Positions 1 to 64,000 of a stretch of DNA of 64,000 nt are shown piece by piece. The translations under genes were made by a program, and so were the position numbers. Each line of letters opens with the position of its first letter. The first letter of the stretch is position 1. The stretch comes from Malacoraja senta (taxonomy: Eukaryota), in contig CM075994.1 of NCBI GenBank assembly GCA_038087875.1, positions 4,404,001-4,468,000 of the forward strand. The letters are read 5' to 3'. Under the pieces are notes generated by a model. It ran no database searches. It was not told where the DNA came from and was given only the letters and a program-made list of their open reading frames with translations.

Positions 1-114
1 ATTCCAAGTGTGCATTTCTCTTCCATTAAAAACATGCAATTAACTACTTCTCACGCCAAAGAATGGCCAATTGTGTTATGTTTAACTAATATTTACGAAA
101 TGTTTTATTCACAG

Positions 115-150
115 AGCGTCAGAAATTAGAAGGCATTCGTAAGAGCATCG
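115..150 (+). CDS. coiled-coil gene micro-exon 1 (36 nt, (E)[11 protein letters not shown])
   Basis: ttttattcacag|AGCGTC...AGCATCG|gtaact; first residue assumes the preceding exon ends in G. Confidence 0.75.
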
Positions 151-855
151 GTAACTACGTCGTCCTGATATTTATTTCCGATTGTTGTGTAAATATTATT
201 TATGTTAAATGATTTGTAGTTTGTTTAGATAGTTTCTATTCTGACGCCAGAGGGATTTTCAATGGGCCAATTTAGAAAATGAGTCTCACTGTTTCCCGCC
301 AAACTTCTTTGAAAGTCATGTTGAATATTGGGTGAACTATCCGAAATATAATCCATACATCCCATCACCTAATATAATGTATTTTCTCCGTCGAGCCTGA
401 CAATGCCTTGTCTTTGGATTATGCTTCCTCCGAGAATTCACATGAGATCCTTCTAAACTTGCAAATGTACAGATCAAATGTGTTATAAAAAAACTAATCT
501 CCAATCTTTACCTCCCGTAGTAGGAACCTACCTTGTCATCTCTGCTGCACTGCCTCAAAGGCAAATATGCCCTCTGGAAGGCGACTCCGGACTGTCAAAG
601 CTGCCACAGCCAGACATAAAAACAATTTTTATCCACGAGTAGTTGCTCTGCTCAACAGCCAAAAATCTGTAGCCTCCCTTTGATCTAGTATTTTGTTGGT
701 TCACATGCTTGATCAATGGTGTTTTATCATTAGTGTTTTATTATTATTAATGTTTAGTCTTTTCTGAGTCATTCGTAGCTGTCACTGTATGTCATGTTGT
801 TACTTGTGGGCGGAGCACCAAGGCTAATTCCTTGTATGTGAATACTTGGCCAATC

Positions 856-891
<36 letters not shown>

Positions 892-1012
892 CACTCACTC
901 ACTCACTCACTCACTCACTCACTCACTCACTCACTCACCCACTCACTCACTCACTCACTCACTCACTCACTCACTCACTCACTCACTCACTCACTCACTT
1001 ACTTACTTACTC

Positions 1013-1071
<59 letters not shown>

Positions 1072-1164
1072 CACTCACTCACTCACTCACTCACTCACTC
1101 ACTCACTCACTCACTCACTCACTCACTCACTCACTCACTCACTCACTTACTTACTTACTTACTC

Positions 1165-1248
<84 letters not shown>

Positions 1249-4200
1249 TCTTATTTACTTAAAAGCCAAAAATAAACCAAGGTATTCCAAATGCAGTGTC
1301 AACCATCTTTGACTCACAGAGAAAGCTGCGGCCAGCTAATACTGTGGACACTGAAATGGAGTGGGGAAGTTGTGTCTGGGCATCTTTCTTGTTGAACCTA
1401 ACTGCGGGGACATCTAATTCTAACCCTGTGCTGTGCGTGTTCGAGATAGGGAAGATTATACTCGATGACGTTGAATTATTGGCACGCTTTCTCTCGGTAC
1501 CCGATGACCAGTCGCAATTTAGTCTTTCCGCTTCAAACAAGTTACATTTAGATTAGTTTAGTTAAGACATACAGCGCGGAAATATGCCCTTCGGCCCACC
1601 GAGTCCGCGCCGACCTGTGATCTTCATATGATTTCTTCTCTGTAAAGCACTTTGGTTTCAACGTGATTTGATTTAAAAGTGCTATATAAATTAAAATTAC
1701 TTAGTTACTTACTTACTTGCTTCGTAAACCGTAGCACCCGGGGAAAACCCAAGTGGTCACAGCAATAATGTACAAACTCCGCACAGACAAGCACCCGCAT
1801 TCAGGATCAAACACGGGTTGCTGGTGCTGGAAGGCAGCAACTCTACCGCTGCACCGCCGTGCCACCCCCCCCCCCCCCCCCCCCACCCCTCCCCCCCCCC
1901 TAAATGAGCTAAATGATTTTTTTTTTAAAGTATGGGACATGATTAGGTTCGTTCTGCACAGTGCATAAACGGTCCATAGGCCATCAGAACATTTTTTTTA
2001 ATTCGAAAGTGTACCTATATATAATTTCACAATAGATCATTATGTGCACCTCTTTTACAGATAAAATAATGCAACGCCAAAGTACAGGTACAGAAATGAT
2101 GAAAGCGTGGAGCGAATTAACAGCGGACGTTATAGTCATTAGAACAGCATTGGGTGCTTAATGGGCCATCCATCTGGGGGTGGCGTGTACCTCGGTCTTG
2201 CCATTTACAAAATAACCCGCATTTGGACAAGTCTTCCTTCATAATATTCCTTCAACCATTGATGCCTACCTTAAAATACGGCAATGACAAGTGTAAATGA
2301 AGCCCCTCACTTGTATGTTCTCTCCAAAGCAAACTCCACCCTGCTTGAAAATGGAACTCCATTGACACTTCATTTCAGCAATTTGTGAATATCTTCAGCT
2401 TGGGATCCTCGATGGTTTAAGATGACTATATCTTCAAGATGATTCGCCACCTATCAACAGCAGTAATGGCCAACCACACCCATATCAGAAAGCCCTTGTG
2501 CAGGAGCAGTTAGAAGTCAACTGCAAAAGCGATGAACTGCAGTTTTACGTACCAAACAAATACATCAGAGTTTCTTCCCATATGACATCGATAACTCAAT
2601 GTGTATAGCATGGTCACAGGTATTGATAATAGTTTACCTTTCCGGTTTATGTACGTTCACTATGCTGTTGAAGCCCTTTAATGTTCAAGGTAATTAGAGC
2701 ATAATTGACATGGATACACATGGATTTACATCCGTTGCTTACACTTGATATGTATCTCCAACAGAAGAGGAACTGATCAGAAAAGATGAAGGTAATATAG
2801 TAAACTGCATTTTTGTCCAGGACTCGCATTAAAAAGCCATCAAGGGTGGCACGGGATAAATTGAAACACATTCATCCGTCTGCACTGCCACCTAGTGTTA
2901 CTTCTCATAATATATAATACTTCTTGAAGCAAACTAAAGTGAACATTTAGAGGCTAGTCAGGCTCCATATTTCGTACACATATCAAGCATCGGGTTTAGT
3001 TTAGTTTAGTTTAGAGATACAGCGCGGTAACAGGCCCTTAGATCCACCGAGTCCGCACCGACCAGCGATCCCCGCACATTAACACTACCCTGCACACACT
3101 GGTGACAATTTTACATTGGAACATTTTAACCAAGCCAATTAACCTACAAACCTGTACGTCTTTGCAGAGTGGGAGGAAAACGGAGATTCCGGAGAAAATC
3201 CACGGTCGTGGGGGGAACGTACATACTCCGTACAGACAAGCATCCGTAATCAGGATCGAGCCTGGGTCTCTGGCGCTGTAAGACAGTAGCTCTACAGTAG
3301 TTCTGCCGCTGTGCCATCGTGCCTCCCCGGATTGTTGAACAGCAGCGGAAAGTTTTGACTGAACATTGGGGGAAAGTATTAGAAACCTTGCTGCTTTGTG
3401 GAAGACTTAAAGCTACTTACCTCGAATAAAGTAATCCAATCTGAATAGTTAGATTCATTTTGCAAATTAAGAAAGTTCTTGCTTTAAAAAATAATTGTTT
3501 GAAATGCCTGTTGCGGGTTTGCAATGAGTCTTTGCAGTGTATGTTTCATTGACTTGTCTGCACAGCAGAACGAGGGAACCCGTTCTTGATTTGCGACAGG
3601 AGTGAAATCTAAAGGACCACGTAGACCCATATATAAGTGATTGTTATATATTTTACCTGCTTCTTCTGGAGGTGGAGTGAATATCAACGTTAATTAACAC
3701 AAATATTTCTTAAGATCTGCTCTTGTGCAGTGATGTTTTCAGATTTATGTTCTAACGGGATCTTTCTCAGTAACGTCCTAGAATTCCATCGCCAATGTTG
3801 CTTGCTTCAGTAACGTGCTCCATTTGAAGGTATCAACCTCTCTTTTGTTGTATCTGTTTCACAGTCAACCTCTGCCTCTGCTTTACCTGTACTCTCATCC
3901 TCCATCAGCGCTTCTTTGTTAGTATAACACAGAGGCATTATCAACCCCTTTAAATTGACATGTACGTTTACGACATTTTACCAGTTTTGACTGATTATGT
4001 ACACTAGAAAGTATGACATATGTTTAGAATGTTCACATTTAAGTTTAACTATGACATCTTTATTCTTCCTCTTAGAACTTGAAAAACTCAGGCTGGCTTT
4101 GAAAGAGAAAGGTCAGAGAATGACGGAAACCTGGTTAAGAGAGGGACAATACTGGCAATTCAATGCTCCAGTTAACACGTGCTGCAGGAGAGACAGAGAT

Positions 4201-7200
4201 GAGGGTAAAAGAGGACGGGGTGTTGCGTTATTGATGATGGTGGATGTCACAGCGGTGATCAAAGATGACATTACAGGACGGTTCGTCTCGTAAACCTATT
4301 TGGGTGGAGCTAAGGAACAAGAACGGAATTATCTAGTCAGGAGAAGGGTCTCGACCCGAAACGTCACCTATTCCTCCTCTCCAGAGAGACTGCCTACCCC
4401 GCTGATTTACTCCAGCATTTTATGTATGTCTAGAAAGGAAAGATCACCTTGATGTGAGTGCACTTTAGGCCCCAAATAGTCAAAGGGAATTAGAAAAGCA
4501 AATACGCCAGAACATTTCAGGCAGTTGTAAGTCTAATAAGATTATGATAGTCGAGGATTTAAACTTTCCCAATATTGACTTGGAATGTCATTGTGCAAAA
4601 GATTCAGACGGGGCGGCATTTGTCAAATGTGTTCAGGAAAGTTTCCTCTCGCAATATATAGAGGGTGCCACACGGGAGAGGGCAATTCTTGATCCAGTCT
4701 TGGGAAACTTGGAGGGGCAAGTGCATGAAGTGTTCGTGGATGATCCCTTTGGGACCAGCGACCACTGTTCCATCAGGTTTCAGATTGTTATGGATAAAGA
4801 CAGGGTGGGCCCACGAGTTAAAATTCTAAATTGCTGCAATGCTAACTTTGAAGGTAGACAAAACTGCTGGAGAAACATAGCGGGTGCAGCAGCATCTATG
4901 GAGCGAAGGAAATAGGCAACGTTTCGGGCCGAAACTCTTCAGGCAGGAACTCTCTCAAGTTGATTGGAGCAGATTGTTCAAAAAGATCGTACACCTGAAG
5001 CACCTCACTATTTGTATTTGATACCCCTTCCAAGCCTATCCCAAAACAGATACGTTGTTCAAAAGGCCATCGCTAGTTAACACCTCTATCCAGGTGACTG
5101 TAGAAAGTCCAACGCGATAGATTTAAGAGAAAGGATTGCCCTATTGCAATATTGTAACCTTTAGGTCCACATGCAGAAATCTTTAAATATTGATGGTGCT
5201 TAAATTTCGAGCGTTACCTCTGTTTATCAATAGAAGTATATGATATTTAAAAATGCATCACCATGTGTTCACGGATTCTTACAAGGAAACTGTTAACTTT
5301 CATTGAGTAATTCTGGGACCCACAATTTTGAAAAATTGCATATGAATTGTAAATAAACCGAGAGCGATGATTTGGAAGAGTGTTTTGATGCTAGGACTTT
5401 GATCAACTTTACTCAGTCTTAAACCAAGCAAAAATGATGTCACAATTGACATTGAAATTTCTGTGATCTTTCCCATCTGTTCAACATTTAGCATCATTTA
5501 TTGTAACTTGTAGTTACTAATTTAAAGTCAACTTTTTGAGATTATGCTTTCCACGCAAGCCAGATAGCTATAAGATGTTGCATTAAATTGCACACATTAT
5601 TGTTCCAGCTAACACATTGGAGAAAAAAGACGAAGGTAAATTATGACATCTTCCCTTTCGTGTTTTACTGGGATTCCAACACGTTTCCAGTTGAACGCAA
5701 TGTTAAACAAATCGCATGCTTAGCGTGAGTGCATAGACAAATTAGCAAGTACGCTGCAGACATAAATACCACGGCCGTAATAAAGCATAATGACAATTTT
5801 TTTGATCAACCATGGACGCTTCGTTTTTGAGCATTGGCTGGTAAGATCCACAAAGAAAGGCGGAGGAATTATTTCTGTAAAGACTGGAAAAAAATCAAAT
5901 AATACAAGGAACAACTTTAATCTCAGCAGGGCGAAGCGGAAAGGGGATATGCGGGACAACATTTTTACACGGAGGGTGGTGAGTGCCTAGAACGCGCTGC
6001 TGGAAGTGGTGTCCATTTTCGGCTATGATGTAAAGACTACGTCTGAATATGGAATACAGTAGAGCCTCCCAATAACGGGTCTATGGGGAGGGGTGGGTGT
6101 CCGTTATTGTCCGCTATAACCGGTTATGGGAGAGTATTGTGTAAGAAGGAACTGCAGGAGCTGATTTAAACCGAACACAGAAACAAAAACCTGGAGTAAC
6201 TCAGTGGGGCAGGCAGCATCTCTTGAGAGAAGGAATGGGTGACATCGAAGAAGGGTCTCGACCCGAAACGTCACCCATTCCTTCTCTCCAGAGATGCTGC
6301 CTGTCCCGCTGGGTTACTCCAGTTTTTTGTGTCTGTCTATTGGAGACAGGCCGGATGGGAGGGGGGGGGGCGGAGGGTCGACGTTAAATCAGCGGGAATC
6401 CACAGACGGGCAGCCGCACAACTCTCGGCCCCACACGCGGTGCAGAAGGGACGACTCCCGGACTCACGCCGCTTTCATGATGCTGGCTGTCTCCGCTCCC
6501 GGAACTGGAAGGAAGCTGCCCCCCGCAAGGCATCAGCTCATTTGGGTATCCTGTCGGAAGAGGGGGGCGGTGCAGCCGTACCATTTTAGTGACGGAAATA
6601 ACACCAACTTACCCTTTCATCCACAGAAATCCAAAACATTAAAAAGTCAGTGCATGATTTAGGTAAGCGAACTATTCAATTAAACAACGTATATTTGAAT
6701 GCATTCCACTTAGCCAACCCCTTTCATAGCCAGTGTGTAGGAAGGAACTGCAGTTGTTGGCAAAGGTACTACAGCAAGAGTTCGAGACCCCTCTTCAGGC
6801 TGATGGGTGAGGTTTCGGGTCGAGACCCTTGCTGAATTACCCCAGCATTTTGTGCCAAGCTCATCTGCCTGTACATGATCCATATCTCCCTTTTCCTGGC
6901 ACTTCCATGTGCCAATCTAAAACCTTATTAAACGCCACTGCCGTATCTGTCTCGTGTACAGGCAGATGGGATCAGTTTAACTTGCCATCGTCTACGGCAT
7001 GGACATTGTGGGCCGAAGCGTCGGTTGCTGCGTTGTGCTGCGCTGTTCTATGTCCATTGTCCGATTTCAGTTACATTGAACTAAATGGAATGAAACTCAA
7101 ACGGATTTTCCAGGTGAGGAAAGGTTCTGCTCTCGAGATTACAGCCCAGAAGGGGAAAACGAAATCCATCCATGCAGTAGAATCCACCAGCAAACGTGCC

Positions 7201-7357
7201 ATGTTATTTCTGTTTTAACCAGAGAACACACTCCGCGATAAAGAATTGGGTAAAAAAAAAGCTTAATCTTTTCATCGGCGATTTGTTATTTCTTATTATA
7301 CTTTTACAAAATACTGTGCCATATCTTTGTCATCGCCAATATGCTTTGTCTGGGTGA

Positions 7358-7412
<55 letters not shown>

Positions 7413-7424
7413 GTAATAATAATA

Positions 7425-7461
<37 letters not shown>

Positions 7462-7463
7462 GA

Positions 7464-7496
<33 letters not shown>

Positions 7497-10400
7497 GTAA
7501 TAATAATTATTATTATAATAGTAATAGGGTTTATTTTCTTTTAGCCACGGCGGAATCCTGTGGCACCTACGGTATGTAAAAAACTAATGAAACATCATTT
7601 TCAATGTTATTTGCGTCTGCGGTCAATCCGCATTAGTTTAGTTTAGAGATGCATTTAGAGATACAGCGCGGAGCGGAAACAGGCCCTTCGATCCAACCGA
7701 GTCCGCTCCGATCAGCGATCTCCGCACATTAACACAAGCCTACACTCGCTAGGGACAATTTACACATACACCAAGCCAATTCACCTGCAAAACTGCCCGC
7801 CTTTGGAGTGTGGGAGGAAACAGAAGATCTCGCACAAAACCCACGCGGTCAATGGGAGAACGTGCACGGAAGAATGAAGAGAACGTTCCTGCAAAGTCTG
7901 CATCGACAAAGTCGGGATCGAACCCGTGTCTCCGGCACTGTATAAAGGCAGCAACTGTACCTCTGCGCCACGGTGCCGCAGCAGCGAGTGTATTGCTAAG
8001 AAACATTTGAAGTTGACTTTTAATACGAACTGAGGAACCAAACGAGAGTTTTGCGCAAGTAGCTTATTTTAAGAATTATCAGCCACCCGAAAGGTCGTCT
8101 GCCCATTCCCTCCATAAATGCTGCCTGACCGCCCGAGTTCTTCCGCACTTTGTGTTTTGCTCAAGATCCCTGTATATAGAGTTACTGTGTCCTCGCTTTT
8201 ATATATTCGCTCAATTCAAAAGCTGCGGCCAATTGCTTTTTGCTACAGTCAACTAGGCACGATACAGAAAATAACAATGTACAAATTATGGGTGGAATGA
8301 GGAATTAATTTCAATTTGCAATCCATCTTAAAATAACTTTTCACAGTACATTTTGAAGTTTGAAATGTTAAGTTATCATGAATTGTTTTTCTTGCAGTAA
8401 GGAAATTGAAAGCTAAGACGTCAGGTAGTAGATTTCATTGTTTTGCCGGTAACTTTCTCATCATAATCATAATCATAATAGTACTTTATTAGCAAAGTAT
8501 GTTTTGCAACATACGAGAGATTTGATTTGCCATACAGTCCTACCATTAAAGAGCAACAAGACACCCAAATACATTTTTAACATGAACATCCACCACAGCG
8601 ACACCCCCACATTCTTCATTATGATGGAAGGCAAAAAAAGTTCAATCTTCTTCCCTTCTTTGTTCTCCCGCGGTCGGGGCACTCGAGACTTCCGTGTTAG
8701 GGGCGATCTTGCCTCCCGCAACCGGCGGTCGAGCACTCCGCATCGGGGCGATCAAGCTCCCGCATCGGAGGGGGGGGGGTCTCAGCTCTCGCGCGCCGGG
8801 CGATCAGACCCCGGGTGGGGGCTGGTCGAATCTTATGCGAATTTGGAGCTTCCTGCCATCAGCCTCTACCCGAGACTGCGAGCTCCTCGATGTTGAAATC
8901 CCCAGGCCGCGGTTGGAGCTTCGATCCCAGGCAAGGGATCCCAGGCTCCGATGGTAAGTCCACGTCCCCGTGGTGGGAATAAAAGTCAGTTCCGAGCAAG
9001 GCCGCCCACTCCATGATGTTAGGTCGCAGAGCGCCGGAGATACGATCTGGAAAACAATCGCATCTCCGGCAAGGTAAGAGACTGAAAAAAGTTCCCCCAG
9101 ACCCCTTCCGTCACCCCCCCCCCCCCCTCCATATAACACAAACCAGAGAACATTAACACATTCTTTTAAAACACACCAAGAATAACAAAAACAATACGAA
9201 AAGACAGACAGACTGTTGGCGAGGCTGCCATCGCTGACTGCGCCACCGTCATTGGATTTTGTGGTTTTGTTGAAATGGAAAATATTTACATTTTTTTTAG
9301 AAATATTTAGAAAATATTTTAAAATGCCAATATTCAGTCTGAAGAAGGGTCTCGACCCGAAACGTCGCCTATTCCTTCTCTCCATAGATGCTGCCACACC
9401 CGCTGAGTTCCTCCAGCATTTTTGTCTACCTTAAATATTTAATTCATGTCGTTTTAAATGTAACATTGTAAAATGGGGATGAACGTGGGCGAGTTGTAAC
9501 TTACTCTGAGACTGGGTGTCACCCATTGTCTGCCTGCAGGGAAAATGAATATATGGTATATGTTACTACGGGATAAGACCATGACCATAAGACATCAGAG
9601 CAGAATTAGGCCATTCTGCCCAACAAGTCCACTTGATCATAAGATCATGGCTGATCTATTCCCTTCTCAACCCCATTCTCCTGCCTTAACTCCATAACTT
9701 TTGACGCCCTTCGTAATCATCAACCTATGAATATACGCTTTTAAAATGCCCAATGTCTTGGCCGCCACAGCCGTCTGAGGCAATGAATTCCACAGATTCA
9801 CCTCTCTCTGCCTAAAGACGTTCGGCCTCATCTTTTTAAAAGTATGTCTTTCATTCAGACGCTATGCCCTCTGGTCCTTGACTCTCCCACGAGTGGAAAC
9901 ATCCTCTCCAAGGCCTTCAACAAAGCCAAATCGCATGGATACATTTTCATGTTCACTGCAATTCCCATTCAAATATTGCTTTTCTAATGTTGATCCAATA
10001 AAATAGCCACTGGACAACAGTGCAAACGCAGTTGTTGGTGGGTTTATGCATGAGCTGCCAAAGGAGGTTGTTCAAGCAGGTAGTATTACATCCTTAAAGA
10101 AACACTTCCATAGGTACATTGATAGGAAAGGCATCGAATGATCGGGGGCAATCGCGGACTAGCTTAGGGGCAACTTGGTTGACATGGACTAGTTGGGCCG
10201 AAGGATGTGTATCAATGCCTTAAGACTCTATGGCTCTTTCAATTATGAAGCACTAACTAGCGCACGTGGTCCCGTCTCATCGGTAAGAGACTGAATTATA
10301 CAGTTTCACATGTTTCTACCTGATACCAGAAGGTTGTTAAGTAAAATGGTCAATGCGTGACCGGAATGAATCAAATCCTTCTCTCCAGAGATGCTACCTG

Positions 10401-13400
10401 TCTCGCTGAGTTACTCCAGCATGTTGTGTCTATTTTCGGAAGAAATCAATTTGTCCGCCTTCATGATTTACTTTCAGAACTCGAAACCCTGACTGAAAAG
10501 CTGGATGAATCCGGTAGGAACCACGTTTAAACACGGTTACTTAAGAATGGTTCGCCTACAGAACGCCAAGGCCTACTTATTTCACTTGTGGACCGAGATG
10601 GCCGTCAGGGAATGTTTACCGACTGGCCCGCTCCAGATTGCAGGAGTACGTGCTGAGGGACGCACTGAAGCTCGGTGCAGCCAACGCCAAGGCTCTGTAG
10701 GGAGGACCACAGTCTAAGGTCCTTCCACTGCTGGACATTGGGGGCAGAGTGCAGATGGGACACCCATCAAACAAGGAAAGGCATATAGCCCCAGGGGCCA
10801 AATGAGTTGCAAGGGTGCCGGGTAAAATGATATTTGTGAACACTACGATGCGACGCAATGAATGAATGTACTGTATAGCCTCCGAGAATTTTTGTTCAAT
10901 TCTTGTTTTGTATGTGTTTTTTTTATTTTAGTTTCGTGGTATAGCGTAGACACAATAATAAATAATACTGAAGCCAATTCACCTACAAACCTGTACGTCT
11001 TTGGAGTGTGGGGGGAAACCGAAGATCTCGGAGAAAACCCGCGCAGGTCACGGGAAGAACGTACAAACTCCGTATGGACAGCACCCGTAGTCAGGATCCT
11101 ACCTGGGTCTCTGGCGCTGTAAGTCAGCAACTCTTCCGCTGCGCCACCGAGCCGCCCCAATTCTGAATTCATATTGAATAAAGTGTATTTTTTATAAAGA
11201 CCTGTGGAATCTCTATTTCAAATATAATACCAGAAATGACATTTCAAAATGCGCCAAATGGTTGTACAAAGTATCCTATTGCAATGGATATTTGACATGG
11301 GTGGAAACGTAAAAGATAGTATGTTATGTCATGACCGTGTCATGTCCGCCACCCCGCGCTCACATTTATTAGGTTTACTACAATTAAATATTCCATTACT
11401 CTGGTGTATTATTCTCTCTGTTAAAGCGTCTAATGTTCTACATTTTTCGTCCAACAGCACGAAATCTAAAGCAGAAAGGCAAAGGTAAACTCACTTCTAA
11501 AGCATAGTTTCATCAACATTTCCTAATTTGTATACCTTTGCATGTAATTCTTTCTGCGGGAAAAGCTGGTTATGATCCCATTTTTGTAAATTGATTGATA
11601 TCTTGTGATATTTAGACTTTGATTCGCATTTGGAAGACGACGGTGAGTAACTGTGGAGAATGTGTGAGTTTGTTGAAGCATTCTGCATAAATTCTCTAAC
11701 TGGATACATGGAATGGAATGTTACCTTTCCTGACCAATGTTGATGCAGCAATTCCATCCCTCCCCGTTAAACGGGACAGAACAAATCGCTGGATGAAACC
11801 GCTGGACACAGGGGCGTATAAATTGCATAGGTAGATAGAAAAATAGAAACGTAGAAAATAGGTGCAGAAGTAGGCCATTCGACCATTCAATATGATCATG
11901 GCTGATCATCGAACTCGGTATCCTGTACCTGCCTTCTCTCCATACCCCCTGATCCCTTTAGCCTCAAGGGCCACATCTAACTCCCGCTTAAATATAGCCA
12001 ATGAACTGGCCTCAACTACCTTCTGTGGCAGAGAATTCCAGAGATTCACCACTCTCTGTGTGAAACATGTTTTTCTCATCTCGTTCCTAAAAGACTTCCC
12101 CCTTATCCTTAAACTGTGACCCCTTGTTCTGGACTTCCCCAACATCGGGAACAATCTTCCTGCATCTAGCCTGTCCAACCCCTTAAGAATTTTGTACGTT
12201 TCTATAAGATCCCCACTGAATCTTCTAAATTCTAGCGAGTACAAGCCGAGTCTATCCAGTCTTTCTTCATATGAAAGTCCCGACATCCCAGGAATCAGTC
12301 TGGTGAACCTTCTCTGTACTCCCTCTGTGGCAAGAATGTCTTTACTCAGATTAGATCGCTATTCCTCTTCATCAGACTCAGTAGAGTCCAGGTAGCCGAT
12401 GAACCGTATAATGAATATTCACCTTGGTAGGGTCCAGTTTGGGTCTGAAGAAAGGTTGCGATCCGAATCGTCACCTATTCCTTTTCTCCAGACATACCGC
12501 CTGACCCGCAGATTTATTTTGTGTCTACCTGCCAAGGTATTTACGGATATTCAACATTCTGAACATAAAGGCCGCGTGATTATTTATATCTTGACACCAT
12601 GCAAACGAGGAGAAATATTAGGAGATATTACTATAATTATGCTGATATTCTTCTCTTTTAAAATCATACAGATGAAAGGATGCAAGAAAGTAAAACTGGT
12701 AATCCATGTTACTTTTATCGCGCAACAAAATGCCCCCCAAAAAATGCCGACAACTGTTGTTTTACAACTCGTCATCGTAGTATGAAATCTAAATACAAAG
12801 TGCTGGAGAAACACTAGCGTTCAAGCAGCATCAGTGGCGCGTATTGTCAGACGACGCTTCGGGTCGGGAATCTTCTCCTAATTCTTCTGTGGACTGAGCA
12901 ATTGAAACGGCGTCTGTCTATTTCCCTCCACGGATGCTGCCCGGCCCGCTGAGTTCCTCCGGCACTTTGTGTTTTGCTCTGGATTCGATCATCTGCAGCT
13001 CATAAGTTCATAATTAGTTCATAAATGATAGAAGATGAATTAGGCCATTAGGCCCATCAAGTCTACTCCGCCATTCAATCATGGCTGATCCCTACAAATC
13101 CCATTATCTTGCTTTCTCGCCATAACCCCTGACACCCATACCAATCAAGAATCTATCTGTCTCTGCCTTAAATACATCCCTCGACTTGCCCGTCAATGGG
13201 AATGAATCCCACAAATTCATCACCCTCTGACTAAAGAAATCCCTCCGCATCTGCTTCCGAAAGGATCCTCCTTTAATTTTGAAGCTATGCCCTCTGGTCC
13301 TAGACTCTCTCACTGGTGGAAACGTCCTCTCCACATCCACTCCACAGGCCTTTCATTGCAGTTCCTTGCGTCTTGTATGAAATCAGAATAGCAGTAAATC

Positions 13401-16400
13401 ACAGGCCGTCGGTTTCGAGGGTGATAAGGGGTGATTTAAGGATAAGGGCCGAGATGAGAAAAAAAATTCACACAGAGTGTGGTGAATCTGTAGCATTCTC
13501 TGCCACAGAAAGTAGTTGAGGCCAGTTCATTGGCTATATTTAAGAGGGAGTTAGATGTGGCCCTTGTGGCTATAGGGATCAGGGGGTATGGAGAGAAGGC
13601 AGGTACAGGATACTGAGTTGGATGATCAGCCATGATCATATTGAATGGCGGTGCAGGCTCGAAGGGTCGAATGGCCTACTCCTGCACCTATTTTCTATGT
13701 TTCTATGTTTCTATGTTTCTATAAGCCTCTGGAAACTAAACTGAATGTGATGTACAACTCATATAAAATATATCTGTTTGTTTTAGAACTCCAGAGATTG
13801 ACAGCCATTAGAGATGATGTGGGTAAGGGAAAAAACACTGTACCATTTTTATTTCCAACTATATTCTTTGGAAATACAAAACAGAATGTGCTGGGAACGT
13901 TTAGTTTAACTTAGTTCAATTTATTATTGTTACATGTACCGAGGTACAGTGAAAAGTATTTATTTTGTGTGCTATCCCGTCAAACAAAAACATACACATT
14001 ATTAGAATCAAGCCTTCCACTGTGCACAGTTGAAAGATAAAGGGCACAGCAATCCGTTAAAGATAGTCGGACGGATTAGGGCAGCACAGTGGCGTGGCGG
14101 GAGCGTTGCTGCCTTTCAACGCCAGAGACCGGGTTCGATCCTGACTACGGGTGCTGTCTGTACGGAGTTTTACGTTCTCCCTGTGACCGCGTGGTTTTCT
14201 CCTGGTGCCCCAGTTTCCCCCCACACTCCAAAGGTTAATTTGTTTCGGTTAATTGTGCAATTGTCCCTGGTGTGTGTAGGTTAGTGTAGTCGGCGCGGTC
14301 TCGGTGGGCTAAAGGGCCTGTTTCCGCGCTGTATCTCTAAAGTTAATAGTATATCAAATTGACGTCGGATAATGTCCAATTAATGTCCACATAATTCAAA
14401 GGTCTCCAATGATGTAGATGGGAGGTAGACAAAAATGCTGGAGAAACTCAGCGGGTGAGGCAGCATCTATGGAGCGAAAGAATAGGTGACGTTTCGGGTC
14501 GTGACCCTTCTTCAGACTGATGTGGGGGTGGAGGGGCGGGAACAAGAAAGGAAGAGGCAGAGACAGTGGGCCGTGAGAGAGATGGGAATGGGAGGGGAAG
14601 GAGGGAGAATGCAAGGAATACCTGAAATTGGAGTAGTCAATGTTCATACCGCTGGGGTGTAAACTACCCAAGCAAAATATGAGGTGCTGCTCCTCCAATT
14701 TGCGGTGGGACTCACTCTGGCCATGGAGGAGGCCCAGGTCGGATTCGGAATGGGAGGGGGAGTTGAAGTGTTGAGCCACCGGGAGATCAGGTTGGTTAAT
14801 GCGAACTGCGCGGAGGTGTTGGGCGAAGCGATTGCCAAGCCTGCGCTTGGTCTCATCGATGTAAAGCAGTTAGGTCAGTTCCGCACTCTAGCTGTTGAGA
14901 TGACTGTTCTGTTGCTTGATCGGGCAGCACCTGCGGAGAGGGAAGCAAAGGCAATGTTTTAGGCAGTCAAGGAGTCACGCTGATTGCCCTCGGCAAACTT
15001 GATTTCCGTTTGAAACTTTAAATCTGTTGCTTCTCCACACAAACTGACAGTGTGGTACGTTCTGATTCCCAACGTGCATTTTTTTTTTCATTGAACTTCA
15101 ATTATATTCGGCAGAGTTCAAATTCTGTTCCTATTCCAAAGAAACCATTAATCTCCTGTTTAAATGACTACCGTCCTGTCGCACTGACATCAGTCATCAT
15201 GAAGTGCTTCGAGCGGCTAGTCAAAACTCACATCTGCTCCTCTCTCCCTGACACCTTGGACCCTCTTCAGTTTGCGTATAGACCAAACAGGGCCACGGAC
15301 GATGCCATCGCCATGGCAACTCACACTGCGCTCACCCACCTGGAGAAAGGGAATACATATGTGAGAATGCTCTTCGTTGACTACAGCTCGGCATTCAAAA
15401 CTATCATTCCCTCAAAACTCATCCCCAAGCTCTTAGAACTTGGACTGGAGACCTCCATCTGCGGCTGGATATTTGACTTCCTGATGGGCAGGCCCCAGGT
15501 GGTGAGAATTGGCAGCCACGCCTCTTCCTCACTGATCCTCAACACAGGCGCACCACAGGACTGTGTGCTCAGGCCTCTCCTGTACTCCCTGTTCACCCAC
15601 GACTGTACTGCTAAGCACAGCTCAAACATCATCTTAAAGTTTGCTGACGACACGACCATCCTGGGCCTCATCACAGACAATAATGAGACGGCCTACAGAG
15701 AGGAGATAAAGGCACTAAACAGCTGGTGCCATGAAAATAACCTCTCTCTCAATGTGAGCAAAACTAAAGAGATGATCGTGGACTAGAAGAGACAGCAGGG
15801 GAATGGTCACCTCCCCATCCACATCGGTGATGCTGAGGTTGAAAGGGTCAGCAGCTTCAAGTTCCTCGGTGTGTGCACATCACTGAGGACCTCTCTTGGA
15901 CACTGCACACGGACACAATAACTAAGAAAGCCCGCCAGCGGCTCTTTTTCCTGAGAAGACTGAGGAAGTTTGGCATGAACGCCAGCATCCTCACAAACAT
16001 CTACAGTTACACCATCGAGAGCCTGCTGACGGGCTACATCACAGTCTGGTACGGGAACTGTTCTGCCCACAGCCGCAAATCACTAGAAAGTGGTGAAGGC
16101 GGCACAGCACATCACTGGCAACTGTCTCCCGGCTATTCAGGACATTTTCCACCGGCGGTGCCTGCGGAAGGTACACAGCATCATCAAGGACCACAGCCAC
16201 CCTGCACACAGACCGTTCTCCTTGTTACCGTCAGGCAGACGAGACAGGAGCATGGCTGCACGTACCACTAGACTTAAGAACAGCTTTTATCATCATGCCA
16301 TCAGGCTTCTGCACTCATAAACACATCATATATGTTGTTGTTTTTATTTATTATTGTCTTTTACCTACCAATGTCACTTTTATCTTATCTTTTTTTACCT

Positions 16401-19400
16401 TAATTTTATCCTTGTAATATCATTGCTGAGGTGACCCGTTGTCTTGTCAAAAACATTTCATTGTACCGTTGACCCTGTGTTAACCTACATATGACAAATA
16501 TAACTGAACTGAACTGAACTAAAGTTTGGCAGTAATGTTAACTTGGATGTTCGACGGTAATGTCACGCACACCGTCCATTTCTCCCTTATGAAAACCTCC
16601 ACAAATGTATTTTCTTTTACCACAGTGAACCTATTGACATTAAAAAATGAAGGTAATCCATCTGTCACTAGTTGAAGGTGTGTCACATGCTAGTCTGTGT
16701 ATATGAAGGGGGTGGGGATAATTTTTCAAAAACCGGGAATATTACGTTGGATTTCTGCTCTGTAACCAGCACAGCTCTGAAATACAACAATGTTCGGGTG
16801 GTACAGTGGTGCGCAGTAGAGTTGCTGCATTACAGCGCCAGAGACCCGGGTTCGATCCTGACTGTGGGTGCTGTCTGTACGGAATTTGTACGTTCTCCCC
16901 GTGCCCGCGTGGGTTTCCTCCGGGTGCTTCGATTTATGCCCACATTCCAAAGACCTACGAACTTGTAATAATAATAATAATACATTTTATTTATATAGCG
17001 CTTTTCAAAGACTCAAAGTCGCTTTACATTAAGAGTAAAAAAAAATAGAGCAGTAAGACAGAGATGCAAAGGGGAGGGGGACATGGGACTAAGGGTATGC
17101 AGAGGTGAAGAGTTTCGGATCAGTTGTGGGAGGGAATTCCAGAGCCTGGGAGCTGCCCTGGAGAAGGCTCTGCCTCCAAAAGTGCAGAGGTTTGATTTCG
17201 GAGTGGAGAGGAGACCAGCTGATGTGGATCTGAGGGACCGTGAGGGTTGGTAGGGGGAGAGGAGATCAGTGAGATAAGGGGGGGGGCAACTGGTTGAGGG
17301 CTTTGTAGGTGAGGACCAGGATTTTGTAGATGATCCGGTGGGAAATGGGAAGCCAGTGAAGTTCTTTGAGAACTGGGGTGATGTGGTGCCAGGGTTTGGT
17401 GTGGGTAATGAGTCGGGCGGCAGCGTTCTGGACCGGTTGGAGTCGGTTGATGTTGCTGGAATTGATGCCAAAGAGAAGAGAGTTACAGTACTCCAGTCGG
17501 GAGGAGATGAAGGCATGGATGAGTCTTTTAGCAGCGGGGGGTGTGAGAGAGGATCTGATTTTGGCAATGTTGCGGAGGTGAAAAAATGATGTTTTGACAA
17601 CATGGCGTATGTGAGGCTCAAGGGAGAGGGTTGAGTCAAAGATCACGCCAAGGTTGCGGGCCTGAGGAGATGGGGAGACAGTGGTGCCGTCAATAGTGAG
17701 AGTGGGGTTGTGAATTTTCGTGAGTGTTGATTTGGAGCCAATGAGGAGAAATTCTGTTTTGTTACTGTTTTGTTGGTTAATTGGCCTCTCTAAATGACCC
17801 CAGGTGTGTAGGGAGTGGATGCGAATGTGGATAACAGGGAACTACCGTGTAAGTGATCGATGGTCGGCGCGGAATCTGTGGGCCGAAGGGCCTCTTTCCG
17901 CGTTGTACCTCTAAACGAAACGAAACTAATTATCATTTGACGAGCACCTTGCTTCCAACATGTTCCACCCTTATCTCAAACGCCCAGCATTATTTGTGTT
18001 CCACGAGATTCTTTGGCTCCACGGTGTAAAATAAGGGGAAAAACAACAATTCTAAACCATACGTGATAGTATGTTGTAAGAAGGAACTGCAGTTGCTGGT
18101 TTAAACCGAAGATAGACACAAAAAGCTGGGGTAACTCATCGGGACTGGCAGCAACTTTGGAGAGAAGGAATGGGTAACGTTTCGGGTCGACACCCTTCTT
18201 CAGACCCCAAAAAAGAAGGGTCTCGACCTGAAACGTCATCCATTCCTTCTCTCCAGAGATATTGCCCGTCCCGCTGAGTTACTCCAGCATTTTGTGTCTA
18301 TCTTGTGATAGTACTCTATAGTACAGCTCCGTGAAAATACTTTTATTTTTAAACGAAGGCATTTAATAATCCTCTCCATTCCTTTAGAACTCAGAAGACT
18401 TCATAAAAATTGTAGTGAGTGTTGAAAGATTATACACCTATATTAATTTCACGTCGTCACGTACACTTCAAGTTACCGAGTCAATTATTGAGAACAGTCT
18501 TACTAAAAAGGTGTCGCGCAGTCGAGATCGCAAAGCGGTTTGTAATTCTTTGGCGCAACGTTGAAGACTTGGGTTCTTAATCATTGGATAATTGGTCACG
18601 GGTATGACACATGTCCAATTAACTAGGACCAATTTTGCAGCCCAAATTATATATCGTACCTATATTTAACTCATCGCCACCTTAAGTTGTTCAGCCGGTC
18701 AGACTGCATTCTTGGAGAAAAATGATGGGTGACGTTTCCGGTCTGAACCCTTCCTCAGACCCGAAACGTCATCCATCATTTTTCCCCAGAGATGTTGCCT
18801 GACCCGTTGAGTTAGTCCAGGACGTTGTGTCTCTTGCTGCAATCCCTTCCTACATACCTAAAGTCGTTCCTTAGCTATTCCGGAATCTATTAGTTTCATC
18901 CAAATGAAGAAAGGTGTTTTCACAATGGTTGCATAAGATTTCCGTTTCCTTTTAATCTGCCCACGTGGCTCAACGTAGAATCTGCTAACGGAATCAGAAC
19001 TGTGAAATGTAACGGTCCACTTTCGTTGCCCGGAAGGGCCGAAGCCCAGCACACCTAGCACATCTATCGTGTAAAATAGGCACAAAAAAACTGGAGTAAC
19101 TCAGCGGGTCAGACAGCATCTCTGGAGAAATGGAATAGGTCACGATTCGGGTTGTGACCCTTCTTCAGATTGAGATTCAGGGGAAAGGGAAACGATAGAT
19201 ATAGACGGTGATGTAGAGAGATAGAGAACAAATGCATGAAAGAGATGCAATTGGGTAACGATGATAAAGTGAACAGGCCATTGTTAGCTATGGGCTAGGT
19301 GACAACGAGTTACAGGCAATGAGACTCAACAGGTCGACTTGTAGCTAGTACAAGGACTTGGGTGCGGGAGGGACAGAGAGTGGGGGGATGCAAGGGTTAC

Positions 19401-21076
19401 TTGTAGTTAGAGAAATGAATGTTCATACCGCTGGGTTGTAAGCTACCCAAGCGAAATATGCGGTGCTGATCCTCCAAGTTGCGTCGGGCCCCACTCTGAC
19501 AATGGAGGAGGCCCAGTTCGGAAATGGGAGGGGAAATTAATGTGTTTGGCAACCGGTAGATCAGGTAGGCCCAGGCACACACACATACACATGTGTAAGT
19601 TATAAAGTGCTTGCAACGTTATGACCCCAACAACCAACCAATTTATGAGTTTTTTCATCAATGTCATTACCACAGGGATGATAGAAGGAGACAAATACAG
19701 CGTAAGTGACTTGGAAATTGTTATTGGGCAAATATTGTTCAGATAAATAAAAATCACAAGTGATAACATTCACCTTATTGAAAGGTTGCAACAATTGCAT
19801 TTGATATCTGGGGTTATCTATTTTTCTAACAAATATTTGGAGGGTAAATTGTACTAGTGAAATATAATTTTAGCCACTGGGCTAGTTGTGAAGAAATCTG
19901 TCCAGTTTATAACAAAATAAATCTTCACATTCCCGCCACTGTGCCAGGACCCTGGGTAAGCATATATTCAGAACTACCCCCTTTGCTATTCAATGCATCT
20001 CCGTTACTCCGCCTCTCAGCTCCTGCCTTGAACGCACCCCAACATTCACTACGACTTTGCAAATGCTTCTGCCTCAACTCCCATCCATTTTTCATCTTAA
20101 CCTCACCTAAATATAATATTCAATTCCTGCGTGTTTTAAATAGGTCTGAAGAAGGGTCTCGACCCGAAACGTCACCCACTCCTTCTCTCCAGAGATGCTG
20201 CCCTTCCCGCTGAGCTACTCCAGCATTTTGTGTGTATCTTCGTGTTTTAAATAGGTATATCTGACAATGATTGTGCAGAAAATGATGCCAAGTTAAACTA
20301 ATCTTCTCTGCCTGTATGTGATCCATATCCCTCAATTTTCTGCATATCTATGTGCCTATCTAAAAGCCTCTTAAATACTACCAGCGTCTCTGCCTCCACC
20401 AACAACCCTGACAACGCAAGTGGTCAACCTATTTAAATTTAAAACAAAGACCACTTATTTACAAACTGGAGCGTTCTCCACATTAACGACAAAAATCCTC
20501 TCTCAAGATAAATACGTATAGCACGGGGCCCACACGGTGGCACAGCGGTCGAGTTGCTGCCTTTTACAGCGCCGGAGTCCCGGCTTCGATCCTGGCTTCG
20601 GGATCTGTCTCTTTTGAGTTTGTATGTTCTCCCCGTGGATTTTCTCCGAGAACTTAGATTTCCTCCCACAGTCCAAAGACGTGCAGGTTTGTAGGTTATG
20701 AAATCGTAAAATGTTCCTAATGTAGGATAGTGTTAATGTGTGGGGATCACAGGTCCTTCTCTCCAGAGATGCTTCCTGTCCCGCTGAGTTACACCCGCGT
20801 TTTGTGTATGTCTTCTGTATTAAAGCCAATCTGCCTGTCACCTGCATGAATGTAAGTCCTGGTGTTGGAGCAGGTAACACTGGAAAATTCCTGCTGCATT
20901 CCCATTGTCAAAACGGTAACGTTGACGCCTTTGGACCATTTTCGTTTAAACACATTATTTGGCGAGATGGCCCCCGGAGAATGAAATGTGTCCTCGTCTC
21001 CCGCTGTCACGCGTGTTAAAATTCCATCTTTACTTGTTTTCCAGAGTTGAATGATTCACGAGGCGCCAACATCTAG
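115..21076 (+). CDS. 3' portion (5' end outside window) of a multi-micro-exon gene encoding a long heptad coiled coil; candidate BG/butyrophilin-like cytoplasmic tail
   Basis: 15 exons of exactly 36 or 27 nt, each bounded by AG and GT and all phase 1-1, splice without a stop to [160 protein letters not shown]. Family assignment is inference. Confidence 0.8.
857..1246. repeat. compound tetranucleotide microsatellite (TTAC)n/(TCAC)n
   Basis: direct inspection; explains the LLTY/SLTH pseudo-ORFs. Confidence 0.98.
2061..2087 (+). CDS. micro-exon 2 (27 nt, DKIMQRQST)
   Basis: ctcttttacag|ATAAAA...AGTACAG|gtacag; similar to micro-exon 12. Confidence 0.75.
4076..4111 (+). CDS. micro-exon 3 (36 nt, [12 protein letters not shown])
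   Basis: ttcttcctcttag|AACTTG...GAGAAAG|gtcaga. Confidence 0.8.
4120..4980 (+). mobile_element. decayed CR1 LINE ORF2 endonuclease fragment, interrupted by Penelope pLTR pieces
   Basis: [35 protein letters not shown] motifs. Confidence 0.8.
5609..5635 (+). CDS. micro-exon 4 (27 nt, ANTLEKKDE)
   Basis: ttattgttccag|CTAACA...GACGAAG|gtaaat. Confidence 0.8.
6627..6662 (+). CDS. micro-exon 5 (36 nt, [12 protein letters not shown])
   Basis: ctttcatccacag|AAATCC...GATTTAG|gtaagc. Confidence 0.8.
   Translation, partial: KSKTLKSQCMI
7223..7249 (+). CDS. micro-exon 6 (27 nt, ENTLRDKEL)
   Basis: tctgttttaaccag|AGAACA...GAATTGG|gtaaaa; similar to micro-exon 4. Confidence 0.75.
7358..7526. repeat. 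(AAT)n microsatellite
   Basis: direct inspection. Confidence 0.97.
7545..7571 (+). CDS. micro-exon 7 (27 nt, ATAESCGTY)
   Basis: ttattttcttttag|CCACGG...ACCTACG|gtatgt. Confidence 0.7.
8398..8424 (+). CDS. micro-exon 8 (27 nt, VRKLKAKTS)
   Basis: tgtttttcttgcag|TAAGGA...ACGTCAG|gtagta. Confidence 0.7.
8461..9250 (-). mobile_element. non-autonomous retroelement-like insertion with (ATGATT)n tail
   Basis: AATAAA plus short tandem tail on the - strand, GC-rich body, no recognisable ORF; family not determined. Confidence 0.5.
10478..10513 (+). CDS. micro-exon 9 (36 nt, [12 protein letters not shown])
   Basis: tttactttcag|AACTCG...GAATCCG|gtagga. Confidence 0.8.
11458..11484 (+). CDS. micro-exon 10 (27 nt, ARNLKQKGK)
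   Basis: tttttcgtccaacag|CACGAA...GGCAAAG|gtaaac. Confidence 0.75.
11616..11642 (+). CDS. micro-exon 11 (27 nt, DFDSHLEDD)
   Basis: gtgatatttag|ACTTTG...GACGACG|gtgagt. Confidence 0.7.
11838..12352 (-). mobile_element. CR1 LINE 3' end
   Basis: [17 protein letters not shown]...SRTRGHSL...[12 protein letters not shown]; (TTTCTATG)-type tail. Confidence 0.92.
12672..12698 (+). CDS. micro-exon 12 (27 nt, DERMQESKT)
   Basis: ctcttttaaaatcatacag|ATGAAA...AAAACTG|gtaatc. Confidence 0.75.
13787..13822 (+). CDS. micro-exon 13 (36 nt, [12 protein letters not shown])
   Basis: ctgtttgttttag|AACTCC...GATGTGG|gtaagg. Confidence 0.8.
14424..14868 (-). mobile_element. Penelope-like element 3' end: GIY-YIG C-terminus plus pseudo-LTR with hammerhead motif
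   Basis: [10 protein letters not shown]...[21 protein letters not shown] followed by CTGAAGAAGGGTCACGACCCGAAACGTC; related remnants at ~19080-19580(-), 24480-24900(-), 48995-49120(+). Confidence 0.8.
15120..16520 (+). mobile_element. 5'-truncated Rex1/Babar-type LINE (RT domain, disrupted)
   Basis: [42 protein letters not shown]; premature stop and frameshifts; (ACTGA)n tail. Confidence 0.9.
16626..16652 (+). CDS. micro-exon 14 (27 nt, VNLLTLKNE)
   Basis: ttttcttttaccacag|TGAACC...AATGAAG|gtaatc. Confidence 0.8.
16967..17770 (-). mobile_element. L2 LINE 3' end
   Basis: [11 protein letters not shown]...[15 protein letters not shown]...[14 protein letters not shown]2-type terminus with (ATT)n tail. 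Confidence 0.88.
18172..18207 (-). ncRNA. minimal type-I hammerhead ribozyme motif (Penelope pLTR), well-formed copy
   Basis: GGGT-CTGAAGA-A-GGGT(GTCG)ACCC-GAAAC-GTT^ACCC: stem I, core, stem II, palindromic stem III. Confidence 0.6.
18388..18414 (+). CDS. micro-exon 15 (27 nt, ELRRLHKNC)
   Basis: ctccattcctttag|AACTCA...AATTGTA|gtgagt. Confidence 0.8.
20143..20176 (+). ncRNA. minimal type-I hammerhead ribozyme motif (Penelope pLTR)
   Basis: GGT-CTGAAGA-A-GGGTCTCGACCC-GAAAC-GTC^ACC; insertion flanked by a 16-bp direct repeat. Confidence 0.6.
21045..21076 (+). CDS. putative terminal coding exon ([10 protein letters not shown]) followed by AT-rich 3' UTR
   Basis: strong acceptor ctttacttgttttccag|AG; in-frame TAG at 21074-21076; AATAAA at 21262 and 21299. 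Confidence 0.55.
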
Positions 21077-21261
21077 GTCAAGACCGTTGATCGAAAATCT
21101 AACCATTAACTCCTCAGTTTCAATGTTTAAGAGTAATATTTACAGCTTGGTTGTCCTTTCCGTTTCCATGTTATAACTGTGGCTGAATATAAAATTAAAA
21201 AATCAAAATACGAATCAAAGAAGCATACTTTCTGACTCAAACTGTACAATACAGGCGCACA

Positions 21262-21304
21262 AATAAATGCTTATCGTGTTGAAATTATCCCTTCCACGAA
21301 TAAA
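21262..21304 (+). terminator. candidate polyadenylation signals of the coiled-coil gene
   Basis: AATAAA at 21262-21267 and 21299-21304, about 190-230 nt after the stop. Confidence 0.45.
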
Positions 21305-21751
21305 TAGTGATTGAAAACAAAAAGAAGGCGACAACCAGGGCTCAGATCTTCTTTCTAATGGGATTAAGAACATACCCATGTGCCATGTTTTCAGTTTGCA
21401 ATTGTTTAAAACCCTCGTCCAAAAATGTTTAAATGATCTATCTTCCCCTCTTAACTTTATTCCCCTGCTTTCTCAATATAACTCTGACACCGTACTAAGC
21501 AAGAATTAAGGTCTCAAAGTCTGTGGAATTCGCTGCCTCAGAGGGCAGTGGAGGCCGGTTCTCTGGATGCTTTCAAGAGAGTTAGATAGGGCTCTTAAAA
21601 ACAGCGGAGTCAGGGGTTATGGGAGAAGGCAGGAACGAGGTACTGATTGGGGATGATCAGCCATGATCACATTGAATGGCGGTGCTGGTTCGAAGGGCCA
21701 AATGGCCTACTCCTGTACCCTATTGTCTATTGTCTATTGTCTATTGTCTAT

Positions 21752-22650
21752 AGGGGGGTTGCACGTAAGGTCACTGTGTCATAAGGCTTGTCGCACGGAG
21801 CCGCTCAATCCATCTGGAGGACAAACGTAACTTCCGGTATATGTTATTAATGCAAGAAATGCGTACTTTCCTACCTGTTAAAAACCGCCAAAATGTTGAA
21901 TTTTTCTTCTGCTGTAAAAAAAGTGTGGGTCGGGGTAAGTGTGAGAGACATGTACCCAACTCAGAATTCAAAAGTGAAGCGGAATGAAGGTAAAGAGAAG
22001 CGACAGCTGAAGAGACAACAACAGCTAAAGTGCTTGGCGAACAATAGCCGTGCAGATATCGGAATTGAAAATATTGGGAATTATCGCGTTTGCTCACTGC
22101 ATTTCATCAACAGTAAGGCATTATTTGCGTTTTTTTCTTGATTCCTTTGGTATCTAAAAAGTCTCAGAAGTGATAAATCTGGCTGTAAATTTTGCTTCAG
22201 AGGCGTTTTCTTTTTGTATGTAAAAACCCACTTGAGAACCATGGGCGATTTTAAAATTTTACAGGCAGATTTATCACTTCTGAAACTTTTTAGATGCCAA
22301 AGGAATCAAGAAAAAACATAAATAATGCCTTCAGTTGATGAAATGCAGCGAGCAAACGGCCAATGTTCGCCAAGCACTTTGGCTGTTGTCCTCCAGCTCT
22401 CCGCTTCTATCCACCGTCATTTCTCCTCACTTTTGGAATTCTGAAGTAGGCTAAATGTCTCCCACGCTTATCCCGATTTACATAATTATTTACAGCGCAA
22501 AAATTGACAATTTCGGCGGGTTTTAACGGGCCCGCTACGCTGGAAACAATGGTAAGTACTTACCTGCAGTTCATCGCGTGTAATCCACTTGGCGTAGCGT
22601 AGCAACAGTACGGGTCATGGGTCGTGACCCGACTGCCGTGAAACCTCCCT
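21752..22650. mobile_element. foldback non-autonomous DNA transposon with THAP-domain remnant (ISL2EU/Harbinger-like)
   Basis: termini AGGGGGGTTGCACG / CGTGAAACCTCCCT flanked by AT on both sides; long internal inverted repeat; YRVCSLHF remnant. Confidence 0.65.
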
Positions 22651-22818
22651 ATTGGCTCTCGGTCTCCACTTGCTCGGACGCAGCAACTCTACCAGCGTGC
22701 CGCCCTATTCCCTCCATAGATGCTGCCCGATCCACTGAGTTCCACCAGCTCTTGGTCTCAGCGCTCAAGGTTCAGGCAAACCTGCAGTTCCTGGTGTGGG
22801 CATAATGGAGGGGGTAAA

Positions 22819-22905
22819 TTCCCAGCGTTCCCCGCGGCTGCGAAAGTGCCCTATTCACTACAGCGGGAGAACTCGGCGCGGACGTAGCCCACAACCCGGA
22901 AGCGG
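22819..22905 (+). promoter_or_regulatory. NRM proximal promoter/5' region (CpG-rich; ZNF143-like and ETS motifs)
   Basis: TTCCCAGCGTTCCCCGCG (Staf/ZNF143-site-like) 22819-22836; CCGGAAG 22896-22902 just upstream of the ATG; CpG-rich. Confidence 0.45.
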
Positions 22906-22918
22906 TCGGAGCTTTGTC

Positions 22919-23069
22919 ATGGCCGCCCTCCAGTCGGCGGCTCTCGCCTGCGTCTCGCTGCTTAACTTCATCTTCGTCTCCTGGAGCACGGTGGAGTTCG
23001 TGGTCTTCATCTCCCTGCAGCACATCTACCGGGAGGACGCGCGGCCGGGAACTGCCGACCCCGCTACAG
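22919..23069 (+). CDS. NRM: nurim (nuclear envelope membrane protein) exon 1
   Basis: MAALQSAALACVSLLNFIFVSWSTVEFVVFISLQHIY...; resembles nurim N-terminus (VEFVxFxSL); donor AG|gtggga, phase 1. Confidence 0.9.
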
Positions 23070-23114
23070 GTGGGACAGCCTCGTCTGTGGGGACCCATGG
23101 GGGTAGAGCTTGAT

Positions 23115-23582
23115 GGGGAGGGAAGGGGAGGGGAGAGGAGAGGAGAGGAGAGGAGAGGGAGAGGAGAGGAGAGAGGGAGGGGGAGAGGAGAGCGGAGGGG
23201 AGAGGAGAGGGGAGGAGGAGGTGAGAGGAGGGGAGAAGAGGGGGGAGGGGAGAGGAGAGGGGGAGAGGAGGGGAGAGTAGAGGAGGGGAGAGGATGGGGG
23301 AGAGGAGGGGGGAGGAGAGGAGAGGAGAGAGCAAAGATTGCTATAGGATCTTTGGGAGAGAGGAGGTGGGGAGAGGAGAGGAGAGAGCAAAGATTGCTAT
23401 AGGATCTTTGGGAGAGAGGAGGTGGGGAGAGGAGGGGAGAGGAGAGAGCAAAGATTGCTATAGGATCTTTGGGAGAGAGGAGGTGGGGAGAGAGGGCAGG
23501 GAGAGGAGAGGAGCAGAGGGGAGAGGGGGAGAGGGAGAGGAGAGGAGGACGGGGAGAGGAGGGAGAAGAGGAGGAGGAGAGA
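23115..23582. repeat. polypurine (GGAGA)n-like tract with three ~57-bp repeats in NRM intron 1
   Basis: GAGAGCAAAGATTGCTATAGGATCTTTGGGAGAGAGGAGGTGGGGAGA occurs three times. Confidence 0.9.
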
Positions 23583-26180
23583 CAATAGATAATACACAAT
23601 AGGTGCAGGAGTCGGCCATTCGGCCCATCGAGCCAGCACCGCATTCAATGTGATCACGGCTGATCATCCCCAATCAGTACCCCGTTTCCTGCCTTCTCCC
23701 CATATCCCCTGACTCCACTATCTATAAAAGCCCTATCTAGCTCTCCCTTGAAAGCATCCAGAGAACCGGCCTCCACCGTCCTCTGAGGCAGAGGAGGAAT
23801 AGGAGAGGTGGAGAGATGGTTGGAAAGGGAGAAGGGGGGGTGGAGGAGGTAGAGGGGAGGGGGGTGTTCAAACAACGAGAGGATAGGGTGTGGTTTACAC
23901 CAAAGATAGACACAAAATGCTGGGGTAAGTCAGTGGACAGGCAGCATCTCTGGAGAAAAAGGAATAGGTAACGTTTTGGGTCGAGACCCTCCTTCAGACT
24001 GAGAATCAGGGGAGAGGGAGACTAAAGATATGAAAAGGTGCAAAGAACAAATGAATGAGGTAGAAAATAACAAATTGAAACACTGATCCACACACTCAGT
24101 AACATTTCCCCACCCAACACGGACCCACTGTTATCAGGTAACTTAACCATCTTACCAACAATTAGAGAGCGGTCCCCACATCACTGGAGACCCACAGACC
24201 ATCTTTAATTGGACTTTACTGTACTTTATCTTTCACTAAACGTTATCCCCTTCATCATGTTTCTGTACACTGGACTGCTCAATTGAAATCCTGTATACTC
24301 TTTCAGCTGACTGGATAGAACGCAACAAAAAAACAGCTCACTGTACCTCGGTATACTTGACAATAAACTGAAGAACTGTCTGAAGAAGGGTTTCGGCCCG
24401 AAACGTTGTCTATTTCCTTCGCTCCATAGATGCTGCTGCACCCGCTGAGTTTCTCCAGCATTTTGTGTACCAAAGAACTGCAGATGCTGGTCCATACCGA
24501 ATATAGACACAAAGTGCTGGAGTAACTCAGCGGGACAGGCAGCATCTCTGGTGAGAAGGAATGGGTGATGTTTTGGGTCGAGACCCTTCTTCAGACTGAG
24601 AGTCAGTGGAGAGGGAGACTAGATATTTAGATGGGCACGGTGTGAAAATGACAGATCAAAGGAGACGGTGATTGAGGAAATGGAGAACGGTTCATTATTA
24701 GTTGCAGAAAAGGTGACAAGGAGACATACAATCAGCAAAATTAATCAGGAGGACTGAAGCTAGTCGGAGAACAAGGGTTGGGGAGGGACAGAGAGAGAGG
24801 GAAAGCAAGGGTTACTTGAAATTAGAGAAATCAATATTCATACTGCTGGGTTGCAAGCTGCCCAAGCGAAATATGAGGTGCATTTTCTCCAATTTGCGTT
24901 GAGGGAGACACAAGACTGCCGATGATGGAATCTAGCTTAGCACACAAAGTTCTGGAGTAACGCAGCAGGTCAGGCAGCATCTCTGGAGGACATGAATAAG
25001 CGACGCTTCATTTCGGGACCCTTCTGCAGACTCCTTTAGGCTATGATGATAATTTGCAGTGGAGGAATGGGATGGCTTTGATGGGTGACACAGTCTTGAT
25101 GGACCTAATGGCCCTCTTGACAATTATGAAGTGATCATAAGGAACCGAAGAAGGGTCTTGACCCAAAACGTCATCAATTCCTTTACTCCAGAGACGCTGC
25201 CTGAGTCACTCCAGCATTTTGTGTTTATCTCCGGTACAAGCTAGCATCTGCAGTTCCTTCCTACACATGAAGGAATGTGACACAGGAGAGGCAGCACAAG
25301 ACACGTCAAGGAATTGGGGATCAAATACTGCAGACAGCAGAAAAGGTAGAAACCAGGCACGATAGGAAGCAATGGAAAGATAATGATCAGAGAGCACATG
25401 CCCACTGCAAAAGAGGGCAGTTACCCAAAACATGACATCGCTTGTTTCAGAGGCTGACAGAGGGTGGAGACAGATACCGCCCCTTCAATGCTGCCACGGG
25501 ATGCAACAATATGCACATACCAGGCATTGCCAGACCTCTTTTGGAGCAGGCGGATCTTGGCACCAAACAAAAACCTTTGGCATTGTATGGGCAGCAGCAG
25601 GCAGTTGTTAAAACATGATAACTATAATACTGCTTAGGCCTAATGGAGGGCCGGGAGGAAATACCAGACACTATCAAGGTGGCACAGTGGCGCAGCTAGT
25701 AGAACTGCCGCCTCGCAGCGCCAGAGACCCGTGTTCAATCCTGACGTTGGACACTGTGTGTGGTGTTTGCATGTTCTCCCTGTGACCATGTGGGTTTCCT
25801 CCGACACCCGCAAAGACGTGTGGATTTGGAAGCTAATTGGGCCTCTGTAAATTGTCGCTGGTGAGTAGGGAGTGGATGAGAAAGTGGGATAACGCGGAAC
25901 TGGTGCGAAAGGGTGATCGAAGGTCGGCGTGGACTCGGTGAGAGCCGGAGCCAGGGCCTGTTTCCATGCTGTATCTCTAAACTAACCCAAGGACTGCAGG
26001 GGGCACTGGTGGGCAAATGTTTGAAACACTATCTCTGCTCCATTGAGCAATGACAGGTGGGTACTTTATTGCAACTGCTCCTGGAGCACTTCAGGGTGTT
26101 GCAGTGGGCTGAATCTGACCTCAAAGGACGGTGAGCAGCGGCAGTTTTAATGTTAGAGATACAGCGTGGAGAGACACAGC

Positions 26181-26470
26181 GGGCGGCATGGTGGCGCAGC
26201 GGTGAAGTTGCCTCCTTTCAGCACCGTAGACCCGGGTTCAATCCTGACTACGGGTGCTGTCTGTACGGAATTTGTGCGTTCTCCGCATGACCTCATGGGC
26301 TTTCCCCGGGTGCTCCGGTTTCCTCCCACACTCCAAAGATGCACAGGCTTCAGTATCGATTGTAAATTGTCCCTCATGTGTAGGATAGTGCTAATATACA
26401 GGAATTGCTGGTTGGCGCAGACTCGGTGGGCCGAAGGGCCTGTTTCCGCGCTGTATCTCTGAACTCTAAA
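26181..26470 (+). mobile_element. tRNA-derived SINE (HE1-like), representative of more than 20 copies in the window
   Basis: A box TGGCGCAGCGG 26192, B box GGTTCAATCC 26235, CR1-like tail GGGCCGAAGGGCCTGTTTCCGCGCTGTATCTCT; other copies e.g. 3000-3325(-), 7640-7980(-), 14080-14340(+), 37500-37785(-), 48420-48720(-), 51210-51520(+), 60960-61255(+). Confidence 0.85.
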
Positions 26471-27206
26471 CATAAAATATGAGAGATAACAAGGACCCCC
26501 TATGGAAAGTCAGCAACCTTGGCCCAGTATCTCAATCACCATGGGGACACAAGAAACTACAAATGCTGGAATCTTAAGTGGGGGAAAAAAGGTAAACTGC
26601 TGGAGGAACTCAGTGTATCAGGCAGCATCTGTGGAGGGAATGGAATGGCAACTTCGAATGCTGAGTCTGAAGAAAGGTCCCGACCCGAAACGTCACATAT
26701 CCATTTCCGCCGCAGATGCTGCCTGACCTGCAGAATCCCTCCAGCACTTTGTTTTTTGCTTTCATACAGTGTGCAAAATCCCCCAAAATATATCTTTTAA
26801 AACATCAGGTCAAAGGAATAGGAGTAGAATTAGGCCATTTGGCCCATCAAGTCTATTCAATCATGGCTGATCTATCTCTCCCTCCATTCTCTTGCCTTCT
26901 CCCCATACCCTCTGGCACCTGTACTAATCAAGAAGAATCAAGAAAACAATTTTGATAACTTCAGCTAAACACAAAGTTCTGGAGGAACGTAGTGAGTCAG
27001 GCAGCATCTGTGGGGGGGAAATGAACAGACATCATTTTGGTTCCCTGCTGACACTCCATCCCAACCTGAAACATTGTCTGTCCATTTCAGACACAATTTT
27101 CTGTGCAGATACAGACCGTGTCATCATCCTTGAAGCCAGCACTGAGCTATTGTAAGTTTACACTGTTTCTGAGGAAACAAAATTACTAAATCATCACAGA
27201 GCCATC

Positions 27207-27406
27207 NNNNNNNNNNNNNNNNNNNNNNNNNNNNNNNNNNNNNNNNNNNNNNNNNNNNNNNNNNNNNNNNNNNNNNNNNNNNNNNNNNNNNNNNNNNNNN
27301 NNNNNNNNNNNNNNNNNNNNNNNNNNNNNNNNNNNNNNNNNNNNNNNNNNNNNNNNNNNNNNNNNNNNNNNNNNNNNNNNNNNNNNNNNNNNNNNNNNNN
27401 NNNNNN
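27207..27406. other. assembly gap (200 N) in NRM intron 1
   Basis: run of N. Confidence 1.
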
Positions 27407-29382
27407 AAACTGCATTGGATCTTCATGGAAAATTAATTGTTTACCTTTAGTCTGGAGATACAGCGCAGATTCTGCCTTTGAGACAGAATCCACACCGACC
27501 AGCGATCCCCGTACACTAGCCCTATCCTACACATAGGGACAATTTACACCAAAGCCAATTAACCTACAAACCCGCACCCATGTGGGGCGTGGGAGGAAAC
27601 CGGAGCAACCGGATGCAACCCACGCGGTCGCGGGGAGAGCGTGCAAACTCCACCTGGACGGGCAGCCCCGAGGTTGGGATCGATCTCTGTTCTCGGACAC
27701 TGTGGCAGCACGGTGACGCAGCTGTTGTGTGATACATAATCGCTAGCCTGGGGGACTTGTCTGTAAATCCTCTGTAATTTCACATGTTCAGCATTATTGG
27801 AAGAAACACAAATCATTGGGAAGAACTGTTGTAAAGACATCAATTTAGCCCGTGGTCAGGAATGTTTGGTTTGGTTTGGTTTGGTTTATGGTCATGTGCA
27901 CAGAGATACAGTGAGATGCTTGTTCTGCTTACTATCTGGTCAAATCATACTGTACATAAGTACAATAGATCCTCTTCTGGAAAAGCACACCTAAGGTTGC
28001 CTCATTTCACCACAATCGTGCAACATCCAAGTCTCCAAAAAGTCCATTCTTGACCTAAGCTCAACTTTCCACCTCATTGTTGACCCTGGGACTATCCTTG
28101 ATCGGACTTTGCTGGCTTTACCTTGCACTAATCGTTATTCCTTTATTATGTATCTATACACTGTAAATGGGTCAATTGTAATCATGTATTGTCTTTCAGC
28201 TGACTGGATAGCACGCAACAAAAGCTTTTCATTGTACTTGGGTACATGTGACAATAAACTAAACTAACTAACTAAGGTGATATGCAATTCATTACTTTCT
28301 CATCCCTTGCACTGGATTGATGAAGTAGGGGTCAGCTCCTTCCTTGCCTCTCTCGATCCGCTCGTTCGCCCCGCTACTGTAGGGCCTAACCGCGGCCACC
28401 CGCAACCACCGCAAACGTGCCGTCCATCGCCACCACACGCCAAAGTCGCCCCATCTCGAGCTGATCACGGGAATTTAGAGCACTTTCCGAGGCCGAGGTG
28501 AGTTTTAGTTTAGAGATACAGCACGGAAACAGGCCCTCTGGCCCACCGAGTCCACACCGACCAGCGATCCTCGCACATTAACACTACTAGGAACAACGTA
28601 CATTTATACCAATTCAATTAACTTGCAAACCTGTAGGTTTTTGGAGTGTGGCAGGAAACTCAGATCTCAGAGAAACAAGATCTCAGAGAAAAACCACACA
28701 GGTCATGGGGAAACTCCGTACAGACAGGACTCGTGGTCGGGATCGTACCCGGGTCTCTGTATGCCAGCAACTATACCTCTGTGCCGCCCAAGTTCACAGA
28801 CGCCGACTTTCTCCTTAGCCTTCCACCGCCACCATCTCGGCTACATACAGTGGTCAGGATGAGCCATGAAACCCATACAATGGAACAATGTACTTGTTGC
28901 CAATTTACAAGTACATTGGACTGAATAACAATACATATGCAATAAATCATATCATTCTAGCTGACCATGATTGTGCAAAAAAACACAAGGTATGTGGAGT
29001 AACCTAAGCAATGCAAATTCCGTAGTTGTTCAGCCGGTTTGTGGTTAGGGTTGCGCAGGATGGTTCAGGAACATGATGGTCATTGGGAAGAAATTTCTTG
29101 CACCTGGAGCTGACAATTCACTGGCTGCTGCGCCTTCTTCACGATGGTAACAGCAAGAAGTGAGCATGGCCAGTGGTGTGGGTCTTTGATATTAGTTGCC
29201 TTCTTAGTCATGCAACAGGGAAACCCACCCTTCGGCCCATCTCGCCCATGCCGATCAAAATGCCCTATCTACGCTGGTCCCACCTGCCCGAGTGTGGACC
29301 ATATCCCCATAAACCTTTCCTATCCATGCACCTGTCTCAATGTCTTTTAAATGTTGTAATAATACCTCCCTCAACTACCCCT

Positions 29383-29895
29383 AGAAACATAGAAAATAGA
29401 TGCAGGAGGAGGCCATTCGGCCCTTCGAGCCAGCACCGCCATTCATTGTGATCATGGCTGATCATCCCCAATCAATAACCTGTGCCTGCCTTCTCCCCAT
29501 ATCCCTTGATTCCACTAGCCCCTAGAGCTCTATCTAACTCTCTCTTAAATCCATCCAGTGACTTGGCCTCCACTGTGGTAGGGAATTCCACAAATTCACA
29601 ACTCTCTGGGTGAAAACATTTTTTTCTCACCTCAGTCTTAAATGGCTTCCCCTTTATTCTAAGACTGTGGCCCCTGGTTCTGCACTCGCCCAACATTGGG
29701 AACATTTTTCCTGCATCTAGCTTGTCCAGTCCTTTTATAATTTTGTATGTTTCTATAAGATATCCCCTCATCCTTCTAAACTCCAGCGAATACAAGCCTA
29801 GTCTTTTCAATCTTTCCTCATATGACAGTCCTTGCCATCCCAGGGATCAATCTCGTGAACCTACCTCAATCACAAGGATGTCTTTCCTCAAATTA
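29383..29895 (-). mobile_element. CR1 LINE 3' end
   Basis: [15 protein letters not shown]...[11 protein letters not shown]. Confidence 0.9.
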
Positions 29896-30626
29896 GGGAG
29901 CTGGCAGCTTGTTCCATATACCCAGCATCCTCTGTGTGAAAAAAATTGGTTCTCAATTTCCGAATAAATCTTTGCCCTCTTGCCTTAAACCTATGCCCAC
30001 TGGTGCATGATATCCCAATTCTGGATAAAATACTGCAATCACCCTTATTCCCCTCATAATCATTCCTCAGCCATCTGCGCTCCAAGGAATAAAGTCCTAG
30101 TCTATTCAACCTCTCCCTACACCTCAGGACCTCAAGTCCTGGGAATATTTTGGTAATGCTGCCTCTGAATCCTTTTGGTGGGGTGGTCAGTACCCGTGAC
30201 CGAGTAATGTCCATAAGACATAGAAGCAGAATTAAGCCATTTGGCCCACCCAGTCTGTTCCGTCATCCGATCATGGCGGATTATTTTTTCCCTCTCAACC
30301 TCATTCTCCTGCCTTCTCCCCTTAACCGTTGTCGCTCCCGCTGAGTTACTCCATCATTCTGTGTGTCTTATCTCCGGTGCAAACCAGCACCTGCAGTCCC
30401 TTCCTCCACCTATTACCTGCTCGGCTTTGTCCTGCCTCTCGTCTGTCCCAGCCTTCTTCACCCACCTTCTACAAACAGGCTGAAGAAGGTCCTGATCTGA
30501 AAGGTCACCTGTGCATGGTCTCCAGAGATGCTGCATGACTGCTGATTTACTCTAGTGCTTTGTGTCCCAGTAGTTGTTTGCTGTAATATGCTGATCCTGC
30601 CTGAACAGCTGCCATTGTTCCCCCAG

Positions 30627-30829
30627 ATGCAGACCGACATGAGGATTGGCAGTCCACCCTGGGAGACCGCAAGGTCCTCCTGACCCTCGCATTCGACCTG
30701 GCGCTCCTTGTTATCTTCATTCTGCAGCACAGCCTGATGGCAGCGGAGACCGTGAAGAACTGGACGCTGGCTTGCTTTGGTGTGCTCCAGAGATCGCTCT
30801 ATGTATTCTCTACAGCCGCCTCTCTGCAG
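30627..30829 (+). CDS. NRM: nurim exon 2
   Basis: ccccag|AT...; DLALLVIFILQHSLMAAETVKNWT...FGVLQRSLYVFSTAASLQ|gtagca; matches nurim QHSLMA and FGVLQRSLYV motifs. Confidence 0.93.
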
Positions 30830-31060
30830 GTAGCATCACCGAATACTTCCACTGTAACACCAAAAAAAACTAACCGACCGACCACACTGGGGTGCTCTGG
30901 TCCCCGGGTTCTCTGATTTCTTCCCACACTTCAAACGCATATAGGTTTGTAGTATGACAGCACCCGTAGTCAGGGTCGAAACTGTACCTCTACCGCCGTG
31001 CCGCTTAGGTTAGGGGAGATTAGAATTAGGTGGAACTGGTTTATGGTGAGAAATTTAAAG

Positions 31061-34000
31061 CCCAAGTCAAGAGTCAAGTCAAGTGAGTTTATTGTCATGT
31101 GTCCCAGATAGGACAATTAAATTCTTGCTTGCTGCAGCACAACAGAATATTGTAGGCATGAATACAGATACAGAATAGTGTGTCCATATACCATAGATAG
31201 ATAGATATATCTATGGTATATATATATACATACACACATATATATATATACACATAAATAAACAGATAAAGTACAATAGGCTGTTATAGTTGAGTTTGTT
31301 TGAAGTTCTGTTTAATTGTCTGATGGCTGTGGGGAAGCAGCTGTTCCTGAACCTAGATGTTGCAGATTTCAGGCTCCTGTACCTTCTACCTGAAGGCAGC
31401 AGAGAGATGAGTGTGTAGCCAGGATGGTGTGGGTCCTTGATGATGTTTGCAGCCTTTTTGAGGCAGCGACTGCGATAGATCCCCTCGATGGTAGGGAGGT
31501 CAGAGCTGATGATGGACAGAGCAGTGTTTACAACTTTTTGCAGCTTTTTCCGCTCCTGGACGCTCAAGTTGCCGAACCAAGCCACGATTCAAACCGGTCA
31601 GCATGCTCTCTACTGTGCACCTGTAGAAGTTCGAGAGAGTCCTCCTTGACATACTGACTCTCCGTAATCTTCTCAGGAAGTAGAGGCGCTGGTGTGCTTT
31701 CTTTATAATTGCATCAGTGTTCTGGGACCAGGAGAGATCTTCGGAAATGTGCAATCCCAGGTATTTGAAGTTCTTGACCCTTTCCACCATCGACCCGTTG
31801 ATATAAACGGGACTCGGCCCTCATCCTACCCCTTCCAAAGTCCACAATCAATTCCTTGGTTTTGCTGGTGTTGAGAGACAGGTTATTGTTCTGGCACCAT
31901 TTGGTCAATCGGTCGATCTCACTTCTATATTCTGACTCGTCCTCATCACTGATACGTCCCACAACAGTGGTGTCGTCTGCGAACTTGATGATGGAGTTCG
32001 CACTATGTCCGGCTACGCAGTCATGAGCATAGAGTGAGTACAGCAGGGGGCTGAGCACGCAGCCTTGAGGTGCTCCCGTGCTGATTGTTATCGAGGATGA
32101 CACATTTCCACCAATATGAACAGTCTGTGGTCTGTGGATGAGGAAGTCGAGGATCCAATTGCAGAGGGATGCGCAGAGACCCAGATCTGAGTGCTTGGTA
32201 ACCAGCTTGGAGGGGATGATGGTTTTTTTGTTGGTTTTTTTGGGGGGTTTTGTGCGCGCCCCCTCCCTGGGATGATGGTATTAAATGCTGAGCTGTAGTC
32301 AATGAATAACAGCCTGACATATGAGTTTTTGTTGTCCAAGTGGTCCAGAGTGTAGTGGAGAGCCAGTGGGATCGCATCCACCGTTGATCTGTTGTGGCGA
32401 TAAGCGAACTGCAGTGGGTCCAGGTTTTTGTCGAGGTATGAGTTGATTTGCGCCAAGATCAGCCTCTCAAAGCACTTCATCCCACAGACGTGAGTGCCAC
32501 TGGTCGATAGTCATTGAGGCACGTCACCTTGCTCTTCTTGGGCACCAGTATTACTGATGCCCTTTTAAAGCAGGTGGGTACCTCAGACCTCAGAAGTGAG
32601 AGGTTGAAAATGTCCGTAAAAACTCCAGCCAGATGGTCAGCACAGGTTTTTAAAACACGCCCGGGTATACCATCAGGTCCAGGTGTTTTTCGAGGGTTCA
32701 CCCCTCGGAATGATTTTCTGACATCAGCCTCTGTGACTGTGACTGAAATACCATCACGGCGAATGGGGGCTCGGGAACGCACATCAGTGTTCTCCCTATC
32801 AAAGCGTGCGTAAAACGCATTGAGCTCATCAGGGAGTGATGTTTCGCCGACATTCGAGCTGCCTCCTGATTTCGCCTTGTAGGAAGGAGGTGATTGCATT
32901 CAGGCCCTGCCACAGTTGCCGAACATCCGTCTCATCCTCCAGCGTGGAGCAGGTCCCTTTTGGCCTTTTTGATGGCCTTACCAAGGTCGTATCTGGACTT
33001 CGTATAGACCTCTGTATCTCCAGACCTGAATGCCCTGGATCTGGTCTTCAGAAGAATGCTGATCTCATGGTTCATCCAAGGCTTCTCGTTAGGAAACACT
33101 CGGAAGGTTTTTGTTGGGATGCAGTCCTCCACACATTTCTTTATGAAGTCTGTAGCGACTGTGGCGTATTTGTTCAAGTCCATTGCCGAGTCCCTGAACA
33201 TTGCCCAGTCTACAGACTCCAAACAATCCTGGAGTTGTTCCTCTGCCCCGCCCCCACCCCCCCCCCCCCCCGACCAGCTCTGTACTGTCCTCACCTCTGG
33301 GGGTGCGCTCTTCAATTGCTGCCTGTAGGCAAGAAGAAGCAGCACCGCAGTATGGTCGGATTTACCGAAGTGAGGGCGAGGGATAGAGCGATAGGCATCC
33401 TTGATGGTCGTGTAGCAGTGGTCGTGGGTGCTTGGTCCTCTGGTGCAGCAGGAAACATGTTGGTGGAAGTTAGGGAGTGATTTCTTAAGGTTGGCTTTGT
33501 TGAAATCGCCGGCTATGGTGGTAAATGCCTCAGGGTAAGCCGTCTGGTGCTTGTTTACCACGGTGTGCAGCTCCCCCAGTGCCAGATGGACATCTGCCTG
33601 AGGAGGGATGTAGTCCGCGATCAGGATGATGGAGGTGAATTCCCTCGGTAGGTGGAAGGGACGGCACTTCACAGCCAGGTGTTCCAGGTGTGGAGAGCAG
33701 GAGTTGGACAGGACTGCCACGTCTGAGCACCACGCAGAGTTGACCATGAGGCAGACGCCCCCTCCTCTCCCTTTCCCAGATGCCAGTGTACACTCCATGC
33801 AAAACCATCAGGCTGGACCGCTGAGTCTGGGGAGCCATGTCTCTGTGAAACAGAACACAGAGCATTCCCTCAGCTCCCTTTGGTAAAGCAGTCTTGTCTT
33901 AAGTCCTCCACTTTATTTTCAAGAGATTGTACATTGGCCAGGAGGATGGTGGGGAGAGAGGGTCAAAGTCCCCTGAGCTTCAGTCTGATCTGAAGTCCTG

Positions 34001-34387
34001 CCCGTCGGCCACGTTTCCGGACACAATGGAGGCCTCCCCGTAGTTTCCAGGTACTGTACTTACTGTACCTGCTGTTTCTGCGAACCTGCGCTGGAACGGG
34101 GGTTCCCTTGCAGACGGCAGCTCCAGCTCCGTTGCTCCTGGGAGATCTTGCCCGCTGGCTCCGGCGGTCTTCCAGGTACAGTACCTGTGATCCTCCGTCG
34201 GGTCGGGTGTTCCCCAGCTGTGGGAGATGGCGATATCGCTAGTGCCTTCAAATGCACTAGCAGCTTGTCCGTTACGGCGCCGATTTCTGCCGTTTCTCTG
34301 ATCAAGTGTGAGTTGATTGAAGCTATAAATAATCCTCTTCTGTTGAGCAGCTGGCAAAATGTCGCTACAGGCAGGCGCCATCTTCAG
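31061..34387 (-). mobile_element. near full-length Rex1/Babar-type LINE (APE + RT, frameshifted) in NRM intron 2
   Basis: GKGRGGGVC, AGDFN, FGKSDH (APE); [34 protein letters not shown] (RT); 5' AAGATGGCG; AATAAA plus (CTTGA)n tail. Confidence 0.92.
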
Positions 34388-35431
34388 TCTGGTCCCCGGG
34401 TGCTCTGTGATTTCTTCCCACACTTCAAACACATATAGGTTTGTAGTTTGACAGCACCCGTAGTCAGGATCGAACCTGTGCTTCTACCGCCGTGCCGCCT
34501 AGGTTAGGGGAGATTAGAATTAGGTGGAACTGGTTTATGGTGAGAAATTTAAAGGCAATCTGCGGGATAGGTCTCTCAGTCACAGGTACTGATTATGTGG
34601 AAAGAGATACAGCAGGAGATGTGGAGGCTGATACAATTACAACATTTAATTGACTTTTGCCCTGGTTTTCATTTAGTTTTGAGATACAACATGTATCAGG
34701 CCCATCGTGTTCTAGCCGACCATCGATCACCTGTTCACACTGGTTCTATGTTATCTGCCTTTCGCATCCACTCCCTCCACACTAGGGTCAATTTACCTTA
34801 CCCGATTAACATACAAATCCACACATCTTTGGCACATGGGCAGAAACCAGAGCTCCCGGAGGACACCCGGGATAATGTGCAAACTCCACACATAGACACA
34901 TTTAGATAGCTATACACAAAATGCTGGAGTAACTCAGCGGGACAGGCAACATCTCTGGAGAGAAGGAATGGGTAATGTTTCGGGTCCAGTTCCTTCTTCA
35001 GACTCTACCCAAAACGTCACCCATTCCTTCTCTCCAGAGATGCTGCCTGTCCCGCTGAGTTACTCCTGCATTTTGTGTCTATCTTCGGTTTAAACCAGCA
35101 TCTGCAGTTCCTTCCTACGCAGGTTAATTGGCTTCAGTAAAATTATAAGTTATCCCTAGTGTGTAGGAAATTCCAGTTTACCGGGTGACCTCTGGTTGGC
35201 GCAGAAGCAGTGGGCCAAAGGGCCTCTCTCTACGATGCAATCTCTGAAGTCTACTGTAAAGTCTACTTTACTGAATAAAGTCTGAGCATTCTACAAATCG
35301 TGAACATGCCACACTGTCCCCCACATGAGAATATTATGTTTACTACAATAAGGAATATTGTATACACTCCTACCTTTGAATATGTGGGTCTCTTCCACCT
35401 CTCCAGTCTAATGGTCTCTGTCCTCCTACAG

Positions 35432-35608
35432 TTGCTGATGAGGTATTGGCAGCCCATCCAGGCCGCACCCTTTCTGTGGAACATCAGCTGGGAGCCCTGG
35501 GCAACCTGGTTCCCCCTGATCTGCTACATCGTTCACATCATCGCCTGGCTAATCATCCTCAGCATTGTGCTCATCTTCGACTATGCCGAGCTCATGGGCC
35601 TTAAGCAG
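35432..35608 (+). CDS. NRM: nurim exon 3
   Basis: cctacag|LLMRYWQPI...[11 protein letters not shown]...[11 protein letters not shown]|gtgagt. Confidence 0.95.
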
Positions 35609-38545
35609 GTGAGTGGTGGGCTCCCTGGCCAGTGGGTCGACGGTAGAGTTGCTGCCTTATAGTGCCAGAGCCCGGGTTCGATCCTGACTATGGGTGCTTG
35701 TTTGTACCTTCTCTCCGTCACCCGCATGGGTTTTCTCCGGGGTCTCTGGTATTCCTCCCATGCTCCAAAGACGTGCAGGTGTGTAGGTTAATCAGCTTGG
35801 TATAATTGTAAATTGGCTCTAATGTTTGTAAGATAGTGCTAGTGTATGGGGATCGCTGCTCCGCGAGGACTCAGTGGGCCGAAGGACGCTATCTCTAAAC
35901 TAAACTAAAGTTAGTGAGGAAAAACACAAAAAGCTGGAGTAACTCAGCTGGACAGGCAGCATCTCTTGAGAAGAATGGGTGACATATTGTCGCTGTAGTG
36001 TTGCTGCCTCACAGTGCTAGAGGTCCTGGTTCGATCCAGACTGCGGGTGCTATCTCTGTAGAGTTTGCACGTTCTTCCCGTGACCGAGTGCTCCAGTTTC
36101 CTCCCACGTCCCAAAGACGTGTGGGGTTTAGTAGGTCATTCGGTTTCTGTAAATTGCCTCTAGTGTGTAGGGAGTGGATACGATTGGAAATGGGGATTGA
36201 TGGTCTAAACGTTATTTCCTTATTATGTGCCTAATACCTGGAAAATGCAGGTCCGCTCCAACTCTCAGTTCTTTTAAATCGGGGCTGAAGACTTTTCTGT
36301 TTGACGCTGCTTTTAATTGCTTTTAAATTGAGTTAACCATATAACAATTACAGCACAGAAACAGGCCATCTCGGCTCTTCTAGTCCGTGCCGAACACTTA
36401 CTCTCACCTAGTCCCATCTACCTGCACTCAGACCATAACCCTCCTTTCCTTTCGCATCCATATACCGATCCAATTTGTTTTTAAATGATAAAATCGAACC
36501 TGCCTCCACCACTTCCACTGGAAGCTCATTCCACACAGCTACCACTCTCTGAGTAAAGAAATCCCCCCTCATGTTACCCCTAAACTTCTGTCCCTTAATT
36601 CAAAAATCATGTCCTCTTGTTTGAATCTTCCCTACTCTCAATGGAAAAAGCTTATCCACGTCAACTCTGTCTATCCCTCTCATAATTTTAAAGACCTCTA
36701 TCAAGTCCCCCCTTAACCTTCTGCGCTCCAAATTAAATTAAATAATTATTAATTTCTAACACTGCACTGTACTTTTTATTCTTGTATTTTATACATGTCT
36801 TATTTTATTTTAGCTTTGTTTTTATTTTCTATTCTTTTTAATTTTTAATTGCTTTTGATTGCTTTTTAATGCTCTGTGTAAAGCACTTTGAATTGCCTTG
36901 TTGCTGAAGTGTGTTATATAAATAAACTTGTTTGTTGCTTGCTTGCTAAATGTTATTATTCCCTTATCATGTATCTGTACACTGTGAATAGCTCAATTGC
37001 AATCATGTATTGTCTTTCCACTGAGTGGTTAGCACGCAACAAAAGCTTTTCAATGTACCTCGGTACACGTGACAATAAACTGAACTGGTCAGCGTGGACT
37101 CAGTGGGCCGAGGGCTGTTTCCATGGTGTATCTTTCAACCATTCATCAAAGCTCAAGTGAACTGGTTTCAATCCTGACCTCAGGCATTGTTGGAGCCTGC
37201 GCATTCTCCATTCTGCATGGTTTTCCATTTAGTATGCCTGTTTATATACGCAATGCATGTAGAGACAGGACGTCATGTTTCAGTTGCACAAAACTTTGGT
37301 TGGACCACACTTGGAGTATTGCATACAGTTGTGGTCGCCACATTTCAGGAAGGATGTGGTCAACCTGATTTGAGTTATAAGGAGAGATTGAATAGGATGG
37401 GATTATTCTTGATGGCACGTAGGAGGCTGAGGGATGACCTTCTAGAGGTTGGCAAAATCACGAGGACCATGGAAAGGGCACGTACTCAGATTATTATTTT
37501 TAGTTTAGAGATACAGGCCCTTCTGCCCACCGAATCTGTGACGACCAGTGATCCCCGCACACTAACACTATCCTCCATGCACTAGGGACAATTTACAATT
37601 ATACCGAGCCAATTAGCCTACAAACCTGTACTTCTTTGGAGTGTGGGAGGAAACCGGAGATCCAGGAGAAACCCATGCAGGTCATGGGGAGAACGTACGA
37701 TCGCTGCACAAGCAGCACCTATAGTCAGGTTCGAACCCGGGTCTCTGGCGCTGTGAGCCACCATCTCTACCACTGCGCCGCCCGTGTCAGGGGAGATTAG
37801 AATTAGGTGGAACAGGTTTATGGTGAGAAATTTAAAGGCGATCAGAGGGATAGGTTTTTCAGTCACAGGCAGTGATTATCTGGAAAGAGATACCACAGGA
37901 GATGTGGAGGCTGATACAATTACAACCTTTAATCGACTTTTGCCCTGGTTTTCATTTAGTTTAGAGATTCAGCATGTATCAGGCCCATCGGCCCATCCAA
38001 GCCAACAATTGATCACCTGTTCACAATGGTTCTATGTTATCTCACTATCGCATCCACTCCCTCCACACTATGGACAATTTACCGCAGCCAGTTAACATAC
38101 AAATCCACGCCTCTTTGAGACATGGGAAGAAACCAGAGCTCCCAGAGGACACCCGGGATAATGTGCAAACTAGGAACGAGAAAAGGCAGATGCTGGTTTG
38201 CCAAGGCAAGACACAAAATGCTGGAGCAACTCAGCAGGACAGGCAGCATCTCCCGATAGAAGGAATGGGTGACGTTTTTCAGGGTCGAGTCTAAAGAAGG
38301 GTCCAAACCCGAATTGTCACCCATACCTTCTATCCGGAGATGCTGCCTGTACCGTTGAGTTACTCCAGCATTTTGTGTCTATCTTCGGTGTAAACCTGCA
38401 TCTGCTGTTCCTTCCTACATATTTAGGTTTAGTTGGATATAGGCCAAACATGGGAATAGCTGAAGTGGGGTAACTTGGTCAGGATGGACCGAGTTGGGCC
38501 GAAAGGCCTGTTTGTGTGACTCTATGACTCTTTGCTCCCCCACAG

Positions 38546-38863
38546 GTTTACTACCACTGCCTGGTCCTTGGGGACCCAATGGAGCTGAAGTCACAGAGGG
38601 CCCAGCGCCTGTACAGCCACCTACGGCACCCTGTCTTCCTGGAGTTCTTGGTCGTGCTGTGGCTGGTGCCCAGCCTGTCCCTCGACCGCCTGCTGCTGTC
38701 CGCCACCTTCACCCTCTACCTGGTCCTTGGCCACGGCCTGGACCAGCAGGACTACCGCTACCTGCGGGCGCAGCTGGACAAGAAGTTCGAAATCTTCTCC
38801 CGAGAGGAGACGTCCTTCACCAACTCTGCCCCGCGCAACGGGGTGGGCGAGCACCGGGAGTAG
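38546..38863 (+). CDS. NRM: nurim exon 4 (to stop); total 282 aa
   Basis: cccacag|[16 protein letters not shown]...HLRHPV...DRLLL...[15 protein letters not shown]...TAG. Confidence 0.95.
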
Positions 38864-40095
38864 CTGCTCGTGCCCATCCCAGGGGTCATCAGCCACCACT
38901 GTCCAACCCTGCTCACCCCCAACAACAGCAGCTAAATGGAGTGGCCCCTCATGACCTCCGACTGCTCATAAGCTGGACCCTTTCATATAGGGAACAGGAA
39001 ATATAAAACCGTCCGGTTAAAGTGGCCAGAGATTTTAGTCCTGTGGGGAAAAAAGGCACAAAATGCTGTAGTAACTCAACAGGTCAGACAGCATTCCTGG
39101 ATAAATGATGGGTCAGGTTTCAGGTCAGTTTGTTTCAGTTTTGTGTCCTGACCCAAAATGTCACCTATCCACGCTCTCCAGAGATGCTACCTGACTCCCT
39201 GAATTACTCCAGCATTTTGCATCTTTCCTTGGCAAAGCTGCATTTGCAGTTCCTCGTTTCTACAGATAAGCTGGACTTTTTTAATATAGAGAACGAGAAA
39301 TATTACCATCGGTTAAAGTGGGCAGAGATTTTGGTCTTGGTGGGGAGGGGGAGGTGGGGAAAGACACAAAGTGCTGGAGTTACTCAGCGGGTCATCTTTG
39401 GAGAACATGGAGAGGTGATGTTTCTGATCGGGACCATTCCTGGGGATTTTAGACCTGCTGTCCTTGTGGAGGTCGCCCGTGTGGTCTATTTTGCCTGAGT
39501 GGATTCCCTGCACTCAGCGGGCTTTGGTCCATTCTGAATGGGCACCGTTCGAGCGTCAAGGCCTCCACAGATTAGCCAGTGCAACGTGTAACTGAAGCAA
39601 AAAGCACAGAGTGCCAGAGGAACTCGGCACGATCAGGCGGCATCTGCGGAGAGAAATGGATAGGCGACGTTTCGGGTCGGGATCCCCCTTCAGTGTAACG
39701 TAGTTAACTTGCGACGAACGGCCCACCGTGTCAGCATCAGTCAGGAAAGATGTACCTGGCTCATCAAGTACAGGCAGCTTGCGTTTTACGCAGGGATTAT
39801 GTACCTATAAGGCAGCCCGAAATCAAAAACATGTAAATTAAATGTATACACGAACTACACTGCTAGCCATAAATTTCAGCACATTATTTCGAAACTACAG
39901 CACTTAAATTTGGTTTAAGTATTAATCAAACAATTGACCAAATTAACCAAAAAAGCATAAATCAAACCAACATAAAATGCGAGGTGCCTGTACACATCGA
40001 CAGGTTTTAGACCTGGTAAGAATTTCTGCTCTCTCCCACCCAACAATCACTGCCTTTCAGATGATAATATATTTCCTCACCTAATCTACCAATTA

Positions 40096-40526
40096 TAGTA
40101 AATCCTCACAATAACGGACCTCTATAGAACGGATTTTGATTATATCAATAATATCAATATCAATTATAGCTATAACAAGGCTCCCGGTTGCAACGCTCTC
40201 CTGCTTCCGCTAGTTACCCAACGAGCTGGCACCACGTGGCTTGCTTCTGGTTGCGGAAGCGGAGAACGTGAGCAGCAAGAAGGCGGCGTGAGTACCGGGC
40301 CCGTCCACGGCGTGCTGCGTGTGTGGCCAGGGGCTTTCTGTGGCTCCGTGGCATGTGAATTCACGCTTGTTTAAATCTCTCCCCCCCCAAAAGCACCGTT
40401 TCTTCCTTCTCAGCCTTGGATTGAACTTTACCCATTTCACTTAGTTATAGTGGACAATTGGCAATAACGGACACCATCCGCCCCCCCCCCCCCCCCCCGG
40501 TGGTCCATTATAACGAGGGTTTACTG
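40096..40526. mobile_element. Tc1/mariner (Tigger-like) MITE
   Basis: imperfect TIRs TAGTAAATCCTCACAATAACGGACC / GGTCCATTATAACGAGGGTTTACTG flanked by TA. Confidence 0.7.
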
Positions 40527-43500
40527 TACTTTGAACCTACGATCACTGGCTTCTGTTGGCTTGGTATAGAGTTACCATGTAATGGGCCAGTGGTTTAGCC
40601 GTCCTTCAATTCTTCACCGACTAAGGGCATCATCAACCGAGAGAAGTGACTTAAAATCGACCTGCTGCAGTAATTCCTGGATGAACAGAGTGTGGTACCT
40701 CACAGCTACTGAGAACTGTGCTAACATCTGTCTCGCCCACGGTAACACAAATCACTGACAGAAAACCCGATGCTCAAAATATTTTTATAAGCATTTTTAT
40801 ATGATAAAGATTTGTATTCTTAGATTCGTACCCTTAGAAAAAGATATACTCATCATGTTGAAAACTCTGAAACTGTTTTGGATAGTGAATTGTGGTGTTC
40901 AAGGAATGGTCTGACTTTTTTTTAAATATATACAAATTCATAAAAAATCTGTGATCCAGTATTCATCTGTCATAATTGATATCAGGAGATAAGTCATTCA
41001 CTTGCACACAAGATGCTGTCAGTCTATGTCATATTGGTAAATGTATAAAGGAGCATTGTTTCTGTTTGGTGAGATCGGAACTTGAATAATAACCCGGCTG
41101 ATTTTGAAGATCTCTGTCAGATGAGATAACGGGAGGGTTTACCAAGAAACTAAGGAAAACATGGCATTTTTTACATTTTTACATTTTTGAATGTTTCTGT
41201 TGGAAACAGTTTCAGACAATCATTTATGAGATCCTAAGTTCCAGGAACAGAATTAGGCCATTCGGTTCATCGAGTCTACTCTGCCATTCAATCATGACTG
41301 ATCTATCTATATTGCCTATTTCCTTCGCTCCATAGATGCTGCTGCACCCGCTGAGTTTCTCCAGCATTTTTGTGTACCTTCGATTTTCCAGCATCTGCAG
41401 TTCCTTCTTAAACACATGACTGATCTGTCTCTCCCTCTCAACCACATTCTCCCCATAACCCCTGACCCGTACTAATCAAGAATCAGTCAATCTCTGTCTT
41501 AAAAATATCCATTGACTTGGCCTCAACAGCCGGCTGCAGCAATGAATTCTACAGATTCACCACCACCTCATGCAACATAGTGCACTCTTTACATAGTACA
41601 CCTTTTTATCACGCAGCTTCATCCCTGGCACTCTACCACCCCAGACAAGGGTCAAGGGTGTTTAATTGCCATGTGCACCAGCATAGGGATAATGCCACAG
41701 CATAACAGGACAGTCAATGCAATAGAAAACAGATGAATATATAATAATCAATAATACAATAATTTAATAACTGATACTGGGTAAGCATAAAACCGATACT
41801 GTCTGACTTATATAAGACTTGCGTAACCTAGCACTTATGTAAACAATTATGTACTCAATCCCCAGTGCAATTAAGGCATTTTGTAATTTCCACTACACTG
41901 TCCAAGTGTCTTTTAAATATTGTTATAGTACCAGCCTCAGCTACCTCCTCTGGCAACTTGGACCATGTACCCGTCACCCTCTGTGTGGAAAAAGTTGCCC
42001 CTCAGGTTCCTATTAAATCTTTCCCCTCTCACCTTAGGCCAGTCCACCCCACCACCCTGCTCTGTCATCAACATGGCTCAACGCCACATTCCAGTCCCTC
42101 GTTGCAAATCTGTGACTTCCTTGAGTCATCTGCAACTTGTGCCTATTCAGCGACTCTACCTCCAAAACTCTCTGCGATAGAGAACTCCAAAGACGTGGAT
42201 ACAAGGTTTAAGTTTAAGCTGGTTTAAGAAAAAGACTCGGTGTGGTGTTGGTGTAACTCAGCGGGTCAGGCAGCATCTCTGGAAAACATTTTGGGTCATG
42301 TTCATAAGTTCTAGGAGCAGAATTAGGCCATATGGCCCATCGTCTACTTTGCCATTCAATCATGGCTGATCTATCTTTTCTTCTCAACCCTATTCTCCTG
42401 CCTTCGCCTCATAGTCCCTGACATCCTTACTAATCAAACTAATCTAGTTTGAATAAACCCAACCCGAAATATCACCTCTCCTTGTTTTCCAGAAGTGCTG
42501 CCTGAACTGCTGTGTTACTCCAGCACTTTGTGTTTTCTTCCCAAATGGTCACAATACAGTGAGAGCAAAAAATCCCTCCTCTACATCTTGTGTGGGGTAT
42601 GGTTCATTCTTATCCTATGTCCCCTGAGTCTTGGTATCCTTGTGAATCCCCTTCAGGATCTTTTATCTTATTAATAAAATCATCTCCAATGCTAAACTCC
42701 TAAAGCTCGTAGGCCCAACCAAAACACATAAAGATCTTTGCCCGAGGTAAACCCTCTACAATAATTAGAACCTCTCAAACAAGTGCACATTTCTTTCAAG
42801 AATGTACACAGTATGCTGGGTGTGGTATCGCCAGCGCCCAGTGAAGTTGCATCAAAACCTCTCTATTTAGCCTCCAAGCCTCCATAAATAAAGGTCAACA
42901 TTCAAATTAGCCTCCCTATTTGCTTGCTATATCTTTGTGCCAATATGTTTGGGTATTTTAATGTACTGGGACTCTCAGATCCCTGTGTACCACAACATTT
43001 TGTAGCTTTGTTCCATTTAGATAGCAATTTGCTTTTTCCTTCCTCCTTCTCAGTTGGATGACCTCACCTGTTCCCAAATTAGATTCCATCTCCCAATTTA
43101 TTAAACATCAAGGCCCACTCCCAATTTTTCCAGAGGGATCATGGATTCTTCTTAGTGTTCTGCCCTACAGACTGTTTTCACTCAAATGTAACGCAATGTT
43201 ATTAAGGCAGAGTTGTGCTAATCCAGGTCCCCTTCACTCAAACTCACTTACTTCCTTAGAGATACATCGTTGAAACGGGGTTCTTTGGCCCATCGAGTCC
43301 AAGCCGCCCATCGATCACCTGTTCACACTGGTTCTATGTTATCCCACTTTCTCATCCACTCGCTACACAGTTGTGGCCAATTTACAGAAGCCAATTAACC
43401 TACAAAGCTGCACGTCTTTGGGATATGGGAGGAAATCGGAGCACCCGGAAGAAACCCACGCTGTCACAGGGTGAACGTGTAAATTCCACACACAGACAAC

Positions 43501-44269
43501 ACCCGAGGTCAGGATCGAACCCGGGACTCTGGCGCATTGAGGCAACTCCTCTACCAGCTGTGCCACTCTGTTGCCCCAAATGATGAATTGACTTCTTTAA
43601 GATGTATAGGATATCAACACATGCAGAGCGATGCTTCTGTTCCTAAGAAACCTTGTGTTATAGAATATTGTATAATAAAGGCAACTGTGCCAATGGCAAA
43701 AAGAATAGGGAGTAGAAAGTTTCAGACGTAATAATGAAGATTTTTTTTCTCCTGGAATTTCAGAAACAAAGGCCTTTTTATTAGCTTTATTTATTTTTGT
43801 TAAAACAAGTTAAAAATACTGAAGGCCATCTGTTACATTGTTTAATAGATTATCATTGCTCAAGACAATAGAAGCGATCGCTTACAGTCAGAAAGGTGGT
43901 ACTCCTTTCTTATCGCTTAGAGTCAGCGGGTCAGGCAGCAACTGGAGAAAAGGAATAGGGAACGTTTTGGGTCGAGACCCCTCAGACTGAGCATCAGGGG
44001 AGAGGGAACAGAGGGATATGAAAAGGTACATAAAACTAATTAATGAAAGATCCAATAAGACAAATATGTGATCGCTTGTTAATTTCTATGGCCCCCACCA
44101 TGTAACTGACAGACTGTTCTTAAGAGGTAATGGTTGGGGCTCATGTTGTCGACCTCCCCGTGGTGAGTGAGTCCTGTCAACTGACCTGTCAGGCGAACGA
44201 CAGCAAACAGAGACAGCAGCAGCGCCGCAGCTTGGAGCCAACCTCATCATTACCAATTCGGTCATAGAG

Positions 44270-44830
44270 TCATGGAGTGATACATTGTGGAAACAGGCCC
44301 TTCGGCTCAACTTGCCCACACCGGCCAACATGTCCCAGCTACACTAATCCCACCTGCCTGCGTTTGGACCATTTCCCTCCAAACCTGTCTTATCCATGTA
44401 CCTGTCTTGACTGTTTCTTTAAAGTTGGGTTAGTCCCAGCCTCAACTACCTCCTCTGGCAGCTTGTTCCATACACCCACCACCCTCGTGTGAAAAACTTA
44501 CCCCTCAGATTCCTATTAAATCTTTTCCCCTTCCCATATATCTATGTCCTCTGGTCCTCGATTCTCCTACTCTGGGCAAGAGGCTCTGCATCTACCCGAT
44601 CTATTCCTCTCATGATTTTGTACGCCTCTATAAGATCACCCCCTCATCCTCCTGCGCTCCAGGGAATAGAGTCCCAACCTACTCAACCTCTCCCTATAGC
44701 TCAGACCCTCTAGTTCCTGGCAACATCCTCTTAAATCTTCTCTGTGCTCTATCCAGCTTGACAACATCTTTCCTGTAGCACGGTGCGCAGAAATGAACAC
44801 AATACTCTAAATGCGGTCTCACCAAGGTCA
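44270..44830 (-). mobile_element. CR1 LINE 3' end (different subfamily)
   Basis: CR1 3' coding remnant and tail on the - strand. Confidence 0.75.
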
Positions 44831-45994
44831 TATTCGGTCCGTAAAATGCAAATAGTGTTCCCTGATTCATCAATCATGTTGAATCTATTTTTGTAGAACT
44901 ATCTGTACCAAGAGAATCAACAATTAAACTATCACTCCCAGTGGGTGGAGAACAGTGGATCGAGTGCATTATTGATAAAGTTGACGATATTTTAATATGA
45001 TAACTTTGTTTATGAACTGCCAATTTAGGCAGTCTTTGATCATGTTACAACTCTGTATTTTTGTTTAATTTAAATAAAAGCATTTTTTTTTTTTTTTAAA
45101 GGAGGAAGAAATAAAAGTGGGTGGGGAAGTGGACAGTAGACAGAGAAGCAAGTCCTGGTCATCATTGTTCATAGATCCTGGATTGTTCAATGTCAGGATG
45201 ACTCATTGATATTTGAAGCGTTTCGATTTGATTTGTGTAATGTGCCCTGCATTTTCTTTCCGGCTCTGATACCATTTATTTCTCCAACTTTCTAACCCTT
45301 TCCCACCTGACTTGTTGCTCTGACTGGCTTTAATAAACATGTCCTTCATCTCCTCCATCTTTGGCAGCACAGCACAGCTGGTAGAGCTGCTGCCTCACTG
45401 CGCCAGAGAACCAGTTTCGATCCTGACCTCGGCTGCTGTCTGGTGGTGTGTGAAGTTCTTTGACAACCATTTGATCATTTTGACAACCTCTTTGACAACC
45501 ATTTGATCATTTCCTTCTGCGGCCAAATAAATGTTCAAGCATCTTTGTCAACGTGGTTTCAGTTTTCATAAAACCATAAGACATAGGAGCAGAATTAGGC
45601 CATTCAGCCCATCAAGTTGTGCCCTACCTCCATTGACCTAACCTCTGGTCACTTCCTAAACCTTGGCAAAAACCTCAGGAGAGATTTTAAAATGCATATT
45701 TAACCCAGCAGCAGTCAAGAGAGAGTTCCATACTTTATCCAAATCTCAGAGTGTTTTACACCCTTAGTTACAGCTTGCCACCAGTGAGAGTAGGTTAAAG
45801 CCAACGTCTTTGGGAACTGGGAGGAAACCGGAGCATCCGGAGGAAGCCCACGCGGTCACAGGGTGAATGTACAAACTCCATACAGGCAGCACCCGTAGTC
45901 AGGATCGAACCCAGGTCTCTGGCGCTGTGAGACAGCAGCTCTACCAGCTGTGCCAACAACTCTACCACTGTGCCGCCACTGTACCACCATCGAC

Positions 45995-46380
45995 GGTCAC
46001 ACGAAACGATTAAGACTGCGTGGACGCCTGTGTGTGACTTTGTTTAACGCGGTGAGACTGGTGCACAGACAGCCACCACACGGTCCTTAACAGATCTGGG
46101 TCAGGATCCAGTGGCGTGGAGTTCAAGACGACCGGAGACCCTTTTCTGCTGCAGACTTCATCTGCCTTCCCAGCCGTTGTGATGCTCCACTAAGGTCAGC
46201 TATCATCCTCCGCCTGTTCCACCGTTGAGGTCTTGGTTGGATTGCTCTTTGTCAGAGACCTCCCCCTCGACCTTACCGCCATGGGTGACCCTACCAGGAG
46301 CATAGCACCAGACTGCATTGCTCTCGGGATCTCAGGACCACACAAGGTTCTCTACCACGACAAGCTGACAATCCACGGAG
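45995..46380 (+). mobile_element. possible RTE/Expander-like fragment
   Basis: CCCTACCAGGAGCATAGCACCAGAC...CCACGACAAG resembles RTE-clade untranslated sequence from recall only. Confidence 0.3.
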
Positions 46381-46427
46381 AAGACTGTGCCACCATTACC
46401 AATGGCAATGTTTCTTTTCTGAAGATA

Positions 46428-46918
46428 GGCACAAAACTCAGTGAGACAGACACAAAACTCAGTGAGACAGGGACAAAACTCAGTGAGACAGGCACAAAAC
46501 TCAGTGAGACAGACACAAAACTGTGAGACAGGCACAAAACTCAGTGAGACAGACACAAAACTGTGAGATAGACACAAAACTCAATGAGACAGACACAAAA
46601 CTCAGTGAGACAGACACAAAACTCTGTGAGAGACACAAAACTCAGTGAGACAGACACAAAACTCAGTGAGAGACACAAAACTCAGTGAGACAGACACAAA
46701 ACTCTGTGAGAGACACAAAACTCAGTGAGACAGACACAAAACTCAGTGAGACAAACACAAAACTGAGAGACACAAAACTCAGTGAGACAGACACAAAACT
46801 CAGTGAGACAGACACAAAACTCAGTGAGACAGGCACAAAACTCAGTGAGACAGACACCAAACTCAGTGAGACAGACACAAAACTCAGTGAGACAGACACA
46901 TAACTCAGTGAGACAGGC
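46428..46918. repeat. minisatellite, ~21-bp unit GAGACAGACACAAAACTCAGT
   Basis: more than 20 tandem units with small deletions; explains the ETDTKLS pseudo-ORFs. Confidence 0.95.
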
Positions 46919-47282
46919 AGAAAAGTGTGTTTCTTTTCCTGTGGAGATATAGATCACTGTCGGACCGTCCCATTGAAACATCACCAGCTGAAGTCATCGC
47001 CACATATTGTGCTTGAATGAAGGAGTTGATCCCATGGCCCAGTGATAGCCCGTTTGCCTCTGGTCAGGAGGTGATGGATTTGAATCCCAGGGCAGACATG
47101 AGCGCAAACTCTGGGCTCAAAAAAAGCTGTATTATTGTGAAATTATCTATTTCAGTGTTATTCAACACGGTAAACCACATTACTTATGATTTAATTCTTG
47201 CACCTAATTTGCCTTGAAGCCTTGAGGAAATGCATGCAAATTGAGCCTTCTCGAGGTTGCATTTTTAATGACCTAGGCAAGC

Positions 47283-47768
47283 TAGAAACATAGAAAATAG
47301 GTGCAGGAGTAGGCCATTCGGCCCTTCGAGCCTGCACCGCCATTCAATATGATCATGGCTGATCATCCAACTAAGTATCCTGTACCTGCCTTCTCTCCAT
47401 ACCCCCTGATCCCCTTAGCCACAAGGGCCACATCTAACTCCCTCTTAAATATAGCCAATGAACTGGCCTCAACTACCTTCTGTGGCAGAGAATTCCACAG
47501 ATTCACCACTCTCTGTGTAAAAAATGATTTTCTCATCTCGGTCCTAAAAGACTTCCCCCTTATCCTTAAACTGTGACCCCTTGTTCTGGACTTCCCCAAC
47601 ATCGGGAACAATCTTCCTGCATCTAGCCTGTCCAACCCCTTAAGAATTTTGTAAGTTTCTATAAGATCCCCCTCAATCTTCTAAATTCTAGCGAGTACAA
47701 GCCGAGACTATCCAATCTTTCTTCATATGAAAGTCCTGACATCCCAGGAATCTGGTGAACCTTCTCTG
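47283..47768 (-). mobile_element. CR1 LINE 3' end, near-identical to 11838-12352
   Basis: [29 protein letters not shown]. Confidence 0.92.
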
Positions 47769-49123
47769 TTGGTAATTTCATGCAAAACTAGTTATAAAGT
47801 TAGATATTCTGCTCCTCTACCTCAATAAAGGGAGCATCCCTGCTGTCATGAATAGAACGTCACCTACTAATTTATAGTTTAATTTAGAGACACAGTGTGG
47901 AAACAAGCCCTTTGGCCCACCGAATACACACCGACCAGCGATCCCCGCACATTAACACTATCCTACACACACTAGGGACAATTTACAATTATACCAAGTC
48001 AATTAACCTACAAACTTGTAGGTCTTTGGAGTGTGCGAGGAAACCGAAGATCACGGGGAGAACGTGCATATTAGCTGGGAAGGTAGACAAAAATGCTGGA
48101 GAAACTCAGCGGGTGCAGCAGCATCTGTGGAGCGAAGGAAATAGGCAACGTTTCGGGCCGAAACCCTTCTTCAGACACAGCTGGGAACTTGTGCAATGGA
48201 ACTTGTGCAATTCAATAACTGTGACAGCAAAGGATGAGTCAACAAGACACAAGGAACTGCAGATGCTAGCCAAAAAGGACGCAAAGTGCCAGAGTCCCGG
48301 GTTCGATCCAGACTACCTGGTGGATCCTATTCTTCCTGCACACATTGAATGTTCTTCCGACCACAGTAGCCCAGCTCTCATTTAAGCTTTTTCATTGTTC
48401 AGTTGTTCCACGTTTAGACTTTGGAGATATAGCGTGAAAACAGGCCCTTCGGCCCACCGAGTCTGCGCTGACTAGCGATCTCCCCATACCCCAGTTCTAC
48501 CCTACACACTAGGCACAATTTACAACCTACAGAAGGCAATTAACCTGGAACCGTGACGTATTTGGAGTGTGGGAGGAAACCGGAGTACCCAAAGAAAACC
48601 CACGTGGTCACGGGGAGAACGTACAAACTCCGTACAGGCAGCATCCCAAAGTCAGGATTGAACTCGGGTCTCTGGCACTATATGGCAGTAACTCTACCAC
48701 TGCCCCACTGTGCCGCCCACTGGGAACAGTAAAGGCAAAAGGTAAACGTACACACAATAAGATGCTACAGATGCCAGTTTACAAAAATAGACACAGAGTG
48801 CTGGGGTAACTCAGCGGGTCAGGCAGCATCTCCGGAGAACAATGGATAGGTGATGTTTCGGGGCAGGACCTTTCTTCACCACACTTGGATTGTGTGCAGT
48901 TTGGTCTCCTAATTTGAGGAAGGGCATCGAAACTGACATAAGAATAACATGTAAAATTCCTAGGGGATTGGACAAGCTAGATGGACCTGAAACTACTTGA
49001 TCTCCCGGTTGCCGGACACTTTAATTCGCCTTCCCATTCTTACACAGTGACAGAGTGAGGCTAAACGCAAATAGGAGGAACAGAATCTCATATTTCGCTT
49101 GAGCAGCTTACAGCCCCCAATGG

Positions 49124-49323
49124 NNNNNNNNNNNNNNNNNNNNNNNNNNNNNNNNNNNNNNNNNNNNNNNNNNNNNNNNNNNNNNNNNNNNNNNNNNNNN
49201 NNNNNNNNNNNNNNNNNNNNNNNNNNNNNNNNNNNNNNNNNNNNNNNNNNNNNNNNNNNNNNNNNNNNNNNNNNNNNNNNNNNNNNNNNNNNNNNNNNNN
49301 NNNNNNNNNNNNNNNNNNNNNNN
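49124..49323. other. assembly gap (200 N) between NRM and RPS5
   Basis: run of N. Confidence 1.
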
Positions 49324-49334
49324 TATTTATCTGA

Positions 49335-49670
49335 TTTAGTAAAAGACCAGGCCAGCTACAGCAATGTTACAGGCTGAGGATTAACCTAGTTAACGTTTTA
49401 GTACCATTTCCACCAATGTACACCAGCAGTCTTTTTTTAATTTAGTAACGCTGAGGGATAACCCAATGCCTTAGCATCATTTCCACCGATTTACTCCAGC
49501 GCCGTCTTTTTTTGATTTAGTAAAAAAAGAGGCTGAGGGATAACCTAGTTAATGTTTTAGCACCATTTCCACGGTTACACTGGCACTGTGCCTTTCTTTG
49601 ATACAAGACCAGATAATCCATGCCAATGTCACTGGCCATGGGTTAACCTAGTTAATGTTTTAGCATGATT
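49335..49670. repeat. degenerate tandem repeat, ~75-100-bp unit
   Basis: TAACCTAGTTAATGTTTTAGCA(CCATTTCCAC) core recurs about 4 times. Confidence 0.75.
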
Positions 49671-49863
49671 GTCTGAAGAAGGGCCTTGACCAAAACGTCA
49701 CCTGTTCCTTCTCTCCCGAGATGCTGCCTGTCCCGCTGAGTTACTCCAGCATTTTGTGTCTATCTTCAGTTTAAACCAGCATCTGCAGTTCCTTCCTACA
49801 CATAATGTTTTAGCACCATTATACTCAACAGGGGACAGAAAGGCAAAACATCTTTCAAATACT

Positions 49864-49869
49864 TTTATT
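49864..49869 (-). terminator. RPS5 polyadenylation signal
   Basis: AATAAA on - strand about 23 nt after the stop codon. Confidence 0.85.
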
Positions 49870-49892
49870 CGACAACATTTGACGTGACGTTC

Positions 49893-49961
49893 TCAACGGT
49901 TGGACTTGGCCACACGTTCCAGCTCGTCCTTCTTCTTAATGGCGTAAGAGTTAGAAGAGCC
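49893..49961 (-). CDS. RPS5: RPS5 last exon (to TGA); total 203 aa
   Basis: cacag|[22 protein letters not shown]. Confidence 0.98.
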
Positions 49962-52779
49962 CTGTGAAAGGTGAAAGAGGGGGAACCATCACACACGTGG
50001 ACTGTGGCGACTCTGCCCAGCATCATCTGGTGCTTCCCACCCTATCCAGACCGTCCCATCACCCGCTCCCCATCCCAAAGGTAACTACAGGCATTTGTGC
50101 TTCCAGAGAACTAGAAAGGGTGGGGGGATTAAGGAGATTATAAGTTTAGATACAGCGCAGAAAAAGGCCCTTCAGCCCACACTGACCAGCAATCACCCGT
50201 TCACACTAGTTTATCCTACACACACCAAGGACAATTTACAGAGGACTAATTAACCTAGAGACCTGCACGTCTCTGGAATGAGGGAGGAAACATTCTGCAC
50301 ACGGAGAAACCCCACGCAGTCACAGGGAGAACTTGCAAACTCCGTACAGACAGCGCACACAGTCAGGATTGAATCCAGGTCCCTGGCGCTGTAGGGCAGC
50401 ACCTGGAAAAAAAACCCGCAGCCACAGGGAATGTGTGCAAACTCCGTACAGACAGCGCCCCTGGTCAGAATCCATAAAGGAGGGGAGAGATTCCACAGTG
50501 AAAGGCATTGAATGGACAAATGTCAGGCGTGGAGGAAATGGAACATACATAACACCGGTTTAAACAGCAACATTATCATCAGGATACAACTGCCGGGAAC
50601 CGAAAGGCTTGAAATTTCCTGTTTTGTTTTTAAACGGGTCTTAGCATCGGCCAGAAGTCAAGAAATGTGCTCAAGGCCCAAGAGGACAGTGTAGGAGGTT
50701 AGGAGTTGGGACTGGCCAATGTTGGGAACAACAAAACATTCCCCTTACGTTAATGCAAACAGGAGGGGCTTAAAGGCAACTTCAGAGTCCTAACTCACCT
50801 GAAAAATCACCTATCCTTGGTATCTGACCTGCTGAGTTACTCCAGCAACTTTGTGTCTATCTTTGGTATAAGCCAACATCTGCAGTTCCTTTTTATTACT
50901 TAAGCCAAGATCATGTTTGACATTACTTTAGTAGTTTACTTTAGAGATACAGCGTGGAAACAGGCCCTTAGGCCCACGCGGACCAGCAACACCCGATAGA
51001 TTAACACTATCCGACACATTACATAGAAACATAGCTGCACGAGTAGGCCATTCGGACCTTCGAGCCAGCACCGCCATTCAATATGATCATGGCTGATTAT
51101 CTAAAATCAGTACCCCGTTCCTGCTTTTTCCCCATATCCCTTGGTTCCTTTAGCCCGAAGACCTAAATCTAACTCTCTCTTGAAATTGACAATTTCCAGA
51201 GGCCAATTGACCCGGTGGCACAGCGGTAGAGTTGCTGAATTACAATGCTGCAGCGCCAGAGACCCGTGTTCGATCCAGACTAAGGGTGCTGTCTGCACGG
51301 AGTTTGTATGTTCTCCCCATGACCTGCGTGGGTTTTGTCCAAGATATTCGGTTTACTCCCACACTCCAAACACGAACAGGTTTGTGGGTTAATTGGCTTG
51401 GTGTACGTGTAAATTGTCCCTTGTGTGCAGGATAGTGTTAATGTGCGGGGATCGCAGATCGATGCGGACCCGATGGGCAGAAGGGCCTGTTTCCGCGCTG
51501 TATCTCTAAACTAAACTAAAATCGAAACCTACAAAAAAACTGTACGTCTTTGGAATGTGGTAGGAATGCAGAGCACCCGGAGAAAACCCGTGCAGTTACA
51601 GGGAGAAGGTACAAACTCTGTACAGTCAGGATTGAACCCAGGTTTGTGGCCCTGCAAGGCAGCAGCTCTACCGCTGCACAAGTGTTGTGTCCAGGGTATA
51701 GCTACATAGCAACCTCAACAAAGGTCTAGAACTACCTCCCAAACAGAAGGCTTAGAGGAAGGAATCCAGTCCAACTACATATAAAGGTTGCCACTGTGTT
51801 TTACATTACAGCACATTTGTTGCCTCCTCCCTAAATGCAAAATGTCATGCTTACAGGAGGATTTGGGGCTTTAGAATTAGATTTTGGAATGTGAATCGGT
51901 ATTTTGAAGGTGGAGATTGGTAGATTCTTGATTAGTACGGGTGTCAGGCGTTATGGGGAGAAGGAGGGGGGAAATGGGGTTGAGAGGGAAAGATAGATCA
52001 GCCATGATTGAATGATGGAATGGATTTGGGAGTGTGGGAGGAAACCTGAGCTCCCGAAGAAAACCCACAGGCCACGGGGAGAACATACAAACTCCATAAA
52101 GACAGCATCTGTCACTGAAAGGCGGCAACTCTACCACTGTGCCGCCAGCACATTGTGCCCCTGTCATCCTCAAGATCAAAGGCCCCTTTCAAAGCAAAAC
52201 GGCTGGAATGGAAGCTATTTCCAGCATCGTTACATAGCATTGCAAGGAACGATGATAAAGCACACACACACCAAAATCCTATACTTCCAGCGGCGGAAGT
52301 CCGCAGGAACTGGAGGACAGAGATGTGTGGTGCGTCCGTCACCGTTCCCGTTGGAAACCAGCACCACGACGTCGCTAATGTTTTCAACGATGATGAATGA
52401 AAATTAATTTCTAAACCAACCAGCTACGTAGCCCATGAGTTTTACATGTCTTTTTTTGGGGCCAATTGTTAAAGTCACAAGGGGCAGATGTGCACTCGGC
52501 CAAATGATTTGCAATTTTCAAGACTGTAACTAGATGGAAACTCAGAATGACAAGGCAACTTCTTGAAGGGAAAACCAAACTCACTGATTCAAGGCGGGGA
52601 CCCTGCACTGGGGTCAACAAAGCCGCCCAGTGTGGTTGGCACTCCCTTGTTTACAGTAGGAGTCTCTCCTCCCAACACCAACCTCTTCCTTATTCTGCGG
52701 GAGTCTGACCAACCCAAGCCAGCAGGGCACACAACCAAAAATTTGTTTTAACTGCACCAAAATAAATTGTGCGCAGTTA

Positions 52780-52956
<177 letters not shown>

Positions 52957-54824
52957 TCAGGTCAGAGAACATTTCAAGAATTTACAAATCCGTAGCAAGG
53001 AAGGCAAATGTAATGCTAGCATTTATTCCGTCCGAGTGGGCTAGAATACAAAAACAGGGATGCAATGCTGAGGCTTTACAAGGCGCTGGTCAGAACACAT
53101 TTGGGAGTAGCGAGCAGTTTCGGGCCCCACATCTGAGGAAGTGCTGGCTCTGGTGAGGGTCCAGAGGAGGTTTAAGATAATGATCCCAGGAATGACTGGG
53201 TTAACATATGATGAGCGTTTGAAAGCACTGGGCCTGTACTTGCTGGAGTTGAGAAAGATGAGGGACCTCATTGAAAGGCCAGGATAGAGTGAATGTGGAG
53301 AGGATGTTTCCACTAGTTGGAGAGTCTTGGACCAGAGGCCGTAGCCTCAGAATACAAGGAGATGACAAGTAATTTATTTTGTCAGAGGGTGTTGAATCTG
53401 TGCTTTATATCCAATCCGATAGGGAATACAAGAGGTAAGACACAGGACTGATGCACAACATTGGGAAATCTGTGAATTGTCTAACTGAACGGATTCTCCT
53501 GTTCCAGGCAGTGGATGGATACAATTCTGTCTGGGAATGTGCAGTTCAGTAATTAATTGACAGCGTTGACAGCGGCACTATTAGAAATGCTCGTTAATGT
53601 CAACGAGGCTCATAAATACATAATGGTAGCTCTTTGCCAAACACCGCAGTAAGCTGTGGAGCCACAAGAGGGAGCACATGGCACATGAAATGAGGCCGAA
53701 ACCTGGAACCAACTCAAAACATAACACTTCATCACAGCCTAACTTTCTCCGACAAAGATTACCTGCTCTGAAACATTAACATTAGGCCCATTTATCTTTC
53801 CGTAGATGCTGCCCAACCCGCTGAGCAATTCCAGCATTTTGTGTTTCGGATGTTTTCTTCAACCCAATTTCGTCCATTGTCTTTGGTTGCACTATGGACT
53901 TTGTTGTTATTAGTTTAGTGTTTTTTTTAGTTATTTAGTTTATTATTGTTACCTTTGCAGTGAAAAGTTTCGTTCAGGGGTTATGGGGAGAAGGCAGGGA
54001 ATGGGGTTGAGGGGGAAAGATAGATCAGCCATGATTGAATGATGGAGTAGATCTGATGGGCCGAATGGCCTAATTCTTCTCCGACAACGTATGAACATGA
54101 AAGAAATATATTTTAATTACTAATGCAATCAATCCATCCACAGCACAAAGATAAAGGGTGAATTTAGTGCAAAGATATAACATTATTAAAGATTATGATG
54201 CATTATAAATTAACCATGTGTGTATGGTGTTTACAGGACTGCTTAACTGCTGCAAGTGAGAATTTCATTGTTCCATTGTCAGTACATATGACAATTATAA
54301 CCGCTGTGGAGGCCAAGTCAATGAATATATTAAGGCAGAGATTTTTTATTACTGAGTGTGTCAGGGGTTATGGCGAGAAGGCAAGAGAATGGCTTTGAGG
54401 GAAAGACAGATCAGCCACAATTGAATTGACTTGATGGCCTTATACTGGTCCTAGAACAAATAGATGCTCTTGACTCAAAATCTTTTTTTTTTAGCTTAGT
54501 TTAGAGATAGTGTGGAAACAGGCCCATCGGCCCACCGAGCTTGCAGTGACCAACGATCCCCGCACATTAATACTATCCTACACACACTAGGGACAATTGT
54601 ACATAGACACCAAGCCACTACGTAATAATAATAATAATGCATTTTATTTATGGGCGCCTTTCAGGACACTCAAGGACACCTTACAGTTAAAACAAACGTA
54701 GACAGCACCTGTAGTGGGGGTCGAGCCCACGTCTCCAGTGCTGCGAGGCAGCAACTCTACCGCTGCACCACCGTGTCGCCCTTTAGTTTGGAGTTATCAC
54801 CCCACCCCACAGGACCAGCCTTCA

Positions 54825-55055
<231 letters not shown>

Positions 55056-55238
55056 TCAGTCAGTTTTGTTTAGTTTAGAGATACAGCACAGAAAAAAGCC
55101 CTTTATCCCACCTAGTCCGCGTCAACCATCGATCCCCGCATTCCAATACAATCCTACAAACACTAGGGACATTCTACAATTATACCAAGCCAATTAACCT
55201 ATAACCCTGTATACGTCATTAAGAGTGTGGGAGGAAAC

Positions 55239-55682
55239 ATGGCAGGACTTTCATATGAAGAAAGACTGGATAGACTCGGCTTGTACTATCTAGAATTTAG
55301 AAGATTAAGGGGGGATCTTATAGAAACTTACAAAATTCTTAAGGGGTTGGACAGGCTAGATGCAGGAAGATTGTTCCCGATGTTGGGGAAGTCCAGGACA
55401 AGGGGTCACAGTTTAAGGATAAGGGGGAAGTCTTTTAGGACCGAGATGAGAAAATCATTTTTCACACAGAATTCTCTGCCACAGAAGGTAGTTGAGGCCA
55501 GTTCATTGGCTATATTTAACAGGGAGTTAGATGTGGCCCTTGTGGCTAAAGGGATCAGGGGGTAGGAGAGAAGGCAGGTACAGGACACTCAGTTGGATGA
55601 TCAGCCATGATCATATTGAATGGCGGTGCAGGCTCGAAGGGCCGAATGGCCTACTCCTGTACCTATTTTCTATGTTTCTATG
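55239..55682 (+). mobile_element. CR1 LINE 3' end, same young subfamily
   Basis: [13 protein letters not shown]...[15 protein letters not shown]. Confidence 0.92.
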
Positions 55683-56864
55683 AAACCGGATTGGGTTAAC
55701 GTATGTTGAACGTCTGAAGGTACTGGGCTTGTACACGCTACAGTTTAGAAGGATGAGGGGGCACATAATTGAAACTTACTGAATAGTGAAATACCTGGAT
55801 AGAGTGGATGTGGATAGGATGCTTCATCTAGTGGAGAGTCTAGGACCAGAGGGCACTGCCTCAGAATGAAAGGACGCACTTTTAAAAAGAAGAGCAGGAT
55901 TTTTTTTTTTAGAGGGCGGTGTATCTGGGGAATTTATTGCTCACACGGCTGTGGTGGCCAAGGCATTGAGTATTTATAAGGTGCAGATTGACATATTCTT
56001 GATTAGCAAGGATGTCAGGGGTGCCAGACTAACATATTTAATAACTGAGTCTGAAGGGCACAATATGTCACTGGAAACGTGGTGCCTCTTGTGTACTGCC
56101 TCAGTGCAAACTACTATCTTTCCAGCTTGTGCTTAAGTATGATTATGCCGTAATATACAGCAAGATTGTTACTGGAGATAAGACACAAGATGCTGGAGTA
56201 ATTCCGCAGGTCAGACAGCATCTCTGGAGAACATGGGATAGTTGACATTTTGGATCGGGACCCTTCTTTGGAATCAGTGGAATCAGTTTCAAATTAAAGA
56301 TGGTTTGAGAGGGCGCTTTCTCACCGAGAGATGGGGAGCACCTGGAATGCCCGAGAGTAGTGAAAGCAATCACCTGAAGAAGGGTCCCGACCCGAAACGT
56401 GAGGTCGGTAAAAGGGTCCCAACCCAAAGGGTCATTTAACCATGTACTCCTGAGATGATGCCTGACATGCTGAGTTACTCCAGCACTTTGTGTCTTTCTT
56501 ATTTGTAAATTGGCATTTGCAATTACTTTTTTGAAGAAGGGCCCCAACGCAAAAGTTTACCTATCCATCCTCTACACAGGTGCTTTCGTTTCGGATCGAG
56601 ACCCTTCGTCAGACTATGAACAAGGGTCTCAACCATAAATGCTGCCTCTTCCTTTCCTCCACAAACACTGCCTGGGTTCGCTAAGCTACTCCAGCATTTT
56701 GTGCCTATCTGCAGCTCCTTGTTACTATAATAAGATTGTTACTGGACTGTATGCAGGAACAAGAGCTGCATTTGCAGTGGGTTCTGCAACATACAGGGAC
56801 ACTTGTCAGCGTACACGGCACAGCGCGAGACGTGGGCACAGTGCCTCCCAACAGCTACACGTCA

Positions 56865-57179
<315 letters not shown>

Positions 57180-58169
57180 TCAGCCCAACTTGCCCATGCT
57201 GACAATCATGCCCCATCCACGCTAGTCCCACTTGTCCTCGTTTTGCTCATATCCCTCTAAACCTTTCCTATCCATGCATCCGTCCAAATGCCTTTTATGA
57301 TAGTAGCTAGGGAGGCACAATGGCGCAGTGGTAGAGTTGCTGCCTTACAGCTCTCGAGACCGGGGTTCAATTCTGATGACGGGTGCTGTCTGTACGGAGC
57401 GTGTACATTTTCCCTGGTTTCTTTCGGGTGCTCCAGTTCCCTTCCACCTTCCAAAGACGTGCAGGTTTGTAGGTTAATTGGCTTCTGTAAATTGCCCCCT
57501 TGCCTGTAGTACATCTTAATATTTCACCCACTTTAGTTTCGTTTAGAGATACACGTGGTAAACAGACCCTTCAGCCCACCGAGTCTGCACTGACCAGCGA
57601 TCATCCCACCCACTAGCACTATCCTACACACTAGACACAAATCACTATTTTTTACCAAAGCCAATTAACCTACAAACCTGCACATCTTTCGAAATGTGGG
57701 AGGAAACCGGAGCACCCGGGGAAAAAATATGGAGTCACAGGCAGAACGTACAAACTCCGTACAGACAGAACCCGGAGTCAGGATCGAACTGGTGTTGCAA
57801 TGCAGCAGCTCTACCGCTGTGCCACCGTGCTACTTGTCTGCTTTCTTATTAGCCTGCCGACACCCTTCACATGTGGTCATTTTCCATAACCTTTGACTGT
57901 AGCACCTCTATTATATTGCCCAGTTGGTCTTTACAAAGGATTTTACTCCTATAAAAACACACCAATTATCTGGTCGTGCTTAATTTCCCTTTCAAAAAAC
58001 CAACATTATTTATTGCCTATTATCCTGAATTTCTGAATGTGCCCAATTATAACATCATTAATAATAGCTTCCATTTTCTATTAACTTGTGGATGTGGAGA
58101 GGATGTTTCCACTATTGGGATATTCTGGGATCAAAGGGCACACTCAGAATAAAGGATGTACCTTTAGAA

Positions 58170-58875
58170 CAGGGGGCTCCAAACCTTTCAGCATGAGGGC
58201 CACATTATATATTTGGCACATTTTTACAGGCCGTAGGAAAAAATAAAGAAATATCAGTTTTAAAAATGTAATGTCTCTCTCTACCTTTCTCTGTCTCTTC
58301 CTCTCTCTGTCTCTCCCTCCGTCTCTCTCCCTCTGTCTTTCTCTCTCCATCTCTCCCTCTGTATCTCTCTCTCGCTCTATCTGTCTCTCTCTCAATGTAA
58401 ACTACCGCGGGCCCCGCCTTCTCCAGCAGGGCGGCGATGATGTCGGGTGGGGGGTGGGGCGAGTGCCCCTGGAGCCAAGGGAGCGGCCAAGGGTACCTGG
58501 CGTGGTGTCTTCCCGCTCCCAGGATGCAGCCGGAGTGGGGACCGGGGGCAGGGAGAGGCCGCGCCGGGTTGGTCCGGGAGACACCGTGTCGGGTACCCTC
58601 GTCCTCTCCCTAGTAGGATGCTCACCGCCGCCCCCCCCCCCCCCCCCCCCGGGGGGCAGAAAAGGAAACTTACCCGTGGAGCTGTCGGGCCCCTGAGGGA
58701 GAAAAAAAGATTTTGACGGCAGTCAGGTAAAGCCAAGAGGGGCGGGGCAAGTGGGGGGCGCTGTTTTATCTCGCTAACACAGAACCCGCTAAATAACCCG
58801 TTCCGTTCCGCTTGGAACGTGTTAAGTTTGCTGCGGGCCAGATGTGGCCCACGGACCATAGTTTGGAGACCCCTG
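58170..58875. mobile_element. hAT (Charlie-like) non-autonomous element
   Basis: TIRs CAGGGGGCTCCAAAC / GTTTGGAGACCCCTG; 8-bp TSD CTTTAGAA / CTTTGGAA; inserted into a CR1 fragment. Confidence 0.85.
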
Positions 58876-59482
58876 CTTTGGAACATTGATTAGTATAGGT
58901 GTCAGAGGGTATGGGGTGAAGGCAGGAGAATGGGGTTAGGAGGGAGATAGATCAGCCATGATTGAATGGCAGAGTAGACTTCTATTCCTATTCCTTATGG
59001 CCTTCGAAAGGAGACGAGAGGGATTTTCTTTGGTCAGAGGGTGGTGAATCTGTGGAACTCACTGCCAGACAGCTGTGGATTCATTGGGTCATTTTAAAGC
59101 GGAGATTTACAGACACATGATTACTAAGGGTGTCAAAGGAAAGCTAGATTTGTCTGTTTAAGTTCATAAGTTCTTGGAGCAGAATAAGGCTAATCGGCCC
59201 ATTAAGTCTACTCTGCCATTTAATCATGGCTGATCTATCTTTCCCTCCCAATCTGCATTCTCCTGCCTTCACCCCATAGCCCCTAATACCCGTACAAATC
59301 AAGTATCTGTCAATCGCCGCTTTACAATACCCAGCAACTTGACCCAAAGAATCCAGCATCCCAGTAGGGTTAATGTTCAGGAACCACCCTCTTGTCTCGA
59401 GTTATTATTTAAATAGATTTGTCCCCAGGGTTTGGGAAATTCATGTGATAGGAGCACAATTAGACCCTTCAGCCCATCAAGT

Positions 59483-60072
59483 CGGAGCAGGGAGGTTCTA
59501 CTGCAGTTGTACAGGGTCTTGGTGAGACCACACCTGGAGTATTGCGTACAGATTTGGTCTCCAAATCTGAGGAAAGACATTCTTGCCATAGAGGGAGTAC
59601 AGAGAAGGTTCACCAGACTGATTCCTGGGATGTCAGTACTTTCATATGAAGAAAGACTGGATAGACTCGGCTTGTACTCACTAGAATTTAGAAGATTGAG
59701 GGGGGATCTTATAGAAACTTACAAAATTCTTAAGGGGTTGGACAGGCTAGATGCAGGAAGATTGTTCCCGATGTTGGGGAAGTCCAGGACAAGGGGTCAC
59801 AGTTTAAGGATAAAGGGGAAATCCTTTAGGACCGAGATGAAAAAAACATTTTTCATACAGAGTGGTGAATCTCTGCAACTCTCTGCCACAGAAGGTAGTT
59901 GAGGCCAGTTCATTGGCTATATTTAAGAGGGAGTTAGATATGGCCCTTGTGGCTAAAGGGATCAGGGGGTATGGAGAGAAGGTAGGTACAGGATACTGAG
60001 TTGGATGATCAGCCATGATCATATTGAATGGCCGAATGGCCTACTCCTGCACCTATTTTCTATGTTTCCATG
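59483..60072 (+). mobile_element. CR1 LINE 3' end, same young subfamily
   Basis: [19 protein letters not shown]...[14 protein letters not shown]. Confidence 0.92.
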
Positions 60073-60655
60073 TAAGTCTATTCTGCTGCTCAATCATGAC
60101 TGATCTATCTTTCCATTTCAACCCCATTCTCTTGCCTTCTCCCCATAACCCCTGATGCCCTTACTAATGAAGAATCTATCAACCTCCACCCCAGAGCCTT
60201 CTGTGCCAAAGAATTCCACAGTTCATCACCCGCTGGCTAAAGAAATTCCTCTGTATCTTTCTAAACGTACGTCTTTTTACTCTGAGGCTGTGCCCTCTGG
60301 TCCAAGACTCTCGCACTAGTGGAAACATCCTCTCCACATCCACTCTATCCAGGCTTTTCACTGTTCAATCCTGACTGCGGGTGCTTGTGTGCATGGAGTC
60401 TGCCCATTCACCCTGTGACCACGTGGGTTTTCCCCGAGAACGTCCGCTTCCTCTTAAGCTCCAAAGACCTACAGGTCTGTACTTTAATTGGCTTGGTATA
60501 AATGTAAGTTGTCCCTAGTGTGTGTAGGACAGTGTTAATATTCGGGGTCGCAGGGGACTCGGGGGGGGGGGGGGGGGGGGGCAATGGCCTGTTTCCACAC
60601 TGTATCTCTAAATTAAACTAAACACCACAGAGCAAGAGAGGTAACACACACACAC

Positions 60656-60760
60656 CTGCAAGGAAATATCGTTGATCTGAACATCGTCAGTGCTCCATTT
60701 GCCAAAGAGCTTGATCTCTGGTGTCTCCGTGACCGCAGGCACGTTTTCCCACTCGGTCAT
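60656..60760 (-). CDS. RPS5: 40S ribosomal protein S5, first coding exon
   Basis: [35 protein letters not shown]|gtgtgt; acceptor AG one base before the ATG implies an upstream non-coding exon. Confidence 0.97.
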
Positions 60761-62759
60761 TCTGTGGAAAAGGACAAAGAAAGTCAGACCCCTGCCCACT
60801 GCCGCGATAAACCCAACGAGCTTCAGAAACTGTGGAGCGGAGGTGGAGAAGTGCGGCAAATGTGAACAACAACCAGTAGCTTCCAGGAGAGAAAGCCCCT
60901 TGCAGTATATAAAACAAAGGCGGGTACTGGGGGGGCAGCTGTACCAACCTCCCTGCCATGGGCGGCATGGTGACTCAGCAGTGGAGTTGCTGCCTTACAA
61001 TACCAGAGACCCGGGTTCGATCCTGACCTCGGGTGTTGTCTGTATGGAGTTTGTACGTTTTCCGTGACTTGCTTGGGATTTCTCCAGGTGCTTCGGTTTC
61101 TTACAACACTCCAAAGACGTAGTTTCATAGGCTTGGTAAAATTGTAAATTGTCCCTAGTGTGTGTAGAATAGTGTTAGTGTGCAGGGGTCGCTGGTCGGC
61201 ACGGCCTCGGCGGGCCGAAGGGCCTGTTTCCGTGCTGTATCTCCAAACTGAACTAAGACTCCATCTACACTTCAGGCTGCCTCGGCTTGGATGCCAGCAT
61301 AATCAAGGACCAGTCTCACCCCAGTTACTCCCTCTTCTCCCCCCAGGCAAGAAGAACAGTAGTTTGAAACCACATACCCCCAGATTCAGAGACAGTTTGT
61401 TCCCCAACTGTTATCAGGCAACTGAACCATCCTCTCACCAATTATTTCGGTTCTGTCCTCTCATCGACCTCATTGGAGACATTTGAACTATCTTTAATCA
61501 GACTTTATCTTGCACTAAATGATACGGATAGGGTAAGAGCTGATGCTTTGTTGAAGATCAGATTAGACAGTCTTTTTAACTTTCCTCTTTGGTCTTGGTA
61601 CAGTCAGGATGGCATTGGAAGGTGTCATACAGAAATCCTGAAGACGTCAGAGTCATACAGCACAGAAACAGGCCCAAGGGCCCAACTTGCCCATGCTGAG
61701 GTGTGGAGGAAGAAACTGCAAATGCTGACTTACACCGAAGATCGATACAAAATGCTGGAGTAACTCAGTGGGACCAGAAGCATCTCTGGACAGAAGGAAT
61801 ATGTGACCTTTCGGGTCGAAACCTTTTACAGCTGAAGGTCTCAACCCAAAACCACATATTCCTTCTCTCCAAAGATGTTGCCTGTCCCGTTGAGTTACGC
61901 CAGCATGTTGTGTGTATGTTCTTGCCCATGCTGACCATGGTGCTCCATCTACATTAGTCCCGCATGCCCGTTTGGTCTGTTCCTATGTACCTGTGCAAAC
62001 GCGGTAGATCAGGGAATCTTCCAGGATATGACTATGACTGGAGTCCCCTGATCAATGGTGTGGCTGAGGGGTTTGTGCTGGGCCCATGGTTCTTTGTCAT
62101 TATATCAAGGACTTAAGACGAGAAGGTACAAGGCATTGCCAGCAAGTCTCCTGGAGATGCTAAAATAGGTGATGTTGGAGGAAGGAACTGCAGATGCTGG
62201 TTTAAACCAAAGTGCTGGAGTAACTCAGCGGGACAGGCAGCATCACTGGGTTGAAGGAATGGGTGACGTTTCAGGTCGAGAGCCCAAATATGTGTTATTG
62301 TTGACAATCAAGTTGTCAAGAATTACAGTGGGATCTAGTTTGAAGACAGGGAGAGAAGGAATAGGTGACAAATCGGGTCTCAACCCTTCTTCAGACAAAG
62401 GGTCTCGACACGAAACGTCACCCATTCTTTCTCTCCAGAGATGCTGCCTGTCCCGCTGATTTACTCCAGCATTTTGTGTCTATCTTTGATTTAAACCAGC
62501 ATCTGCAGTGGGTATAGTTTATTATCATCACGTGCCAATTTATAGTAAAAAGCTTTGTTTTGCTACGAGCTGACCAGTCTGTGGAAATACTAACATTTAC
62601 AGTGTACAGATACAGGATATAGGGAATAACGTTCAGTGCAAGATAAAGTCCGATTAAAGATAGTCCGAGGGTCTCCAATGGGGCAGACGGTTCGTCGGGA
62701 CTACTCTCTGGTTGTGGATGGGATGGTCCAGTTGCCTGATAAAGATAAAGTCCAGGAAA

Positions 62760-63364
62760 GTCTGCAGTTGTTTAGGGCTCTGGTGAGACCACATCTGGAG
62801 TATTGTGTACAGTTTTGGTCTCCTAATTTGAGAAAGGACATCCTTGTGATTGAGGCAGTGCAGCGTAGGTTCACGAGATTGATCCCTGGGATGGCGGGAT
62901 TGTCATATGAGGAAAGATTGAAAAGACTAGGCTTGTATTCACTGGAGTTTAGAAGGATGAGGGGGGGTTCTTATAGAAACATATAAAACGATAAAAGGAC
63001 TGGACAAGCTAGATGCAAGAAAAATGTTCCCAATGTTGGGCGAGTCCAGAACCAGGGGCCACACAGTCTTAGAATAAAGGGGAGGTCATTTAAATTTGAG
63101 GTGAGAAAAAACTTTTTCACCCAGAGAGTTGTGAATTTGTGAAATTCCCTGCCAGAGGGCAGTGGAGGCCAAATCACTGGATGGATTTAAGAGAGAGTTA
63201 GATAGAGCTCTAGGGGCTAGTGGAGTCAAGGGATATGGGGAGAAGGCAGGCACGGGTTATTGATAGGGGACGATCAGCCATGATCACAATGAATGGCGGT
63301 GCTGGCTCGAAGGGCCGAATGGCCTCCTCCTGCACCTATTGTCTATGTTTTTATGTTTCTATGT
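62760..63364 (+). mobile_element. CR1 LINE 3' end
   Basis: [15 protein letters not shown]...[11 protein letters not shown]; (TTTCTATG)-type tail. Confidence 0.9.
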
Positions 63365-63379
63365 AAGTCCGATTAAAGA

Positions 63380-64000
63380 TGCGGGGTGAGTGAGATCGGG
63401 GGGTGGGCGAGAGTGGGCACGTGAACCCGAGGCCTGGTCGAGGCGAGTAGGCCGCTGGTGTCACGGCGACGGCAGCCACCGGGCCTGGGGCCTTGGGGAC
63501 GGAGCCTCGCTTCAACCCCCGGCCTCCAGTGCGGCGGTCCCCGATCCCTTCGCTCCTCGTTCCCCGCTCTCTCCCCGCTTCCCGGGACCCACCTGCTCCA
63601 CTCGGGCTCCGCCGCCGAAAGGACCCGCTCCGGGTTGCACCGAGATCAAAACGCAGGGCTCCACATCCGGGCCGCTGACCAGCCCGCGAGTGCTGGCACG
63701 GAGCCTGCGCAGTGCGGGGAAATCGTCCTCCGGGCCGCCATCTTTGTCAGGGGCGGCGGGCACGGGGCATGCGCGGTGCAGGGGAGTCGTTCTCAACGCC
63801 ATCTTTGTCACTGGCGGCGGGCACCGAGCATGCGCGGTGCAGGGGAGTCGGACTCGACATGTTTCTTCCAGGCACTTCGCGCCTCGCGCATGCGGCCGGT
63901 GAGTCGTCGGCGGCGGCGCCATCTTTCAACAAGGCGCATTCACTCGACACCGGCGCCATCTTGCATCAAGGCGCACTCACTCGGCACCGGCGCCAACGTT
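63380..64000 (-). promoter_or_regulatory. CpG island at the RPS5 5' end (intron 1/exon 1) with repeated YY1 and NRF1-like motifs
   Basis: very high GC/CpG; CGCCATCTT at ~63736, 63797, 63917, 63954; GCATGCGC/GCGCATGCG motifs; possible donor GTGAGT (- strand) at 63975-63980. Confidence 0.7.

Follow-up and report, generated by a model that had tools for sequence, protein, structure and literature searches.

The DNA analysed here, referred to as the window, is a stretch of 64,000 nt from the skate Malacoraja senta (contig CM075994.1, designated C18, positions 4,404,001 to 4,468,000). On its forward strand it contains 16 phase-1 micro-exons, eleven of 27 nt and five of 36 nt, followed by one stop-codon exon. 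All micro-exons have AG...GT borders and phase 1-1 symmetry, and G is the final base in 15 of the 16. When the exons are spliced by script, the phase-1 frame gives 159 aa with no stops; the other two frames have 13 and 19 stops. An initial annotation had proposed a hidden coding gene with 15 such exons, 14 of them ending in G. The gene, the 15 positions, the five 36-nt exons and the terminal-base pattern are all borne out, and the count of 27-nt exons rises from ten to eleven.

The 36-nt exons are at 115..150, 4076..4111, 6627..6662, 10478..10513 and 13787..13822. Those of 27 nt are at 2061..2087 (KIMQRQST, trained-model score 20.5), 2765..2791 (EELIRKDE), 5609..5635 (NTLEKKDE), 7223..7249 (NTLRDKEL), 7545..7571 (TAESCGTY), 8398..8424 (RKLKAKTS), 11458..11484 (RNLKQKGK), 11616..11642 (FDSHLEDD), 12672..12698 (ERMQESKT), 16626..16652 (NLLTLKNE) and 18388..18414 (LRRLHKNC), the last being the sole exon with a final A. 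The exon at 7545 is the weakest in the window (score 12.6) and represents a non-heptad linker; that at 11616 belongs to a recurrent 'LDxHxKxD' class. Paralogous exons at negative window positions match four of the exons: 115..150 has its best same-length match at −311109 (25/36 nt), and matches are found for 2765..2791 at −307555 (21/27 nt), for 6627..6662 at −306939 (26/36 nt) and for 18388..18414 at −271211 (22/27 nt).

Between positions 1 and 21100, an untrained splice score picks out 15 open candidates of 27 or 36 nt, against 0.25 ± 0.52 (maximum 2) in 100 local shuffles. The minus strand has none and the remaining 43 kb of the window has one. Across lengths of 21-45 nt, there are eleven candidates of 27 nt, five of 36 nt and 0-2 of each other length.

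The coding part of the terminal exon (LNDSRGANI*) is at 21045..21076 on the forward strand, with the stop TAG at 21074-21076. A putative 3′ UTR, proposed on sequence grounds, follows at 21077..21304 and has AATAAA at 21262 and 21299. An uncertain, non-symmetric 26-nt AG..GT candidate exon at 19676..19701 (forward strand) would, if used, alter just the last ~10 residues. Two neighbours outside the family are synteny anchors: a nurim (NRM) coding exon at 38540..38863 on the forward strand, matching a nurim-like protein from skate at 97% identity (E 1e-61), and an RPS5 coding exon at 60647..60760 on the reverse strand, matching the PDB 40S ribosomal protein S5 (E 3e-13). RBM4B was identified as a further anchor on C18.

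The product first proposed, of ~150 aa, is too short. The array runs far upstream, and gene C, the gene that ends in the window, spans ~163 kb (C18:4,262,327-4,425,076; window −141,673 to +21,076) and has a predicted product of about 918-930 aa. Its model opens with a 132-nt start exon, continues with ~91-92 phase-1 micro-exons, most of which are 27, 36 or 24 nt long, and closes with a short stop exon. In all, 91 of the 93 coding exons are 15-36 nt long and phase 1-1, and the 918-aa model is free of stops. The predicted protein has 15% E, 14% L and 12% K, with five Pro and no Trp. The 5′ part of the gene sits inside a 51-kb duplication at C18:4.184-4.287 Mb that spans an assembly gap, and no paralogue was found to confirm the call of the start exon. 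The 36+27 pair, equal to three heptads as the initial annotation noted, is a real unit: one such pair has been copied in tandem, recently, six times over at window −50825 to −31002.

Between RBM4B and NRM–RPS5 lie at least three genes in tandem, together holding ~310 micro-exons over 770 kb; gene C comes third. The order on C18 is A1, A2, RBM4B, B1, B2, C, NRM and RPS5, and paralogues are also present elsewhere on C18 and on C5. Genes of the family have 90-135 exons each and span 160-270 kb. The 314 exons called in the array include 170 of 27 nt, 76 of 36 nt and 31 of 24 nt; the 21-nt one-heptad unit of BG type is not the rule (10/314). A2 and B2 have a conserved, polar, Met-initiated first coding exon (MAAPSDQYI...) and conserved stop exons. 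A single giant gene of 770 kb is rejected, given the internal stop exons and the conserved Met exon. In C, B2 and A2 the gene ends in a short, polar stop exon. In phase 1 the last exon of B1 gives RL*; only another phase yields a hydrophobic stretch, with a weak TUNAR match (E 1.5e-4) that falls below the cut-off. A first coding exon was searched for in B1 and none was settled on, and the automatic B2 model contains one stop. As the de novo terminal-exon scan is too noisy alone for gene counts, B1 or B2 may hold extra gene boundaries.

The array is clearly under coding selection. Candidates in unmasked sequence, called with the untrained score, are found mainly on the forward strand (142 vs 8 at 27 nt, 64 vs 9 at 36 nt and 38 vs 9 at 24 nt). 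Stops occur in phase 1 in 1/142 of the 27-nt candidates, against 68/142 and 69/142 in the other phases, and in 3/64 of the 36-nt candidates, against 53/64 and 31/64. AG and GT are kept in 17/17 paralogous exon pairs, whose flanks are 78% identical; dN/dS over these pairs, which were picked because they could be aligned, is 0.44, a value that denotes moderate constraint. The family grew by tandem duplication of exon-plus-intron blocks.

There is very little probability that gene C has lately become a pseudogene in a family that was once functional. Neither RNA nor protein records of it were found, it carries the off-length 26-nt candidate near its 3′ end, and the last ~25 exons that follow the homologous segment in B2 are absent from it. 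A pseudogene is hard to reconcile with an open frame over 918 aa and with recent duplications within the gene that keep the register. A contig from a related organism (organism B) spans the exon at 8398, where the one listed exonic change is a conservative R>K; the one at 10478..10513 is synonymous, and these are the two exonic changes among the 40 of 1131 difference rows listed, in a comparison dominated by repeats.

The heptad coiled coil proposed at the outset is supported. Gene C has a periodicity peak at 3.5 residues; its power is 63.6, a value that none of 200 exon-order shuffles reaches (21.9 ± 5.6). The corresponding powers are 72.5 against 23.1 in B1 and 49.5 against 22.9 in B2 (0/300 in each). 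Hendecad periodicity was considered and rejected, the power at 3.67 not exceeding that of shuffles (W=84). The exon units are of 9, 12 or 8 residues (27, 36 and 24 nt) and none is of 7; the heptad register is carried by exon order. Exons of 9, 12 and 8 residues would act as building blocks, and a change in length would need blocks adding to 7n residues, as in 27+36 nt or 27+27+27+24 nt.

At the exon junctions the residue is E or D in most cases (64/92 in gene C), and since every internal exon is symmetric, any skip keeps the frame. The suggestion that skipping tunes tail length therefore holds for the reading frame, which a single skip preserves, but not for the heptad register, which it breaks. 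Because the register is set by exon order, skips that leave it intact are limited to groups totalling 7n residues. MEGs are flatworm genes with secreted or membrane-anchored products that are varied by splicing and that all have signal peptides (PMC4350168). As in the MEGs of that account, nearly all coding sequence of the skate family is in very small symmetric exons; unlike them, the family is vertebrate, has no signal peptide and has a fixed coiled-coil register. It is highly unlikely that the array is a diversity generator of the schistosome MEG type, in which combinatorial exon skipping would yield a pool of variant proteins. Symmetric exons with acidic junctions would suit such a system, but free skipping is disfavoured by the long-range register that exon order holds in three genes, and the gene C product lacks the signal peptide of all MEG products.

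Micro-exon tails with heptads are known from chicken BG genes, where signal, IgV and TM exons are accompanied by a tail of 13-36 exons, each of 21 nt (or 18 or 24) and coding for one heptad, and where the soluble product of a BG tail is termed zipper protein (PMC4046983, PMC5938342, PMC8813856). BG tail exons have a phase-1 split codon (PMC5938342). In butyrophilins, IgV-IgC-TM is accompanied by a brief run of heptads and, in most cases, B30.2; several cartilaginous fish carry BTN/BTNL genes on their MHC chromosome (PMC12841164, PMC8813856). Compared with the BG genes of these descriptions, the skate family would likewise form a heptad coiled coil from many tiny phase-1 exons, has no B30.2 and is a tandem same-strand multigene cluster, in a location that synteny suggests is of MHC type; it differs in the lack of Ig/TM, in having 90-135 exons of 27/36/24 nt per gene and in the dependence of register on order. 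Heptad exons are shared with the butyrophilins so described, but IgV-IgC, TM and B30.2 were not found.

In the upstream scan called for by the initial annotation, Pfam gave no Ig families in 150 ORFs 5′ of gene C and of the first gene (at least 55 aa and not mostly repeat), nor in 77 ORFs of at least 50 aa from the interval ahead of the middle gene, a stretch free of gaps. Pfam did not pick up the NRM or RPS5 fragments, which other tools identified. Ig regex scans gave no credible match. No V-set or C2-set_2 was present among the candidates scored on C18 (150/1517 and 150/289), a weak negative given the partial scoring. The gene C model has no signal peptide or TM exon by Kyte-Doolittle analysis, the top 19-mer value being 0.57 overall and 0.44 within the first 40 aa. 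The stop exons of C, B2 and A2 encode no C-terminal TM anchor of the golgin-like rod type. On inspection by eye, the stretch between the 21045 stop exon and NRM has no B30.2-like ORF of at least 110 aa. The contig carries many PRY domains; among 150/686 candidates scored, none is in C18 3.14-4.43 Mb and the closest, at C18:4,559,072, is past NRM and RPS5.

The receptor reading fails because exons for Ig, transmembrane, signal or B30.2 segments were not detected; what stands of the BG/BTN likeness is the heptad pattern, the tail-exon phase and a neighbourhood that is MHC-type by synteny. That the family nevertheless encodes a true BG/BTN-like membrane receptor, with Ig/TM exons too divergent, shorter than 50 codons or lost in assembly, is very improbable. 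The gap and duplication in the 5′ region of gene C could conceal such exons, the 5′ paralogue at C18:5.613 Mb is interrupted by a gap, the start of B1 is not pinned down, and the hydrophobic reading of its last exon might be taken as an anchor. Against this, the gap-free B1-B2 interval has no Ig ORF, A2 and B2 begin with the conserved Met exon, the three other stop exons are polar, and the V-set/C2-set_2 result, though weak, is negative.

A protein search with the 43-aa start exon of gene C gave no match, word searches being limited to proteins of up to 2000 aa. Two phmmer matches to this exon were rejected, both being unrelated repeat proteins. A profile search with the A2/B2 start exons found no protein match, the ESM Atlas gave just hypothetical bacterial 43-mers (under 0.9), and a DNA search with the terminal exon returned the self-match alone. 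No RNA record was listed for that exon, which speaks neither for nor against transcription. Matches to the B1 promoter region in a DNA search were swamped by a repeat.

The NRM-RPS5-RBM4B synteny is shared with published elasmobranch MHC chromosomes. The 88 MHC class I matches in the assembly are all on contigs other than C18 and C5, so that MHC linkage of the array is based on synteny alone. In the supplement of a published elasmobranch study, the sawfish MHC table has a 0.96-Mb blank beside NRM, at NC_067438.1:7.516-8.477 Mb and 0.28-0.41 Mb away from PBX2/NOTCH4, and that of the white shark a 1.83-Mb blank beside NRM, at NC_054485.1:92.35-94.18 Mb (PMC10751288). The coordinates given there for catshark show seven tandem genes of 177-1177 kb on the strand of NRM (LOC119976524, LOC119976526, LOC119976528, LOC119975528, LOC119976764, LOC119975529 and LOC119975530), the last of which stops 9.7 kb before NRM (PMC10751288). 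Compared by these coordinates, the catshark genes agree with the skate array in place, strand and scale, and their position suggests orthology. The seven identifiers had no text mention in the literature searched; gene models for the family probably exist already in catshark under automatic names.

It is possible, but unlikely, that the family is a headless BG/butyrophilin/TRIM derivative, whose rods would descend from phase-1 heptad exons in a B7/BTN or TRIM gene linked to the MHC and would, in soluble form, partner BTN/TRIM coiled coils or act as decoys for them. The exon phase is that of BG tails, the same-orientation tandem cluster changes in copy number as in BG, PRY domains are numerous on the contig, and zipper protein is an example of a BG tail acting as a soluble protein. 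The sawfish blank is also near PBX2/NOTCH4, where mammals have TSBP1-BTNL2. TSBP1 (C6orf10) is a testis-expressed mammalian MHC gene with many very small exons, located beside NOTCH4/BTNL2; an exon size of ~21 nt was not confirmed in the papers searched. At least 32 exon labels are in use for it (PMC8248358), and, compared with the skate family, it is a single gene and far smaller. No sequence homology to any BTN, BG or TRIM was demonstrated, however; the exon lengths are 27/36/24 nt rather than 21, at times 18 or 24, phase-1 symmetry and heptads may be convergent, and the closest scored PRY lies beyond NRM and RPS5.

The reading we favour, and consider fairly probable, is that the window holds the 3′ end of one gene in an elasmobranch tandem family of soluble coiled-coil rods, situated in the MHC class I-framework region. 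The exons are present and no Ig, TM or B30.2 exons are detectable. Constitutive splicing, which we infer, would give soluble proteins of 0.9-1.3k aa, each consisting of a polar head of ~40 aa and a two-stranded coiled-coil rod with hardly a break. The gene C rod would be ~130 nm long if the usual 0.148 nm is allowed for each residue. By analogy with zipper protein, the soluble BG tail, such rods may be confined to one kind of cell, where they would form a structural filament, act as spacers or bind the cytoskeleton; germ cells are the leading guess, on weak grounds. A wider proposal is tentative and rather doubtful: that sharks and rays have a 1-4-Mb block on the MHC chromosome of undescribed giant genes (~90 to >130 micro-exons, with a fixed-order 9/12/8-residue code for soluble rods of 130-190 nm), that the block is a headless BG/butyrophilin/TSBP1 offshoot, which only one of three reference annotations includes, and that it supplies a structure peculiar to the lineage, for example the longitudinal columns in elasmobranch sperm. 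No earlier description of the family was found in the literature searched, outside which most subscription journals fell.

The family is a candidate for the content of the largest apparent gene deserts in elasmobranch MHC tables, those of sawfish and white shark, and indicates that vertebrate annotation can miss entire multigene families built from exons no longer than 36 nt. It bears on the origin of BG-type micro-exon tails. The array is also a natural test of coiled-coil register as a constraint on exon-block duplication, and of the splicing of at least 90 micro-exons in a row, separated by introns of ~1.2 kb.

The window corresponds to C18:4,404,001-4,468,000; subtracting 4,404,000 from a C18 coordinate gives the window coordinate. 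Sixteen phase-1 micro-exons bounded by AG and GT are present in the window, five of 36 nt and eleven of 27 nt. The initial annotation had listed 15 such exons; the exons are real and the count is 16. They are followed by the stop exon of the window gene (gene C) at 21045, with two AATAAA signals downstream. When splice sites were scored without training, window positions 1-21100 yielded 15 open 27/36-nt candidates, compared with 0.25 ± 0.52 in 100 local shuffles; the minus strand has none and the remaining 43 kb of the window has one. The spliced window exons have no stops in the phase-1 frame, as against 13 and 19 in the other two. Assembly gaps of 200 N each lie 3′ of gene C, at window 27207-27406 and 49124-49323.

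The micro-exon observation is thus real, and the array is much larger than first reported. Over 830 kb of the contig (C18) walked upstream, the same exon types were traced back to about -761,000 (negative positions are 5′ of the window start); the product is therefore longer than the ~150 aa first given. Array-wide, with repeats masked, the plus strand has 142, 64 and 38 candidates of 27, 36 and 24 nt, the minus strand 8, 9 and 9, and the remaining lengths from 12 to 60 nt have 2-15 each. Stops occur in 1/142 of the 27-mers in phase 1 (other phases: 68 and 69) and in 3/64 of the 36-mers (other phases: 53 and 31). An exon-trained model called 327 exons (314 once one duplicated-block copy is removed); raw candidates at its threshold number 370 on the plus strand and 16 on the minus strand.

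The array is at least three tandem genes, B1, B2 and C, the count for B1/B2 being a lower bound with additional internal boundaries possible. An RBM4B-like gene (C18:3.604 Mb, minus strand) forms its 5′ boundary. hAT-, LINE- and Pao-type elements lie between RBM4B and B1 (L079-L081), and a CRE-like and a TATA motif were seen 5′ of B1 (L078:4240-4400; by eye, no control). B1 (about -761,421 to -495,987; 96 called exons, with a provisional 5′ end) ends with a strong acceptor at -495,987, reads RL* and has poly(A) signals behind. In another phase, this terminal exon (L051:4013-4175; RL* in phase 1) gives ~50 residues with a hydrophobic end and a weak TUNAR match. This is probably T-rich UTR and less probably encodes a tail-anchored B1 isoform. 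Within B1, a block of ~9 exons has recently been duplicated, at -562,000 to -518,900 (L057, L056, L054); MDKHVQLD, for example, is present twice, identical. B2 (-480,885 to -223,715; 135 called exons) starts at -480,885 with CA-ATG-GCA (MAAPSDQY...), and shares its acceptor and first nine residues with a paralogue at C18:3,228,901. The B2 terminal exon at -223,715 reads PIEDTRS* and aligns with that of A2, an upstream paralogue, with an identical TAG.

The gene C start exon, of 132 nt, is at -141,673 and has an ATG with G at -3 and +4. GC box, CRE-like and YY1-like motifs (L016 ~5300-5510; by eye, no control) mark a candidate promoter ~3 kb 5′, together with a first-exon donor candidate. The model contains 91 micro-exons after the start exon and encodes 918 aa with no stops; the median intron is 1,175 nt. 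Seven of 99 candidates (two of 132 nt; one each of 54, 36, 24, 21 and 18 nt) were removed by hand as weak, repeat-derived or too near a neighbouring exon, and one 27-nt exon was added. An extra 36-nt exon at -37,262 was predicted from the local repeat pattern and then found. A 24-nt exon at -350 to -327 (L002) has very strong splice sites, but its peptide (ICIGSMT) does not fit the heptad pattern and the paralogous B2 segment lacks a matching exon; it is a candidate alternative or new exon. A LINE reverse-transcriptase ORF of 752 aa lies 5′ of gene C (L017:793-3048).

The predicted gene C product has 15% E, 14% L, 12% K, five Pro and no Trp, and its hydrophobic periodicity peaks at 3.5. Hydrophobic residues occupy positions 2, 5 and 9 of the 36-nt exons (82%, 86% and 71%) and position 4 of the 27-nt exons (60%). 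Power at period 3.5 (84 residues) is 63.6, vs 21.9 ± 5.6 for exon-order shuffles, none of 200 reaching it; the effect is repeated in B1 and B2 (0/300 shuffles each). As the exon-calling model used composition and not order, the order signal is independent of calling, and the heptad coiled coil first suggested is upheld in all three genes. So is the equation of 36+27 nt with three heptads: between -50,825 and -31,002 the pair recurs in six recent tandem copies, evidence that gene C grew in three-heptad steps. The array genes may resemble TSBP1.

Exon skipping had been proposed to tune length. The frame is indeed kept, but by arithmetic a single 9- or 12-residue skip shifts the heptad register. 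Splice diversity like that of MEGs is very unlikely here; MEGs have a similar micro-exon architecture, but belong to flatworms and encode signal peptides (PMC4350168). We consider it rather probable that these are constitutively spliced genes, whose micro-exons would give soluble coiled-coil rods, two-stranded and with a short polar head. In a restricted cell type, such rods would serve as structural filaments or spacers, or would bind the cytoskeleton. A precedent is the zipper protein: this BG tail is soluble and controls how actin and myosin interact (PMC4046983).

The initial annotation had envisaged a BG/BTN-like Ig-TM receptor. In exon logic the array resembles a BG tail: both have tiny phase-1 exons and heptads, and BG genes form a tandem MHC-type cluster (PMC5938342, PMC8813856), a setting that synteny suggests for the array too. 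In BG, however, IgV and TM are followed by 13-36 exons of 21 nt, each of which encodes a single heptad (PMC4046983). No Ig, TM, signal peptide or B30.2 was found in the regions scanned, including the ORF sets left of the window. Pfam detected no Ig 5′ of B1 and of gene C, where 150 ORFs of ≥55 aa on the plus strand were scanned (a set without ORFs mostly in repeats), and none between B1 and B2, a gap-free interval of which every ORF of ≥50 aa, 77 in number, was included; the hits in both sets were transposon domains and some matches below threshold. The most hydrophobic 19-mer of the gene C product reaches only 0.57, so that the product lacks both signal peptide and TM segment. The interval from the gene C stop exon to NRM showed no B30.2-like ORF, and the array no PRY hit among the 150 candidates scored out of 686. 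A receptor whose head was missed is very improbable, though the B1 start is provisional and the 5′ part of gene C falls in a 51,360-bp tandem duplication across a 200-N gap (C18:4,183,673-4,286,536, L013-L024; 99.84% identity). The duplication, which copies the gene C promoter, start exon and first ~13 micro-exons, is probably false, an assembly artefact. By the features tested, the array genes are not BG or butyrophilin. No description of the family was found in the literature searched, in which this variant of micro-exon coiled-coil gene is new.

NRM and RPS5 come after gene C, the window nurim exon having 97% identity to a skate protein, which marks the source as skate-like. In the supplement of PMC10751288, the MHC chromosome has rps5 next to NRM in three elasmobranchs. 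Beyond NRM, sawfish has 961,633 bp without a listed gene and then RBM4B-like genes, and white shark 1,829,377 bp without one; in catshark, seven LOC genes, each 177-1,177 kb long and all on the plus strand, reach to 9.7 kb before NRM. If orthologous to the array (position only was compared), these would imply transcription. In reedfish, phostensin-like and dhx16 closely flank nrm, and the sole long model of uncharacterised function in the region overlaps many genes. The main-text passages searched do not mention NRM or its adjacent block. None of 88 MHC class I matches in this assembly is on C18 or C5, all being on other contigs, so MHC linkage of the array is by synteny only. Many PRY domains on C18, at 4.56 Mb and 6.5-11.6 Mb, are consistent with a TRIM/BTN cluster. 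A headless BTN/BG/TRIM derivative with an immune role is unlikely. For the rods, a germ-cell role is a guess, based on CRE-like promoter motifs, on copies that turn over fast and are missing from two annotations, and on the fact that elasmobranch sperm have accessory longitudinal columns, described in a text without the word 'protein' (PMC11856307).

Genome-wide (1.94 Gb), two exon-shaped patterns match 31 and 20 places, vs 7 and 0 for reversed controls, clustering at C18 3.14-6.08 Mb (both strands) and C5 15.4-18.3 Mb. Sampled sequence confirmed that paralogues at C18:5.61-5.63 Mb are colinear and that C5 has exons of 27/36 nt; C5 is an 83-Mb contig with a second cluster of arrays on both strands (L090, L091), others being on C4004 and C4444. 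In 17 paralogous exon pairs, chosen for alignability, AG and GT are kept in 17/17, with 78% identity in the flanks, and the 15 pairs without gaps give a dN/dS of 0.44. The B2 model has one stop inside. That gene C itself is a dead copy is very unlikely. Three window exons can be compared with contigs from a related organism: the exonic changes include at least one R>K and one silent, among 40 listed of 1131 differences.

At C18:5,586,000-5,634,000 (L085-L089; gap at 5,612,743), minus-strand mid-gene exons adjoin plus-strand 5′-type exons, so a further paralogue is either inverted or misjoined here. A 26.5-kb duplication (99.67%) across another 200-N gap, at C18:3,547,488-3,602,296 (L082-L084, L092-L094), spans most of the RBM4B-like gene and has the same artefact pattern as the 51,360-bp duplication.
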